Assembly (NCBI GenBank): GCA_963836185.1
Contig: CAWIIQ010000004.1
Location: forward strand, 64,001 to 128,000
Direction of reading: 5' to 3'
DNA from: Candidatus Krumholzibacteriia bacterium
Lineage (GTDB): Bacteria; Krumholzibacteriota; Krumholzibacteriia; Krumholzibacteriales; Krumholzibacteriaceae
DNA: 64,000 nt
Shown here: piece by piece, positions 1-64,000 of the stretch
Layout of the letters: each line of letters begins with the position of its first letter
Position numbering within the stretch: position 1 is the stretch's first letter
Made by a program: the position numbers and the translations under genes
The notes under the pieces: model-generated
Databases searched by the model: none
The model's input: only the letters and a program-made list of their open reading frames with translations
Told to the model about the DNA's origin: nothing

Positions 1-1118
1 TCCGTTTCAGATGACAGGCAGCAGTTACAGCCAGCCCCTGACGCCAGAGCTGCAGGCCCTGGCGGCGTCCGCTCATGGCAGAGACGGCAGGCCGATCGAG
101 GGCAGGTGCCACGTCTATCCCGAGCTGGCCGCCGCCGGGCTGTGGACGACACCCGCGGACCTCGCAAGGTTCGCGATCGAGCACCAGCTTGTCGATGCAG
201 TCAAGGTCGAACAGGATCCTCTCGGCGGAGATGGAAGAGAAGATGACCACGCCTTATATCGGTGAGACATATGGCCTGGGGTTCGTGATCCGGAATCTGG
301 AGGATGAGATCTACTTCGGTCACAGCGGGGGGAACATGGGATTCAACTGCCTGTTGATAGCGCACGTACAGGCTGGGTATGGCGCTGTGGTAATGGTTAA
401 CACCAACGGCATGGACCTGATCGGTGAAGTCGTCAGGTCGATTGCCAGGGAGTATTCATGGGCAGGATATGTCAAGGGACCGTATGATCTCTATTCAGTG
501 TCACCTGATACACTGAGGCGATATACCGGACGGTATAGAATCGATACCGACGAGGTGGCGATCGTCTCCCTTGAAGACAGCCTGTTGAATGTCGATGTCA
601 TCGGTGAAAGACCATTCAAACTCTACCCGATCTCCGGAAATGAATTTATCAGGAAGGATAGCGAAAGCCGGGCGATGTTCGTTATCGGCTCCAACCCTGA
701 CCTTGATGTAGTCAAGCTTTTCGGTGATGGGCCGGAGATGACATTTTCGAGAATGGGTGAAGACGAGACTATACCGTTCGAATTCATGTCGTCCGGCAGG
801 ATCGATGAAGGCGTCAGCGGCTACCGGGATATATGGAACGAGGATCGATCTGATGAAGCAGTAACCGAACGGAGACTCAACATACTTGGTTACGATCTGC
901 TGGGCAGGGGACTGACAAAAGAAGCGATAGCACTCTTTGCATTGAACGTGGAGTTTTATCCGACATCCTCGAATGTTTATGACAGCCTTGGTGAAGCTTA
1001 TCTCAAGAACGGTGACAAGGAACTCGCGATAAAGAACTATAAGAAATCTATTGAGCTCAATCCCGAAAACTCGAACGCAGTGAAAGTGCTTGAGGAAATC
1101 AATAAAACGGACAAGTGA
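1..1118 (+). CDS. Serine hydrolase (beta-lactamase/AmpC family) with C-terminal TPR; 5'-truncated, one apparent frameshift near 190
   Basis: ORF 11..265 has YPELAAAGLWTTPADLARF. ORF 75..1118 continues with YGLGF, GHSGGNMGF and a TPR tail (NVYDSLGEAY...NYKKSIELNP). Confidence 0.85.
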
Positions 1119-1124
1119 TCCCAC

Positions 1125-1148
1125 CCGTCCGGCGATTGCGCCGGACGG
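1125..1148. terminator. Perfect GC-rich hairpin after the serine hydrolase stop (possible terminator)
   Basis: ccgtccggcg-attg-cgccggacgg, 10-bp stem; no clear U-tract. Confidence 0.5.
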
Positions 1149-1275
1149 ACAGGATCATCGGGTGGGGTCTATTCTGCGTCTCTTACTGACCTGACACAGT
1201 TGTATATCCTGATGGCGTCACCCTGGGGGCCGTTGGCCAGCATTTACGCGCTCTGGATAGACTCTGTTCTCGTGG

Positions 1276-2205
1276 CTATGCCGATGTTTCCTGGTCTGAA
1301 TCCAGTGCCGGGATGACCACATCTTCCTCGGGTACAAGAACAGTGACCGCGCCGGGCAGAATCTCGACATCCAGCGGGGTCGTCCCGATCATATCTCCGT
1401 CGGCCTGCACCGGCAGGGGGACATTGCTCCGGATTGTGACGCGCCTCTGCACCTTTATAAAACGCGAGATAATATCCGGGGAGCGGCCGGCCAATATTCC
1501 GAAGATGTAAAGAGGAAAGTCACGAAAGGGTTTCGTGCCAAGGATGAGAACATCGAGGTATCCATCATCGATATGAATCTCCGGTGCTTTCGGATAGAGC
1601 ATCTTCGCCAGAATGCCACAGTTCATGATAGCGACCTCGATCGCCCGGTACTCCTGCCCACTGCCGTCGACTGTGACTACGAGCTGTCGGCGCTTCAAGG
1701 TGAACATTTTTGGAATGGTGTTCCAGAAATAGGCGATGCGGCCAAAGTAGTGTTTACTTTTTCTCGTCGTGTCGCTGATGACGGCGGCGCTGATGCCGAC
1801 ACTGGCGTTGAGAACGAACATCCGGTCACCGATCTTCATCACGTCGATCTTTCGCAATCGTGGCGTACCGGCAATAAGCGTGACCGCATCATCAACATCC
1901 TCGGGAATACCGAGTTCACGTGCAATAAGATTTCCAGTCCCGGTAGGGATAATGCCGAGTGGGATCGGGCTTCCGGCTATACCGTCGATGACCGCAGAGA
2001 CTGTTCCATCCCCACCAGCAGTCACAGCGAGATCGAATCCGTGGCGCATACGCTCCCGTACGATCTCACTGAGGTTCTCTCCCCTTTGAGTCTCATGGAT
2101 CTCATAAGGGATCCGGGATGAACCGAAGTGGCTGTCCAGCGCCCCGCGTACTCGCTCACGCACACTTTGTCCGGACGTCCGGTTCAAGACCACGAATACC
2201 TTCAT
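1276..2205 (-). CDS. Diacylglycerol/lipid kinase family protein (YegS/DAGK)
   Basis: AGGDGTV, IPTGTGNLIAR and QADGD motifs; start taken at MKVFVVLN. Confidence 0.9.
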   Translation of the reverse strand: MKVFVVLNRTSGQSVRERVRGALDSHFGSSRIPYEIHETQRGENLSEIVRERMRHGFDLAVTAGGDGTVSAVIDGIAGSPIPLGIIPTGTGNLIARELGIPEDVDDAVTLIAGTPRLRKIDVMKIGDRMFVLNASVGISAAVISDTTRKSKHYFGRIAYFWNTIPKMFTLKRRQLVVTVDGSGQEYRAIEVAIMNCGILAKMLYPKAPEIHIDDGYLDVLILGTKPFRDFPLYIFGILAGRSPDIISRFIKVQRRVTIRSNVPLPVQADGDMIGTTPLDVEILPGAVTVLVPEEDVVIPALDSDQETSA

Positions 2206-2614
2206 GACACCCCATTCTTCCTGTAATCTTTCGGCGACCGATTCTTCCATCCTTGGCCCGCCATAGAATGTGATCCTGATCATTCTGACGGCAAGAATGC
2301 CCCGCAGCAAAGCGCATTGCAAAGCATTTATTAAAGAATTGAGTCCCCATAGTAAACTTTATTAGAACTGCTTATATGTAGAATTGGAATTACATGCGAT
2401 TCTCACTATGATAGAGTGCATTTACTGTCAGCCTGTCTTATGAAGTTGATCGAGGGTGAATTCGTAACTTAAGTATTTACATGAATATGACAGCTATTAA
2501 TTGATTTTGGAATATTGGATACGCTGCCATCTTCGCCGCTATATCTGATATGGTAGTTCAAGATACATTACGTTAGCCAGACGTTGAGGGTACAGGGATT
2601 ATCGAGGAGGAGAT

Positions 2615-2818
2615 ATGAGATCCGTGTTGGCGATCATCGTCGCGTATATAGGCTCCCGAGCGATATTCGCAGCATTCGATTTCAATTACGCCGTTTTTCG
2701 TGAGCCGTTCAACGTTGGCAAACTGATCGTTGATTTTGGCGTGTTCGCGGTTCTGTTTGGAGGATGCTATTGGCTTCTCGGGCTCAAGGGGGCGCCAAAA
2801 TCGAAGGACACTGGCTAA
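2615..2818 (+). CDS. Small 2-TM membrane protein (67 aa), putative integron cassette gene
   Basis: Strong RBS gaggagg and two hydrophobic segments; stop codon lies inside an attC-like inverse core. Confidence 0.75.
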   Translation: MRSVLAIIVAYIGSRAIFAAFDFNYAVFREPFNVGKLIVDFGVFAVLFGGCYWLLGLKGAPKSKDTG

Positions 2819-2902
2819 ATGACCGCTCCTGTCGACGAGCCACGGGCCAACCGCTGGCGGGCCCTGACGTCGTGGCTCGCGGCGGAGTGTCCCCAGATAG
2901 AA
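2813..2902 (+). mobile_element. Degenerate attC-like recombination site
   Basis: GGCTAAA-tgacc-GCTC(C)TGTCG(A)CGAGCCACG...CGTGGCTCG-CGGCGGAGT. The imperfect inverted repeat has two unpaired bases at the canonical extrahelical positions. ttagccag (2573-2580) is complementary to ctggctaa (2811-2818). AAC/GTT cores are mutated. Confidence 0.55.
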
Positions 2903-3131
2903 TTTGAACTGGTCAGAATCCAGCACCACCGGTCCGCCTGTTTCCAGGTGGAACCGTTTCAGGAAGAATAATTGAAGATTTGATCTTATGCCGGAGTGCA
3001 TGAGTCTGCTCATCCGCATGTGTACAAAGAGCGGGTTCTGGCTTTCATCCGTCTATAATACAATAAGTTAACGGCTCCGCTCCGCCTTCCGTTACACCAA
3101 CTCCCGGACGAAATCCCATTGTTAGGGCTGA

Positions 3132-3147
3132 TGGCACATCTCTTGTA
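3132..3147 (+). promoter_or_regulatory. Sigma54-like -24/-12 element upstream of the TPR gene
   Basis: TGGCACATCTCTTGTA = TGGCAC-N5-TTG, with GT instead of GC at -12. Confidence 0.4.
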
Positions 3148-3152
3148 TTGAC

Positions 3153-3192
3153 CACACCTTACAGGGCCGGATAACGCCCTGTGAAAGGTGTG
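3153..3192 (+). promoter_or_regulatory. Leader hairpin covering the RBS region of the TPR gene
   Basis: cacacctt-acagggc / gccctgt-ga-aaggtgtg stem ending 4 nt before ATG 3197. Confidence 0.45.
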
Positions 3193-3196
3193 TGGA

Positions 3197-4339
3197 ATGA
3201 GCGGAAAGATAATCAAAATGCGCCGCACCGGCGGCGGAGAGGCAGGCGCGAGCCTGCTGGATAGAGCTTCGACACTCGTGGCGCAGGGGAAGCTGTTGGA
3301 GGCGGAAGGGTTTATCCTGGAAGGCAGGCAGCTCGAACCTGTCAACGCCGACTTTGCCAATCTCGACGGGCTGCTGCACCTGCGAAGAGGCAATTGCGAC
3401 GCTGCCGCTGAAAAGTTCGCTGAAGCTGCCCTGATGGATGAGGGCAGGGCCGACCTTCGCAACAATCTCGGCACGGCGCTGCTCGAAGCTGGAAGAGTAA
3501 AGGAAGCTGCCGACGCGATAGCCGGCGGCCTGGCGATAGATGAAAACAATGTCAATCTCCTCAGAAACGCGGCGACAGCGGCGATAATCCTCGGTGACAG
3601 CGACCGTGCGGTTGAGCTGGCATGCAAGGCCGTCAAGGAAGAGCCTCACGAGGCGGGAAGTCATGTCGTCCTGGCCGAGACCCTTCTGCGGTCCGGTGAC
3701 AACAGGGCGGCCGCGGATGCCCTCGCATGTCTCAAGTTCCTCGAAGGGACGCCTATTAAGGTGATCCTCAAGGCCGTCCATCTCTATATCAGGATGGATA
3801 TGCTCGAAGAGGCGCAGGGTATGGTATACGCCGCGGTGGAAAGCGACCCGTCAAACTGCAAACTGATGCTTCTGCTCGGCAAGGTCCTCGAGATGCGCGA
3901 CGATCTCGACGGGGCGAAACATGTATACGTCACGATCCTCTCTTACGATGCAGATAACGTTGACGCGAGAAACGGTCTCGGCTGCGTCCTCGAGAGAAAG
4001 GGCGAGTATATGGAGGCCCTCGAGCACTTCATGGAGGCTCACAGGCTTTCGCCGCTTAACGAGCAGATCGAGGTCAATCTCGGGATAGTCCTCGACAAGC
4101 TCGACATGGACGATGAGGCCGAGCGTCATCTCTCTCTCGTCATGGAAAGGGCTCCCGGTTTCGGGGTCGCGTTCAACGCGATGGGATGCTTTCTGTCGAG
4201 AAGGGGTAAGTACATAGAGGCAGCGGATATCTTCATGACTGCCATAGACCTCGAGCCCGACAACGACAGATATCGCCGCAACCTCGAGCTCGCGCAGAGC
4301 ATGATCGCGGCGACGGGACTTCAGGAGAGCAGGCTCTAA
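3197..4339 (+). CDS. Tetratricopeptide repeat protein
   Basis: Multiple TPRs (NNLGTAL, ARNGLGCVL, VNLGIVL, FNAMGCFL). Confidence 0.9.
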   Translation: MSGKIIKMRRTGGGEAGASLLDRASTLVAQGKLLEAEGFILEGRQLEPVNADFANLDGLLHLRRGNCDAAAEKFAEAALMDEGRADLRNNLGTALLEAGRVKEAADAIAGGLAIDENNVNLLRNAATAAIILGDSDRAVELACKAVKEEPHEAGSHVVLAETLLRSGDNRAAADALACLKFLEGTPIKVILKAVHLYIRMDMLEEAQGMVYAAVESDPSNCKLMLLLGKVLEMRDDLDGAKHVYVTILSYDADNVDARNGLGCVLERKGEYMEALEHFMEAHRLSPLNEQIEVNLGIVLDKLDMDDEAERHLSLVMERAPGFGVAFNAMGCFLSRRGKYIEAADIFMTAIDLEPDNDRYRRNLELAQSMIAATGLQESRL

Positions 4340-4434
4340 AAAAGATTTCCATACTGAGATGTCTCGATTATAATCCGCCTTGAGGGACAGTCGCGGAAGG
4401 GCGCGGCCGTACCCCTGAAAGGCGGCCTGCGGAT

Positions 4435-5286
4435 ATGGGTGTCAAAAAGAAGGCACGCTCCCACACGATAGCGCTTCTGACAGATTTCAGCTGGCACAAC
4501 TGGTATCTCGGCGTCATGAAAGGCGTGATACTCGGGATCAATCCCGAGGTCAGGCTCGTTGACCTGTGTCACGACGTCTCGAGCCAGGATGTGCGCGAGG
4601 GAAGCTTCGTGCTGGGAAACAGCTTCGAGTATTTTCCCCCTGGGACTGTGTTCCTCTGTGTCGTCGATCCGGGAGTCGGAGGCGACAGGCGTAACCTGAT
4701 CATCGAGACGGATAAATATTTCTTCGTGGGCCCCGATAACGGGATACTCAGCTGCGTATTCGAGAAAGGGATAGTCAGAAAGGTATACGCCGTCAAACAG
4801 GGCAAGTACACGCTGCCCCTTCATGGCAGGACCTTTCTCGGCAGGGATATCTTCGCTCCGATCGCTACCCATCTCACGCTGGGAGTGCTTCCCTCCGAGA
4901 TGGGTGAGACGGTCGATTCCGTTCTGACCGTTCCAGCCCTCAAGCCGTTCGTGAACAAGAAGGATGAGGTGTCGGGAAGGGCCGTCTATGTCGATACATT
5001 CGGAAACATCATTACGAATATCAGCGAGCAGTTTCTCCTCGAGCAGTTCGGCAAGAAGACCGACTGGGACGAGGTGACGGTCCGGATCGGGAAAAGACGG
5101 CTCAAGGGGATGAAACGGTATTACGAGCAGGGCAAGCTCGGGAAGCTGATGGCGCTCTTTGATTCCTGGGGATACCTCGAGCTGGCGGTCAACATGGGGA
5201 ACGCTTTCAACCTCCTCGGCCTGACCGAGAAGAAATCGCTCGAAATATTCGTATCCGGCCCCGCGCCAGCTCCGAAAAGGAAATAA
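4435..5286 (+). CDS. SAM-dependent chlorinase/fluorinase/hydroxide adenosyltransferase family (DUF62)
   Basis: LLTDF, VVDPGVG, FVGPDNG, TFLGRDIFAP, YVDTFGNIITN, GYLELAVN. Confidence 0.92.
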   Translation: MGVKKKARSHTIALLTDFSWHNWYLGVMKGVILGINPEVRLVDLCHDVSSQDVREGSFVLGNSFEYFPPGTVFLCVVDPGVGGDRRNLIIETDKYFFVGPDNGILSCVFEKGIVRKVYAVKQGKYTLPLHGRTFLGRDIFAPIATHLTLGVLPSEMGETVDSVLTVPALKPFVNKKDEVSGRAVYVDTFGNIITNISEQFLLEQFGKKTDWDEVTVRIGKRRLKGMKRYYEQGKLGKLMALFDSWGYLELAVNMGNAFNLLGLTEKKSLEIFVSGPAPAPKRK

Positions 5287-6047
5287 TGGCCCTGCGACTG
5301 ACAGTTCTCGGATCGGGCACGATAGTGCCCTCGCAGGTAAGGCACGCCACGACGCTTTTCGTCGAGGGCGGCGGCGAGGACATACTTATCGATTGCGGTC
5401 CGGGAGCCCTGCAGGCTCTCGAGGACGCGGGAAGATCGTATCGAGGCGTTCACAGGATACTCCTGACACATTTTCATCCCGACCATACCCTCGGCCTGGG
5501 CAGGCTCTTTTCCGCCGTAAAGAACGATACGGCGATGACCGGACGTCACTGGATCGTCATATACGGGCCGGCGGGCCTGGAGAAGTTCATCTCCGGGTGG
5601 AACGATCTCTACGGCAATATCGTGCCGGACGATGATACGCTCAATCTAGTGACGATGGAACCGGGATACGAGATCGATATCGGTGATATGATGATAACGG
5701 CCGGACCGGCCGATCACGGCGGGAGGCCCGCTCTCGCATACAGGATCGATATGGAGGGAAGAAGCATCGTCTACACGGGAGACACGTCTCGTTCGGACAG
5801 GCTCGACCTGTTTGTCTCCGGCGCCGATCTTCTCGTCTCCGAATGCTCCTTTCCGGACGAATCTCCCGCCGAGGGGCACATGACCCCCGCGACGGTCGGA
5901 GAGATGGCCGCCGCGGCGGGGGCGGGCGAGGTGCTGCTCGTACACATGTATCCGTTTTTCGGTGAGACCGATCCGGCGGCCGAGGTAAGAAGAAGATTCA
6001 AGGGAAAGGTCACGACCGGCAGGGACGGCCTTGTGATCGAACTCTGA
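5286..6047 (+). CDS. MBL-fold metallo-hydrolase, RNase Z-like
   Basis: LGSG, THFHPDH, YTGDT, ECSF, GHMT, VH motifs. Confidence 0.88.
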   Translation: MALRLTVLGSGTIVPSQVRHATTLFVEGGGEDILIDCGPGALQALEDAGRSYRGVHRILLTHFHPDHTLGLGRLFSAVKNDTAMTGRHWIVIYGPAGLEKFISGWNDLYGNIVPDDDTLNLVTMEPGYEIDIGDMMITAGPADHGGRPALAYRIDMEGRSIVYTGDTSRSDRLDLFVSGADLLVSECSFPDESPAEGHMTPATVGEMAAAAGAGEVLLVHMYPFFGETDPAAEVRRRFKGKVTTGRDGLVIEL

Positions 6048-6055
6048 GGCCAGAG

Positions 6056-6862
6056 ATGCAAAGTGAGGGAAAATTGAGAAGAACAGCGTCAGTCATACTC
6101 ATTGCCGCACTGGTATTGGCCGCTTCTTTCGAAGGAGCGGACGCGTACAGGCTCATCGAGCACAAGGAATGGAACATTGCCGCCGAGGGCCGAACGGCCT
6201 TCAAGGTCAAAAATGTGCGGGGCGCTATCGAGGTCATAGGCTGGGACCGCGGCGAGATAGAGATCTCAGCGACGATCAGGGTCAGGGCGGCCAGCAAGGA
6301 CAAGGCGGAGAAGATCTACGGGAAGATCGGGTTCGAGATCGGACAGGAACCGGGGAACATCTCGGTCAGGGCGCACGTACCAGGGTACAGGAAGGACACC
6401 ATGTCCGGCGAGGGCAATACGACCGTGTGGGTGGATTATTCGATCAGGGTCCCTTATGAGACCGATCTCGATATCAGGTCGGTCACCGGCGATATCGCGG
6501 TCGTGCAGGTCGGAGGCAGGTTCCGGGTGACAAGCGAGCAGGGTGCTATCGATATGCTTTCGAGAGGGGGCGAGGGCCTCCTGAAAACGGGGAACGGCGA
6601 CATAGGATGCGAGCTCGCTTTTCTCCCGGCCGGCGGTAAGCTTCGGCTCAAGACTGACAACGGCGACCTGTCGCTCGGTCTCCCGGACGGGACGAGCGCG
6701 ACGCTGAAGGCGAGGACGCATGCCGGAAAGGTGAGGGTCCGGATTCCTATGACCGCGGTGGAAAAGGAGAAGCGCAAGGTGAAAAAGGGCGTTCTCGGAG
6801 CCGGCGATGGAGAGATCGTTATGGAAACGGCGAATGGAGATGTTACAATAGGAGAGTTATAA
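6056..6862 (+). CDS. Secreted DUF4097-type beta-strand repeat protein
   Basis: Signal peptide; repeated TxNGDI-type motifs. Confidence 0.8.
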   Translation: MQSEGKLRRTASVILIAALVLAASFEGADAYRLIEHKEWNIAAEGRTAFKVKNVRGAIEVIGWDRGEIEISATIRVRAASKDKAEKIYGKIGFEIGQEPGNISVRAHVPGYRKDTMSGEGNTTVWVDYSIRVPYETDLDIRSVTGDIAVVQVGGRFRVTSEQGAIDMLSRGGEGLLKTGNGDIGCELAFLPAGGKLRLKTDNGDLSLGLPDGTSATLKARTHAGKVRVRIPMTAVEKEKRKVKKGVLGAGDGEIVMETANGDVTIGEL

Positions 6863-6881
6863 CCGGATGGAGGTTCCCGAT

Positions 6882-7262
6882 ATGGAAGGCGAAAAGAAAC
6901 ACACTTCGATACCGCCCGGCATTGCGGCGGCCGCGGCCTACTTCTTCCCGTTCATCGGTGGGCTGGTCATGCTCGCTGTCGAGAAGGAGGACCGTTTCGT
7001 GAGATTTCACGCGGCCCAGTCGATCGTTTTCTGGGCCTGCGCTTCCGCGGTGGCGTTGCTGCTCTTCTGGATACCGCTGATAAAGGATGTCTACGCACTG
7101 GTACTGCTCGCCGCGTGGCTGTTCCTCATCTACCAGGCATGGACGAACAGGGAGTTCGAGATACCGTATCTCGGGGCGATAGCGAGGAAACAGGTCTTCG
7201 GAAACGAGGATACGGCAGCCGCGCCGGAGGACGATAACGAGGGTGAAGGCCCTCAGGTATAA
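6882..7262 (+). CDS. DUF4870-type membrane protein
   Basis: EKEDRFVRFHAAQSI motif, 3 TM segments, RBS ggagg. Confidence 0.82.
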   Translation: MEGEKKHTSIPPGIAAAAAYFFPFIGGLVMLAVEKEDRFVRFHAAQSIVFWACASAVALLLFWIPLIKDVYALVLLAAWLFLIYQAWTNREFEIPYLGAIARKQVFGNEDTAAAPEDDNEGEGPQV

Positions 7263-7383
7263 CAAGTTACGTTCCGCAGGCGTTATTATTCCATTTACCG
7301 TTGGAAACAGACGGATTATATTATCTGCACCCTCCAGGGTGCATTTTTATCTGAATATTCATATAGCCGGAGTTGTATGACTC

Positions 7384-7977
7384 ATGACGGTAACGGACGG
7401 GACGACGGACATTTCGAAGGAGACGCTGCAAGCCTGGAAAGACGGCAGCGTCAAGGCGTTTGAAGAGGTCGTCAGGACCGCCATGAGGCGGGCCTACTCG
7501 GTCGCGGTCGGCATCGTAGGAAATGCCGAGGACGCGCACGACCTCTCGCAGGAGGCGTTCATGGCAGCGCACAGAGCTAGAGCCACATTCGATGTCGAAC
7601 GTCCTTTCTTCCCCTGGTTTTACCGTATCCTGAGGAACAGATGTCTGAACTTCCTCAGGAAGAAAGCCGGCAGAAGGGAGGTCTCGATCGATGTGTTGAT
7701 CGAGAAGCCCGGCCGGTCGGAATCCCCCGAGAAGGGTGTGATGAGAAAGGAGCGGGCCGAAGCCCTCTGGCAGGCGATCCAGGACCTTACTCCCGAGCAC
7801 AGGGAGATAATAATCCTCAGATCGTTCCAGGAGCTCGCGTACAGGGAGATAGCCGAGACTCTCGGCATATCGGAAGGGACCGTGATGTCCCGCCTGTACT
7901 ATGCCCGCAAATCACTGTACGGGAAACTGAAGGATATCTGCGACGACCTGTACAGAGAAGGGGATGATCAGCCGTGA
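7384..7977 (+). CDS. ECF RNA polymerase sigma factor
   Basis: Region 2 DAHDLSQEAF...WFYRILRNRC; region 4 YREIAETLGISEGTVMSRLYYAR. Confidence 0.93.
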   Translation: MTVTDGTTDISKETLQAWKDGSVKAFEEVVRTAMRRAYSVAVGIVGNAEDAHDLSQEAFMAAHRARATFDVERPFFPWFYRILRNRCLNFLRKKAGRREVSIDVLIEKPGRSESPEKGVMRKERAEALWQAIQDLTPEHREIIILRSFQELAYREIAETLGISEGTVMSRLYYARKSLYGKLKDICDDLYREGDDQP

Positions 7978-8410
7978 GCTGCAACAGGATGGAGACCGAC
8001 GGCATGAGATACCTCGACGGCGAGATGTCAGCCGCCGAGAGGGCCGCGTTCGAGGAGCATCTCTCCTCGTGCGGCGAGTGCAGGCAGTCGATCGGATGAA
8101 CTCGGCAGTGTCGAGAGACTGACCGGCATGATGAAGATCCGCGATCCGCAGGACGATTTCTGGGAAGCGTACTGGAAGAAGCCTTTTCAGGAGGCTCGAG
8201 CGGAAGACCGGCTGGCTTCTTATGATAGCCGGCGCGGCTCTGATAGTGCTGTACGCACTCTGGAAGGGTGTGACCGATTTCGGCGAGATAACCTTCGTAA
8301 AGGTCGTCGCCGTTATCCTCGCGGCCGGATTCGTCATACTGCTGATATCGGTCATAAGGGAACGTATTCACCAGTACGGCTCCGACCGGTACAAAGACAT
8401 CGAGAGATAG
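7974..8410 (+). CDS. zf-HC2 (ZAS) membrane anti-sigma factor; two apparent frameshifts (~8097, ~8180)
   Basis: GTG overlaps the sigma stop. YLDGEMSAAERAAFEEHLSSCGEC (HxxxCxxC), then DFWEAYWK and two TM helices in shifted frames. Confidence 0.82.
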
Positions 8411-8440
8411 GCGGAACAGCTGAAAGGGGAGTGGTCGGAG

Positions 8441-8762
8441 ATGATAATCACGACTACGGATACGATACCCGGGAAGAAGAATAGCGAAGGTAGTCGGCCT
8501 GGTCAGGGGAAACACGATCAGGGCGAGGCATATCGGGCGCGACATACTTGCCGGCCTGCGCAACATCGCCGGCGGCGAGATCGTCGAGTACACGAAGATG
8601 GTCGCCGAATCGCGCGAGCAGTCGCTCGACAGGATGATCGCCGAGGCCGAGGCCAAGGGCGCCAACGCGATCGTGTGCCTGAGGTTTACGACAAACTCGA
8701 TGATGGACGGCGCGGCTGAGCTTCTCGCGTACGGCACCGGCGTCGTGGTGGAGGATGAATGA
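8441..8762 (+). CDS. YbjQ/UPF0145 family protein; frameshift ~8480
   Basis: MIITTTDTIPGK, then shifted VGLVRGNTIRARHIGRDILAGLRNIAGGEIVEY...ELLAYGTGV. Confidence 0.88.
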
Positions 8763-9610
8763 TAAGAGCGGGAGAGTTCGAGATAAGGGCCGTCGATACG
8801 GGCAGGTTCAGGCTCGACGGCGGCGCGATGTTCGGCGTGGTGCCGAAGGCGCTCTGGCAGAAGACCGATCCTGCCGATGACAGGAACAGGATCGATATGC
8901 ACATGAGGGCCCTCTACGCTGAAGGGGCGGGGCGCAGGATCCTCGTCGACAGCGGGGCCGGAACGAAGCTCGACGACAAGATGGTCGATATCTACGAGAT
9001 GAAGTGCGATCCGTTGAGGGAAGTGCTCGAGGACCACGGGATAGATCCCGATTCGATCACCGACGCTGTCGCCACGCATCTGCATTTCGATCACGGCGGC
9101 GGATATACATACTACGACGAGTCCGGGAGAACTGGCCCTGGCGCTTCCCAACGCTACGCACCACGTGCAGCGGAGGCAGTGGGAGGCGGCTACCGGCCCG
9201 AACGAGAAGGACCGGGCGAGCTTCTATTCCCGAGAATTTCCTGCCGGTCGAGAAGGCGGGAAAGCTGAACCTGATCGACGGGGAGAGCGAGATAATTCCC
9301 GGGGTCCGCGTCGTTCCGACTGAAGGGCATACGCCGGGGCACCAGGTAGTGCTCTTCGGCGAAGGGCGAGGGAACGGTCATGTACTGCGGCGATCTGATC
9401 CCGCTCGCGTCCCATGTCAATCTTCCCTGGATAATGGCATACGACCATTTTCCGCTCAGCACCCTCGAGGAGAAAAGAAAACTTCTCGGAGAGGCGGCCG
9501 ACGGGGAGTGGATCCTCTTCTTCGAGCACGATCCGGCGATCGCCGCCTGCCGAGTCATCAGGAACGACAAGGGCAGGTTCGAGATCTCCGGTACCGTCGA
9601 GACAGGATAA
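8759..9610 (+). CDS. MBL-fold metallo-hydrolase (YtnP-like); three apparent frameshifts
   Basis: LDGGAMFGVVPKALW, THLHFDHGGG, GHTPGHQ, CGDLIP, FEHDP. Confidence 0.88.
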
Positions 9611-9615
9611 CCCGT

Positions 9616-10178
9616 TTGGTAGACGACATTCTCATGAAGCGGGTCAAGGAGGGCGACACCGATGCCTTCCGTCAGCTCGTCGAGAGATACAAGGGCGAGA
9701 TATACAACTACTTCATCAGGTCCACCGGATCCGATAGAGGATTCGGAGGACCTGACACAGCAGTGCTTTGTCAATCTATACAACAGCCTCGAAACATATC
9801 GCAGGAAGCGCCTCGATCAGGACATTTCTCTACCGTATCGCCACTAATCTGGCGATCAGTTTCTCGAGAAAACGGAAATCGCCACTTTCCCTCGATATCC
9901 TCGTCGAGGGGGGGTACGATCCGGCCTCCCAGTCATCGACCGATAGCCCGGAGGATCTAGCGTATGCGAGAGAGCTTCAGAAGGCATACCTCGACGCCCT
10001 GGCGAAGCTGCCGGCGGAATGGTCCCTGATCCTCGACCTGAGGATCGGGAAGGAACTATCTTACAAGGAAATAGCTGATTCCGTGGGCCGGAGCACATCT
10101 TCGGTAGAGTCGATCCTCTTCCGGGCGCGCGAAAGACTATCCGAGGAGATGGCACCGTACATCGGAGGCGAAGAATAA
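9616..10178 (+). CDS. ECF sigma factor (second); two apparent frameshifts (~9732, ~9806)
   Basis: GDTDAFRQLVERY, EDLTQQCF, FLYRIATN, SYKEIADSVGRSTSSVESILFRAR. Confidence 0.85.
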
Positions 10179-10253
10179 TTATTAGTAATATGGTCAGATA
10201 TTGTGCAAGAAAAAGACTTTTGATGCGTTAATATATTCAGGAAAGGGAGTTCT

Positions 10254-10589
10254 ATGGATCGCAAGGATTTCGATACGATCACCCGGATACATTCCGGGCT
10301 GCCGCAGCTCGAACCGGCGCCGGATCTTACCGACAGGATCATGGCCGGTATCGAAGCGGGCGGGACAGGACGTACAGGCTGGATGTGGCGTGTGCTTGTT
10401 CCTGCCGCTGCCGCCCTGTTTGTGCTGCTCGGCATCAGGATCGGTACGCAGCTGATGGATGCGTATTTCGAAGAGCCGGAGGTAAGGCACGCCGAGGTCA
10501 CCGGACTGGAGTATCTCGAGGCTTATCCTCCCGATTCGTTCGGCGAAGCCATGGAACTTGCCGCTGAGGGAGGGGATGATGATGAGTAA
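10254..10589 (+). CDS. Single-TM putative anti-sigma factor
   Basis: EPAPDLTDRIMA followed by a TM helix; directly downstream of an ECF sigma. Confidence 0.65.
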   Translation: MDRKDFDTITRIHSGLPQLEPAPDLTDRIMAGIEAGGTGRTGWMWRVLVPAAAALFVLLGIRIGTQLMDAYFEEPEVRHAEVTGLEYLEAYPPDSFGEAMELAAEGGDDDE

Positions 10590-11097
10590 GAGGACACTGA
10601 AAGCAATACTCGTCGTTTCGCTCGCGTTCAATCTGGCTGTAGTCGCCACCGTGGCAGTCGGCTACGCTATCCGCGAGGCGGATACCGCAGGCCAGGCCGA
10701 CGGCGGGAAGATCCCGATCGACGATCACGGAAAGGCTCTTTCGAAGTGCATCGGCCTCTCTGGAAAACAGGCCAAGTGCTTCGAGGATGTCATGACCGGG
10801 ACGAGCGAAGAAGCCGGTTTGATCAAGACGGAGCTGGAAAAGGAGAGGGACGACCTCTTCCATCTGCTCCAGGCCAGGGAGCCCGACGAGCAGGCGATAA
10901 TGGTGAAGGTCGAGTCGATAGCGGCCCTGCAGGGCCAGCTCGAAAAGCTCCTCGTAAAGAGACTGCTCGATTCAAGGGAAGTGCTGTCGCCCGAGGAGGA
11001 CGAAAGACTCCTCTACCTGATTCGCTGCAGCATGAGGCCCGGTTGTGTTGGTAAAGCAAATTGTCCGTACCAGAATGGAAAGGAAGGATCCGAATGA
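10582..11097 (+). CDS. Periplasmic heavy-metal sensor (Spy/CpxP/ZraP-like)
   Basis: ILVVSLAFNLAV anchor, IGLSGKQ, coiled coil, VLSPEE. Confidence 0.8.
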   Translation: MSKRTLKAILVVSLAFNLAVVATVAVGYAIREADTAGQADGGKIPIDDHGKALSKCIGLSGKQAKCFEDVMTGTSEEAGLIKTELEKERDDLFHLLQAREPDEQAIMVKVESIAALQGQLEKLLVKRLLDSREVLSPEEDERLLYLIRCSMRPGCVGKANCPYQNGKEGSE

Positions 11098-11657
11098 AGA
11101 AGTTCGCAGCTTTGTTTATCGTAGCGATTCTCGTCGTCTCTTTCGCGTCGGTTTCGGCGCAGGAGAAGAAGGCATGTGCGAGTTCATGCAAGAGCACAGC
11201 ACTCGACTCGGAGACAAAGGTCAAGGTCGAGAAGCTCAAGCTTCAGTACGAACTCGATATGGTCGACGTAGATGCCGAGAAGGGCAAGCTTCACGAGGCC
11301 CTGATGGCAGAACTCATGAAGGAAGACGCCTCCTCCAAGTCGATCGACAAGATCGCCAAGTCGATAAATACGAACCGCAGCAAGGCGCTCAGCCTCAAGA
11401 TGGACTACCTGCTTAAGGTCAAGAAGACTGTTCCGCCCGAGTATTTCAACAAGTTCATCACGAAGGGCCACGGCTGCGCACCCGGCTGCACGAAGCCATG
11501 CTGTGCGAAGAAGAGCTCCGGCTGCAAGTCGTCATGCTCCTCGAAGGGCGCTTCGAAATGCTCCAAGGCCGGCACCGAGGGCCACACCTGCACATCGGCC
11601 TGCACGACAGCTTCTGCGGGCTGCTCGACACCCTGCAGTGTCAAGGTCAAGAAGTAG
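11094..11657 (+). CDS. Secreted Spy/CpxP-like protein with Cys-rich C-terminal tail
   Basis: Signal peptide (ASVSA-Q), helical core ending VKKTVPPE, and a tail with 11 Cys. Confidence 0.75.
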   Translation: MKKFAALFIVAILVVSFASVSAQEKKACASSCKSTALDSETKVKVEKLKLQYELDMVDVDAEKGKLHEALMAELMKEDASSKSIDKIAKSINTNRSKALSLKMDYLLKVKKTVPPEYFNKFITKGHGCAPGCTKPCCAKKSSGCKSSCSSKGASKCSKAGTEGHTCTSACTTASAGCSTPCSVKVKK

Positions 11658-11683
11658 GGCCGTCTGAAAATTGAGATGATCCG

Positions 11684-11713
11684 GGAGGAGGCTTCAGGCC
11701 TCCTCCTTTTTTT
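11684..11713 (+). terminator. Intrinsic terminator
   Basis: ggaggaggc-ttcag-gcctcctcc-ttttttt. Confidence 0.9.
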
Positions 11714-11721
11714 GTCCTGGT

Positions 11722-13050
11722 CTATGTTGTCAGCAGGTAGCGTACGAGCAGGTATCCGCTCGCGAGGACGATCGACAAGATCATCATGGGAAATCCGTAG
11801 CGGAAATAATTACGGAAGTTGAGCGGGCTCTTCGTCTTCTCGCTGAACCCGGCTATTACTACGTTCGCCGAGGCGCCGACCAGCGTGCCGTTCCCTCCGA
11901 GGCATGCTCCCAGCGCAAGGCTCCACCAGAGCGGCATCGCCTGTTTCATCAGCCAGAGATGGTACGCAGCCTCGTCCAGGCCCTCGGTGTTCGGGAAGAG
12001 GGCCGTACTGATCCTCATCATAAGGGGGATCATCGCCGCGACAAACGGGATGTTATCGAGGAAGGCCGACGCGATCGCCGAGACCCAGAGGATGGCGAGG
12101 CAGAGGAGGGTGAGGTTGCTCGTCATGGCGAGGACCCTGCCTGCGAGAAACTCGAGGACCCCGGTCTTTTCCAGGCCGCCGACGAGAACGAAGAGGCCCA
12201 TGAAGAAGAACAGGGTCGTCCACTCGATCTCACCGAGTCTCTTCTCTATATCCGTTTCGCTCCAGATCAGCAGAATCCCGCCTCCGGCCAGAGCGATAGT
12301 CGCGGGCTCCAGGTGCAGCCATCCGTGAACGAGAAATCCTGCTATTGTCATCCCGAGCACTATGAGGCTCCGCTTAAGAAGGATGGGATCTTTTATTACC
12401 TTCGTCTCGTCCATCCCGGCGATCGTCTGGCGCATCGATTCTCCCCCCGTGGTGAGCTGTTTCCTGAAGATGATCTTCAGAAGCAGGAGGGTCACGATGA
12501 GCACGACGATCGAGATCGGGCCGAGGTGGACCACGAAATCGAGAAATGAGAGGCCGGTGGCAGAGCCGATCAGGATGTTGGGAGGATCGCCGATAAGGGT
12601 CGCGGTCCCGCCGATGTTGGCTGCCAGTATCTCCGCGATGAGGAAGGGGAAGGGAGTGATATCGAGCATCTCGGCGATCAGTATCGTGATAGGAGCTATC
12701 AGGAGGACCGTCGTGACATTGTCGAGAAGGGCGGAGGCGATCGCAGTAAAGACCGCGAACCAGAGCAGTATCTTCCATGCGTTTCCGCCAGACTTCTTCG
12801 CTATCGTGATGGCGAACCAGGTGAAGACACCCGTCTCCTTCAGGACGCTGATAAGGAGCATCATCCCGGTGAGGAGGCCTATCGTGTTGAAGTCGATGAA
12901 ATCGAAGGCTTCATGCTGCGTGAGGATATGGAAGACGATAAGGAGGACGCCTCCCATGAGGGCTATCTTCGTCCTGTGTATCTTCTCTGAGATGATGAAA
13001 AGGTAGGCCAGGAGAAAGATCGCGATCGCTGCTATAGTTCCGGGAGCCAC
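11722..13050 (-). CDS. ArsB/NhaD (SLC13/CitMHS) family transporter
   Basis: SALLDNVTTV, ANIGGTATLIGDPPN, LDNIPF, GGNGTLVGASAN; GTG start overlaps the CBS gene stop. Confidence 0.92.
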   Translation of the reverse strand: MAPGTIAAIAIFLLAYLFIISEKIHRTKIALMGGVLLIVFHILTQHEAFDFIDFNTIGLLTGMMLLISVLKETGVFTWFAITIAKKSGGNAWKILLWFAVFTAIASALLDNVTTVLLIAPITILIAEMLDITPFPFLIAEILAANIGGTATLIGDPPNILIGSATGLSFLDFVVHLGPISIVVLIVTLLLLKIIFRKQLTTGGESMRQTIAGMDETKVIKDPILLKRSLIVLGMTIAGFLVHGWLHLEPATIALAGGGILLIWSETDIEKRLGEIEWTTLFFFMGLFVLVGGLEKTGVLEFLAGRVLAMTSNLTLLCLAILWVSAIASAFLDNIPFVAAMIPLMMRISTALFPNTEGLDEAAYHLWLMKQAMPLWWSLALGACLGGNGTLVGASANVVIAGFSEKTKSPLNFRNYFRYGFPMMILSIVLASGYLLVRYLLTT

Positions 13051-13502
13051 TAACTGCCTTCCATGTCGTAGATCGCCCGGCACACGTCGCCCAGACTTAT
13101 CATCCCGACGAGCCGCTGACTGCTCACTACAGGTAATCGGCGCAGCTGTATCTTGTGAAGAGCCGCTGCCGCCTTCATCACGCTCTCGGTCTCCTCGAGG
13201 GGCGTAACGTCCTCGCGCATCAGGTCCTCGGCGACGAGCAGCCTCTCCTCTACAGAGTAGGTGCTTCTCTCGAGGGCGCCGAAATCATGCAGGAAATCGA
13301 CGTTTCTTATCAGGTCGATATAATCGGGAAGAAAGATCAGGATGAAATCGTCTATCGTGATGATGCCCAAGAGGGTGCCGTCCTCGCCCGTTACGGGAAG
13401 GACCGATTCTCCCGTCTCGAAGAAGAGGCGCGCGATCTCACGCATCGGAGTATGAGGAGCGACGGTCCGGAAGTCCCTCTTCATATATTTGCTGATCTCC
13501 AT
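13050..13502 (-). CDS. CBS domain pair protein
   Basis: LPVTGEDGTLLGIIT; RLPVVSSQRLVGMIS. Confidence 0.9.
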   Translation of the reverse strand: MEISKYMKRDFRTVAPHTPMREIARLFFETGESVLPVTGEDGTLLGIITIDDFILIFLPDYIDLIRNVDFLHDFGALERSTYSVEERLLVAEDLMREDVTPLEETESVMKAAAALHKIQLRRLPVVSSQRLVGMISLGDVCRAIYDMEGS

Positions 13503-13514
13503 GAGCGGTTCCCG

Positions 13515-13979
13515 TCACAGGTACTTCTTCTCGGCCGATTCAACGAATGACTGGAATTCTTTCGCGTCGCGGCAGGCCATCATCCCTGTCCTCACCTCTT
13601 CGTGCTTGATCAGGCGGGAGATTCCGGCGAGAGCCTGGATATGAGGCCCGCACCGGTCCTTCGCCGATACCATTATGAAGAAGAGGTGTGAATCCTCGCC
13701 TTCGACGGACTCGAAATCTATCCCTTCGCGGGAGAGCCCGAAGGCCACGTACAGTTTGTCAACAGCTGAGGTCTTGGCGTGAGGTACGGCAAGACCCATC
13801 CCTATACCCGTGCTGGCCGTCGCCTCGCGGTTGCGGATCGCTTCGAGGATAGTATCTCGTTCCTTCAGGCGGTAGGCGGAACAGAGGAGGTCGACGAGTT
13901 CTTCGATCGCCTCGTCCTTTCCGGTCGACTTCATCTCCATCAGGATCGCTGATTTTTTTATCTCGGAAGACAGCTTCAT
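13515..13979 (-). CDS. PTS IIA component (Ntr/fructose-type, PtsN-like)
   Basis: REATASTGIGMGLAVPHAK phospho-His motif. Confidence 0.9.
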   Translation of the reverse strand: MKLSSEIKKSAILMEMKSTGKDEAIEELVDLLCSAYRLKERDTILEAIRNREATASTGIGMGLAVPHAKTSAVDKLYVAFGLSREGIDFESVEGEDSHLFFIMVSAKDRCGPHIQALAGISRLIKHEEVRTGMMACRDAKEFQSFVESAEKKYL

Positions 13980-14057
13980 CTTGGATTTCCAGTCGCTTTC
14001 GGGGCCTGTTCCCCGAAGGCAGTAAAGTTAGTCGACGGTGCCATTAAAGTCAACGCA

Positions 14058-14729
14058 TTACCAGATCGCTACGCCGGCGGTGAAGTAGAAATACATCCCG
14101 CTGTAGTCCAGGACGACCGGCTCGCCCGTTCCCGTGAACTCGGGCGTGTTGCCGTACTTGTCCTCGAAGCCGTCGACCTTGAGGCTTCTGTATCCGAGAG
14201 TGAATCCGACCTGGACCGGATTGAGGAAGTTCGTGTTGATCTCCCCGTAGATATCCCATCCGTAATCGTTGGATTTGTACTCGATGTACCTGCCGTCCTG
14301 GTCAGTGCCGTAGACTACCTTGGCGAAGTCTCCCTTCAAGCCGGCATTGATATCTATGACCTTGGGGACCCTGTAGATATGCAGGACCCCGCCGAGCGAG
14401 AGTATATCGGCGGGCATCTTGTATGTGACATAGTTCGTTGAGCCGATAGGCATATTGTAATCGGCCCACAGATGCTCGTACCCGACTGACGCGGCGAAAC
14501 GTCCGAACATCCAGACCCTTCCATCGAGCATGACATTGAACTCGCTGTCGAAATCATCGAATTCGAGACCGTATTGCTCGCGTATAGCCTGGACATGCGC
14601 GTCGAACTCCGACATCGAATAGTAGCCGATGCCGACGCCGCCCTTGACCTCGAACCCGATCGGAAATGCCGCCGCTGCCGATGGTACGAGTATCACCACT
14701 GCCAGCGCCGCGGCTATCAGTCGCTTCAT
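14058..14729 (-). CDS. Outer-membrane beta-barrel-like protein
   Basis: Signal peptide, alternating aromatic strands, C-terminal AGVAIW. Confidence 0.7.
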   Translation of the reverse strand: MKRLIAAALAVVILVPSAAAAFPIGFEVKGGVGIGYYSMSEFDAHVQAIREQYGLEFDDFDSEFNVMLDGRVWMFGRFAASVGYEHLWADYNMPIGSTNYVTYKMPADILSLGGVLHIYRVPKVIDINAGLKGDFAKVVYGTDQDGRYIEYKSNDYGWDIYGEINTNFLNPVQVGFTLGYRSLKVDGFEDKYGNTPEFTGTGEPVVLDYSGMYFYFTAGVAIW

Positions 14730-15878
14730 CCCTGGCCCCTTTCCTTGAGATAGTTCTCCAGCCTGTCCATTCCTTCTTTTATGTTTTCCAGCGAGTTGGC
14801 GTATGATATCCGCAGATGTCCCTCGCCTCTTTCACCGAAATCGATTCCCGGCGTCAGCGCTACCCCGGCCCTTTCCAGGATATCGAAAGCGAGGCGGAAC
14901 GAGTCGGGATCGATGTGGTCGGTCCTGACGAAAATATAGAACGCTCCCTTCGGCTCGACGGCGTACTCGAGACCCAGTGCGGGGAGCCTTTCGAGAAGGT
15001 ATCGCCTTCTCCGGTCATATTTTTCTATCATCGCCGGGAATCTCGGGATGCTCTGTGTCGAGGGCGGTGACCGCGGCCTTCTGCACGAACGAGCTGGGCG
15101 ATATGAAGAAATTCTGCTGGAGGATCTGCATCTGCCGGATCCTCTCTTCCGGCATTATGACATATCCGAGTCTCCAGCCCGTCATGGCGAACAGTTTCGA
15201 AAAGCCGTTGAGCACCCATGCCTCTTTCGTAAACTCGAGAGCGCTGTGTTCCTTCTCGCCATAGACGAGGCCATGATATATCTCGTCGCTTACTACCGGC
15301 AGCCCGAGCCGGCAGATCTCCTCGAGATCGCCCGGCGCGATGAGTGTGCCCATAGGATTGGCGGGAGAGTTTATCACTACAGCTCTCGTAGCCGGCCCGA
15401 TCGCGGCCCTGACATCGTCCGGCCTGAGCTGGAAGCCGTCCTCTTCCCTGGTCGCGATGAAGCGGGGGGTCCCGCCGAGGTACCTTACGAAATTGGGATA
15501 GCACGGATAGCAGGGATTGCCGAGGATCACCTCGTCGCCGGGCCCGTCGACCATGCAGGACAGGACGAGGAGCAGTGCGGGAGAGACGCCCATCGTCACG
15601 AGGACCTGTGAGGGAGTCACACCGCAATCGTAGCGGCCGTTGTACCAGCGGGCAACCGCTTCGCGCAGCTCGGGGATCCCCCTGCTGTCGGTGTAGTGAG
15701 TGTCCCCGCTGTCGAGCGATCTCTTCGCCGCTTCAATGACGGCGGCAGGTGTATCGAAGTCAGGCTCGCCGATCTCCATGTGAATGATCGACCTGCCCTC
15801 GCGCTCGAGCTCCAGTGCCCTCTCGAGCACTTCCATGACTATGAACGGTTTTATCTCTCCGCACGCTGCACGGGTCAT
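14726..15878 (-). CDS. PLP-dependent class I/II aminotransferase; frameshift ~15035
   Basis: IGEPDF, NSPANPMG, SDEIY, GFSKLFAMTGWRLG, PKGAFY, LRISYA. Confidence 0.92.
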
Positions 15879-15970
15879 CGGCGCGGTCCTTTCACATTCA
15901 GACTATACTGGAGAATATAGCCTAAGCCGTGATAAAGTCAAACATATCACGGGTATGGAAGGAGTCTGAG

Positions 15971-16276
15971 ATGGCAGTGTGTTCCGTGACCGTCGTACCG
16001 GTCGGAACCGGCTCGACAAGCGTCAGTTCTTATGTCGCAAGGTGCCACGAGATACTGGCCGGCACCGGAGGGATCAAGTACAGGCTGACCCCGATGTCCA
16101 CGGTGATCGAAGGAGAGCTCGAGACTGTCCTGTCCACGGTAGCGAGGCTTCATGAGGTGCCGTTCGAGAAAGGCGCCATGAGGGTGCTGACCACGATGAT
16201 GATAGATGACCGCCGGGACAGGGAACTGACGATGGACGGCAAGATCTCGTCTGTAGAGGAAAAGCTCGGCGGATGA
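15971..16276 (+). CDS. MTH1187/YkoF thiamine-binding family protein
   Basis: VPVGTGSTSVSSYVA, LTPMSTVIEG, IDDRRD. Confidence 0.88.
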   Translation: MAVCSVTVVPVGTGSTSVSSYVARCHEILAGTGGIKYRLTPMSTVIEGELETVLSTVARLHEVPFEKGAMRVLTTMMIDDRRDRELTMDGKISSVEEKLGG

Positions 16277-16281
16277 TCCGG

Positions 16282-17049
16282 TCAGCGGCGGACCATCATC
16301 GCGAGGGTCCAGTTGCGTCCCGTTCTTCCACCATCGCGCCTGTACGAGAAAAGGCTGCTCTCACACGAGGTGCAGATGCCGGAGTCGAAGAAGTTGGCAG
16401 GGCTCACGCCTGCCCGCTCCGTCTCCGCCCGTATGAACCGGGGCAGGTCGAGGTGCCAGCTCTTCTTGCGGCGGATCCTCGCGTGCGCGGGAAGGCTCAT
16501 CGCCACGTCGCGGCCGACCTCGTAGCAGGCCGGGCATATCCCCGGGCCGCATATCGCCACGGTATTTCCCGCATCGATGCTGTACCTGTCGTACAGGATG
16601 CTGAAAGCCTTTTCGACTATTCCTTCCGCCGCTCCTGAGCGTCCGACGTGGAGCGCTGCGAGCACCATCTCGGACGGTGAATGTATTACCAGCGGGAAAC
16701 AGTCGGCGGAGTTTATCGCCAGTGAGAGATCTCTCGAAGTGGTGATGAAGCCGTCCGTATCATCGTACTTTCCGCCCCTTGCCACCGTCGCTATCCCTGT
16801 GCCGTGCACCTGTCCGCCTCTCGCGACACGGTTCGGTCCGATACCGAGAGCCTTTTTCAACCTGTTCCTGTTTTCGAGAACATCTCTCCGCATGTCGCCG
16901 ACATGGCTGCCCAGGTTGAGGGAATCGAAAGGCGGCATGCTAACGCCTCCGCTTCTCGTGGTGAACCAGACGCGCAGGGCGGGAGCAAGAGCCTCGAGCG
17001 CGGGGAAGGTGCCGACGCGGAGGCCGTTCTTTTCGTTCCATGCTATCAT
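16282..17049 (-). CDS. pgeF: Peptidoglycan editing factor PgeF/YfiH (laccase-domain family)
   Basis: TTRSGGVS, SLNLG, QVHG, ADCFP, GPGI, CYEV, CTSC, FSYRR. Confidence 0.88.
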   Translation of the reverse strand: MIAWNEKNGLRVGTFPALEALAPALRVWFTTRSGGVSMPPFDSLNLGSHVGDMRRDVLENRNRLKKALGIGPNRVARGGQVHGTGIATVARGGKYDDTDGFITTSRDLSLAINSADCFPLVIHSPSEMVLAALHVGRSGAAEGIVEKAFSILYDRYSIDAGNTVAICGPGICPACYEVGRDVAMSLPAHARIRRKKSWHLDLPRFIRAETERAGVSPANFFDSGICTSCESSLFSYRRDGGRTGRNWTLAMMVRR

Positions 17050-17139
17050 AGGTGATAAGTTCTGTTGACATGCCACCGCAGGTCAAGGAAAACTTGAGCG
17101 CCGGTCCGGTTCCGGCAACATCGAAAGGGAAGGATCGCT

Positions 17140-18303
17140 GTGAGATATTTGGAGGGATACAGATGCGGCAACTGCGAGAGGGTAGTGCCGGCAGGGTCCG
17201 CGGCCGGTGAGTGCCCCTCGTGCTCGGGCCCGCTTCTGGCTGTCTACGACCTCGGTCTGCTGGGCAGAAATGTGACCAGGGAGGAGTTCTACGGTCCGGG
17301 CGAAGGGATCTGGCGGTTCAGGGATCTTCTTCCGGTCTTTTCACGGGAGATATCGCTTGGTGAGGGGAATACGCCGATGCTCGAGGCACCGGTGCTTGCC
17401 GCCTCGGCAGGATGCGGGCATCTCTACATCAAGAACGAGGCGTTCAATCCGACCGGGTCGTTCAAGGCGCGCGGGATGGCAGCCGCTGTCTCGCGTCTCA
17501 TCGATCTGGGCGCCCGCACCGGGGTCATCCCCTCGGCGGGCAACGCCGGCCTGGCCCTGGCCGCCTATGGCGCAGCGGCAGGACTGGGAGCGAGGATATA
17601 CATACCGTCAGTCACTCCGGAAGGAGTGGAGGAGGAGTGCGCCGCGTACGGGGCCGATGTCAGGAGGATAGAGGGTATCCTCCCCGATGCCGGCAGGGCG
17701 ATGGCGGACGACGGGCTCGAGGAGGGCGAGTTCGCCATCAGCACGTTCAGGGAGCCTGGCAGGGTCGAGGGGAAGAAGACGATGGCCTTCGAGATAGAGG
17801 ACCGGCTCGACGGGCAGTCTCCACGCTGGATAATCTTTCCGACCGGCGGCGGCACCGGTGTCGTCGCTTTCTGGAAGGCATATCTCGAACTCGAGGAACT
17901 CGGTTGGCTCTCGGGAGAGAAACCGCGGATCGTCGCCGTCCAGTCCGAAGGATGCGCTCCTGTTGTGAAGGCATTCGAGGCTGGAGCGGAGATTATGGAG
18001 ACCTGGGCCGATCCGGTCACGATCGCCTCGGGGATCAGGGTGCCCGGTTCGAGGGCCGACCGGCAGGTGCTCCGTGCGCTGCGTGAGACCGGGGGGACGG
18101 CGGTAGCCGTTTCAGATGAAGCGATCCTCTATGCCGGGCGAGTAATGGCACGCCTTGCGGGGATATTCCCGGCGCCGGAGGGCGCGGCTACGCTGGCGGG
18201 GCTGATTAAGCTTACAGCCGCTGGAACGATCGGGCCTGAAGATACGGTCGTAATAGTCAACACCGCAGACTGGACAAGATACAGGTTCCTGCTCGATGGC
18301 TGA
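17140..18303 (+). CDS. thrC: Threonine synthase
   Basis: N-terminal CxxC...CxxC, LGEGNTP, NPTGSFKARG, SAGNAG, PTGGG. Confidence 0.85.
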   Translation: MRYLEGYRCGNCERVVPAGSAAGECPSCSGPLLAVYDLGLLGRNVTREEFYGPGEGIWRFRDLLPVFSREISLGEGNTPMLEAPVLAASAGCGHLYIKNEAFNPTGSFKARGMAAAVSRLIDLGARTGVIPSAGNAGLALAAYGAAAGLGARIYIPSVTPEGVEEECAAYGADVRRIEGILPDAGRAMADDGLEEGEFAISTFREPGRVEGKKTMAFEIEDRLDGQSPRWIIFPTGGGTGVVAFWKAYLELEELGWLSGEKPRIVAVQSEGCAPVVKAFEAGAEIMETWADPVTIASGIRVPGSRADRQVLRALRETGGTAVAVSDEAILYAGRVMARLAGIFPAPEGAATLAGLIKLTAAGTIGPEDTVVIVNTADWTRYRFLLDG

Positions 18304-18335
18304 AAAAAAGCCCCCGGACCTTTCGATCCGGGGGC
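18303..18335 (-). terminator. Intrinsic terminator between convergent genes
   Basis: aaaaaaa-gcccccgga...tccgggggc; U-tract on the minus strand. Confidence 0.8.
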
Positions 18336-18362
18336 CGTATCATATCTGTTTTTCGAAGGGGA

Positions 18363-20363
18363 TCAGCGTTTGCGCCCGGTGCTCCTGCTTCCCGAGGACC
18401 TGCTGCCGGAAGACCTGCTCCCCGAGGACTTACTCCCTGAGGACTTGCTTCCCGATGACCTGGTCGAGCTGCTTTTCGTCGTCGTCCTGCTGCTCGATCC
18501 GGATGAGCTGCTGCTTTTCCTTACTCCGCTGTTTTTCGTCGAACTCTTGCTCGTATTGCTCTTTGTCGAACTGTTGTCGCTCTTTCCGGAATCTTTTGTC
18601 GAGCGCGCCGACGTTCCTGAGCGTGTCGTGGACTTTTTCCTGGCGGAAGACTTTGTGCGGCTGCCGCTCGTATCTCTCTGCTTTGCTTTTCTTTCTTCCT
18701 CCCGGGCCCGGACACGCCTCTCGAGCTCCGAACCGATGTCCTTCCGGCTGGTGCCGCGCTGGTTCGCGGTACCAGTCGAGCCGCGTTCAAAACTCCTGTT
18801 GCTCTTGTCCGTCTTGATAGTGGCCTCACTGGAGGAACCGCGTTCCTTCGTACTTGTCGACCTTGTCGAGCTCTGGTTTGCCGTTCTGGCGCTGCGGGTC
18901 GCCCCGTAGTTGCCGTAGACGCCCCGTTCGTAACGGCTCGCCCTGCCCGTGTTGTACCTGCTCGACTCGAAGGATCTGAATCCCGTCGAGGCCCTTTCCC
19001 TCGTGACCTGCTTTGCCAGGCGTGAACGCTGGTAGCTCCGCACCGTCGCGGCCTGCGTCCTGTCCCTGACAAGCCTGCTGGAGGCCAGGGTCTCGCTGCG
19101 GTTCGCCTTTACCATCGTCGAGGTGTAGTCGAGCGTGCCCCGCTTTGTGAAATCACGGGAGCTCGCTGCGGTAGTGCTCGTCTTCACCCTCGTCGTGGTA
19201 TTGTCAGCCGTGCTGCGTTTCGTGAAACTGCGTCCGGCATAGAGGGACCTGCTGTCGGCAGGGTAGGAATACCCCGGGTAGTATCCGCCGCTCCCGTAAT
19301 ATCCATTCCAGTACCCGTTATTGTAACCGTGCCAGTAGGCATGATACGAATATGGGTGCCAGGAGTAGAACGGGTAATGGTGGTAGTAGGATCCGCCGCC
19401 CCATCCCCAGCCGATCCCCCAGGAGACCCCGTACCAGTTGGAGTAACAGCTGCCATACCAGGGCCAGTATCCCGGCCAGTAGTATGAGTAGGGATAATAG
19501 CCGCTGGAGTAGTAGACGGAGAGGTAGACCTTCTGCTGGTCGTACTCGTAATCGTCATCTCCGAGGGAGAGGTTGTCAGTGTAATATGTGTACGATTCGT
19601 ATTCGTCCTCGGGAGCGCTGCTGCCTGCCTGCACTATGGCGTAGAGCTGCGGGTAGGGGTAGCCGGCATCCTCGTTGATGGCGATAAACTCGATGTCGAC
19701 CTCCGGGCACTCCATCGCGTACGGATCGGGGATCTTGGAGGGCGAGTGGCACTTGTAGCAGAGATAGCCCGGGTAATCGACCTTGTGGTTGATGTAGAAA
19801 AAGGTGTAGTCGGTAGCCGGAGTCATACGCTCCGCGTCAGAGATCAGCTCCTCGTCTATCATGTTGAAGGCGAGGAAAGGATCCATGTCGATCCTCAGCC
19901 TCCTCTCCTCCGGCATAGTGCTGTTCTGCGCGAGGTAGTAGAGCTCGTCACGGTCGATCCGCGATGGATCGTTGACCGCGATGGCATGGATGTACTCGAC
20001 GCCTGTATCTCCTCCGACCTCCCAGGTTATTCCGGCTCCCTGTTCGGGCAGGAAGTATACCTTCCTGCCGCTAACCATCTCTGGCCGACCGTCGGCGGGA
20101 TAGAGCAGGTGCACGTATCCTTCGCTGTCGATGTTGTAGATGATCACATAGGCGTCCGAGCTTGTCTGAAAAGTCAGGTTGATGTCCCGCCCCGGCATCA
20201 GTACCGCGCCTCTTCCGCCGATCAGGCGGAGCGAGACATCGACATCGCTCGCGACGGCGGGCTTCAAGGCAGGTGAACTGTTTATCTCCACCGGTGCGGT
20301 CAAAGCTGCCGCGGGCAATATGACGATTACAGCGAGAAGGAAGAGCAGTAGCGAACGTTTCAT
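18363..20363 (-). CDS. Secreted DUF4384-domain protein with CxxCH, Tyr/Trp/Gly-rich middle and Ser/Arg/Lys-rich tail
   Basis: Signal peptide; DAYVIIYNIDSEGYVHLLYP (DUF4384-like); CYKCH; low-complexity C-terminus. Confidence 0.78.
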   Translation of the reverse strand: MKRSLLLFLLAVIVILPAAALTAPVEINSSPALKPAVASDVDVSLRLIGGRGAVLMPGRDINLTFQTSSDAYVIIYNIDSEGYVHLLYPADGRPEMVSGRKVYFLPEQGAGITWEVGGDTGVEYIHAIAVNDPSRIDRDELYYLAQNSTMPEERRLRIDMDPFLAFNMIDEELISDAERMTPATDYTFFYINHKVDYPGYLCYKCHSPSKIPDPYAMECPEVDIEFIAINEDAGYPYPQLYAIVQAGSSAPEDEYESYTYYTDNLSLGDDDYEYDQQKVYLSVYYSSGYYPYSYYWPGYWPWYGSCYSNWYGVSWGIGWGWGGGSYYHHYPFYSWHPYSYHAYWHGYNNGYWNGYYGSGGYYPGYSYPADSRSLYAGRSFTKRSTADNTTTRVKTSTTAASSRDFTKRGTLDYTSTMVKANRSETLASSRLVRDRTQAATVRSYQRSRLAKQVTRERASTGFRSFESSRYNTGRASRYERGVYGNYGATRSARTANQSSTRSTSTKERGSSSEATIKTDKSNRSFERGSTGTANQRGTSRKDIGSELERRVRAREEERKAKQRDTSGSRTKSSARKKSTTRSGTSARSTKDSGKSDNSSTKSNTSKSSTKNSGVRKSSSSSGSSSRTTTKSSSTRSSGSKSSGSKSSGSRSSGSRSSGSRSTGRKR
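18391..18465. repeat. Five imperfect 15-bp tandem repeats encoding S(R/K)SSG units
   Basis: cccgaggacctgctg/ccggaagacctgctc/cccgaggacttactc/cctgaggacttgctt/cccgatgacctggtc. Confidence 0.85.
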
Positions 20364-20439
20364 GGCCAGGACTCCCTTCCAGGGGATACGACTGACGCCG
20401 GTATCGGTGAGGCTGGCACCTCGCCAGAGCGCCATTACA

Positions 20440-20459
20440 CTACTATAACAGTATAGTAG
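20440..20459. promoter_or_regulatory. Perfect inverted repeat in the DUF4384/tolQ intergenic region
   Basis: ctactata-acag-tatagtag. Confidence 0.5.
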
Positions 20460-20479
20460 CTTTGTCATCTTATTACAAG

Positions 20480-20495
20480 GCAAAGACCGTTCCAA
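20480..20495 (-). promoter_or_regulatory. Sigma54 (-24/-12) promoter for the DUF4384 gene
   Basis: Minus strand TTGGAACGGTCTTTGC: GG-N10-GC spacing, ~115 bp upstream of the ATG. Confidence 0.6.
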
Positions 20496-20678
20496 AAGGC
20501 TTTTCGCCCATTTCCCGGACCATTTCGGGAAACGATGGGGGACAACTGGGATTGGCGTCCGGGACGATCTTCCATTATCTTATACAAACTCTGACAGGGG
20601 GCCGTTCCGGCCTTTTGAAACAAACTTGACCGTCCAGGGGTATAATGATAGATTGCCCGGTGAAGCTGGAAAAGGAGG

Positions 20679-21359
20679 ATGAATATGGGGTTTGCGGGGC
20701 TACCGGTCTTTATGCAGGTGGCGGAGAGCTTTACTGAACTGATAGCGGGGTCAGGCAGCCTGGCCAAGGCTATCCTGGTGCTGCTGCTCGTCCTGTCCGT
20801 CGTTTCGTGGACAATAATGGTTGAAAAAATCAGGTATTTCAAACGGTCGGCGAAACAGAGCGCGGGCTTCCGGAAAGTGTTCGAAAAGGAGTTTTCCCTG
20901 TCCTCTCTAGCGGACAAGGCGGCCGGATATCCGGACAGTCCGGAGGCCTCGATGGTCCTTATGGTCAAGGGAGAGATCGACCGCGGAGAACTTCGCGAAA
21001 TGGAGCATCTCGACGGCTTTCTCGACTCGTCTATGGACGCTATCGTGGCCGAGTGGGAATCGTACCTCATCTTCCTGTCGACTACGGCGACAGTCTCGCC
21101 GTTCCTCGGCCTTCTCGGAACGGTCTGGGGAATCATGAGCTCGTTTCTCAGCATGGGCGTGCGCGGTTCGGCCAATCTCTACGTCGTGGGGCCGGGAATC
21201 GCTGACGCGCTTATCACGACTGTCTTCGGCCTCGGCGCGGCCATACCGGCGGTGATAGGCTATAACTATATCGTTCGCGTAATCAGGCGCCGTGAGGAGA
21301 AGGTAGGATTGTTCGCGGTGCGGTTCAGGACGAGGCTTCTCGAGAAGAGATACTCATGA
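20679..21359 (+). CDS. tolQ: TolQ (MotA/TolQ/ExbB proton channel)
   Basis: SPFLGLLGTVWGIM, PGIADALITT; tol-pal context. Confidence 0.92.
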   Translation: MNMGFAGLPVFMQVAESFTELIAGSGSLAKAILVLLLVLSVVSWTIMVEKIRYFKRSAKQSAGFRKVFEKEFSLSSLADKAAGYPDSPEASMVLMVKGEIDRGELREMEHLDGFLDSSMDAIVAEWESYLIFLSTTATVSPFLGLLGTVWGIMSSFLSMGVRGSANLYVVGPGIADALITTVFGLGAAIPAVIGYNYIVRVIRRREEKVGLFAVRFRTRLLEKRYS

Positions 21360-21760
21360 AGAAGAGGAACAAAGAGAGATATTCCTCGCTGGCCGAGATA
21401 AACATCACCAATCTCGTCGATGTGATCATGGTGCTTCTGATCGCCTTCATGCTGACCGCGCCATTCCTCCAGGCGGGCGTGAAGCTTCAGCTGCCCAAGG
21501 CTGAAGCGAAAGTCATCGAGGAGCAGGACGGGATAACTGTCTCGATCAACGAGGATGGAGACGTTTTCATAGACAAGCGGAAGATCGAGTGGAGGGAGTT
21601 CTCGGCGGAGCTGCGAAAGGCTCTCGATGAGAATCCTCCAAGGGTATTCCTGCGCGCCGACAAGGAAACGCGTTACGGCCATGTCATGAGGGTGATCGCC
21701 CGGATCAAGATGATGGGCATCGAAGACCTCGGGCTGATCGCCGAGCAGGAAGACAGATGA
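21356..21760 (+). CDS. tolR: TolR/ExbD
   Basis: EINITNLVDVIMVLLIAFM, LRADK. Confidence 0.92.
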   Translation: MKKRNKERYSSLAEINITNLVDVIMVLLIAFMLTAPFLQAGVKLQLPKAEAKVIEEQDGITVSINEDGDVFIDKRKIEWREFSAELRKALDENPPRVFLRADKETRYGHVMRVIARIKMMGIEDLGLIAEQEDR

Positions 21761-22414
21761 TCGGATCCGCATCGAGGGCGGGCGGGATGAGGTTTTCCCT
21801 GCTTATATCGATCCTCGTTCACGTGGTCATCCTGTGGGCGCTGTTGACCCTTTTCGACGTTGTGCCCCAGATGAAGGTGCCGAAGAACATATACAACGTA
21901 AAGATATTCAGGCCCTTTGTCGCCCCGAAGGTCGAGGCGCCGAAGGAGGAGCCGAAGGCGAAGGTCGAGGTCAAAAAGCCCGAGGTCACCACGCCTAAAC
22001 CCAAGCCGAAGGAAAAGAGAGCCCGAGAAGAAGCCGGAGCAGAAACCCGCCGAGACAAAGCCGGAGGACAAGCCGATGGATGTCTCGATGCAGGAGGGCA
22101 GCCAGACCGAGGTCGCGGTCGATGCACCGAAGTTCCCCTTTTCATACTATCTCTCCGCTATCGAGCGGAAGGTGTCGGAGAACTGGCTGTCGGCGCAGGG
22201 GGGAAGGGACGGTGGGGTCGCGTGCGTCGTGTACTTCAAGCTCTCGCGCAACGGCCGGGTCAGCGACCTGAGGGTCGAGACCTCTTCGGGGAACTCCCAT
22301 TTCGACCGTTCTGCGCTGAGAGCGATAAGGAGCGCCGATCCGTTTCCGCCCCTGCCAAGGGCGTTCGGTGAATCGTGGCTCGGGATACATTTTACATTTA
22401 CGCAGAAGAAATAG
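21757..22414 (+). CDS. tolA: TolA/TonB-family protein; frameshift ~22020
   Basis: ISILVH anchor, Lys/Pro-rich linker, C-terminal SSGNSHFDRSALRAI. Confidence 0.8.
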
Positions 22415-22458
22415 CCGGCGAAAGATAGCGGCCGGCTGGAGAAAGGAACTGCTGCCTG

Positions 22459-23709
22459 ATGAGACGATACGGGATCCTTGCTGCGCTGCTCATCGTTGTC
22501 ATGACTCCGCCAGGGGCCAGGGCCCAGATGGACGTGCACCTCAGCTCCAACAAAGCGGGCGGGGGCCAGATCCCCATAGTCGTCAATGATCTCGAGATCG
22601 AAAGGGATGATCTTCGCGCGGCCTCTGATTACCTGATATCGATCCTGCGGCAGGACCTGAAGTACACATCCGTTTTCGACCCACTCGAGTTCGCCGCCGG
22701 CACGGATACCCTTCCGGATGGCGGGACCGCCTCGGCGATAGTCGAGGGAAGGCTCTCGTGGGACGGGGAGAAATACTCTCTCGATGCCAGCCTGATCGAC
22801 TTTGTCAGCCGCGAGATGATCTTCGGCAAGAGGTACAGGTTCAAGCATTCCGCTCTCAGGACAGTCGCACACGAGCTTTGCGACGAGATCCTCTTCTTCC
22901 TCATCGGAGAGGCCGGCGTCGCCAGGACCCGTCTGCTGTTTACCAGGCGGGAGGGCGATGTAAAGAACCTTCACGTCATCGACTACGACGGGTACGGGGA
23001 GAAGAAGGTCACTACCGGTGAACTGGTCGTCTCACCTCTCTGGATCGATGATCACAGGTTTGTTTTCACGTCGTACCGCAGGGACAATCCCGACCTGTAC
23101 ATGATCGACCTGTCGAAAGGTTCGCGGAAGATGATATCCCACAGGAAGGGCCTCAATATCGCCGGGGGCTACAATCCTTCCAGCAACGAGCTCGTAGTGA
23201 CGCTCAGCCTGAAGGGAAACAGCGAGATCTACCTGATGGGCCTCGACGGCAAGCTCGGAAGGCGCCTGACAAAGAACCGCTCGATAGACGTATCTCCGGT
23301 CTGGGCCCCGAACGGGAGGGAGATCGTGTTCGTTTCGGACCGCACGAGAGTGCCTCAGCTATACATCATGGACAGGTACGGCGGAAATGTCAGGCGGCTG
23401 ACCACAGAGGGAAATTACAATACCTCTCCAGACTGGTCGCCTAGGGGAGACCTGATCGCTTATTCGTCCCGCGAAGGGGGGCTGTACAGGATGAAGCTGA
23501 TCTCTCCCGACGGCCTGTGGCTCGAGACGGTCTTCGACGATTATCTCAGTTATGAGGACGCCTGCTGGGCTCCGGACGGCAGGCATCTGGCCGCTGTAGT
23601 AAGGTACTCGGGGGAGCCGTGGATCGTGATAATCGATATCGATTCAGGGACCAGAAGAAGGCTTGCAAAGGGAGAGTCGCCGTCCTGGTCCCCCCTGAGA
23701 TCGAGGTGA
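22459..23709 (+). CDS. tolB: TolB
   Basis: Signal peptide and PD40 repeats (SPVWAPNG, SPDWSPRG). Confidence 0.92.
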   Translation: MRRYGILAALLIVVMTPPGARAQMDVHLSSNKAGGGQIPIVVNDLEIERDDLRAASDYLISILRQDLKYTSVFDPLEFAAGTDTLPDGGTASAIVEGRLSWDGEKYSLDASLIDFVSREMIFGKRYRFKHSALRTVAHELCDEILFFLIGEAGVARTRLLFTRREGDVKNLHVIDYDGYGEKKVTTGELVVSPLWIDDHRFVFTSYRRDNPDLYMIDLSKGSRKMISHRKGLNIAGGYNPSSNELVVTLSLKGNSEIYLMGLDGKLGRRLTKNRSIDVSPVWAPNGREIVFVSDRTRVPQLYIMDRYGGNVRRLTTEGNYNTSPDWSPRGDLIAYSSREGGLYRMKLISPDGLWLETVFDDYLSYEDACWAPDGRHLAAVVRYSGEPWIVIIDIDSGTRRRLAKGESPSWSPLRSR

Positions 23710-23841
23710 GCTCATTTTTTTAAGGGAAAATCAGTAAAATAATCGTTTTCAATTTCAAGGGCTGAAGGTATGATTGCCGCGATATAGAGAATCGTGGTGG
23801 GTCTGATTGAAACTGTTCCTGAATACAGGAGGTTCGTCGAT

Positions 23842-24363
23842 ATGAAGCGTTATCTTGTACTGTTCCTCGTTCTGATGCTTGCCGCGCTTATGGTGCTGCC
23901 GGCATGTTCGAAGAAAGAGGCTCCTCCGGTAGAAGAGGATATTACTCCCGCCGAGGAAGTACCGCCGCCTCCGCCGCCGCCGGTGGAAGAGGAAGAGCTT
24001 GATGCGATCGAGGAAGAGGAGCTTGAGACTCTGGTCCTCGAGGACATTTTCTTCGATTACGACAAGTACAGCATCAAGGGCGAGTTCAAGATCGTGCTCG
24101 AGGCTAACGCCGATCTTCTGATGCTGCGTGAAGACGCGGTCCTCGTAATCGAGGGGCACTGCGATGAGCGAGGCACATCAGAGTACAATCTCGCGCTTGG
24201 TGAGAAAAGGGCCAAAGCAGTCATGGACTTCTACATCGCTTTCGGCATCGGCGCCGACAGGCTTTCGATGATCAGCTACGGTGAGGAAAGGCCGTTCGAG
24301 TACGGGCACGATGAAGAAGCCTGGGCGATGAACCGCCGCGCTCACATGCTGATAAAGGAATAG
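23842..24363 (+). CDS. pal: Peptidoglycan-associated lipoprotein Pal
   Basis: Lipobox LPAC; IEGHCDERGTSEYNLALGEKRA, NRRA. Confidence 0.95.
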   Translation: MKRYLVLFLVLMLAALMVLPACSKKEAPPVEEDITPAEEVPPPPPPPVEEEELDAIEEEELETLVLEDIFFDYDKYSIKGEFKIVLEANADLLMLREDAVLVIEGHCDERGTSEYNLALGEKRAKAVMDFYIAFGIGADRLSMISYGEERPFEYGHDEEAWAMNRRAHMLIKE

Positions 24364-24373
24364 ACGGGATCTG

Positions 24374-25201
24374 ATGAAAAGACCGGTCAACCGTTTACTG
24401 ATAGTAGTGTCGGTCGCCGCAGCTGCCCTCGTCTTCGGGGGATGCTGGGGCAAGAACTTCTGGAATGCCCAGGAGGCTACTCTGGCGATCGACGCCAAGG
24501 TCGATTCCCTGCTGGGGGAGAATGCCATCCTCCAGAGAAGGATATATCATCTCGAGACTATACTGGAGGGCCAGCAGGAACAGCTTCGCAGAAGCGGGGC
24601 GAGGTCCAGCATGGATCTCGAGGAGATAAAGGACCAGATCGACGCGCTCTACGTGCTGCTCGAAGAGGAGCAGCAGGCTCCCGTGCAGAGATCGGTCCGC
24701 CATCCATCTATCCAGACACCGGTAATACCAGATACAGCCTCGTCGCCGGATTCTCTTCATGAGACCGGCGACGGGGCCGTCTCCTTTCCCGATTCGGGCC
24801 AGGATTCCGGATCCATACCCGGCCCGGAGGAGATGTACCGCCAGATATACCTCGATTTCAGCCGCATGGAGTACGAGATAGCCATCGAGGAATCAGAGGA
24901 GTTCCTTAATGAGTATCCCGGCGATCCGATGACTGAGGATGTCAGGTACGTCAGGGGCGAGTGTTATCTCGAGCTCGACAAGGACCATGATGCCCTGAGG
25001 GAATTCTCGACGATCCTCCAGGACTACCCGCGCGGCAAAAAGACGCCGGCAGTCCTTCTGCGGATGGCGATCACTTACGAAAAGACAGGGGATTCGGAAC
25101 TCGCGCAGGGAGTCGCCGGCAGGCTGATGAGGGAATACCCCGACAGCGAGGAAGCAGCGGAAGCGAGGGAACGGTTCGGCGAATCGCCGGATGAGCAGTG
25201 A
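24374..25201 (+). CDS. cpoB: CpoB/YbgF-like TPR lipoprotein
   Basis: FGGC lipobox, coiled coil, TPRs (YPRGKK, YPDSEEA); follows pal. Confidence 0.8.
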   Translation: MKRPVNRLLIVVSVAAAALVFGGCWGKNFWNAQEATLAIDAKVDSLLGENAILQRRIYHLETILEGQQEQLRRSGARSSMDLEEIKDQIDALYVLLEEEQQAPVQRSVRHPSIQTPVIPDTASSPDSLHETGDGAVSFPDSGQDSGSIPGPEEMYRQIYLDFSRMEYEIAIEESEEFLNEYPGDPMTEDVRYVRGECYLELDKDHDALREFSTILQDYPRGKKTPAVLLRMAITYEKTGDSELAQGVAGRLMREYPDSEEAAEARERFGESPDEQ

Positions 25202-26482
25202 TGCAATCGCCCCCAGTCACGTCTCCCGGAGTACATCTCCCCCTGATAATAGCGGTCATAGTGCTTCTTGTCTTCTCGGCCTTTTTCTCAGGGTCGGAAA
25301 CGGCAATGTTCTCTCTTCAGCGCTCGAATGTGCACGGGATGTCGTCCGGGTCGAAAAAACAGAGGCGGGTAGCCTCTCTGCTCGCGAGGCCGAGGAAGCT
25401 TCTCGTGACCCTTCTTTTCGGCAACCTGCTCGTCAATATCGCCAACACGAGCGTCGTGACCGTTCTAGCCATAAAGCTCTATCGGCGAACGCGGCGTGGG
25501 CTATGCGATGATCCTGATGACCCTTCTTATCCTGATGTTCGGCGAGATCCTTCCCAAGAGCATAGCGATCAAGAGGGCAAACCGGTTCTCGATTCTCGCC
25601 GCGGTACCGATCGGGATGCTCATGTATCTTTTCTATCCGGTTACCATGATCCTGGGAAAGATAGCTGACTCATCGGTGGAGATCTGCCGGAAGCTGTTCG
25701 GTGAGACCAGGGTGGAGTATGCGTCGAGGGAACTGGCCACAGCTGTCGAGATGGGTTACAGGGATGGACTGTTCGACGATTTCGAAAAGGAGATCCTTAC
25801 GAACCTCTTCCTGTTAGCTGAGACGGCCGTTCACGAGATCCTCACACCCCGTGTCGAGGTCTTCGCCCTCGATGTTGATACGACGTTTCAGGATGCCGTA
25901 GCTCAGGTCAGGGGAAAGGGATTTACGAGGGTCCCTCTGTATGAGGGCGATCCTGACAAGATCGTGGGGATACTGCATACAAAGGATCTTCTGCTGTATT
26001 CGAGGAACGAGAGGATAACCCTTCGCGAGATTGTCAGGCCGGTCACTTTTGTGCCTGAGACGAAACCTATCAGAGACCTGCTGGGGGAGCTGACATCCTC
26101 GCACAAGCATGTCGTCATCGTAGTCGATGAGCACGGTTCGTACGAGGGGATCGTGACACTCGAGGATATCCTCGAGGAGATAATCGGAGAGATCCGCGAC
26201 AGGAGAGAGCCTCGCGTAGAGGATTACAACCTGATAGATAATGATCACATCGTAGTCATGGGATCGATGCATCTGGAGGATCTCAACGAAGTATTCGGCA
26301 CGATGCTTGAGTCAAAAGGCGTTGATACTATAAATGGATTCCTCTGCGAATTGACCGGCAGGATCCCGGCTGACGGAGAGTCCTTTACATATGAAGGAAT
26401 ACGGTTTCTTGTGCTGTCAGCGGGAAAGACTAAGATCGAGAAGATCAAGATCGAGCGGCTCGGCGAGGAGGTGGAGGGATGA
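25198..26482 (+). CDS. HlyC/CorC (CNNM-CBS-CorC) transporter family; frameshift ~25480
   Basis: SAFFSGSETAMFSL, GEILPK, VVDEHGSYEGIVTLEDILEEIIGEI. Confidence 0.9.
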
Positions 26483-27456
26483 GCACAGGTGCGTCCCTGT
26501 CGCTGATCATCCTCGCTATGCTCCTGGCCGCTTTCTTTGCCGGATCCGAGACGGCGATAGTCTCGTGCAGCAAGGTGAAGCTGCACAGCAGGTCCAGGCA
26601 CGGCTCATGGAGAGCCAGGCTGCTCGAGAGGCTTCTTCGTGTACCGGAGTACTTTTTCAGTATCGTGCTAGTCGGCACGAACCTGGCGGTGATCAGCTGC
26701 ACCGCACTGGCGACGGGCCTTGCCGTCAAGCATTTCGGGGATTCAGGAAGCCTCGTGGCGACTGTAGTCATCACACCGGTTCTGCTTATATTCGGGGAGG
26801 TCATACCGAAGTCAGCTTTCCTGTATCACGCGGACGATGTATCGATAAAGGTCGCGCCTGTCCTTCGGGTGATGTCGATAATCCTCTTTCCGCTCGTTTT
26901 TCCCGCCACAATGCTCGCTAGGATGATCTCAAGGCTCACCGGCGCGGGAGAGGGTAAGCTCGACATGCTCGGTTCGCGTGAGGACCTTATATTTCTCTAC
27001 AGGAGGGGCAAGGTCGAGGGAGATCTCGAGGAACGCGATAAACAGATGATAGACGGTGTATTCAGCTTCGGGACTAGGCTGGCGCGTGAGCTCATGATCC
27101 CGATGGACGGTGTCGTGTCCTTCCCCGTCAACGCCTCGGTGGACGAGGTGATAGAGGAAGCCAACAAGCACACATATTCGAGGTTCCCGCTCGTCTCGCC
27201 GAACGACGGGAGCATCGTAGGCATTATCTCACTGTTCGATCTGCTCGGACTCGACGGTGGCGAGAGACTTGCTACTGTCATGCACGAACCGCTCATGGTG
27301 AGCGAGGATGAGTCCGCGGAACGTCTTCTGATCAGGATGAAGGACGAGCCGCTCCATTTCGCCGTTGTCACAAATGGCGAAATGGCAATGGGTATCATAA
27401 CCCTGGAAAACATCCTCGAGAGCATAGTGGGCGACATATCCAACGAGTACGAGTAG
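26479..27456 (+). CDS. Second CNNM-CBS protein (no CorC domain)
   Basis: FFAGSETA, LVGTNL, GEVIPK, GIITLENILESIVGDI. Confidence 0.88.
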   Translation: MSTGASLSLIILAMLLAAFFAGSETAIVSCSKVKLHSRSRHGSWRARLLERLLRVPEYFFSIVLVGTNLAVISCTALATGLAVKHFGDSGSLVATVVITPVLLIFGEVIPKSAFLYHADDVSIKVAPVLRVMSIILFPLVFPATMLARMISRLTGAGEGKLDMLGSREDLIFLYRRGKVEGDLEERDKQMIDGVFSFGTRLARELMIPMDGVVSFPVNASVDEVIEEANKHTYSRFPLVSPNDGSIVGIISLFDLLGLDGGERLATVMHEPLMVSEDESAERLLIRMKDEPLHFAVVTNGEMAMGIITLENILESIVGDISNEYE

Positions 27457-27472
27457 AAGGGAGCAGTGCGGA

Positions 27473-27823
27473 ATGCAACAGTGCGTGGACATGCTGCTGC
27501 AGGGGCTCGAGAAATTCGATGAACCGGCAGCTTTCTATAAGGGCAACAGGATAGTACAGGCCAACCAGAAGTTCGCAGAACTCTTTGAGCGCGATATAGC
27601 GGAATTCAACGACCTGCCGATCATCGATATCTGTCACAACGAATCGATCGAGATGATCCAGGACTTCATAAGGCGACGCGCGCACCACGATGTCGATGTG
27701 CCGATGCATTACGAAGCGGCGTTCAGGACGACCAACCGGCCGAGAGTCGTGATGACTGTCAACGTCCTCAAGCTTCACAACACCGAGGGAGCCGTGCTGG
27801 CGATCCTTCACGAGAAGGGTTGA
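27473..27823 (+). CDS. Stand-alone PAS-domain protein
   Basis: IVQANQKFAELF...DICH, PAS-like pattern. Confidence 0.65.
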   Translation: MQQCVDMLLQGLEKFDEPAAFYKGNRIVQANQKFAELFERDIAEFNDLPIIDICHNESIEMIQDFIRRRAHHDVDVPMHYEAAFRTTNRPRVVMTVNVLKLHNTEGAVLAILHEKG

Positions 27824-27854
27824 TCTCCGGCGGCTCCGAATAAATCTGGAATAT

Positions 27855-27892
27855 AAAAAGGGCGGGAAGCTTCGCAGCCCCCGCCCTTTTTC
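27855..27892. terminator. Bidirectional intrinsic terminator
   Basis: aaaaagggcggg...cccgcccttttt between convergent genes. Confidence 0.85.
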
Positions 27893-27912
27893 TGCCCGAA
27901 TCACGCGGACCG

Positions 27913-29443
27913 CTATTCGGGTCTGATACTTCCGATCTCCTTCTCGACCTCTTCGAGGATCTCACACGATCTCACGAGTTCCTTCATTACGGTATGATCG
28001 GGATAAAGGGGACGGTCTGATGTCGAGGAAATCGACGTGGCGCCTGATGACTTCCTTCGCCTTCGTGACGCCCTTGCCGAAACTGTACTCCCTGAAATCG
28101 AGAGCCTGCGCCGCGGCCATCAGCTCGATACCGAGGATGCCGCATGCGTTGTCGAATATCTGGAAGTTCTTGATCGCCGTATTCATCCCCATGGAGACGA
28201 AATCCTCCTGGTCGGCCGCCGCCGGTATCGACTGGATCGAGGCGGGCACCGAGAGGATCCTCTGCTCGACGATCTGCATGTCTGCTGTGTACTGGCTGAG
28301 CATCAGTCCCGAAAACATGCCTGCGCCCTTCGTGAGGAAGGCGGGCAGGCCTACGTTCAGCGCGGGGTGATTGAGCCTGTTCATCCTCCGCTCCGACATG
28401 ACGCTGACCATCGTGACGGCAATGCCTACCATGTCCATCGGAAGGCTGACGGGCGAGCCCTGGAAGTTGGCGCCCGAGAGAGCGAGGTCCTCGTCGGGGA
28501 AGAATATCGGGTTGTCCCCGACGCCGTTCAGCTCGATCTCGACCTGGGAGCGGGCGTAATCGATCGCGTCGTGCGCCGCGCCGATCACCTGAGGGGTCGA
28601 GCGCATCGAGTAGGCGTCCTGGACCTTGACCTTCTGGCGTCCCTCGACGAGGTCGCCGCCGGCAACGCATTTGCGTATCGCCGCGGCTGTGCGCTGTGCG
28701 CCCTTGAACCCGCGGATCGCGTGCAGCTGCGGGCTGTAAGGCTTCATGTTTGCCATCAGCGCCTCGAGCGACATCGAGGCGGCGATCTCCGCCTGGCGGA
28801 GCCATCTCTCCGTGTCGTAAAGCATGATCGCGCTCATCGCTGTCAGGAGGTTCGAGCCGTTGATAGTGGCGAGGCCGTCGCGCGCCATCAGGCCCGGAAC
28901 GGGGATGCCGGCCTTGTCCAGCGCCTCTTTCCCGTCGAGCAGCTCGCCCTTGTAATACGCCTTGCCCTCACCGAGCATCAGCAGGGCGATCTGGGACATG
29001 GGGGCCAGGTCGCCGCATGCTCCGACCGAGCCCTTCTGGCAGACGAACGGGGTGACGCCCTTGTTGAGCATCGCCACGAGCGTCAGCGGGATCTCGGGGC
29101 GGCAGCCTGAATTGCCGTGGGCGAGGACGTTGATCCTCCCGGCCATCGCTCCGCGCACGTACTCGATGGGGGCGGGATCGCCGATCCCGGCAGCGTGGTT
29201 GTATATGAGATATTTCTGGAAATCCTGAATCTGATCGTCGTCGAGCACCACTTCGGAGAACTCGCCGATCCCCGTGTTGACGCCGTACATGATCTCGTGG
29301 GCGTCGATCTTCTTCTCGAGCATCGCGCGGCACTTTTTGATCGCCGCGAGGGCATGCTCGGGGATCTCTACTTCTTCACCGTGCCGGGCTATCCGGACGA
29401 CCTTCTCGACTGTCAGTCCCGACCCGTCTAACGCTATAGCCAC
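27913..29443 (-). CDS. hutH: Histidine/aromatic amino acid ammonia-lyase (MIO family); frameshift ~28019
   Basis: YGVNTGIG, GSVGACGDLAP, QDAYSMR, GANFQG, QEDFVSMG; GTG start with aggagg RBS. Confidence 0.88.
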
Positions 29444-29536
29444 AATGACCTCCTGGTGGAATTGTTTTATATTGGTGATGTGTCTTATAACATCATGAGG
29501 GGCCGGGTTCAAGAGACAAAGCGGCCCCACCGGGAC

Positions 29537-29578
29537 AAAAATAGTAAGGGCAGCGCTTAAGTTCAAGCACTACCCTTA
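29537..29578 (-). terminator. Intrinsic terminator after the M56 gene
   Basis: Minus-strand 14-bp stem taagggtagtgctt/aagcgctgccctta (2 G-U pairs), then ctattttt. Confidence 0.7.
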
Positions 29579-29614
29579 AAAATTGACAGGATATATATTT
29601 CTCCGGACGGACCG

Positions 29615-30969
29615 CTACTGGAGCTTGAATTCGACCGGCACCTTGACTTCCATCTCGACAGGCTTGCCGTCCCTTGTGCCCGGTTTGAACTCCCACTGGT
29701 ATATGGCCTTGAGGGCCGACTTCTGGAAATGCTTTCCCAGCTCCACCGCGGCCTCGTCAGCATCCTCGCCCGATCCTTTTTCTCATCGGTGTATATCTCT
29801 ATGGTCGTTACTTTCGCCTCTTTGACAGCGCCCTTCTCGTCGACTGCCACGAGCATCATCAGCCTGCCCGCATAACCGGCTTTCAGGCACTCCTTTGGAT
29901 ACTCGGGATCGACGGACTTCAGCACCAGGGGCATTACCTCTTCGCTTTCGGCCGCTGACGATTCCGGGATCAGGAATCCGGCGACCAGGACAACGACGGC
30001 GAGCGCGATTATCGATCTGCTTCTCAGTGACATCTCGTACCTCCTCGATTCGAACAATCTTTTAAGTCTTATTTTCAGGAGCGATCCATTTCTGCCCGCC
30101 GCGGCGTAGTGCATCCCTCCCGGCAGAAGGCCGATGCGAAGCGTTTTCGTAAAGGCCCTGGCGTATGTCGCCGGGTTGATTCCCCGGCGCAGCGCTCCAT
30201 CGTCACAGGCATATTCCGCCGTCATGTGCAGGCGCCGCAGTACGGGGTAGATCAGCGGGTAGAAGTGGAAAAGGGCCAGTCCCAGTCTAGCGATCAGCGA
30301 ACGGAGCGGGTCCATCCGGTATCTGTGGTTCTCTTCGTGCAGCATGATCGCCGTGAGCTCATCGTCGCCCAGAGATCGTACGAGTTCGAAGGGGATGACG
30401 ATCCTCGGCCTGAAGATCCCGGTGACGCCGGGCATCAATCTCTCTTCCGTCAGAGAAACATGGTCCATATCGATCCCGCACGAGACGCAGATCCTCCTGA
30501 GCCTTCCCGCGTCGGCTCCGCCTAGAGACGTCAGCTGCCCGGCCGATCCTGTTGCCGATCGTCGAAGATCGTGGATCATCCGGAAAAGGAATATCAGCAC
30601 GGCCGCCGCCCACAGGATAGTGGCGGCAGCTAAAACCGCCCCCGGGACGAGGGAAGCTCCACGGTCGAATCCCCTGAATCCGACGGCAGGGTCCACCACG
30701 GGCCCGAGCGCAGATATTCCGGGGATGCTTGCCGTCTCCATAGCCCCTGCTCCTGGGCTTATCCATCGATAAAGGCCCGAAGCCGCCGCTCTGACCAGGG
30801 AGAGAGGGAGGAATATCCTGATCAGCCCGGTCATCCAGAGAGTGTTCCTGACACGGGCGGGAGCCTTTTTCAGGCCCCTGTCGAGCAGGAAGATGACTCC
30901 AAGAAAGAGGGTGACCTGCCAGAGGTGCAGAAGCATCCCTTTCCAGAAAATGGTAAAGAGGTCGATCAT
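29615..30969 (-). CDS. BlaR1-like M56 metallopeptidase fused to a TonB C-terminal domain; frameshift ~29780
   Basis: HEENH, EYACD, LKIRL; PEYP...ALKAIYQWEFKPGTRDGKPV. Confidence 0.88.
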
Positions 30970-31349
30970 TTCTTCCCCTTTTCCTGTTCGTCGAGGATAT
31001 TCTCGAGTTCCCTGACATCCTCGATAGAGACAGCGTCCATATCGGCAAGATGAGCGACCAGCGGAGCGGCCGATCCATCGAAGAAGGTATCGAGGAGCCT
31101 GCGGATCTCCCGCTGGATCATATCCGAGGCGGGAACGGTCGATCTGTAGACCCACGCCTTTCCCGAAAGCCTGACCTTCTCGACGGCGCCCTTCTCCTCG
31201 AGCCTCTCCAATATTTTCCTGATCGTCGAGTATCCGTGGTCGCCATCGATCTCATCCTGAAGCTCCCTCGCGGTAGCTTCACCGAGACTCCACAGCTTTC
31301 TGAGGTTGATCATTTCGAGCCGGGAGAGATCGGGGAGAGAATCCTTCAT
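30966..31349 (-). CDS. BlaI/MecI/CopY family transcriptional repressor
   Basis: LSRLEM..LW, YSTIRKILERLEEKG, FFDGSAAPLVAHL. Confidence 0.92.
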   Translation of the reverse strand: MKDSLPDLSRLEMINLRKLWSLGEATARELQDEIDGDHGYSTIRKILERLEEKGAVEKVRLSGKAWVYRSTVPASDMIQREIRRLLDTFFDGSAAPLVAHLADMDAVSIEDVRELENILDEQEKGKK

Positions 31350-31392
31350 CGTGCCTCCATCCATGCTCGCCACGACTAAGTTTGGGTATTGT

Positions 31393-31441
31393 CTGTGACA
31401 GATGTCGCATATAATATGCGACATCTGTCGCAGTGTGTCAA
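31393..31441 (-). promoter_or_regulatory. Sigma70 promoter overlapped by a 33-bp palindromic operator
   Basis: Perfect IR gacagatgtcgcatat-a-atatgcgacatctgtc (31397-31429). Minus-strand TTGACA at 31441-31436, with a CATATT/TATTAT -10 inside the palindrome. Confidence 0.8.
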
Positions 31442-31449
31442 GGGGGAAT

Positions 31450-31761
31450 CTATCCGAGGTAGGCGACTGCTATCGATACGACCAGTATGGCCAGTCCGGT
31501 GACATTGAGGATATTCGCGATCCTAATGACAAGCGGGAGCCTCTCCACGTTTCCAGCGACGGCCAGGGCGATCTTCGGGAATTTGAGGAAATTGGCTATC
31601 CCTATGGCGAAGAGGCAGATGCCCCATACCGGGACTCCAGCGATGACATACATGCCGCGGCTCAGCTCCACGAAAGCCAGGGCTGTGAATATGATCCCCC
31701 AGAAGAGATTCATGCCTGAGCCGCCTGAATGTTCCTGGTCCATGCCGCTGTTTTCCTCCAT
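31450..31761 (-). CDS. Small membrane protein
   Basis: 3 hydrophobic segments; ATG overlaps the upstream stop. Confidence 0.65.
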   Translation of the reverse strand: MEENSGMDQEHSGGSGMNLFWGIIFTALAFVELSRGMYVIAGVPVWGICLFAIGIANFLKFPKIALAVAGNVERLPLVIRIANILNVTGLAILVVSIAVAYLG

Positions 31762-32211
31762 CAACCGCCCGCCTCCTTGAGCACGCTGGATCTCCTGTCG
31801 ATCCGCCACGCGCTTATCAGAAGAACACCTGCCGAAAGAGGAGGCAGGCCGAGTGCGGCCATTATGATCGCTTTCGCCGAAACGGGAAATAGTCCCGCAA
31901 TCAGCGGGTACCCGGCAAATACGGCCGCGGCCGCCAGTGGCAGGGCTATCCTTCCGATCCTCACCCATCTCCACGCGGTAAGAGCGAGGAGGAGAAGAAG
32001 GATAGTGAAGCCGAGGGGGATGAGCAATCCGCCGAGGGAGGCTCCGCCACGCGAATTGAAGTCGCGGGCCGAACTCGCTACGGCGAAAAAGATCCAGAAT
32101 CCGGCCCAGAGGCTGCTGATCACCCTGCGCGAGAAAATCCATCCATCTCGCAGCGGGTTCCCGCTGCCCGGCGGGGGATCGAGTCTCTTTGTGCTTTTTG
32201 TCTTCGTTCAT
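31761..32211 (-). CDS. Membrane protein (4 TM); frameshift ~32135
   Basis: MNEDKKHK N-terminus joins ISSLWAGFWIFFAVAS... Confidence 0.6.
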
Positions 32212-33207
32212 GGCAGCCTGTCCGGGTTGTTCTCGTCCCTGCATATGCGGTAGAAGTTACAGTACCTGCAAAGCCCGTTGTCGATCTTCGGGAAGAGATC
32301 CGGAGGGCCGGCCTCGTTCCTCGCAATGTCATTTTTCACAAGCACTGACGAGAGCTTGTCGATCCCGCCGCGGATGTGACTGTAGAATTCCTCCAGGTTT
32401 TCTTCGGAGATACTGTACTCGACGGCCGCGCCATCGTCGAGAAGATTCACTTCGAGCATCCTTATCCTTGAAAGAGGTTCTCCGAGGATGGACGCCGCGT
32501 AATAACCGTAGACTCCGAGCTGCACACGGGCCTTGCCGTCCTTTTCACTGCCGCTCTTCTTTCCGCTGAATGTCTTCCAGTCGACGATGTTGAAGGACCC
32601 GTCGGTGCCGCGGTACATGAAATCGGTCTTGGCGAATACCTTCGCTCCCTCGAACTCGAAGACCTGCGCGAACTCGGCCAGATCGATATTCTCGATCGCC
32701 CAGCCGTCGGGGTCCGTTCCGGCGATAGCGGCCAGGATGTCGCTCTCGAGAAGCCCTTTCATCGCCGTGAGGCACTCATCCCTCGTCTTCTGCAGTTTTT
32801 CCGGAGGGATCGGCCGGTCGTACTCGTGCTCGAAGAGGGCCAGCCAGTCGATGTTGAGGCGGCCGCTCTTCTTTTTCGGCTCGGTGAGATATTTCTTTGT
32901 AGCTGGAGAAATCGAGCTGCGTCTCGAAGCGTTCGAGGGTATAGCGGCTTACATCCTCGAAGGCAGGTATCCTGCCCTTTGCCCTCAACGAGGCGAGGAC
33001 CTTTGTCGCGATGTAATGGACGAGCTGGCCTCGCCAGAGCGGGAGGGAGGTCAGGCGTTTGAGCCTGAAAGCCTCCCTGGCGATCCTGGGAGCCTGTCTT
33101 TCCCAGCCCCCCCAGCTGAGGTAGTAGTGGAAGTAGTACCGTCTCAGGCAGGAGTCGAACATCGACTCCCTCGAAACTGACCATCCGAATTCGTTTACAA
33201 GGGCCAT
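32208..33207 (-). CDS. PD-(D/E)XK nuclease, RecB/Cas4-like with putative Fe-S cysteines; frameshift ~32903
   Basis: WSVSR..FDSCLRRYY, GQLVH, KTDF...IVDWKT, QLGVY, CRYCNFYRIC. Confidence 0.85.
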
Positions 33208-33252
33208 TGCGGCGGACCAGGCTCCCGTCAAAGATCAGCGGCGGCCGTACGG

Positions 33253-33711
33253 CTACTTGTCGAAGACTCCACGGTGGATCCTGTTCTCCAGCCTGTAACT
33301 CTCGAACTCGTAGTCGAACTTCATGCTCTTCTTGCCTCTCAGCGCGACCGCCTTCTTGGTATACATGTAGAGATGATACTTGCCGCCGGCCTTCTGCTGC
33401 GAGAGTTTTTCATATTCGGCGCGCGTAAAGATCCATGTCCTCAGCGTACTGAGGTCCACGCATGCCACGAAATCGGCCTCGTTGTCTACCGACACCCACC
33501 AGTCGAGGGCCATCTTACCCTTGCCGCCGGCCTTCTTTGGACGCAGATTGGTCGTGACGAGGACGGTCCACTTCCTCTTCGGCCTTGTCAGGTTGATGAC
33601 GAGATCGAACCCGTTTCTGCCGAGCTGGCAAGGGATGCCCTCGCGAAGTAGCAGGGAGTTGACGAACAATTTGCCGCTCACCCCGATCATGCTCTTCGGC
33701 ACTTCATTCAT
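33253..33711 (-). CDS. Hypothetical basic protein, possibly a degenerate restriction-endonuclease-like fold
   Basis: GVSGKLFV..LLREG, GFDLVI, ADFVACVDL pattern; coupled to acpS. Confidence 0.65.
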   Translation of the reverse strand: MNEVPKSMIGVSGKLFVNSLLLREGIPCQLGRNGFDLVINLTRPKRKWTVLVTTNLRPKKAGGKGKMALDWWVSVDNEADFVACVDLSTLRTWIFTRAEYEKLSQQKAGGKYHLYMYTKKAVALRGKKSMKFDYEFESYRLENRIHRGVFDK

Positions 33712-34094
33712 TTCTGACCTCCTTCCAGTATGACGATTGCCTGTGCTATGCCAGCTTCATGCGACAGGCTGAGATGCGAGGTCGATGCTCCGCGGGATCT
33801 GACTGCCTCCAGCGCCCGGCTGGAGAGAGACAGAAGCGGTCGTCCCGATTCCTCCCTTGTCACGCTGACCTCCTTTAGCGAGATCCCCCTCCCCCAACCG
33901 GTACCAAGCGCTTTGAAGAATGCCTCTCTTGCTGCGAACCTTGCCGCGAAGTACTGGGCGCTATCCCTGCGCCCTGTGCCTCCGGCGATCTCCTCTTCAG
34001 TGAAGATCTTGTTCAGGAATCTCTGTCCGTATAACTCGATTAATCGAGCGATACGACTGATCGAGACCGAGTCGATCCCTACACCGACTATCAT
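33708..34094 (-). CDS. acpS: Holo-[acyl-carrier-protein] synthase
   Basis: GVGID, AARFAAREAFFKALGTG, LSLSHE. Confidence 0.95.
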   Translation of the reverse strand: MIVGVGIDSVSISRIARLIELYGQRFLNKIFTEEEIAGGTGRRDSAQYFAARFAAREAFFKALGTGWGRGISLKEVSVTREESGRPLLSLSSRALEAVRSRGASTSHLSLSHEAGIAQAIVILEGGQK

Positions 34095-34227
34095 GACTTT
34101 CTTCCCCCAGGCTCGGAATGACTTTGAGACTTGTCCTGAAATCTATTTGTAACTATACTCAACTGCACGATATCATTGCTTACATTATTAATAAAGAAAT
34201 ATTTGTAAAAAATTTTTGACAGTTATC

Positions 34228-35109
34228 ATGACTATCGATTACGACATTCCTCTCTACCGGCCCCCCAGTGAAGCTCAGTCGCTTATTCTTCAGGCTACGC
34301 TCGGATGTTCTCATAACGCCTGCAGATTCTGTTACATGTATAAAGATAAAAGGTTCCAGGTCAAGCCGGAGGAGAGGTTCCTCGAGGAGATAGACACAGC
34401 GGCGGCTGCAATATCCAACGGCGCGAAGGATCTTTCTCGCCGATGGAGACGCGATGGTTCTCTCCGCCGGGCGGCTCGAACGGATTCTCGACAGGCTTAA
34501 CGCGTCCTTCCCGCAGCTTCAGAGGGTGACCGTCTACGCGAATCCGGCGAATCTTCTGGGGAAATCGAAGGAAGAGCTGGAGAGGCTCAGGGAGAGGAAG
34601 CTCTCGATACTCTACTACGGCGTGGAGACAGGCGACCCTGAGCTTCTCAACAGGATAGAGAAGGGTGCGACTCCCGATGAGATGGCCGAAGGGTGCTCGC
34701 GGGCGTCCGAAGCGGGGATAAAGCTCTCCGTCACCGTCATACTCGGACTCGCGGGAAAAGAGGGAAGCCTGAGGCACGCGCGGATTGACCGCGGAGCTTC
34801 TCAACCGGATCCAGCCTCGATACCTTTCGGCGCTGACTCTGATGCTCGGTCCGTGGAAAGGACAGCTACGCCTCATCGATGGGCCCGGGATTCGAATTCA
34901 ACTCGGCCCTCGACGACATCCGTGAGCTGCGCGAGCTCATCGCGGGCCTCGAGACCGACAAGTGCATATTCAGGAGCAACCACGCTTCGAACTATCTAGC
35001 CCTCAAGGGGACGCTGCTCAAGGACAGGACGGCCCTTCTCGACGAGATCGACCGCGCACTCGACGATCCCGAAGGGCGGCTGCGGCCGGAGTGGGTACGG
35101 GGGCTTTGA
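34228..35109 (+). CDS. Radical SAM protein; three apparent frameshifts
   Basis: LYRPPSEA, GCSHNACRFCYMYK, FLADGDA, GVETGD, FRSNHASNY. Confidence 0.88.
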
Positions 35110-35111
35110 TC

Positions 35112-36080
35112 TTATCCGGAGAGTCTGCCGAAAAACTTGCGGAACCAGGAATCGGACAGGTAGGAGTCGTACTCGAATTTACTGCCTCCCCATCGTTCCT
35201 TGTAATCGATGAGGGAGTGTGCGTCGGGCGGGGAAGAACCGAGATTTATCGTGCGTATCCCTTTTTCGACCGCCATCTGGATCGAATCGGAGAGAAGGAC
35301 ATGGTTCGGCTTAAGATGCCGGTATTCGTAGTTCCACACCGTCTGCCAGTTAAACATCGAGTCGTTATACATGAAATTGATCCTTGATCCGATCATCTCA
35401 CCGTTTGTGTTGAGGCATGTCCAGCTCATCATCTCTGAATCACCGAGATGTTTCAGTACGCTGGCAAAGAAGTGCTTGGTGTAGAGGTTGCGAATCGACC
35501 CGTGCCTCTTCTCTGTCATCTCGTACAGCCTGTAGAAATCGTTTAGCTGGTCCCTGCTTCTGACGCGGCAGATATCGGTGTCCGCCCGCTGTCCGGAGCG
35601 GATGTGCCCATTGATCTTCTTGTCACGGGGTGAGTGCCCGTTCTCAGCGTCGAGATGGATGATATGCGTGAAGACGTCCTTGTGCCTCAGGAAGGGTTCG
35701 ACAAGCTCGGAGAGGTTGCGGTCGAAATCGGTGATCGATATCCTCGAGAACCTGCCGTTCTTGAGATACCTGACAAGATGGACGTAGAACTCATCGCGCG
35801 TATTGCCGTTTACGCCCTCGGCGAGGATAACCTCACCGTATGTTCCGTAGGGCATCGAGTAAAACGACTTGAACAGGAGCTGCTTCGTGATGACGGCCGG
35901 CATCCCCGCGACCAGTCTGCCGTCCTCGAAGCCGCAGAGAAACTCGGAATGCGATCCGGGTGAGAGGCCGTCGACGCATGTATCCACCCACTGGTAGGTG
36001 TGGAAGAAAGAGGCGTCTTTCGTCAGCGACTCCCATGCTGGGACATCGAGCGATTTCCTGTCTATCACACGGAATTCCAT
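35112..36080 (-). CDS. FemAB/BcsL-like GNAT family protein
   Basis: SFFHTYQW, SMPYGTYG, KPNHVL, NLGSS, YKERWG. Confidence 0.82.
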   Translation of the reverse strand: MEFRVIDRKSLDVPAWESLTKDASFFHTYQWVDTCVDGLSPGSHSEFLCGFEDGRLVAGMPAVITKQLLFKSFYSMPYGTYGEVILAEGVNGNTRDEFYVHLVRYLKNGRFSRISITDFDRNLSELVEPFLRHKDVFTHIIHLDAENGHSPRDKKINGHIRSGQRADTDICRVRSRDQLNDFYRLYEMTEKRHGSIRNLYTKHFFASVLKHLGDSEMMSWTCLNTNGEMIGSRINFMYNDSMFNWQTVWNYEYRHLKPNHVLLSDSIQMAVEKGIRTINLGSSPPDAHSLIDYKERWGGSKFEYDSYLSDSWFRKFFGRLSG

Positions 36081-36358
36081 CAGATCTCCGGCAAAATATG
36101 AACGGGGCCATTCTAGAAGTCATTCTGATGCCGCTGTTCCGGTCATCGGCGAATCGCGGCCGGCCGGAATACCCCTGTCACGCCATCTGAATGTAATACA
36201 TGGGTTTCGATTCGTCAACGAGCCAAACCATACCTGAAGGCTAAATAATTCCCCGGTAAAAGGTTGATTTCCTGAGGTATCTGTATTACCTTAATCCCGT
36301 TTAATTCAGTAATTTGGAGAGAATCGTAAGTTTTCCCGGAAAAGATGGCAGGTGAACG

Positions 36359-36940
36359 ATGCCCAAGCTCGTCATAATCATTATAAGCGCTGTCCTGGTA
36401 AACAATTTTGTCCTGATGAGATTTCTCGGGATCTGCCCCTTCCTCGGGGTATCCAAAAGGGTCTCTACGGCGGCAGGCATGAGCGGGGCTGTGCTGTTCG
36501 TGATGACGATGGCCTCAGTGGTCACATGGCTTATCTATCATTACGTCCTCGTTCCGTTCGGCCTGACATACCTTCAGACAGTCAGTTTTATCCTCGTAAT
36601 AGCCAGTCTCGTACAGCTTGTCGAGCTCGTACTTCAGAAACTCAGTCCGGCCCTGTACAAGGCGCTGGGAATATTCCTGCCCCTGATCACTACCAACTGC
36701 GCCGTTCTCGGAGTTTCCGTTCTCAATATCCAGAAGGAATTCACCCTGATCGAGACGACCCTCTTCGGCGTTGGCGCCGCGATCGGATTCGGGGTCGCGA
36801 TGATCCTCTTCTCGGGACTGAGAGAGAGGATAGAGCTCTGCGATACGCCGATCCCGTTCAGGGGAACGGCCATCGGCCTTGTCACAGCCGGGCTGCTCTC
36901 CCTCGCGTTCATGGGATTTACCGGGCTGGTCAAGCTTTAG
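36359..36940 (+). CDS. rnfA: Rnf complex subunit A
   Basis: VNNFVLMRFLGICPFLGVS, LPLITTNCAVLG. Confidence 0.95.
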   Translation: MPKLVIIIISAVLVNNFVLMRFLGICPFLGVSKRVSTAAGMSGAVLFVMTMASVVTWLIYHYVLVPFGLTYLQTVSFILVIASLVQLVELVLQKLSPALYKALGIFLPLITTNCAVLGVSVLNIQKEFTLIETTLFGVGAAIGFGVAMILFSGLRERIELCDTPIPFRGTAIGLVTAGLLSLAFMGFTGLVKL

Positions 36941-36995
36941 GCCGGCCGCGATCCGGATAGAAATAGAAACGATTCTGCGGAGGAAGTAAAAAAAG

Positions 36996-37832
36996 ATGAT
37001 CACTGCTGTTATCGCACTTGCGGCTCTCGCTCTCCTGGCCGCTTTCGGTCTGGCCATCGCGGCGCGGGTCTTCGCCGTTCCGACCAATCCGAAAGCGGAA
37101 GAGATCGAGGAAGCTCTTCCCGGCGCCAATTGCGGCGCGTGCGCTCTTCCAGGATGCTCCGAGCTTGCCAGGCGGATCGCCGAAGGGAAGGCCGACGTCG
37201 ATGCCTGCCCGGTCGGGGGCGAGCCGGTGGCCCTCGCCATCGCCGATATCATGGGCATCGAGTTCGAAGGCGGAGCCGACAGGGAAGTGGCGCTGGTCCT
37301 CTGCAAAGGGAGCGACCAGGTCGCGGCAAAGCGTTTTTTCTACAACGGAGTGTATGACTGCAACTCGGCCGCACTCGTCTTCGGCGGTGACAAGGCCTGT
37401 ACTTACGGCTGCCTCGGCCTTGGTACGTGCGCCGGTGTATGCCCCTTCGGCGCGATAGAGATGCTGCCGGGCGGACTTGCCAGCGTCGATCCCGAGAAAT
37501 GCACGGGATGCACGAAATGCGTTTCGGCCTGTCCCAAGGGGATCATCAAGATGGTCCCGGCGAAGAGGAATCTGCATATACTCTGCAGCTCGCACGACAA
37601 GGGAGGAGCGGCGAGGAAGCACTGCAAGGTCGCCTGTATCGGCTGCATGAAGTGCGTAAAGGCCGCGCCAGAAGGCGCGATAAACATGGATAATTTCCTC
37701 GCTGTCGTCGATTACGGATTTGAGATCCCGGCCGAGGTCGCAGCGGAATGTCCGATGAACACGATAGTCGTTATCGGGGAGGCTGCCGCCGCGGGTGAAC
37801 AACCAGTGGCAGCGGCGGGAGGTGATGCGTAA
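36996..37832 (+). CDS. rnfB: Rnf complex subunit B (polyferredoxin)
   Basis: LPGANCGAC, GCLGLGTC, CTGCTKC, CIGCMKC. Confidence 0.95.
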   Translation: MITAVIALAALALLAAFGLAIAARVFAVPTNPKAEEIEEALPGANCGACALPGCSELARRIAEGKADVDACPVGGEPVALAIADIMGIEFEGGADREVALVLCKGSDQVAAKRFFYNGVYDCNSAALVFGGDKACTYGCLGLGTCAGVCPFGAIEMLPGGLASVDPEKCTGCTKCVSACPKGIIKMVPAKRNLHILCSSHDKGGAARKHCKVACIGCMKCVKAAPEGAINMDNFLAVVDYGFEIPAEVAAECPMNTIVVIGEAAAAGEQPVAAAGGDA

Positions 37833-39157
37833 TGGGAAGCGGCAAGTTCTTCGGAGGCGTTCATCCATCGTATAACAAGGGACTGGCCGACTCGCGCGCT
37901 GTAGTCGAGATGCCTCTTCCAGAAAAGCTCGTAGTCTTCTTCGCCCAGAACCTAGGCGCTCCCTCGCAGCCCGTCGTCAAGAAGGGCGACGAGGTGAAGA
38001 AGGGGCAGGTCATCGCCGAGTCGGGAGGATTCGTCTCGACACCGGTCCATGCCCCGACATCGGGAACAATAGATTCGATAGGTGTGCATCCGTCGCCTGT
38101 CGGCGTCGACGCGCCCGCCGCGGTGATCATTCCAGATGGAAAAGACGAGTGGTGCGAGGGGTGCGGAGTCGAGAGGTCGAGCGGAGACCTCGATGCCGAG
38201 AAGATAAAAGAGATCATCCATGACAACGGGATCGTTGGTATGGGGGGAGCGACATTCCCGACTCACGTGAAGCTCTCGCCTCCCGCCGGGAAGCTGATGG
38301 ATACCCTTATAATAAACGGCGCCGAATGCGAGCCCTACCTGACCGCCGATCACAGGCTGATGGTCGAACATGCCGAGGGGATCCTCGACGGCGCGGCCCT
38401 TTTCGCCGCGGTGATCGGGGTCGGGAAGGTCATTATCGCGATAGAGAAGAACAAGCCCGACGCCATAGAAGTGATGCGCAAGGCCGTCGGCGGCCGCACG
38501 GGCTTCAGCGTCGAGGCGATGGATGTGATATATCCGCAGGGAGCGGAGAAGCAGCTGATATACGCTATAACGAAGAGGAAGGTGCCTGCCGGCGGGCTGC
38601 CGATGGATGTCGGCGTCCTCGTGCAGAACGTGGGGACGGCCCTGGCCGCCTACGATGCCGTACGGTTCAACAGGCCCCTGATCGAGCGCGTCGTCACCGT
38701 TACAGGAAGTGGGATAAAGGAACCGAAGAACGTTCTCGCGCGGGTGGGGACGAGGTTCGAGGACCTCGTCGAGTTCTGCGGCGGACTCGAGGGCGGCGCG
38801 GCCAAATGCATAAACGGCGGGCCGATGATGGGCGTGGCTCAGTACTCGCTCGAAGCCGCTGTCACGAAGGGCACGAGCGGGCTCGTGATCCTCAGGCAGG
38901 AAGAGGTAGCGCAGTTCGTCAGCGACGCGTGCATCAGGTGCGCTCGCTGCCTCGATGCCTGCCCGATGCGGCTTAATCCTTCGGCCCTCTCGATATTCAC
39001 GGAGAAGATGAGGTTCGAGGATACCAGCGAATATAACGTCATGGACTGCATAGAATGCGGCTGCTGCGCCTATGTGTGCCCGTCGAGAAGACCGATGGTG
39101 CATCATTTCAGAAGGGCGAAGGCCGAGGTAAGGAAACTGCAGAGAAAAGCCGGCTGA
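37832..39157 (+). CDS. rnfC: Rnf complex subunit C
   Basis: GIVGMGGATFPTH, NGAECEPYLTAD, CIRCARC, CIECGCC. Confidence 0.95.
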   Translation: MGSGKFFGGVHPSYNKGLADSRAVVEMPLPEKLVVFFAQNLGAPSQPVVKKGDEVKKGQVIAESGGFVSTPVHAPTSGTIDSIGVHPSPVGVDAPAAVIIPDGKDEWCEGCGVERSSGDLDAEKIKEIIHDNGIVGMGGATFPTHVKLSPPAGKLMDTLIINGAECEPYLTADHRLMVEHAEGILDGAALFAAVIGVGKVIIAIEKNKPDAIEVMRKAVGGRTGFSVEAMDVIYPQGAEKQLIYAITKRKVPAGGLPMDVGVLVQNVGTALAAYDAVRFNRPLIERVVTVTGSGIKEPKNVLARVGTRFEDLVEFCGGLEGGAAKCINGGPMMGVAQYSLEAAVTKGTSGLVILRQEEVAQFVSDACIRCARCLDACPMRLNPSALSIFTEKMRFEDTSEYNVMDCIECGCCAYVCPSRRPMVHHFRRAKAEVRKLQRKAG

Positions 39158-39186
39158 TGACCGGCCGATGAGACCTGGAGGTCCCT

Positions 39187-40269
39187 TTGGAAGAGAATAT
39201 GGAAGGAAAAAAACCCGAGGAGAAGCCGGCGGCTGCTCCCGCGCCCAAGCCGAAGCCGAAGAAGGCAGAGGTCGGGCCGAGATTCGTCGTAAGCTCCTCA
39301 CCTCACATGCACGACGGCCGTACCGTGGCGCAGATCATGAGGCTCGTGATCATCGCGCTCGCGCCGGCCGCGCTCTTCTCGATCTATATCTTCGGCCTCG
39401 ACGCGTTGAGGGTGATCGTGATCTCGATCGCATCCGCGATGATCTTCGAAGCGATATCCCAGAAGGTCATGAAGAGGCCCATAACACTTCGTGAAGGCAG
39501 TGCCGCTCTTACCGGGCTGCTGCTGGCGATGAACCTGCCTTCGACCTCGCCGTGGTGGCTGATAGTCGTCGGCAACCTCTTCGCCATAGTCATAGCGAAA
39601 CAGCTCTACGGCGGGCTGGGATACAATCCCTTCAACCCGGCGCTCGTCGGCCGTGTAGTCCTGCTGATCTCGTTTCCCGTCCATATGACAGCGAGGTGGG
39701 TGACCAATTCGAGGTTCGGAACCGATGCCGTGACCACGGCGACCCCACTGACCCAGATGAAAGAAAGCCTCGCGACGCTCGGTCATATCGATATTGCCTT
39801 CGGAAAGGAACAGGTCTTCGATCTGCTGATCGGCAACAGGGCCGGCTGTCTCGGTGAGACATCGATAGTGCTGCTTGCCCTCGGCGGGCTCTTCCTGATC
39901 TGGAAGAGGGTCATTTCATGGCGTATACCGGTATTGTTCATCGGCGCAGTCTGGGCGATGACCGGCATTTTCCATCTGATAGATCCGACGCACTATGCCG
40001 ATCCATCATTTCACGTTATTACAGGCGGGCTCTTTCTCGGCGCGATATTCATGGCGACCGATTACGTGACCAGCCCCGTGACAAAAAAAGGAATGCTTAT
40101 ATTCGGAGCCGGATGCGGCATCATCACGGTATTGATAAGGCTCTGGGGCGCGTATCCCGAGGGAGTGAGCTTCGCGATACTGCTCATGAACGCGGCGACG
40201 CCCCTTATAGACAGGTATACGAAGCCCAAGGTATTCGGTGCGGTTGATACAAAGAAAGCCGCGGCGTAG
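39187..40269 (+). CDS. rnfD: Rnf complex subunit D
   Basis: SSSPH, GGLGYNPFNPALVGR, DAVTTATPL, MATDYVTSP. Confidence 0.95.
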   Translation: MEENMEGKKPEEKPAAAPAPKPKPKKAEVGPRFVVSSSPHMHDGRTVAQIMRLVIIALAPAALFSIYIFGLDALRVIVISIASAMIFEAISQKVMKRPITLREGSAALTGLLLAMNLPSTSPWWLIVVGNLFAIVIAKQLYGGLGYNPFNPALVGRVVLLISFPVHMTARWVTNSRFGTDAVTTATPLTQMKESLATLGHIDIAFGKEQVFDLLIGNRAGCLGETSIVLLALGGLFLIWKRVISWRIPVLFIGAVWAMTGIFHLIDPTHYADPSFHVITGGLFLGAIFMATDYVTSPVTKKGMLIFGAGCGIITVLIRLWGAYPEGVSFAILLMNAATPLIDRYTKPKVFGAVDTKKAAA

Positions 40270-40285
40270 TGGAGGTTATCAAGGT

Positions 40286-40945
40286 ATGAAAGAGATTATA
40301 CGGTTGTGTTTCGTCCTCACCCTGATCGCCGCGGTTTCGGCGGGCGTATTGGCGTACGTCAACGAAAAGACAGCCGAGCCGATCGCGAAAGCCCTTCTCG
40401 AAGAGAAGATGAGCGCTGTCCGCAGCGTCCTGCCGCCTTATGACAATGAGCCTGACAAGGACATGATCACGATCGGTCTGGCCGACGGAGATTCACTCGA
40501 GGTCTATCGAGGACGTAAAGACGGAGCCGTCACCGGAGCGGCATTCGCGATCACATCTCCCGACGGTTATTCCGGGGACATCGAGTTTATGATCGGCGTA
40601 GACGGGGAAGGCGTGATGCAGGGGCTGATGGTGCTGAATCATCTCGAGACGCCCGGTCTGGGAGCCAAGATCGAAACAGACGCTTTCAGGGGCCAGTACA
40701 AGGGCAAGAGCCTCGAGAATCCCGAGCTCTGGGAGGTCACAAAGGACGGCGGGACATTCGTTCCCATCACCGGAGCGACCATATCGTCGCGGGCCATAAC
40801 GAGGGCCGCGGCGAAGGGACTGAAGCTCTTCGAGGAACATAAGGCCGAGATCTTCGAGTCCGCGGCCGGACAGGGTAATACCGAAACGGGAGTGGATTCC
40901 GCTACAGTCGAGGAAGACGAAGTGGATGGGGAGGTGCAGCAGTGA
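40286..40945 (+). CDS. rnfG: Rnf complex subunit G
   Basis: DGYSG, HLETPGLG, ITGATISS flavinylation site. Confidence 0.93.
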   Translation: MKEIIRLCFVLTLIAAVSAGVLAYVNEKTAEPIAKALLEEKMSAVRSVLPPYDNEPDKDMITIGLADGDSLEVYRGRKDGAVTGAAFAITSPDGYSGDIEFMIGVDGEGVMQGLMVLNHLETPGLGAKIETDAFRGQYKGKSLENPELWEVTKDGGTFVPITGATISSRAITRAAAKGLKLFEEHKAEIFESAAGQGNTETGVDSATVEEDEVDGEVQQ

Positions 40946-41643
40946 AGGCATGGGATGAGTTCATAAAGGGATTCTGGAGTGAGAACCCGATATTCAGGCT
41001 GGTGCTCGGTCTCTGCCCGACCCTGGCCGTCACGACCTCGGCCGAGAACGGCCTCGGGATGGGGCTCGCATCGACATTCGTGCTCGTCTGCTCGAACCTC
41101 GTGATCTCTTCGATAAGGAAGTTTATCCCCAAGAAGGTACGTATCCCCGCGTATATCGTCACTATCGCGACCTTCGTCACGATAGTCGATCTCGTGATGA
41201 ACGGATACTTTCACGCCCTGCACAAGAGCCTGGGGCTGTTCATACCTCTGATCGTGGTCAACTGCATCATCCTCGGCAGGGCGGAAGCGTTCGCCTCGAA
41301 GAACCCTGTATGGGTATCGATCATTGATGGATTCGGTATGGGGTTCGGGTTCACGATCTCACTGATCGTGCTCGGAGCGATCAGGGAGATCATCGGGAAC
41401 GGCACGATCTTCAACATCTCGATATTCGGTGACGGCTACCTGCCGCTGCTCCTGATGATCCTGCCTCCAGGCGCCTTTATCGTACTCGGCATACTGCTCG
41501 GCCTGATGAACAAGGCAGAGATAGCGCTGGCCGAAAAGAGCGGGCGGCAGCCGATCATCCGCAAGGAGCATGACTGCGCGAGCTGCGCGATCCACACCAA
41601 GTGGTTCGACTTCTCCGCGAAAGAAGAGTCTGTTTCCGAGTAG
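40942..41643 (+). CDS. rnfE: Rnf complex subunit E
   Basis: ENPIFRLVLGLCPTLAVT, IVVNCIILGRAEAFA, LPPGAF. Confidence 0.95.
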   Translation: MKAWDEFIKGFWSENPIFRLVLGLCPTLAVTTSAENGLGMGLASTFVLVCSNLVISSIRKFIPKKVRIPAYIVTIATFVTIVDLVMNGYFHALHKSLGLFIPLIVVNCIILGRAEAFASKNPVWVSIIDGFGMGFGFTISLIVLGAIREIIGNGTIFNISIFGDGYLPLLLMILPPGAFIVLGILLGLMNKAEIALAEKSGRQPIIRKEHDCASCAIHTKWFDFSAKEESVSE

Positions 41644-41665
41644 CGGTATGGATAATTAAGACAGC

Positions 41666-41699
41666 AAAAGGACCGGGATCGTTCCCGGTCCTTTTTTTT
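41666..41699. terminator. Bidirectional intrinsic terminator
   Basis: aaaaggaccggga-tcgt-tcccggtcctttttttt. Confidence 0.9.
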
Positions 41700-41702
41700 C
41701 AG

Positions 41703-41798
41703 CTAAAAGCGTGAATAGATCCCCAGCAGCAGGAAAGCGGTTATCGCCGCGGCGTGCAGTATCCACCAGCCGGCGGTTCCCCTGCGAAGATTTTTCAT
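41703..41798 (-). CDS. 31-aa single-TM peptide (absent from the ORF track)
   Basis: MKNLRRGTAGWWILHAAAITAFLLLGIYSRF*; RBS ggagg 7 nt upstream; fills the gap between the upstream stop and the terminator. Confidence 0.7.
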   Translation of the reverse strand: MKNLRRGTAGWWILHAAAITAFLLLGIYSRF

Positions 41799-41801
41799 CG
41801 C

Positions 41802-42290
41802 TCAACCTCCCAGGAGCCTCCCGGCCGCGAAAACGGCCGAAACGTAGAAGAAATGCCGCGTCCACCAGCGCGGTGTGAACATCCTGCCCATTCCCAGGGG
41901 CCTGTAGTGATGGAGGATCCTCTGTCCGATGATCAGCTTTGGTATCGAGAGAAGTATGACCGGCAGCATGCTGTCGAAGATGATCGTATCGATCCCCGGC
42001 AGGCCGCTCCAGCCCGATATTCCGAGGTATCCCATCATCACCGTGCCTGTTATCACAGCGAAACCGTTTATGAGATAGCCGGTGAGCCATGTCTTCTCAC
42101 GTGAGAGAAGGATGGGTACAGCGATGACGCCTGCCAGGCCCAGGAGAAACGGGACGATATTGGCGTGGCTGGCCGGCGCGCCGGGAAGCGGGATCGGATG
42201 GTACCGCCAGTGCATGAGCAGCCCTCCGAGAGAGAGGAGCACGAGGGAGGCGAGCTCACCGCGGATAGATACTTTCGGCTCAGTCATCAT
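41802..42290 (-). CDS. His-containing polytopic membrane protein
   Basis: 4-5 TM segments; LSLGGLLMHWRYHP, RILHHY, TRHF. Confidence 0.75.
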   Translation of the reverse strand: MMTEPKVSIRGELASLVLLSLGGLLMHWRYHPIPLPGAPASHANIVPFLLGLAGVIAVPILLSREKTWLTGYLINGFAVITGTVMMGYLGISGWSGLPGIDTIIFDSMLPVILLSIPKLIIGQRILHHYRPLGMGRMFTPRWWTRHFFYVSAVFAAGRLLGG

Positions 42291-42750
42291 CCTCGGGTTC
42301 CTCATCCTCTTCTTCTTCCTCTTCCGGCACAGATGCGAACTCCCTGACCCACGTCATGATCGCTTTCACTTCCTCGTCCGAGAGGGGCGCCGCCATGATC
42401 GGCATCTTCTTGCCCTTCATCCCTTCTCCGCCGATGATCTTGAGAAGGAGATAGCTGCTCGACGGGTCGGTAGTATCGATGAGCATGTACTCGCTGTTCT
42501 GCGCACTCGGGACGTCGATCATGTTTTCAGGGATATCTTCAGCCTCGAGGCTCAGATCCTTCTTCGGATGATCGCCCCCATGACAGGTTGACGACGCGCA
42601 GCTGTTTCCGAAGATCTCCCTTACCCTGACATCGAGTTCATTCTCAACGGATTCTGTTTCAGTGGTATCCGGCTCTTCATCCTGGCCCGCGAATACGACG
42701 CCGGCTATAAAGGACAAGGCCAGCACACTTATCAGGATGTACCTTCTCAT
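42280..42750 (-). CDS. Secreted c-type cytochrome-like protein with CX4CH
   Basis: Signal peptide; IFGNSCASSTCHG, SYLLLKI, KKMP, IMTWV. Confidence 0.72.
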   Translation of the reverse strand: MRRYILISVLALSFIAGVVFAGQDEEPDTTETESVENELDVRVREIFGNSCASSTCHGGDHPKKDLSLEAEDIPENMIDVPSAQNSEYMLIDTTDPSSSYLLLKIIGGEGMKGKKMPIMAAPLSDEEVKAIMTWVREFASVPEEEEEEDEEPEDDD

Positions 42751-42779
42751 GCCATTGTCTCCTTTCCATACTGTTTCGG

Positions 42780-43791
42780 TCAGTCGAACAGTTCGATTTT
42801 TCCGCCGAAGTTTCCTGCAAACTCGAAGACATCGCCTGGAAGGGCGAAAACAGCCCTTACGCCTGGGGCGTCTTCACCGATACTCATTCCTTCTTCCGGC
42901 CCGAGAACGAACAGGCCGGTCGAGAGGGCATCTGACTCTGTTGCCGATGGAGCTATGACTGTTACTCCGAGTACATGATCGACGGTCTGGCCCGTGCGAG
43001 GATCGACGATATGCCCGTATTTTTTCCCGTCGATGACGACGAAGTTCTCATACTGCCCTGACGTGGCTACTGCCTCGTTACTTATCAGAAGCTTTCCTAT
43101 GATGCCGGACGGGTCCTCCGGGTCACGTATCCCGATAGACCATGCTTCCCGACCCGGAGGCGTTCCGATAGCGAACATGTTCCCGCCTAGATCGACCAGG
43201 GCGCTTTCCGCTCCATGATCCCTGAGAATAGCGACGCATCGGTCGACTGCGTATCCCTTGCCTATGCCTGCGAGGTCTATCGTCGCTCCTCCATGCAATG
43301 CGATCGAGGTATCCGCGGCGTTGAACACGATCTTCCGCCAGCCGACCTTCAGGAGGGCACCAAAGATCTCCTGACGCGACGGCAGTTTCGGTTCGCCTCC
43401 CTGGAATCCCCACAGCTTTACTACCGGCCGCGCGGTGACGTCGAATGCTCCTCCTGTCATCCTGCTGAATGAAACCGCCTTGTTGAGCAGCAGGAAGAGT
43501 TCCCGCGATACCTTGACCGGCTTGTTCTGCGCGTCACGGTTGAGCTCGCGAGATCTCGCTGTCCTCTTTCCACGTGCTCATGACCTCTTCGATGCGGTGC
43601 ATCTCGCGGACAGCAGACGCCGCTGCGGTTTCCGACTCTTCGTCAGTAAGCCCGTAGATCGTTATAGTCCCCCTCGTGCCCATCACGAAGGTCTGCTTGA
43701 CGAACGGCTCCTGCTCAGACGCGCAGGAGGGGAGGCCCGCCAGGCTTAACAGAAGAAGAAAGAGCACATGGAGAATACTGGTCATTTTCAT
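42780..43791 (-). CDS. apbE: FAD:protein FMN transferase; frameshift ~43545
   Basis: Lipobox LPSC, MGT, GAFDVT, DLAGIGKGYAVD, ATSGQYE, HIVDPRTG. Confidence 0.92.
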
Positions 43792-43792
43792 A

Positions 43793-45064
43793 TCAATATC
43801 CCGGCTTTCCGAGAAGGTTGAACATCCTCGTCTTGTATTCCTCGACACCGGGCTGGTCGAACGGATTTACTCCGATCAGCCTTCCAGACACGGCGATCGC
43901 CAGCTCGAAGAAGATGAACAGGGATCCTATCGCCGCCGGATCGATATGCTCGAGTTCCAGGGTCATCACGGGCAGTCCTCCTGCCATGTGCGCCGCCTTC
44001 GTCCCCTCGTATGCCTTGCGGTTGACCTCGGACAGAGATCTTCCCGCGATGTAATTTAGCCCGTCGAGATCCTCGCTGTCCATCGGGATCTCGATGTCCC
44101 TGTTAGGCCGGGCCGAGATGAGGAATGTCTCGAGGATCTTCCGCGAACCCTCCTGAAGAAGCTGGCCGAGTGAATGAAGATCGGTGGTCATTACTGTAGA
44201 GGAGGGATAGAGCCCCTTGCCTTCCTTTCCCTCCGACTCACCGGCGAGCTGTTTCCACCACTCGCATACCCACGACAGTTCGGGGTGGAAGGTGGAAAGG
44301 ACCTCTATCTCGATACCCCTGCCGTGCAGGAGCGCCCTGGAAAGGGCGTATCTCAGGGCTTCGTTGCCATGTTCCTCCCTCGTCCAACGATTCAGGCCGC
44401 TGCATGCTCCACTGACAATTTCACCGACCGGAATACCGGCAGCCGCGAACGGAAGGAGACCTACAGGGGAGAGGACGCTGAACCTTCCGCCCACATCGTG
44501 CGATATCGGGAATATCTTCCAGCCCTCGGTGCCTGCCATCTGCCGTAGGGCTCCCTTGACGGGATCGGTTATCGCGACGATCCTTTCATTGCATCCTGAA
44601 CGCCCGCAATCCTCGATCAGGCGGTTTCGGAGAAGCCTGAAAGCGACGGCCGGCTCGGTCGTAGTCCCCGATTTCGAGATGGCGCATATCGAGAAACGTT
44701 TCCCCTCGAGATAGTCAAGAAGGTCGGCATGGTATTCGGGAGAGAGCGAGTTCCCCGCGAAAAGTACGGGGAAGGGAGCGTGATTCTTGAGCGCCTCGAT
44801 GCCTGCTCTGGCGCCGAGGTATGAACCCCCGATGCCGACTACGACGAGGCAGTCGCTCTGGTCCTGGATCCGTTTACCTACGTCCTGGATCTCCTCGACA
44901 TCCCGGGGTGGAAGGCATGGGAGGGCAAGCCAGCCGAGCATGTCGGATCCAGCGCCCTCGCCCTTAATAAGAGAGCCCAGGGCCTCCATGGCCCCGGGCA
45001 TCCCGTTATTCAGATCGTCTTCAGTCAGGTGGGGAGCGAGTGTCCCCGTATCGAGAGTCAGCAA
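43793..45064 (-). CDS. pgi: Glucose-6-phosphate isomerase
   Basis: GIGGSYLG, SKSGTTTEP, DVGGRFSVLSPVG, NPFDQPGVEEYK. Confidence 0.95.
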   Translation of the reverse strand: MLTLDTGTLAPHLTEDDLNNGMPGAMEALGSLIKGEGAGSDMLGWLALPCLPPRDVEEIQDVGKRIQDQSDCLVVVGIGGSYLGARAGIEALKNHAPFPVLFAGNSLSPEYHADLLDYLEGKRFSICAISKSGTTTEPAVAFRLLRNRLIEDCGRSGCNERIVAITDPVKGALRQMAGTEGWKIFPISHDVGGRFSVLSPVGLLPFAAAGIPVGEIVSGACSGLNRWTREEHGNEALRYALSRALLHGRGIEIEVLSTFHPELSWVCEWWKQLAGESEGKEGKGLYPSSTVMTTDLHSLGQLLQEGSRKILETFLISARPNRDIEIPMDSEDLDGLNYIAGRSLSEVNRKAYEGTKAAHMAGGLPVMTLELEHIDPAAIGSLFIFFELAIAVSGRLIGVNPFDQPGVEEYKTRMFNLLGKPGY

Positions 45065-45078
45065 TTCAGATCTCCTTA

Positions 45079-46752
45079 TTAAGCATCCTCCAGGGCCTTT
45101 TCGACGAGACTTACCGTCTCTTCGGTATGTTTTACCACCTCGGCCCTGATCGCGCCCGCTTCCTTCGATATCTCGGCCTTGAATTTCTCGTCCTCGATGC
45201 CTGGGAGATTGATGATGACGTTAAGGTAGGCGCCTTCAGCCGCAGTACGCGCTGTCAGCGCAGCTACCCCCGCGTCACTCGATGAATTTGTGTTGCCCTT
45301 CTCGGCTACGATACGGGCCAGCCCTGCCGCTTCCTTCGTGCGTCTCAGGACGTTCATCGGGATGAGCGTCGCCTGCTTCGTGGTCTCCTCGATCGCCTCA
45401 GCCCTGGCAGCCTTCTGCTCGTCAGTCTTCTTTTTCATCCGCATCGCGTCCATGACCCTGTTGAATGCGTCTGTATCACGGTCGACGTCGGCAAGGAACT
45501 CGATCTTGAGCTTCTGCGCCTCGACTCCGACCCGCTCCATCTCGTCGAACGCCTCCTCGTAACCCTTCTTGCCGTGTGTAAGGGCCCCGACCATTGCCGA
45601 AAGAGCGCCGCTGAGGGCCCCGCATAACGCGGCGACGCTGCCGCCTCCCGGAGCCGGAGCGTCTGTCGAGAGGACGTCCGTGAAATGAGTCGCCGTCATT
45701 CCTACGAGGCTGTCATCGCGCCTCATGAAATACTCGATGATCTTCTTGTCCGGCTCGAACTCGTAGAGATCGCCGAGTCCCAGCGAGAGGATCGCTGAAT
45801 GAACGAGCTCCGAGTCGGGAACGCCAGTCGTCTTGCCCATCTTCTTGAGGTAGTGCCTGCCCGATTCGAGGAAAGCCTCGAGGGGGATCAGCCCGACGAG
45901 TTCGCTCCCCGTGACGCGCGCGCCCTGCTCGGCAGCTATCCGCTCACACTCGTCGAATACGAGGTGGGGAGGAGTGATCTTGTAGTTGGTCAGGTTGATC
46001 GATACCTGCGCCCTCCCGAAATCCTCCATGTACCATCCGACCGCCTTACATTCCTTGAAGATGCCCGGCTCCCTGACGGTCTTTCCATCTTTATCGCGGA
46101 AGAGCTTGTTATCCTTGTCCCGTTTCAGTCTCCCCTTCTCGCGAATCGTGAATGCGATCTCCCTGGCGACCTTCGTGTCACGTGTATTGAGGTTGACGTT
46201 ATAAGCGATGAGAAACTCTCTTGCGCCGATCACGGTCGCTCCCGCGCCGGCATTGAACTCGGCGGGCCCGAAATCGGGTTTCCACTGGGGATCGGCGAGC
46301 TTCGCCTCGAGGCCCTCATATTCACCCGCGCGGATATTGGCGAGGTTCTGCCTCTCCGGCGTAGCGGCGGCGTACTCGTAGAGGTAGACGGGGATGCCCA
46401 GCTCATCGCCGACCCGAGCACCAAGCTTCCGGGCCAGATCTGCGCAGTCGTCCATCGTCATGCCGCTGACGGGGATGAAGGGGCATACATCGGTGGCGCC
46501 CATCCTCGCGTGCTCGCCGCTGTGTTTAGACATGTCGATCACCTCGGCGGCCTTGCGGATCGCCCTGAACGCCGCCTCGACGACCTCGTCGGGAGTCCCG
46601 AGGATCGTAACGACCGTCCTGTTGGTGTCTTTGCCCGGGTCCACGTCGAGGAGCCTGACGCCCTCCACGCCCTTTATCTCACCTGTGATCTCATCGATTT
46701 TGGCCAGATCGCGGCCTTCGCTGAAGTTGGGTACGCACTCTACGAGTCTCAT
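45079..46752 (-). CDS. ftcD: Glutamate formimidoyltransferase / formiminotetrahydrofolate cyclodeaminase
   Basis: ECVPNFSEGR, HARMGATDVCPF, APGGGSVAA. Confidence 0.95.
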   Translation of the reverse strand: MRLVECVPNFSEGRDLAKIDEITGEIKGVEGVRLLDVDPGKDTNRTVVTILGTPDEVVEAAFRAIRKAAEVIDMSKHSGEHARMGATDVCPFIPVSGMTMDDCADLARKLGARVGDELGIPVYLYEYAAATPERQNLANIRAGEYEGLEAKLADPQWKPDFGPAEFNAGAGATVIGAREFLIAYNVNLNTRDTKVAREIAFTIREKGRLKRDKDNKLFRDKDGKTVREPGIFKECKAVGWYMEDFGRAQVSINLTNYKITPPHLVFDECERIAAEQGARVTGSELVGLIPLEAFLESGRHYLKKMGKTTGVPDSELVHSAILSLGLGDLYEFEPDKKIIEYFMRRDDSLVGMTATHFTDVLSTDAPAPGGGSVAALCGALSGALSAMVGALTHGKKGYEEAFDEMERVGVEAQKLKIEFLADVDRDTDAFNRVMDAMRMKKKTDEQKAARAEAIEETTKQATLIPMNVLRRTKEAAGLARIVAEKGNTNSSSDAGVAALTARTAAEGAYLNVIINLPGIEDEKFKAEISKEAGAIRAEVVKHTEETVSLVEKALEDA

Positions 46753-46848
46753 CGGGACTGTCACTCTCCTTGTCTTGATTGTAGATATCTGGCAATATGT
46801 CAGAAGGATATACACGGTCAGCCCGCAGGTCAAGCACAGAGGGGCTTT

Positions 46849-47619
46849 ATGAGATTCTACCTCAGCGTACCGTTGAGCAGGTTCGACGATATGTTCGATG
46901 ATGTCATAAAGGCCGGGTTCTGTCCCGAGGTCAGGATGACGAAGGCTGACTACCTCGCGAAGACGCCGATGTCGAGATTCGCCGAGATGAGGGATCTGCT
47001 GGAGAAGCGTTCGCTCAGGACTTTCACCCACGGTCCATTCTTCGGCCTCGATGTCGCCAGTCTCGATATCTGCCTCTCCGAGTACTCCGTCGACTGCCTC
47101 AATATCGGGCTGGAAGCGACTGCTGCGCTGGGCGGCAGCGTCATGGTGATGCATACCGGCTATCTTCCCCAGTTCTCACGGGGCGGGCGCAGGCACTGGC
47201 TGAGAAACTGGGCCGAGCGGATGCCGAAGATAGTCGAGCATGCTGAAAAGCTCGGGGTGACCCTGGCTCTCGAAAATACCTGGGACGACCGCCCGGAGAT
47301 AATGCTGCACCTGGCGGACATGCTCCCCGGCGACAATGTGAGGTTCTGCCTCGATACGGGACACGTCAACGCCTTCTCGCATCTGGGGATCAGCAGGTGG
47401 TGGGACATGATGGGAGATCGCGTAGTCGCGATGCACCTGCACGACAACGACGGCATATCCGACGATCACCTGGCCCCCGGTGAGGGGATCTTCGATTTCG
47501 AGACGCTGGCCGGGAAGCTAAACTGCCTCGAGACGATGCCTCTGCTCGATCTCGAGGTCGATCTGCCGAGGGCCCCGCGCGGCAGGGAATACCTTGAGAC
47601 CCTGCTTGCCGTTCTTTAA
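46849..47619 (+). CDS. Sugar phosphate isomerase/epimerase (AP-endonuclease-2 TIM barrel)
   Basis: HGPF, LENT, CLDTGH, HLHDNDG.SDDHLAPGEG. Confidence 0.88.
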   Translation: MRFYLSVPLSRFDDMFDDVIKAGFCPEVRMTKADYLAKTPMSRFAEMRDLLEKRSLRTFTHGPFFGLDVASLDICLSEYSVDCLNIGLEATAALGGSVMVMHTGYLPQFSRGGRRHWLRNWAERMPKIVEHAEKLGVTLALENTWDDRPEIMLHLADMLPGDNVRFCLDTGHVNAFSHLGISRWWDMMGDRVVAMHLHDNDGISDDHLAPGEGIFDFETLAGKLNCLETMPLLDLEVDLPRAPRGREYLETLLAVL

Positions 47620-47711
47620 GCATGTAAATTGACATGGGCCGGAAATTCCTCTACTGTAACCAGGCACAGGACAGGTAGCGGCATATTCGGCCAGTTCCAA
47701 GGGGTGCGGCA

Positions 47712-48953
47712 TTGGATTATCTTTTTCTCATAATCATACTCGGCATCTTCGCGGCAAATATCATATTTAATATCATATTCTCGCGAAGAAGGCGCGGCTC
47801 GGAAGCCGACCAGGAAAAGCTTCTTCGGGACGAGATGAAGCAGAATCGCGAGGAGATGACAAACACACTCGTCAGGCTGCTCGGAGAGATGCGCGAGTCC
47901 CAGAACGAACGCCAGGAGAGTATCGGTAAACGTATAGGCGAGCTGACCGAATCGAACGAGAAGGCCCTCGGCAGCATGAGGGACAAGGTCGAGGAGCGTC
48001 TGAAGGAGATACAGGACAGCAACGACAGGAAGCTCGAAAAGATGCGTGAGACTGTCGATGAAAAGCTCCAGAGCACGCTGGAAAAACGGATCGGCGAATC
48101 GTTCAAGCGTGTCAGCGAGCATCTCGAGGCGGTGCACAAGGGACTCGGTGAGATGAAGAACCTGGCAGATGGAGTAGGTGACCTGAAGAAGGTCCTTACT
48201 AATGTCAAGACACGGGGGACATGGGGAGAGGTCCAGCTCGGGAACATCCTCGAGCAGATAATGACACATGACCAGTACGGGACAAACGTCGCTACAAAGC
48301 CGGGATCTTCCGAGCGTGTCGAGTATGCCATAAAGCTGCCCGGTCCAGATGATGACCCTGATGTTGTTGTATGGCTTCCGATAGACGCCAAATTTCCCCA
48401 GGAGGACTATCTCAGGCTGGTAGAGGCTTCTGAAGCGGGGGATGTCGAGGCGGTCAACCAGGCGGCGGCTGCCCTCAGAGTATCCATTCTCGCTTCGGCT
48501 AAGGATATCAGGGACAAGTATGTCGATCCCCCGAACACGACCGATTTCGCTATCATGTTCCTGCCGACAGAGGGGCTCTACGCCGAGGTGCTGAGGCAGC
48601 CAGGCATGGTCGAACAGCTGCAGAGAGATATGCGTATAGTCGCGGCCGGTCCTACGACTCTGGCGGCTATACTCAGCTCGCTTCGGATGGGATTCAGGAC
48701 CCTGGCGATAGAAAAGCGTTCGAGCGAGGTATGGCAGGTTCTCAGGGCGGTCAAGACCGAATTCGGAAAGTTCGGCGAGGTTCTGGGCAGGCTGGGTAAG
48801 CAGCTCGATACAGCCAAGCGCACAGTCGACGCGACAGGCGTACGGACGAGGGCCATAGAGAAAAAGCTCAGGGGTGTCGAGACTCTTCCCGAATCCGACG
48901 CGACGAAGCTCCTGGAACTCCCCGATGAAGATTCTGAAGATCAGGATGAATAA
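47712..48953 (+). CDS. rmuC: DNA recombination protein RmuC
   Basis: KTRGTWGEVQL, PIDAKFP, TTDFAIMFLPTEGLY, GPTTL. Confidence 0.95.
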   Translation: MDYLFLIIILGIFAANIIFNIIFSRRRRGSEADQEKLLRDEMKQNREEMTNTLVRLLGEMRESQNERQESIGKRIGELTESNEKALGSMRDKVEERLKEIQDSNDRKLEKMRETVDEKLQSTLEKRIGESFKRVSEHLEAVHKGLGEMKNLADGVGDLKKVLTNVKTRGTWGEVQLGNILEQIMTHDQYGTNVATKPGSSERVEYAIKLPGPDDDPDVVVWLPIDAKFPQEDYLRLVEASEAGDVEAVNQAAAALRVSILASAKDIRDKYVDPPNTTDFAIMFLPTEGLYAEVLRQPGMVEQLQRDMRIVAAGPTTLAAILSSLRMGFRTLAIEKRSSEVWQVLRAVKTEFGKFGEVLGRLGKQLDTAKRTVDATGVRTRAIEKKLRGVETLPESDATKLLELPDEDSEDQDE

Positions 48954-49006
48954 TGTGATGGATATCCTGCTAGAACCATACAGGTAGATAACAGGAAGGA
49001 TATTCG

Positions 49007-49537
49007 ATGAATGTACCATCCAGACCTCCAGTGACGGGCACCAGGATAGCGGCAGGAGCGACAGCCGCCTGGCTTATCTTTCTGGCTGTTGATTTCGTGC
49101 TTCATGCGGGGATATTTGCGGGCTGGTGGAGGGCAACAGGGAGCTACTGGATGCCGCCGGCCGATCTTTTCCGTCTGATACCGTTCGCCTATGTAGCTTT
49201 TGCGATCCATTGCCTTGTCATGACCTGGCTGCTTGTCAGGATCCAGGGCGATGACAGGACCATCATATCGGCCGGCCGTTTCGGAGCGGCCGCAGGGCTC
49301 ATCCTGGGGGCTGTCATAGCTCTCAGCAATTACTCGGTCTTAAGGCTGCCGGTCTTATCCCTTCTGGTCTGGCCCGCTTCATTTATGATCGAATCAGCGT
49401 TCGCATGCGCGGCGGCATCATGGGTGCTGGACGCGCAGCGGCCCTGGAGGCGAGTGGCCATCGTGTTCGGGGCGGCTCTTGTCCTGATGATCATAGGTAT
49501 CGTTTTACAGAATCTGATCTACCCTGAACATGGATAG
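49007..49537 (+). CDS. Hypothetical membrane protein
   Basis: 5 TM segments, RBS aggaagga. Confidence 0.7.
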   Translation: MNVPSRPPVTGTRIAAGATAAWLIFLAVDFVLHAGIFAGWWRATGSYWMPPADLFRLIPFAYVAFAIHCLVMTWLLVRIQGDDRTIISAGRFGAAAGLILGAVIALSNYSVLRLPVLSLLVWPASFMIESAFACAAASWVLDAQRPWRRVAIVFGAALVLMIIGIVLQNLIYPEHG

Positions 49538-49549
49538 ACAGGAGCATAC

Positions 49550-50101
49550 TTGGAGACATATACCGAGCCGAAAGAACTCATCGATAATCCCTCCTTTCAG
49601 GAGCAGAGGCAGAAAACCCTGGCCGCTCTGAGTGATGATATGATCGACGCTCCGATCGTCGATCTGATTAACGACCTCAACAGGCTGCCGTTCTGTTTTA
49701 CCTTGCAGTGCTGCTACGGGCATTTCGTCTATGACGGCCGGAGCGATTCCCATAATCTGGAAGCACTGCCCGTAACGGATACTGTCAGTAAAGTCGATTA
49801 CAGGATCGCGTACATCTGTTTCTGCGTAGAAAACAGCGCTGCAGGGAGAGGATTTCTCAAGATCCTCAAGGGGATAACGGATATCGATCCGGATAACATC
49901 CAGCTCTGCTCCGCTGAATGGTTCTGGGAAAGACACGTAAATACCTACGCACTGCAGGTCGAACCTGACAGGTTCAAGCGCCAGGATACGGCCGAACTCG
50001 ATTTCCAGGAAGCCCTGCATGTCGAAAAGATACGCAATGAGTTCTTTTCCCGGCTGAGATCCTCCATTTCGGGTGGTGTGGCGGACAGGCGAGCCGATTG
50101 A
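49550..50101 (+). CDS. Hypothetical protein with TYW3-like N-terminal motif
   Basis: IDAPIVDLINDLNRLPFCFTLQCCYGH; TTG start after aggag. Confidence 0.7.
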   Translation: METYTEPKELIDNPSFQEQRQKTLAALSDDMIDAPIVDLINDLNRLPFCFTLQCCYGHFVYDGRSDSHNLEALPVTDTVSKVDYRIAYICFCVENSAAGRGFLKILKGITDIDPDNIQLCSAEWFWERHVNTYALQVEPDRFKRQDTAELDFQEALHVEKIRNEFFSRLRSSISGGVADRRAD

Positions 50102-50126
50102 ACGTTTTTGACGAGGGACCGAAGTA

Positions 50127-50786
50127 ATGAAATATGTCTTCGCTCCGGGATGCGCCCTCTATCTGTACAAGCCCCGCCTGATCGATAAACTCCACGATTT
50201 CCTCAACACGGCCTACGGCAAGATGGACCAGCTGGCCACATGCTGCCGCCACACTCCTCGGATCCCGCCTGATACAGTTGTCATCAATATATGCCCGGGA
50301 TGCGACAGGAGGTACCGCGAGAACTATGAAAATCCTCATACCGTATCCCTGTGGGAACTGCTGTCGGAAAATGACTCGTTTCCATTCCCGGACTATAAAT
50401 CGAAAGAGATGACGATAATCGATGCTTGTCCCACGAGGGACCAGGTCCGGGTCCACCGGGCAGTACGGGCCGTGGCGCGAAAAATGAACATATCTATTGT
50501 CGAACCGGATAAGACGGGAATTAAAAGCACCTGCTGTGGCGATACGTTCTTCGGGAATCTGCCGGCAGAAAAGGTGATTTTGCAGATGAAAGCGAAGGCC
50601 GCTGAAATGCCGCTCGAGGATATCCTCGTCTATTGTGTCTCATGTTCCAAGTCGATGTTCGTCGGCGGGAAACGGCCCGGATATCTTGTCGATCTGCTCT
50701 TCGGGGAGGACACAGAGCCGCAGACATATGATCCGGACGAGTGGCACGCGCAGCTCGATGAGTTTATCGACAGTCACAAGGATTGA
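50127..50786 (+). CDS. Cys-rich (CCG-like) Fe-S-binding protein
   Basis: APGC, TCCRH, CPGC, DACP, TCCG, YCVSC. Confidence 0.8.
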   Translation: MKYVFAPGCALYLYKPRLIDKLHDFLNTAYGKMDQLATCCRHTPRIPPDTVVINICPGCDRRYRENYENPHTVSLWELLSENDSFPFPDYKSKEMTIIDACPTRDQVRVHRAVRAVARKMNISIVEPDKTGIKSTCCGDTFFGNLPAEKVILQMKAKAAEMPLEDILVYCVSCSKSMFVGGKRPGYLVDLLFGEDTEPQTYDPDEWHAQLDEFIDSHKD

Positions 50787-50787
50787 A

Positions 50788-50928
50788 ATGGTGCGTGATC
50801 TGATGCTAAGCGTTACTCAGAGAAGATCGTTGTTTGTACTTTCGGGCCTGATGGCCGCGATGGCCCTCGCGGCGTCGGCAGCGGTATGGTTCAGTCGGGC
50901 GGGACCGCTGGATTCAGAGAAGGGTTAG
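50788..50928 (+). CDS. Putative small single-TM protein
   Basis: RRSLFVLSGLMAAMALAASAAVWF; fills the gap between co-oriented genes. Confidence 0.4.
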   Translation: MVRDLMLSVTQRRSLFVLSGLMAAMALAASAAVWFSRAGPLDSEKG

Positions 50929-50933
50929 AGGAA

Positions 50934-51122
50934 ATGGCGAGAGAAAGATCGATCAGAAAAGAGATAATCGCGCTCTGCGGTTCGATGGTAGTCGTCCTGC
51001 TCGGCGCGGCGCCTCTGTTCGACAGGCATAATGACGCACAGATACTGGCGATATTTTTTGGCGCTTTCGCGGCAGGGATAAGTTTCTATCGTCTGATCGA
51101 AAAAGTGCGGGAGAAAAAATGA
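50934..51122 (+). CDS. Small 2-TM membrane protein
   Basis: RBS gagga; two hydrophobic segments; coupled to the next gene. Confidence 0.6.
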   Translation: MARERSIRKEIIALCGSMVVVLLGAAPLFDRHNDAQILAIFFGAFAAGISFYRLIEKVREKK

Positions 51123-51571
51123 GACGTCCAATAGCGTTCTGGGTCATCGTCATATTTCATGTGCTGTCTGCTATCCTGCTCCTGATCGGTCAGACGACAG
51201 CGATGTTCGCGTACGAGTTTGCCGAAAAGCTCGGTCTTCAGGAATCCCTGGAGGAAGTCACGGCGTTCGGTATCCAGATGAACAGGGCATTCGGGGCAGG
51301 TGACACCTTTGTGTATATCCCCTTGATCATACTTGCCCTGATCGGCCTGTTTCTGAGGAAACGCTGGGCACTGGTAATAAACGCGGCGGTAATGGGAATA
51401 TCGGTGTACTGGACAGTCACGATGACGGCGTTGATGATTTTTGCAAGGGTAATTCCTGGATACACGCTTCGGCCGGGACCGGATTACCTGGTATTCCTGG
51501 GCTCATTCGTGATATTCGGCGTCTGGGGGCTGCTGTATCTCGTATTTCGAGGCGACAGGCTCCTGCGATGA
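51119..51571 (+). CDS. Hypothetical 4-TM membrane protein
   Basis: Hydrophobic pattern; ATGA overlap. Confidence 0.72.
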   Translation: MRRPIAFWVIVIFHVLSAILLLIGQTTAMFAYEFAEKLGLQESLEEVTAFGIQMNRAFGAGDTFVYIPLIILALIGLFLRKRWALVINAAVMGISVYWTVTMTALMIFARVIPGYTLRPGPDYLVFLGSFVIFGVWGLLYLVFRGDRLLR

Positions 51572-51583
51572 GGGGAAGATCTT

Positions 51584-51958
51584 ATGAATGAAAAGGAAGT
51601 GCTTCTCGGTACCTTCGAAAGACTCCGCAAGGCGCTGTTCGATTGTGATGTCAGCAGCCTGCGGGAGTTGATAGCCGGGGATTACATCGGATACGACCCG
51701 CTGGGGAATCCGCAGGACCTTGCGATGACTCTTGAAGCTTATCAACCGGGAGGCGCGCGGCTCGACAGGTACGATGTCGAGGACGTGGATGTGAGGATCA
51801 TGGGGGAAGTCGGGATCATGACCGGGAAAGGGTACATCCACGGAACGTTCGGGGATGCTGAATTCGAGCATGATCTGCGTTTCCTGGATCTGTATGTCAT
51901 GCGGGATGGTTCCTGGAGACTCTTTCTCTCCCAGGTCACCCCTCTGGTATCGGTATGA
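51584..51958 (+). CDS. NTF2-like (DUF4440) protein
   Basis: DVSSLRELIAGDY, VRIMGEVG, DLYVMRDGSWRL. Confidence 0.82.
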   Translation: MNEKEVLLGTFERLRKALFDCDVSSLRELIAGDYIGYDPLGNPQDLAMTLEAYQPGGARLDRYDVEDVDVRIMGEVGIMTGKGYIHGTFGDAEFEHDLRFLDLYVMRDGSWRLFLSQVTPLVSV

Positions 51959-52380
51959 ACAGTCCCGACAGAATAAGTAAAGAAGGGCTGGAAAGACTTC
52001 TTTCGCTGATCCCGGAACTTGAGGATCACGAGGGCTCGTTCGGCGAACATGATTTTACGGAAGAGGGGAACACCCTGCATATCGGACCGTTCAACTACTC
52101 GCCGTTGCTGGGAGAGATCATGTCGGGAATCCATGAAGCCGGACTGCGCTTTCCATTCGACTGGCCTTCCTGGCAGGATGAGGCTGAGCGGATATATGAT
52201 GAACCTGGTGAGCTCGAGAAAGCCGATCTCGAGACAATAAGGAAACTGCTGACCCTTCATCTGAGGAAAGAGCGGTTCTGTGAAGGACACCTCGCCGCCA
52301 TATGTGAGAGCGGACTGATGTTGTCAACTCTGCGGAGACTTAAGGCGCTTTGGGACGAAGGAGCGATCGAGGCCGTCTGA
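51955..52380 (+). CDS. DUF6508-like protein
   Basis: FDWPSW, LRKERFCEGHL motif. Confidence 0.75.
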   Translation: MNSPDRISKEGLERLLSLIPELEDHEGSFGEHDFTEEGNTLHIGPFNYSPLLGEIMSGIHEAGLRFPFDWPSWQDEAERIYDEPGELEKADLETIRKLLTLHLRKERFCEGHLAAICESGLMLSTLRRLKALWDEGAIEAV

Positions 52381-52516
52381 GAGAACTGTCCTCTCTGATT
52401 TTAATTGCGGATAACGCATTCATATGGTAGGGTCTGCAACTTGAAAGACCGTTGAATGAAGCTTGCTAAATCATGTAATATTAAGTATTTGCGATAACAA
52501 TCAGTATCTGATTCTC

Positions 52517-53491
52517 ATGGAAGCATCAGAAAAGCAGCAGAGCCCGAAACCGGTTAAAAAAAAGCCGCTGATCAAATGGCAGCGGCCAAATGTCCACGTG
52601 ATGTACGCGCTGGCGCCGGCAGCAGCAGCGTCGATCTACTTTTTCGGTTGGCGAAGCCTGCTCATGCTCTCTGTAGTCTGTGTTGCCGGATTCCTGACAG
52701 AATACTTCTACCTCAAGGCGACATACAGGGAGCCGGTATCATCGGCCGTCTTCGTTTCATCTTTCCTCCTCGCGTTGAGTCTTCCCCCGACGATCCCGAT
52801 CTGGATGGCCGTTGTAGGGATCGTGTTCGGGATTATGTTCGGCAAGATGGTCTTCGGCGGGTTCGGCCGTAACATCTTCAATCCCGCGCTCGTCGGAAGA
52901 GCATTCATATACATAAGTTTCGGGGGCCCCATGACTGCTGCCTGGGTGAATCATGTCAGCGGAGGAGCGGGCGGATTCGCTCGTTATTCGGCCGATGCGG
53001 TGACACAGGCTACTCCCCTGGCACAGCTCAGCGAGGGGCTACCCGTTTCGAAGATCTCGATGCTGATCGGAAATGAAGCGGGATGTATCGGTGAGACGAG
53101 CGCGATCCTTCTCCTGCTGGGAGGGATATACATCGTCTACAAGAAATTCGCGAACTGGCGCATCGTGCTTTCGATCTTCATCAGCATGCTCGCTCTGCAG
53201 ACGGCGCTCTGGCTCGCAGGCGCCGGTAATGCCCTCGATCCTCTCAGCGCGGTGATAGGCGGCGGATTCATGATGGGCGCCTGGTTCATGGCGACCGATC
53301 CTGTGTCGGCCTCACAGACAAATGGCGGCAGGTGGATCTACGGCATTCTCATCGGTGCCCTGACAGTGCTGATACGTACCTTCTCTATCTGGGCGGAAGG
53401 CATGATGTTCGCCATACTCCTCGGAAATATGTTCTCTCCTATAGTCGACTATTATATCAAAGAGGCAAGGAAGAAGGGGGCGGCGGCATGA
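52517..53491 (+). CDS. nqrB: NqrB/RnfD-family subunit (short, 324 aa)
   Basis: FGKMVFGGFGRNIFNPALVGR, DAVTQATPL, GCIGETS, FMATDPVS. Confidence 0.85.
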   Translation: MEASEKQQSPKPVKKKPLIKWQRPNVHVMYALAPAAAASIYFFGWRSLLMLSVVCVAGFLTEYFYLKATYREPVSSAVFVSSFLLALSLPPTIPIWMAVVGIVFGIMFGKMVFGGFGRNIFNPALVGRAFIYISFGGPMTAAWVNHVSGGAGGFARYSADAVTQATPLAQLSEGLPVSKISMLIGNEAGCIGETSAILLLLGGIYIVYKKFANWRIVLSIFISMLALQTALWLAGAGNALDPLSAVIGGGFMMGAWFMATDPVSASQTNGGRWIYGILIGALTVLIRTFSIWAEGMMFAILLGNMFSPIVDYYIKEARKKGAAA

Positions 53492-54108
53492 AGAAGGAAT
53501 CCTTTATGAAGAAGAGGATCTACCCTGTAGCCTTCATGCTGCTCGTTACCGTCGTATTTATCTCGGTCACCACGGTCATCTACACATTCACTAAAGATAC
53601 GATCAAGCTCAACGAGAGGCTCAGGCTGAAGCAAGCAGTGCTTTACGCGGGAGGTGTCGGTCTTTCCAGTGATCCTGCCGGGATAGAGAAGGCGTTCGAC
53701 GATCGCGTCGAAGAGGTAAAAGACAGTACGGGGAGGGTGAGGTACTACGCGATACGTGGAGAGGGAACAGCCGATATTGAAAGTTACGTAGTCATCCAGA
53801 CAGGCGCCGGCCTGTGGGGAGAGATCACGGCAGGCGTGGGATTCGATCGCGATCTTGAGACTTTCAGGAGGCTCGAGATCATCGACCAGAACGAGACGCC
53901 GGGTCTCGGCGGCAGGATCGACGAGACATGGTTCAAGGAGCAGTTTATGGGGAAGCGGCCTCCTTTGTCTTCGGTGCCCGAAGGCGATCCTGCTTCGGAT
54001 AACGAGTTCCAGGCTATCACCGGCGCATCCTATTCTACCGAGGCCATACAGACCATCGTGAACTCGGCTCGTGAATACGCGCGAACGGAGATACAAGGCG
54101 CAGAATGA
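53488..54108 (+). CDS. nqrC: NqrC/RnfG-family FMN-binding subunit
   Basis: GAGLWGEI, ETPGLGGRI, ITGAS. Confidence 0.85.
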   Translation: MKKESFMKKRIYPVAFMLLVTVVFISVTTVIYTFTKDTIKLNERLRLKQAVLYAGGVGLSSDPAGIEKAFDDRVEEVKDSTGRVRYYAIRGEGTADIESYVVIQTGAGLWGEITAGVGFDRDLETFRRLEIIDQNETPGLGGRIDETWFKEQFMGKRPPLSSVPEGDPASDNEFQAITGASYSTEAIQTIVNSAREYARTEIQGAE

Positions 54109-54722
54109 AAACTTTTAAGGTCAAAAAGGTGTTCCTCGAGGATCTCGGTGTAAACAACCCTGTGTTTATACAGGTACTCGGTATCTGCTCGACCCTCGCG
54201 GTGACGAACGTGCTGAAGAACACGGTCGTCATGTCTGTCGGGCTGATCTTCGTGACGGCTCTGTCGAATGTGACGGTATCCCTGCTCAGGAACGTGATGC
54301 CCTCACGGATACGCATGATGGTCGAGACCCTGATAATCGCATCGTACGTGATCATCGTCGATATTGTGCTGAAGGCGTATATGCCGGAAGTATCCCGTCA
54401 GCTCGGGCCGTATGTAGGGCTTATCATCACGAACTGCATCATCATGGGAAGGGCGGAGGCTTTTGCCCTGTCCAATCCCCCAGGCCTGTCCTTTATCGAC
54501 GGTGTCGCCTCAGCTATAGGCTATTCCTACGTGCTCATCGCCATCGCGATCATCAGGGAACTGATGGGATCGGGTTCGATCTGGGGCTATCACGTACTCG
54601 GGGACTGGTGGACAAACTGGTCGATCATGGTAATGGCGCCCGGGGCCTTCTTTACGCTCGCCATATTCATCTGGGTCGTCAAAGGGATAATGTACAAGCG
54701 GGAGGAGGGAAAGAGCTCATGA
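54105..54722 (+). CDS. nqrD: NqrD subunit
   Basis: NNPVFIQVLGICSTLAVT, VGLIITNCIIMGRAEAFA. Confidence 0.9.
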   Translation: MKTFKVKKVFLEDLGVNNPVFIQVLGICSTLAVTNVLKNTVVMSVGLIFVTALSNVTVSLLRNVMPSRIRMMVETLIIASYVIIVDIVLKAYMPEVSRQLGPYVGLIITNCIIMGRAEAFALSNPPGLSFIDGVASAIGYSYVLIAIAIIRELMGSGSIWGYHVLGDWWTNWSIMVMAPGAFFTLAIFIWVVKGIMYKREEGKSS

Positions 54723-55312
54723 GTGAGGGACTGGCGTTCTACGCGATATTCTTCGCGGCGATATTTACCAATAATATCCTGCTGACGAATTACCTCGGCA
54801 TGTGTTCTTTTCTCGCTGTCTCGAGGGAAGTAGACACTTCTGTCGGCCTGGGCTGGGCCGTCGTGTTCGTCATGACGGCGACGAGCGCCCTGAATTGGCT
54901 CGCCTATCACTATATTCTCGTTCCGTTCGACCTGACCTATCTGAGATTTGTAGTTTTCATCGTCATCATCGCCGCTTTCGTGCAGATAGTAGAGATGATA
55001 ATCGAAAGGGTCTCGGACAAGCTGTACATCGCGCTCGGTATATTTCTCCCGCTGATAACCGTTAACTGCGCCATTCTCGGAGTGAGCCTGTTCATGGTCA
55101 TCAGGGAATACACATTCATCAATTCCGTCTTTTTCGGACTGGGAAGCGGAATAGGGTGGATGGTCGCGATCATAGCGATGGCCGGGATCAGGCAGAAGAT
55201 GGCCCGTTCACGTGTTCCCAGGGCGCTGGCCGGGGCCGGCATTGCGCTTATCATCGCGGGTATAATGGCGCTGGCATTCATGGGCTTTTCGGGCATGATC
55301 AAGATCACCTGA
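54719..55312 (+). CDS. nqrE: NqrE subunit
   Basis: YLGMCSFLAVS, LPLITVNCAILG, MALAFMGFSG. Confidence 0.9.
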   Translation: MSEGLAFYAIFFAAIFTNNILLTNYLGMCSFLAVSREVDTSVGLGWAVVFVMTATSALNWLAYHYILVPFDLTYLRFVVFIVIIAAFVQIVEMIIERVSDKLYIALGIFLPLITVNCAILGVSLFMVIREYTFINSVFFGLGSGIGWMVAIIAMAGIRQKMARSRVPRALAGAGIALIIAGIMALAFMGFSGMIKIT

Positions 55313-55328
55313 GAGGAATCTGAAACCC

Positions 55329-56438
55329 TTGTCTCCATTAGCACAGATATTGATCGGTGTCGGCGCGATCAGCGCTATCACGACATTGCTTGCCGTGATC
55401 ATGGTGATCGCCGACGCTACGATCGGCAACTACGGCAGCGTACAGATCAAGATCAACGATGAGAAGGACGTAACAGTGGAAGGCGGCCGGTCGCTTCTTT
55501 CGTCGCTCATGGATGAGAAGATCTTTATCCCGTCAGCCTGCGGCGGTCGCGGCTCGTGCGGTCTGTGCAAGGTCAAGGTCACATCCGACGTAGGGGAGCA
55601 TCTGCCCACCGAACTGCCCTGGCTCGACGAAGATGAGAGGAAAGATAACGTCCGGCTCTCCTGCCAGCTGAAGATCAAGAAAGACGCCTCGATCCAGATA
55701 CCCGCAGAGCTTTTCAACGTCAAGGAATTCAAGTGTGAGGTCAAATCTATAGTCGATCTGACCCACGATATCAAGGAGATTACCCTGCAGCTCCTGGAGC
55801 CCGACAGAATGACATTCAAGGCCGGACAGTTCATCCAGTTCGAGGTCCCCGAGTATGAACTTACTTCCGAGCCTGTATACAGGGCGTACTCGATATCGTC
55901 CCAGCCCTCACGTACCGATGAGATCGAGCTCGAGATCCGCCTTGTCCCGAGTGGGATCTGCACCACCTATGTATTCGAACATCTGAAGGTTGGGGACACG
56001 GTCACCATCAACGGACCGTACGGACACTTCTACCTGCAGGACACCGACGCGAAGATTATTTTTGTCGCCGGAGGTACGGGAAACGCGCCGATCAAGTCGA
56101 TACTCAACGATATGCTCGAGAAGGACAACCAGCGCGAGGCGGTTTATTTCTTCGGCGCCAGATCGAAATGCGACCTCTTCCTTGTCGATGAGATGAGGGA
56201 GATGGAGAAGAAACTCCCGAATTTCAAATATATACCCACACTTTCCCAGCCGCAGCCCGAGGATAACTGGGAGGGGGATGTCGGCCGTGTCACGGACGCG
56301 ATAGAGCGTCACATAGAATCCGGGGAAAACACCGAGGCATACCTCTGTGGAAGCCCCGGCATGATCGAGTCGGTCGTGGAGGTACTTAAGAAAAAGGGAA
56401 TACCTGAAGACAAGATTTATTACGACAAGTTCGCGTGA
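55329..56438 (+). CDS. nqrF: NqrF-like membrane-anchored 2Fe-2S/FAD/NAD oxidoreductase
   Basis: N-terminal TM, SACGGRGSCGLC, RLSCQ, RAYSIS, AGGTGNAP, YLCGSPGM, YDKF. Confidence 0.88.
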   Translation: MSPLAQILIGVGAISAITTLLAVIMVIADATIGNYGSVQIKINDEKDVTVEGGRSLLSSLMDEKIFIPSACGGRGSCGLCKVKVTSDVGEHLPTELPWLDEDERKDNVRLSCQLKIKKDASIQIPAELFNVKEFKCEVKSIVDLTHDIKEITLQLLEPDRMTFKAGQFIQFEVPEYELTSEPVYRAYSISSQPSRTDEIELEIRLVPSGICTTYVFEHLKVGDTVTINGPYGHFYLQDTDAKIIFVAGGTGNAPIKSILNDMLEKDNQREAVYFFGARSKCDLFLVDEMREMEKKLPNFKYIPTLSQPQPEDNWEGDVGRVTDAIERHIESGENTEAYLCGSPGMIESVVEVLKKKGIPEDKIYYDKFA

Positions 56439-56444
56439 GGTAGG

Positions 56445-56915
56445 ATGATGAAGCAGACTGAGCAGATGAAAGAGATCCAGGAGAGGATGAAGCCGGGTAT
56501 TATTGCATTGGATGGATTCCTCGGTCCGGATGACCGGAACCTCATCGATATACTTGTTGAAGACGACGCCGAGGTAAAGCGGCTGGGACTGACCCATGAA
56601 AATATAGCGGCGAGGATGCAGGAACTTCGGGATGCGGGTAAGGGTGGCCTCGGGGACCTGATCAGTATCGCTCCGCACTACGAAGTAAGTGTCGATATCG
56701 CCAGGGGCAAGCTGCCGTGCCCGTTCGGTCACAGAGGGCTTGTCCGGAAATCGATTATCCGGGTCAAGAACCTCGAGAAAGACCGGGAGCTTACATTTAC
56801 TGATATGAACATCCATATGATAAAAGAGCATGGTTTCTACCAGGGGAAGGGATCATCTTTCAGGATGGATATCGGCGATCTTATTGATATTCTGGATATC
56901 GAGCTGCCCGGATAA
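56445..56915 (+). CDS. Hypothetical soluble protein in the nqr-like operon
   Basis: 6 bp after the nqrF stop with RBS gaggt; GFLG, LPCPFGH, HMIKEHGFYQG. Confidence 0.8.
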   Translation: MMKQTEQMKEIQERMKPGIIALDGFLGPDDRNLIDILVEDDAEVKRLGLTHENIAARMQELRDAGKGGLGDLISIAPHYEVSVDIARGKLPCPFGHRGLVRKSIIRVKNLEKDRELTFTDMNIHMIKEHGFYQGKGSSFRMDIGDLIDILDIELPG

Positions 56916-56952
56916 AGAAGACATCTTTCCAGAAAAACAGGGAGGGTTCGAA

Positions 56953-57561
56953 ATGCGTGCGAACGTAATGGTTCTGGCGGTTGTGTCTCTGTTTGTCGTA
57001 TTGACGGGGACAATTCCGGTTAACGGGCAGGAACAGGAGAAAGAGGATCTGAAGCCGGTCCTAGTTGTCATGGATGTCCAGAATATATGGATGCCGATGA
57101 TGGCGGAAGAGGACAGGGAGACCGCGCCTCAGAAGATCAATGAACTGATCGGCCTTTTTCGCGAACATGACTATCCCGTTATCCGCGTTTACCATTCCAG
57201 CCCGGCACACGGTCCCGAGCCGGGTACAGAGCCGTTTGAGTTCCCGTCCTCGATCGCTGTCACCGATGATGACCTGAAAGTAGTAAAGGCCATGCCTAGC
57301 GCGTTTACGAAGACCGATCTGGAAAAGACTCTCCGGGCCGAAGGGCACAACACAGTCTTTCTATGCGGGCTCAGCGCGACGGGATGCGTGCTGGCGACTT
57401 ACTTCGGCGCGATGGACCGCGAGTTCCCCGTCGTGATGGTCAAGGATGCCCTGCTCAGCCACAATTCATCATATACGAATGTGATAGAGGATATATGCTA
57501 TTCGATGTCGATCGAGGAGGTAAGGGAGATGCTGGATGGGAGAGCTCCGGCCTTAAAGTGA
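56953..57561 (+). CDS. Secreted isochorismatase-family cysteine hydrolase
   Basis: Signal peptide; VVMDVQN, KAMPSAF, GLSATGCVLAT. Confidence 0.85.
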   Translation: MRANVMVLAVVSLFVVLTGTIPVNGQEQEKEDLKPVLVVMDVQNIWMPMMAEEDRETAPQKINELIGLFREHDYPVIRVYHSSPAHGPEPGTEPFEFPSSIAVTDDDLKVVKAMPSAFTKTDLEKTLRAEGHNTVFLCGLSATGCVLATYFGAMDREFPVVMVKDALLSHNSSYTNVIEDICYSMSIEEVREMLDGRAPALK

Positions 57562-57585
57562 ATGAAGCCCTTAGATCACGGGCAG

Positions 57586-57615
57586 AAAAAGAGGGGCCGT
57601 TATAGACGGCCCCTC
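57586..57615 (-). terminator. Intrinsic terminator
   Basis: aaaaa-gaggggccgt-tatag-acggcccctc. Confidence 0.8.
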
Positions 57616-57642
57616 CTGTATCGCGCCTTGTTTTACTTATTC

Positions 57643-58863
57643 CTATACGACAAACTCCTCAGGAACGTCACGCAGCCTCGCAACATCAGTGAGCTTGCGT
57701 CTTACGTCGAATCCCATCCTGCAGTTCACGCGGCACTCATGACAATCCCCGCAGGGAAGAGCAGTAATGTCGACCTTCTCCATCGCCGCCTTGGCCTTGG
57801 CCAGGTCGCGGTATCCGTATACGTACATGTAGCATCTCATCATCGTGGGGATATCTATACCGGCGATACACTGTTTTTTACATTCGCCGCACTGATCGCA
57901 ATACATCCCCGGTCCGCTTCCGTGCATGCCGAGTTGAAGGGCCTTTTTATCATCTGTCGTCAGCTTGAGATCGTTCATCACCGAGGCGTTCTCCTCTAGA
58001 TGGGCGATCGAGTCGATCCCCGGGATCGTTGTATGAACGTTCTTGTTGCTGATGGCCCATTTGAGGGCCGCTTTCATATCGATCATCTTCTCGCGGTTTT
58101 CGTCCCACCAGACACCTGCCTGTGTCTTCATCGCGATAATGCCCTTACCCGCCTTTGCGGCCATCTCCATCGTCCTGTGCATCTCATCAAGGTGAGGCTG
58201 CTGGAAGTTATATGCCGTCAGGACGACCTCGTGAATGTCACTCTTTGCCACAGCCTCGATGACTTCCGGCTCATTAGCGTGTGTCGATACGCCGATTACC
58301 CGGGCCTTGCCTTCTTTCTTCATCTTGACGAGGGCCTCGAGGAAGGGTTCGTGGTTTGTCGCGCCCTCTGTCGCTACACTGTGGATCAACAGGATGTCTA
58401 CATAGTCGACTCCGAGACGCCCGAGGCTTGTCTCGAACTTCTCTATGAACATCTCGGTCGTCGCGCCCTCGCGGAAGAGCCCGGTCCTCCTGTCCTCGGC
58501 GCCTGTCACCTTGGTGGTGATCACGAACGAATCGCGGGGACGGCCCTTGATGACCTCTCCGATCATCTCCTCGTTCCTGCCTCGGCCGTAGCTGTTCGCC
58601 GTGTCGAGGTGGATGACTCCCATATCGAGCGCGGCGGCGATGATCTCAGGAGCCTGGGCGGCTCCCGCGCCGACACTCACCACTGGGATCTCGAGGCCGG
58701 TGTTCCCGAGCTTCCTCTTGACTATCTTGAGGTCTTTCTTTTTTTCATCCGATGTGCGGGTGTTTCCCGTTCCCCGCAGAGCGGGAAGTATGGCTATTCC
58801 CGCAAGGCCGGTAACGCCCGCCTTGAGGAACCGCCGTCTGCTTTTATCGCCAGTGTTCTTCAT
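57643..58863 (-). CDS. Tat-signal aldo/keto reductase with C-terminal 4Fe-4S motifs
   Basis: SRRRFLK, LDTANSY, GIIAMK, CDQCGEC, CGDCHEC. Confidence 0.9.
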   Translation of the reverse strand: MKNTGDKSRRRFLKAGVTGLAGIAILPALRGTGNTRTSDEKKKDLKIVKRKLGNTGLEIPVVSVGAGAAQAPEIIAAALDMGVIHLDTANSYGRGRNEEMIGEVIKGRPRDSFVITTKVTGAEDRRTGLFREGATTEMFIEKFETSLGRLGVDYVDILLIHSVATEGATNHEPFLEALVKMKKEGKARVIGVSTHANEPEVIEAVAKSDIHEVVLTAYNFQQPHLDEMHRTMEMAAKAGKGIIAMKTQAGVWWDENREKMIDMKAALKWAISNKNVHTTIPGIDSIAHLEENASVMNDLKLTTDDKKALQLGMHGSGPGMYCDQCGECKKQCIAGIDIPTMMRCYMYVYGYRDLAKAKAAMEKVDITALPCGDCHECRVNCRMGFDVRRKLTDVARLRDVPEEFVV

Positions 58864-58886
58864 GACAGTCCTTTCTTCGCGAGAAT

Positions 58887-59624
58887 CTAGTTGCCCTGGA
58901 GTTCGCTGATAGTAATCCGGTCCTTTTTCGTATATCCTTCCGGGGCCGACCAGAAGCCTTCCGGCGCGTCCTTCTCGCTGATCTCCTTTGCCTCGGTGAC
59001 CGTCTTTATCTCGATGCCTTTCTGGAACCTTATCTCCTCGCTCATCATCGGATAGCCAGCGCCCTCTCCGAGGGAATCGATGAGTTCGACGTTGTAGTTT
59101 CGCAGTGTAAGAAGGCAGGGATAGATCTTCTTGTAGATACCGATATCAAAGGGAACGTCTTCTGTGTACCAGGCTGTTTCGTCCGTTTCGTTATACTTTA
59201 TATCTTCATACGGTATCCATGTGGTGAGCATATGACCGGTGCACTTGTGACCGTTAAACTCCTTTTCGCCATCGAGCTCTTTCATCTCACCGGTATACTG
59301 GTACATCTGGATTCTGCCCACCTCTTCCTCGACTATGATGTTTTCCCACTGGGGAGGAAGCGCAGTCTGCAGGTATATCGAATCACCGAGATTGATGAAG
59401 GTGAAGATGTTGCCCGATACGTCGAAGATCATCTTAACTCTCTCCTGGACCAGGGCCATTCTGCCCTCGCCGAACCACATCTCGAAGTCACGGTCGACTT
59501 CAGGAGTAGTCGTACCCCCGTAATAGTAGGCATCGGTATGCGTATGATGTCTCACGCAGATCTCGGCTGGCAGGGAAGAGGCAGTCACCAGGAGCGCAAC
59601 TGTAACAAGCAGAGCTGTTTTCAT
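58887..59624 (-). CDS. Secreted protein (DUF4412-like)
   Basis: Signal peptide; KEFNGHKC, WYTEDVP, FWSAPEGY; RBS aggagg. Confidence 0.7.
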   Translation of the reverse strand: MKTALLVTVALLVTASSLPAEICVRHHTHTDAYYYGGTTTPEVDRDFEMWFGEGRMALVQERVKMIFDVSGNIFTFINLGDSIYLQTALPPQWENIIVEEEVGRIQMYQYTGEMKELDGEKEFNGHKCTGHMLTTWIPYEDIKYNETDETAWYTEDVPFDIGIYKKIYPCLLTLRNYNVELIDSLGEGAGYPMMSEEIRFQKGIEIKTVTEAKEISEKDAPEGFWSAPEGYTKKDRITISELQGN

Positions 59625-59887
59625 GTTTCCTCCTTTAAAGGATGTACTGATACATGACTATAAACCTGTGGCATCGGAAATATCCATATATTTGATGCTT
59701 TTTTATTGCAATTCGCCTCAACGGGTAGTACGTCTCGTCTGTAATCCATGTAACCTTGGACGGTAACTCTTCGCGGAGGCGATCTGATGGAAAATGGATA
59801 CGCGACAGTCGGGTATGTAAATTTTCTGGTTGCCGTGCAGGGCCGGGATAGTAATCCGGCGAAGGCGGCCTGACGGAGGATGTGACC

Positions 59888-60259
59888 ATGCCAGTCAGAA
59901 CCGTGATAGAGCATGAGAAGGAAATAACGGAACACATCGCTTCTGGAGAAGTTATCGATGATGAGATGTTTGAGGCTCAGAGAGAATTCTACGAAAATGG
60001 CCCGACGAGACTGCAGCTCTGGGATATGACGCAGGGCAGTGTGACCAGTGTGACGATCGGCGGCATGCGGACCTTTATCGGGAGGGCTGCCCTGAAAGGG
60101 AAGGCAAGAAAAGACGGTAAAACAGCTGTCATCGTAAGTTCACAGCTGCAGTTCGGGCTGGCAAGGATGGCTGAGGCATTTGGGGAGTTCGTCTCCCTCC
60201 CATTTGCTTTTCGCGTTTTCAGGGAACGAGCCGAGGCGCTTGCCTGGTTTGATGAGTGA
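59888..60259 (+). CDS. Hypothetical STAS/SpoIIAA-like protein
   Basis: LWDM, KTAVIV, QFGLARM, FRVFRERAEALAW. Confidence 0.65.
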   Translation: MPVRTVIEHEKEITEHIASGEVIDDEMFEAQREFYENGPTRLQLWDMTQGSVTSVTIGGMRTFIGRAALKGKARKDGKTAVIVSSQLQFGLARMAEAFGEFVSLPFAFRVFRERAEALAWFDE

Positions 60260-60276
60260 CAGGAAGGAGAAATCTG

Positions 60277-60633
60277 ATGGATACGACTCCAGTCTACGTT
60301 TCAGAGAGCACAGTCAGGAGCATCTGGCAGGAATACCGTATCTTCAACAACCGTGTGGAGATCGACACGATGTTCGGGCTGATGGTAATACCTTTCGAGC
60401 ATATAGAAAAAGTCGATGTCTCCGAATCAGAAGTGAAGGGACTGCTGAGGGGCGATCTGCATCTGAAGGGATTCAGGCCTGCCCTGAAGGTTGATTGGGC
60501 CAATTTTGTCGAGCATGTCGTGATCGACAAAAGCGAGGGTCATATCCACAGGATCCTTCTGACGCCGGATGATCCCGAAAAGTTCAAGAGCATGCTTGAT
60601 CAGGCACTTGCCGAATATAAGCAGGATATGTAA
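60277..60633 (+). CDS. PH-like domain protein
   Basis: IPFEHIEKV, LLTPDDPEKF. Confidence 0.65.
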   Translation: MDTTPVYVSESTVRSIWQEYRIFNNRVEIDTMFGLMVIPFEHIEKVDVSESEVKGLLRGDLHLKGFRPALKVDWANFVEHVVIDKSEGHIHRILLTPDDPEKFKSMLDQALAEYKQDM

Positions 60634-60636
60634 GCC

Positions 60637-61266
60637 GTGTCCCGATCCTTCAAGCCGTTGAATATCATTATTCTGCTGCCGTGTATCGTCGTATTCGCCG
60701 GATTGAGCTACCTGCGGTCCGCGTGGGCAGCGATCCTGCTGTATCACACCGTTATTATCATCTACCTCGTTATAACGCGAAGTAAGCGTCTCCGTCCCGA
60801 ACTGTTTCGCGGATGGAACAATGCTGCCGGTGCCGTATTCACGATCGCGTGCGCGTGCCCTGGGCCCCTTCTTGTTCTGCTCTGGCCAGTAATATCGAAT
60901 GTGAGCGACGGCCTTTCATCGACTCTCGATTCGTTCGGGCTTCATGGGGCCGGCTGGTTGTTGTTTGCAGTGTATTTCGTCTCTCTCCATCCTGTCCTCG
61001 AAGAGCTTTTCTGGAGAGACGCACTGGTATCGGGCAGCAGATGGCCAGATATCGTGGATATTGCATTCGCCGCCTATCACGTCCTCGTACTGGTACATTT
61101 CCTGAAATTCCCATGGGTCATTCTCGTATTTGTCATTCTCACACTGGTCTCCTGGCTCTGGCGACGCGTTGCGGAACGTTACCGGGGCCTTGCGATCCCG
61201 GTCGTCTCCCACATTGCCGCCGGAATTAGTTTAATGATCGCCACTTTCCTGATCGCCAGAGGATGA
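60637..61266 (+). CDS. CPBP (Abi/CAAX) family intramembrane metalloprotease
   Basis: LEELFWR, FAAYH, VSH. Confidence 0.8.
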   Translation: MSRSFKPLNIIILLPCIVVFAGLSYLRSAWAAILLYHTVIIIYLVITRSKRLRPELFRGWNNAAGAVFTIACACPGPLLVLLWPVISNVSDGLSSTLDSFGLHGAGWLLFAVYFVSLHPVLEELFWRDALVSGSRWPDIVDIAFAAYHVLVLVHFLKFPWVILVFVILTLVSWLWRRVAERYRGLAIPVVSHIAAGISLMIATFLIARG

Positions 61267-61374
61267 TTCTCACACTCCCACGGCAGGTTTCTGTCTTGCG
61301 CCGGCATGTGTCGATAAGTGATACTTACGTGAAACGAGACGAGTGTGCCCCGGATAGCGTATAATCTAATGAGA

Positions 61375-62526
61375 ATGACCTGTAAGAAATCGATACTTCT
61401 CTTTTTCACAGCATTGCTGGTCCTTGTCGTTTCCTGTTATGACAGCGATCTGCCTCTCGTGAAGCCTGACCCTGAGATGCCGCCGCCGACAGTGCCGTTC
61501 AGCCCTGAAGTCAGGTTCGGTATCTGTTGTGGACCCACCTCGATGTGCTCGGCGGATTTTGACGGGGATGGGGCCCTTGACATTGCTACCGCGAACAACT
61601 CTACCAATGATATTTCAATACTGCCGGGCAACGGGGACGGGACCTTCAGTGATCATACTAAGTATTCAGTCGGCAGTATGCCGACCATGATCCACTGCTC
61701 CGACTTCGATGCGGACGGGAATGAAGATCTGGTTGTGGTTAATTTCATGTCTGACGATTTCTCCGTCCTTCTGGGAAATGGAGACGGGACCTTTGATGTC
61801 GCAGTCAACTACGGCGTCAATTCTGAGCCGCGAGCCGTGTTTTCGGAGGATTTCAACGGAGATATGAGAGAGGATATCGTTGTCTCGAACTCGGGTTCGG
61901 ACAATATCTCGGTCTTCCTGGGCAACGGTGACGGGACGTTTACGGCGGTTGACAGTTTCGTCGTCGATGATTATCCCACTACTGTCCTGTCTTACGATAT
62001 GGATAGAGATGGCGACCAGGATATTCTGGTGTCGAATTGGGATGGAAGAACGATTTCGATACTTTTCGGCAGGGGGGACGGGACATTCGCCGATGCCATC
62101 GGCTTTGAGACGGACCTCGATCCTTATTCCATCCATGGGGAGGATCTCAATAGAGACGGGAATATGGACCTGGTCGTAGCCAGTCTGTACTATAACAGGA
62201 TCGGGGTCTTCTTTGGAAATGAGGATGGACTGATCTCCAGAAGCAGGAGCTATTATGTAGAGGGTGGTCCTTCTTACGTCGACTCGGGAGATCTGAACGA
62301 AGATGGAAATATCGATCTCGCTATCGGCAACTGGCAGTATCAACAGATCACCGTTCTGCTCGGAGATGGATCGGGGATATTCACACCATCCGCTAATTAC
62401 AAGGCGGGAGACGGGATCATGGCGGTCCTGTGCAGGGATCTTGACGGGGACAGTGACCTCGATGTCGTGTCGACAAACCGGTTGTCAAACGGCATCTCCG
62501 TACTTCTGAACGAGACTGTCGAATAG
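61375..62526 (+). CDS. FG-GAP/VCBS repeat lipoprotein
   Basis: Lipobox VVSC; about 7 DFDGDG.LD...SVLLGNGDGTF-type repeats. Confidence 0.9.
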   Translation: MTCKKSILLFFTALLVLVVSCYDSDLPLVKPDPEMPPPTVPFSPEVRFGICCGPTSMCSADFDGDGALDIATANNSTNDISILPGNGDGTFSDHTKYSVGSMPTMIHCSDFDADGNEDLVVVNFMSDDFSVLLGNGDGTFDVAVNYGVNSEPRAVFSEDFNGDMREDIVVSNSGSDNISVFLGNGDGTFTAVDSFVVDDYPTTVLSYDMDRDGDQDILVSNWDGRTISILFGRGDGTFADAIGFETDLDPYSIHGEDLNRDGNMDLVVASLYYNRIGVFFGNEDGLISRSRSYYVEGGPSYVDSGDLNEDGNIDLAIGNWQYQQITVLLGDGSGIFTPSANYKAGDGIMAVLCRDLDGDSDLDVVSTNRLSNGISVLLNETVE

Positions 62527-62579
62527 ACAGGCGTTTCACCGACTGCGTGTGGTTTTCGCGCAGGAATAGAATCAATCAT

Positions 62580-63023
62580 ATGAGAATATGGACTATTAAT
62601 CCTGAGTATCTCGACAGGCAGGGGCTTCTCGCTCTCTGGCGTGAATCATTGCTGGCGCAGAAGGTCCTTGCAGGATCAACGAAGGGATATACAGCACATC
62701 CCCAGTTGACACGCTTCAGAGCCCACCCGGATCCGATCGGTGCGATAGGTTTCTACCTCCTTGGCGTTTATGAAGAATCGCTTGCAAGAGGCTATCGGTT
62801 CGATCGGTCGAAGATAATCGTTGATTCTCCTGTCGAAGTCATATCGGAGACGGATGGCCAGCTTTTTTACGAGTGGCGGCACTTTCTGTCCAAGCTATCA
62901 GTAAGGGACTCGCGGCGGTTTATGTCGTTGAAGGACCTTACAGACCCGAGACCTCACCCGCTTTTCAGCGTAACCAGGGGAGAGGTGCGTCCATGGGAGC
63001 GTACCAGTAATCAGGACGGCTGA
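62580..63023 (+). CDS. Pyrimidine dimer DNA glycosylase/endonuclease V family
   Basis: MRIWTINPEYLDRQGLLALWRE, HPQLTRF. Confidence 0.85.
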   Translation: MRIWTINPEYLDRQGLLALWRESLLAQKVLAGSTKGYTAHPQLTRFRAHPDPIGAIGFYLLGVYEESLARGYRFDRSKIIVDSPVEVISETDGQLFYEWRHFLSKLSVRDSRRFMSLKDLTDPRPHPLFSVTRGEVRPWERTSNQDG

Positions 63024-63064
63024 TCTTCAGTCAGCCTTTTCAGCCTTTATCGAGAGGAGGGATC

Positions 63065-63622
63065 ATGAAAAGAACCGTCGTGGCGGGGCTGCTGGGCAGT
63101 CTTGTGCTGATCGTGTGGATGGTCGTAGTGAACGGACTGCTCGGATTCAGTTCCCGCATCAATATGAAGAAGCTCGATAACGAGCCCCATGTATACGAAG
63201 TGCTAAAGGAAAATGTCACGCAGCCGGGGAGATATGTGGTCAATCCTGAACCGACTTCCGAGGGAAGATTTCCGGACGGGGATCCTGTCTATGGCGTGAC
63301 GTACAGCGGGGCGGGGCATGGCTCCGCCGGAGGAATCATGATTGCGGGCCTTGCCGCGCTGATAATCGTGCCGATGGCAGGGGCATGGCTGCTTTCGCAG
63401 GCCTCCGACAGGGTGCTGTCGAGTTATCCTAAAAAGGTGCTATTTTTCTTCGTGCTGGGCCTGTTGATAGCACTGTTCAGCGATCTCAATAAATTCGGGA
63501 TCGACGGGTATCCCCTCAAGGATGCCTTGATGCTTGGCATGCATGACATCGTTTTGTGGACCCTTGTCGGATTTGTGATCGCGTGGAGGATCAAGCCTGG
63601 CGGAAGATATTCGATGGCGTGA
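63065..63622 (+). CDS. Hypothetical membrane protein
   Basis: RBS gaggagg; 4 TM segments. Confidence 0.72.
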   Translation: MKRTVVAGLLGSLVLIVWMVVVNGLLGFSSRINMKKLDNEPHVYEVLKENVTQPGRYVVNPEPTSEGRFPDGDPVYGVTYSGAGHGSAGGIMIAGLAALIIVPMAGAWLLSQASDRVLSSYPKKVLFFFVLGLLIALFSDLNKFGIDGYPLKDALMLGMHDIVLWTLVGFVIAWRIKPGGRYSMA

Positions 63623-63723
63623 TGTGGAGAAAAGGATGTGAAAGTTTAAGCCAGTGCTATATTGTCGAGTTCTGGCAGTTGGCCGATCTACGGTTTCTAG
63701 ACAATCATAGACAGGGGGACAGG

Positions 63724-64000
63724 GTGAAATCGATGTTTTCAATCGTGTTACTTGTTTTGTTGACTATCGCTGTCATTCCAGCCGATGGATCGGCCGAAGA
63801 ACAGGCAATACAGCTTTCGTTGTTCACTCCTCTGCAGATACGGCATGAAGAGGATTCCATCAAATATTTCCGTTTCAACCTGCTCTACGGCCGGAACACG
63901 TCGCTGGTCGGTCTCGACCTCGGCCTTGTCAACCACCTTACCGCCGGAGAATCCCGGAGTCTTCAGTTCGGGCTCGCGAACTGGGTAGACGCCGATCTCA
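63724..64000 (+). CDS. Secreted LA_2272-like repeat protein, 3'-truncated (absent from the ORF track)
   Basis: Signal peptide; IQLSLFTPLQ, FRFNLLYG, GLDLGLVN, LQFGLAN; open to the window end. Confidence 0.75.
   Translation, partial: MKSMFSIVLLVLLTIAVIPADGSAEEQAIQLSLFTPLQIRHEEDSIKYFRFNLLYGRNTSLVGLDLGLVNHLTAGESRSLQFGLANWVDADL

Follow-up and report, generated by a model that had tools for sequence, protein, structure and literature searches.

A six-gene operon from a Candidatus Krumholzibacteriia bacterium may encode a Na+-pumping NADH:rubredoxin oxidoreductase, in which five Nqr-type subunits (NqrBCDEF) are joined by a small protein, Orf6, acting as adaptor. We give this reading a probability of about 0.5. 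The operon lies in a 64,000-nt stretch of DNA (the window; assembly GCA_963836185.1, contig CAWIIQ010000004.1, positions 64,001–128,000). More tentatively, such complexes would constitute a third Rnf/NQR branch through which quinone-free anaerobes of many phyla respire via O2 and peroxide detoxification, with Orf6 as a docking protein of as yet unsolved fold in the place of NqrA. If this is true, a third output joins NAD+ and quinone for Rnf/NQR cores, and transient oxygen exposure could yield energy to many strict anaerobes whose annotation is that of fermenters.

As the first-pass annotation had anticipated, similar operons are already on record: nqrA-less nqrBCDEF clusters are described, in the excerpts available of the respective papers, for Thermotoga thermarum (Theth_1137–1141) and T. 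lettingae in 2014 (PMC4148951), for Clostridium ultunense (CUESP_0375–0379) in 2018 (PMC5924567) and for Ca. Izimaplasma ZiA1 (PMC6256511). Those excerpts give the second substrate or acceptor as unknown (PMC4148951, PMC5924567), with a guess by Manzoor 2018 that it is more negative than quinone (PMC5924567), and contain no mention of a sixth gene or a rubredoxin link. The BCDEF order, the missing nqrA and the separate Rnf of the published group, as described there, all recur in this genome; we tentatively equate these clusters with the clade studied here from their gene order and from the Thermotogota and Tissierellia members in our tree. The five-gene layout is thus already published, and what rubredoxin adjacency and fusions contribute is a specific candidate for the acceptor.

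An Nqr-like operon without NqrA

The relevant features of the window are:
36359..41643, + strand: rnfABCDGE, separate complete operon, 10.9 kb upstream of nqrBCDEF
42780..43800, − strand: apbE flavin transferase (PF02424)
52517..53491, + strand: nqrB, 324 aa, ATG start, NqrB/RnfD-family membrane subunit (PF03116)
53488..54108, + strand: nqrC, 206 aa, NqrC/RnfG-family FMN carrier (PF04205)
54105..54722, + strand: nqrD, 205 aa, over the PRK09292 cut-off
54719..55312, + strand: nqrE, 197 aa, scored by nqrE and rnfA profiles
55329..56438, + strand: nqrF, 369 aa, TTG start, over the TIGR01941 cut-off
56445/56448..56915, + strand: orf6, 156/155 aa, predicted soluble, without a Pfam family

The first-pass annotation had described a five-gene Nqr-type operon, and its genes and motifs are in place (GAGLW in NqrC, GICSTLAVT in NqrD, GMCSFLAVS in NqrE), as are the complete Rnf operon that it put about 11 kb away and the gap of exactly 136 bp between nqrB and the preceding DUF6508 gene (51955–52380; PF20118). 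Reading frames are intact and start and stop codons are coupled: nqrC starts within the nqrB stop (ATGA), and orf6 begins 6 nt past nqrF with GAGG upstream of its start. A scan for promoters and terminators at the operon gave signal no better than shuffled sequence. The genome is 92.5% complete with several apparent frameshifts, and the sole apbE found in it is split over two frames here, probably because of an indel in the assembly. Its product is needed by both the Rnf and the Nqr-like complex.

The proposed absence of nqrA was borne out genome-wide, at 92.5% completeness: neither the TIGR01936 and PF05896 profiles nor tblastn with two canonical NqrA proteins found an NqrA. Across 80 related loci, NqrA or RnfC never precedes nqrB (67 loci have at least 1.5 kb of upstream sequence), showing that the layout is not due to chance, and RnfB and RnfC are absent from within the operon. 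NqrA exceeds its cut-off in 4 of 50 genomes carrying the operon, and each of the six NqrA-like loci retrieved is followed by its own long NqrB; genomes G033 and G043 have a canonical-type nqrA operon in addition to the A-less one. Of 80 carrier genomes, 73 score above the RnfC cut-off and the other seven are drafts; RnfC is present in all six closed carrier chromosomes and all 14 genomes that lack orf6. Apart from the genes discussed below, neighbours on either side are not conserved (57 first-neighbour proteins scanned). Cultured carriers include Fervidobacterium islandicum and Ilyobacter polytropus, both with orf6.

Compared with Vibrio cholerae NqrABCDEF (PDB 7XK3, 8A1T), the five subunits are homologous, in like order and with cofactor ligands kept, but the window complex lacks NqrA, its B, C and F subunits are shorter by about 90, 50 and 40 aa, B is without the amphipathic quinone helices, and there is an extra gene without a family assignment. 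With Rnf (RnfABCDGE; PDB 7ZC6, 9ERI, 8AHX) it shares the transmembrane core, an RnfD-sized B and an RnfG-sized C, but RnfB and RnfC are missing from the operon, NqrF provides the input, and D and E group with Nqr.

Cofactor sites and the quinone site

NqrF (NCBIfam TIGR01941, 318 against a cut-off of 295) and NqrD (PRK09292, 247 against 235, although below the TIGR01939 cut-off) score as Nqr; NqrE reaches 236 with nqrE (cut-off 247.6) and 230 with rnfA (cut-off 229.3); and NqrB exceeds only the rnfD model TIGR01946 (260 against 207), scoring 215 with nqrB against a required 350. The predicted make-up of NqrF holds: one transmembrane helix is followed by a [2Fe-2S] ferredoxin domain, an FAD domain and an NAD(P)H domain, without insertions present in canonical NqrF (406–424 aa), and its closest PDB match is V. 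cholerae NqrF (E 2.7e-71).

Judged from alignments, the NQR wire has kept all of its cofactor sites, from the FAD and [2Fe-2S] sites of NqrF through the Cys residues of NqrD and NqrE and the flavinylation motifs of NqrC and NqrB to the riboflavin Asp of NqrB. The four Cys of NqrF are invariant in 69 of 69 rows; Cys28 and Cys111 of NqrD (the membrane [2Fe-2S] site), and both [2Fe-2S] Cys and Glu at query position 91 of NqrE, are invariant in 79 of 79. The flavinylation motif of NqrC is TGAS here and [T/S]GA[T/S] in the family (Thr in 64 and Ser in 12 of 76 rows). Alignment of NqrB to 7xk3_B and 9lrr_B identifies T166 (the FMN Thr; Thr/Ser in all 79 family rows), D261 (the riboflavin-site Asp, Vibrio D346; Asp/Glu in all 79) and D311 (Vibrio D397).

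The quinone site is less complete. In canonical enzymes N-terminal residues of NqrB build quinone helices (PMC10643135). Ahead of the first conserved Met, NqrB of this family has a median of 13 residues (range 7–28, n = 46) against 56–66 in six canonical NqrB, and the amphipathic helices AH-I and AH-II are missing in 46 of 46 curated rows. Anchoring the alignment on an invariant Glu assigns Vibrio G140 to G58 of the window protein (Gly in 46 and Ala in 30 of 79 rows) and G141 to the bulky F59, a position that is also not Gly in three of six canonical rows. Vibrio E157 corresponds to S76. Part of the pocket appears to survive: G140 is kept as Gly or Ala, and at the E157 position 42 of 79 rows have Glu.

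Menaquinone markers are scarce in carriers: MqnA/D in 4 of 50, MenB over cut-off in none, and 46 without any. In the window's own genome, MqnA/D, MqnC and MenB all stay below cut-off; UbiA-family matches exist there. The marker set covers menaquinone pathways, and it can miss, since G033 and G043 have a canonical-type nqrA operon yet neither marker. Because the quinone helices are lost and most carriers lack menaquinone markers, a non-quinone acceptor, raised as a possibility at the outset, is likely.

Rubredoxin genes and fusions

A rubredoxin motif occurs in 10 of 92 family loci. In six it belongs to a directly adjacent gene on the same strand, after orf6 (L001, L077, L115, L117) or before nqrB (L004, L006), in genomes from Spirochaetota, Planctomycetota, a Desulfobacterota sample, Kiritimatiellae and Lentisphaerota; in the four others it lies 2–3.4 kb off, alongside rubrerythrin and desulfoferrodoxin. 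Linkage to such an oxidative-stress regulon could reflect co-regulation and not direct electron transfer. The background is 65 matches over 161 Mb; by this measure the loci of the same 50 carrier genomes should include 0.27 neighbouring rubredoxins and instead include 7, although Poisson figures for this linkage overstate it because the carriers are related. In the closed genome G001 the sole rubredoxin sits right after orf6. An independent Planctomycetota sample picked by orf6 has nqrF directly upstream in all nine new genomes and rubredoxin directly after orf6 in two of the nine (0.012 expected).

Natural fusions of Orf6 to rubredoxin, known here from protein sequences alone, form 22 clusters at 90% identity, 49–78% identical to the fusion P0167 and all with PF00301. 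We left out P0201 and P0260 as apparent chimeric assemblies; P0166 and P0191 are single records. The fusions were found by two homologue searches, but not by the one for longer Orf6 proteins. A model of P0167 (43 rows; pLDDT 90, pTM 0.74) has a linker of low confidence and gives no reliable sign that the two domains pack rigidly, which bears neither way on function.

Rubredoxin is present in 48 of 50 carrier genomes. The window's own genome has rubredoxin, desulfoferrodoxin and a flavodiiron-type protein and gave no match to the NADH:rubredoxin reductase C-terminal domain. Its rubredoxin gene is on another contig (C1:636 kb), away from the operon, and a PF18267 match in 18 of 50 carriers (only carriers were counted) speaks against the rubredoxin reading. 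The retrieved flanks of 82 of the 92 loci, many of them short, contain no rubredoxin, and these include all 14 orf6-less loci. None was found near 20 canonical, Fe-S-NqrA-type and Rnf loci, a sample too small to discriminate.

Orf6

The suspected link of the 156-aa protein to the system holds in the family, where orf6 comes after nqrF at 52 of 66 loci. Its absence from 14 carrier genomes means that any replacement of NqrA by Orf6 cannot be obligatory. In the Bacillota that lack it, the 450–470 aa genes after nqrF were rejected as substitute partners, being RelA/SpoT-like, peptidase or MATE genes. In the window's own phylum the operon is patchy, with a full-length orf6 match in 3 of 151 genomes.

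We predict Orf6 to be an adaptor or accessory subunit. Its conserved residues are G87, C91, P92, K101, H123, H128, F130 and R139; among 117 rows, C91 is kept in 99 (Ser in 15), H123 in 109 and H128 in 112. A Pfam search with 62 members gave no shared family, although the Atlas offers a DUF7919 lead for 13% of one cluster and there is one weak, below-cut-off match in a distant homologue. The structure model (pLDDT 94.7) has no Foldseek match in the PDB at E ≤ 0.001, and the best VIA-align result is Z 2.8 (rmsd 4.1, 67 aligned); the lack of a solved-fold match does not make Orf6 a new fold. Single fusions of Orf6 to a rubrerythrin-like domain and to a nitroreductase also occur.

Proposed mechanism and alternatives

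In the reading that we prefer, NAD(P)H would likely be oxidised at NqrF, and by homology electrons would pass from NADH to FAD and [2Fe-2S] in F, [2Fe-2S] in D/E, FMN in C, and FMN and then riboflavin in B. Na+ export would be coupled to this route, the ion (Na+ or H+) being assumed from homology. Loss of NqrA would uncover a cytoplasmic exit at the riboflavin, where gene context and fusions suggest that rubredoxin takes up electrons, its docking aided by Orf6 on the cytoplasmic face. That one branch of Bacillota has lost Orf6 suggests an accessory role. Reduced rubredoxin would supply rubrerythrin, desulfoferrodoxin and flavodiiron protein, which would allow an anaerobe without quinones to conserve energy as it clears O2, superoxide and peroxide. 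Rnf is driven by roughly 180 mV. The drop from NADH (−320 mV; PMC5924567) to rubredoxin (−67 ± 50 mV; PMC9364112) is about 250 mV, and so above that value. The proposed net reaction is that of NROR, the soluble NAD(P)H:rubredoxin oxidoreductase of the rubredoxin/flavodiiron/rubrerythrin pathway (PMC9364112), but NROR is a flavoprotein that conserves no energy and is not homologous to the window complex.

The same pump might instead reduce another soluble non-quinone acceptor (flavodoxin, an Orf6 metal site formed by Cys91, His123 and His128, or chelated metals), with Orf6 an NqrM-like maturation or assembly factor and rubredoxin merely co-regulated. The strong conservation of those three residues, the position of orf6 after nqrF, where canonical operons carry apbE or nqrM, the many loci without a nearby rubredoxin and the single fusions to other domains would all fit. 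We nevertheless consider it unlikely: the Ser at position 91 in 15 rows would be improbable for an essential redox ligand, an NqrM search of the family loci gave no match, and only the rubredoxin fusion is shown as a multi-member family. It is also quite unlikely that the complex is still an NADH:quinone pump with a pocket remodelled for menaquinone, scavenged quinones or humic shuttles. The retained G140, the partly retained E157, the futalosine genes of four carriers, the two genomes missed by the markers and the sister relationship to canonical Nqr favour such a pump; the loss of AH-I and AH-II in all 46 curated rows and the 46 marker-less carriers oppose it, and G004 and G006, two of the four genomes with a marker, carry a canonical-type nqrAB apart from this operon that could use the quinone.

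Borrowing of RnfC from the rnf operon, docked on NqrB, would turn the complex into an ion-coupled NADH/NADP(H) transhydrogenase that binds nucleotide at both ends. Its appeal lies in the wide occurrence of RnfC among carriers, closed and orf6-less genomes included, in the RnfD-like size and profile score of NqrB, in a search of the own genome that found no PntB, and in Ser306 and Arg320 of the window NqrF, which may resemble residues of NADPH-preferring FNR-family enzymes. Arg320, however, is found in only 19 of 69 NqrF rows, RnfC is common in these anaerobes (the count comes from carriers only) and is missing from seven draft carriers, and NADH to NAD+ would offer no driving force. A PH(V/I)R-like N-terminal segment, presumably the contact to RnfC/NqrA, is present in 12 of 14 subunits partnered by NqrA or RnfC and in only 5 of 79 family rows. 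As RnfC docking also leaves the rubredoxin link unexplained, we find it improbable. Least plausible by far is a decaying Nqr remnant that does not function as a complex; one operon (L069) ends after nqrD and the distribution in the own phylum is patchy, but frames are intact and cofactor ligands invariant over 79 rows from many phyla, and start and stop codons are coupled in the window's operon.

Evolutionary placement

A B+D+E tree (26 rows, LG+G4, bootstrapped; a model that can join long branches) has the order (Rnf,(Fe-S-NqrA type,(canonical Nqr, A-less type))) with support 100/99. The A-less (12 rows) and canonical (6 rows) sequences form separate sister clades, each 100/100, with no nesting of one in the other, and the Rnf rows group by themselves (100/100), although B and E of the A-less type exceed the rnfD and rnfA cut-offs. 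A quick tree has the same topology (SH-aLRT 99). The suggestion that the operon represents an Rnf-to-Nqr intermediate is not favoured by this placement as sister to canonical Nqr, although an AU test did not reject an alternative branching order (p = 0.07).

Given that canonical Nqr is its sister group and that the Fe-S-NqrA type branches off earlier, the A-less type was probably derived by loss of A. NqrA and the N-terminal helices of NqrB were probably lost in this lineage, which leaves the compact NqrF as the one ancestral-looking feature. The Fe-S-NqrA type (L120–L123, from the Desulfobacterota sample) has a compact NqrF of 364–370 aa and a short NqrC, as here; unlike here, it has a long NqrB N-terminus and an A subunit of 487–491 aa with two CxxCxxCxxxCP motifs and an NqrA-type insertion. 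It looks the better candidate for the intermediate, which would recast the A-less form as a derived side branch.

An operon without nqrA, and its genome

The first-pass annotation had placed a five-gene Nqr-type operon followed by an additional gene in the window, and all six genes are present there with intact frames:

52517–53491, + strand, B, NqrB/RnfD family
53488–54108, + strand, C, NqrC
54105–54722, + strand, D, NqrD
54719–55312, + strand, E, NqrE
55329–56438, + strand, F, NqrF
56445–56915, + strand, orf6, sixth gene (155–156-residue soluble protein)

The genes are tightly coupled, with ATGA overlaps at B/C, C/D and D/E. As claimed, 136 bp separate the upstream DUF6508 gene from B, with no nqrA in between. 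In profile searches F scores above the cut-off for nqrF, D above that of one NqrD model but not of a second, and B above that of rnfD alone. The absence of NqrA extends to the whole source genome (3.5 Mb, 92.5% complete), where two HMMs and tblastn found none. The predicted neighbouring rnf operon is complete (36359–41643 in the window, gene order ABCDGE), and tblastn detected no extra copy of it or of the A-less operon in the source genome. The RnfB of this rnf operon has 278 residues and is closest to the Methanosarcina/PRK07118 type.

The only apbE found in this genome (window 42780–43800, − strand) is split over two frames: one covers the signal peptide together with the N-terminal part, the other the remainder. 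Because similar breaks affect rubrerythrin, desulfoferrodoxin, ferritin and two UbiA-family genes, these point to single-base assembly errors and not pseudogenes. Two histidine degradation genes also lie in the window: a 691-residue formiminotransferase-cyclodeaminase whose N terminus is extended by about 135 residues (45079–47154, − strand) and an aromatic amino acid lyase of the histidine-ammonia-lyase family (27962–29566, − strand).

A D-based scan of 6 of the 64 parts of the GTDB collection matched 593 relatives, of which we studied the best 80, a choice biased toward close relatives. These come from the Spirochaetota, Cloacimonadota, Thermotogota, Bacillota, PVC groups, Fusobacteriota and others, and none of the best 80 of 593 loci has NqrA or RnfC ahead of B. 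The A-less operon is a real and conserved family. The lone RnfC-like match at family loci is a pyruvate oxidoreductase. In one locus (L069) the operon ends after D with no E or F following, and that genome carries a divergent orf6 on a separate contig without nqrF. The suspicion that similar operons were already catalogued proved right: the layout is published, for instance in Izimaplasma (PMC6256511). We found no description of the sixth gene or of a rubredoxin link in the open-access literature covered; the evidence on both makes the function of this layout testable.

Cofactor chain and quinone site

The four D/E cysteines are invariant across 79 family rows, the FMN Thr/Ser and riboflavin Asp/Glu of B are kept in 79/79, and the four cluster cysteines of F are retained in 69/69. 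The A-less complex resembles canonical NQR in its input and membrane core, but differs in lacking NqrA and the quinone helices and in forming a separate clade. Only 7–28 residues precede the first conserved Met of B (46 family rows), compared with 56–66 in six canonical proteins. Within the quinone pocket, the G140 position retains Gly/Ala, the G141 position is bulky (non-Gly also in 3/6 canonical rows) and the E157 position is Glu in 42 of 79 family rows.

Among the 50 carriers tested, out of 80 and mostly draft genomes, MqnA/D exceeded the cut-off in 4 and MenB in none; MqnA/D, MenB and MqnC were not found in the source genome. This survey covers menaquinone genes only, and it likewise shows no marker in two genomes that carry an nqrA operon of the canonical type.

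Evolutionary position

Nqr operons whose A subunit bears Fe–S motifs (Fe–S-A type) occur in 5 of 301 genomes of a Desulfobacterota sample. Their A subunit (487–491 residues) keeps both [4Fe-4S] motifs and has an NqrA-type insertion, and they combine a long B N terminus with a compact F. The FMN/NAD region of A is altered in these operons (L120–L123, in G350, G279, G235 and G316, and G383). The cysteine motifs are also retained in a canonical-type NqrA, at locus L114.

Trees of B+D+E, omitting rows without any one of the three genes, give the topology (Rnf,(Fe–S-A type,(canonical Nqr, A-less))) by FastTree (93 rows), in a mixture-model quick tree (46 rows, SH-aLRT 99) and under LG+G4 (26 rows, support 100/99). 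An A/C subunit is present in Rnf, in the Fe–S-A type and in canonical Nqr, so the simpler history would be a loss of A in the A-less branch. The operon had been proposed as a Rnf-to-Nqr intermediate, on the lines of the duplication-plus-reductase origin model for Nqr (PMC4014512, which finds no nqr in Thermotogae). Of the operon's traits only the compact F looks ancestral; the tree favours loss of A over that proposal, although an A-less-first topology is not rejected (AU p = 0.072, with only 3 Fe–S-A, 6 canonical and 5 Rnf rows).

The sixth gene

Among the 66 loci whose downstream flank is long enough, 52 have orf6 after F, one of them only as a 5′ fragment. The other 14 loci belong to 13 Bacillota and one Fusobacteriaceae, and no orf6 was found elsewhere in those genomes; orf6 is therefore accessory. 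In a reverse sample picked by orf6, nqrF lies immediately upstream in 9/9 new genomes. We found no Pfam family for the protein and, for its confidently predicted model (pLDDT 94.7), no match to a solved fold. Across 117 rows it has a conserved Cys/His/His set (Ser replacing Cys in 15), and K101 and R139 are near-invariant. The latter two might fit an acidic partner, for example the rubredoxin of the source genome (net charge −9).

Full-length orf6 occurs in 3 of 151 genomes of its own phylum, all in one genus, and the nearest GTDB relative comes from a spirochaete, which together suggest horizontal gain.

In one closed genome (G073) orf6 lies in two pieces 1.37 Mb apart (C1:366406–366546 and C1:1740848–1741105). 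The 5′ piece follows nqrF and passes into an unrelated secreted protein. The 3′ piece is separated from a rubredoxin 3.4 kb away by feoB, fur and nifU. The orf6-like domain also occurs beyond the 155-residue form (1983 representatives at E ≤ 0.001); the large proteins P0121, P0172, P0222 and P0242, without a Pfam family, carry two to four in tandem.

A link to rubredoxin

Rubredoxin is found at 10 of 92 family loci, directly adjoining the operon in six from several lineages and within 2–3.4 kb, with rubrerythrin and desulfoferrodoxin, in four more. Against a background of 65 rubredoxin matches per 161 Mb (50 carrier genomes), 7 were observed in the loci of these carriers versus 0.27 expected, and 2/9 versus 0.012 expected in the orf6-first sample; kinship inflates both odds. 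Fusions of orf6 to rubredoxin form 22 clusters at 90% identity; in the one modelled, both domains are confident and their mutual packing is not. The source genome encodes its rubredoxin on a different contig from the operon, flanked by two rubrerythrin-like genes, with desulfoferrodoxin and a flavodiiron-type gene elsewhere:

G000:C1:173600–176530, oxygen-defence cluster 1: rubrerythrin (by eye), desulfoferrodoxin, ferritin (by eye), flavodiiron-type
G000:C1:634200–636960, oxygen-defence cluster 2: Fur, SpoIIE-domain protein, rubrerythrin-like, rubredoxin, second rubrerythrin-like

The PF18267 domain of soluble rubredoxin reductase is absent from the source genome and present in 18 of the 50 carriers, the only genomes surveyed.

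Proposed electron path

By homology, NADH would feed electrons into F, from where they would travel via D/E, C and B to a riboflavin near the cytoplasmic face. In Rnf and NQR alike, electron flow in this direction exports Na+ (PMC12174285). With neither quinone helices nor an A/RnfC cap, their exit would require a soluble acceptor. The potential of rubredoxin is −67 ± 50 mV (PMC9364112), so that NADH to rubredoxin would provide about 250 mV, above what Rnf uses. Judging from sequence, we put at roughly 0.5 the probability that the A-less complex passes NADH electrons to rubredoxin with coupled Na+ export.

Against this reading, no rubredoxin is nearby at 82 of the 92 family loci, including every orf6-less locus, and that of the source genome lies on another contig. 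Less probable is an alternative in which orf6 serves in maturation and the electrons go to a different soluble acceptor. The earlier suggestion of a non-quinone acceptor gains from the lost helices and scarce menaquinone markers, but the pocket core is ambiguous and markers can miss; a remodelled quinone site nevertheless seems improbable. We consider it equally doubtful that the complex borrows RnfC from rnf: RnfC is found in 73 of 80 carriers (carriers only) and PntB is absent from the source genome, but few family members retain the PH(V/I)R-like segment and NADH to NAD+ would not be downhill.
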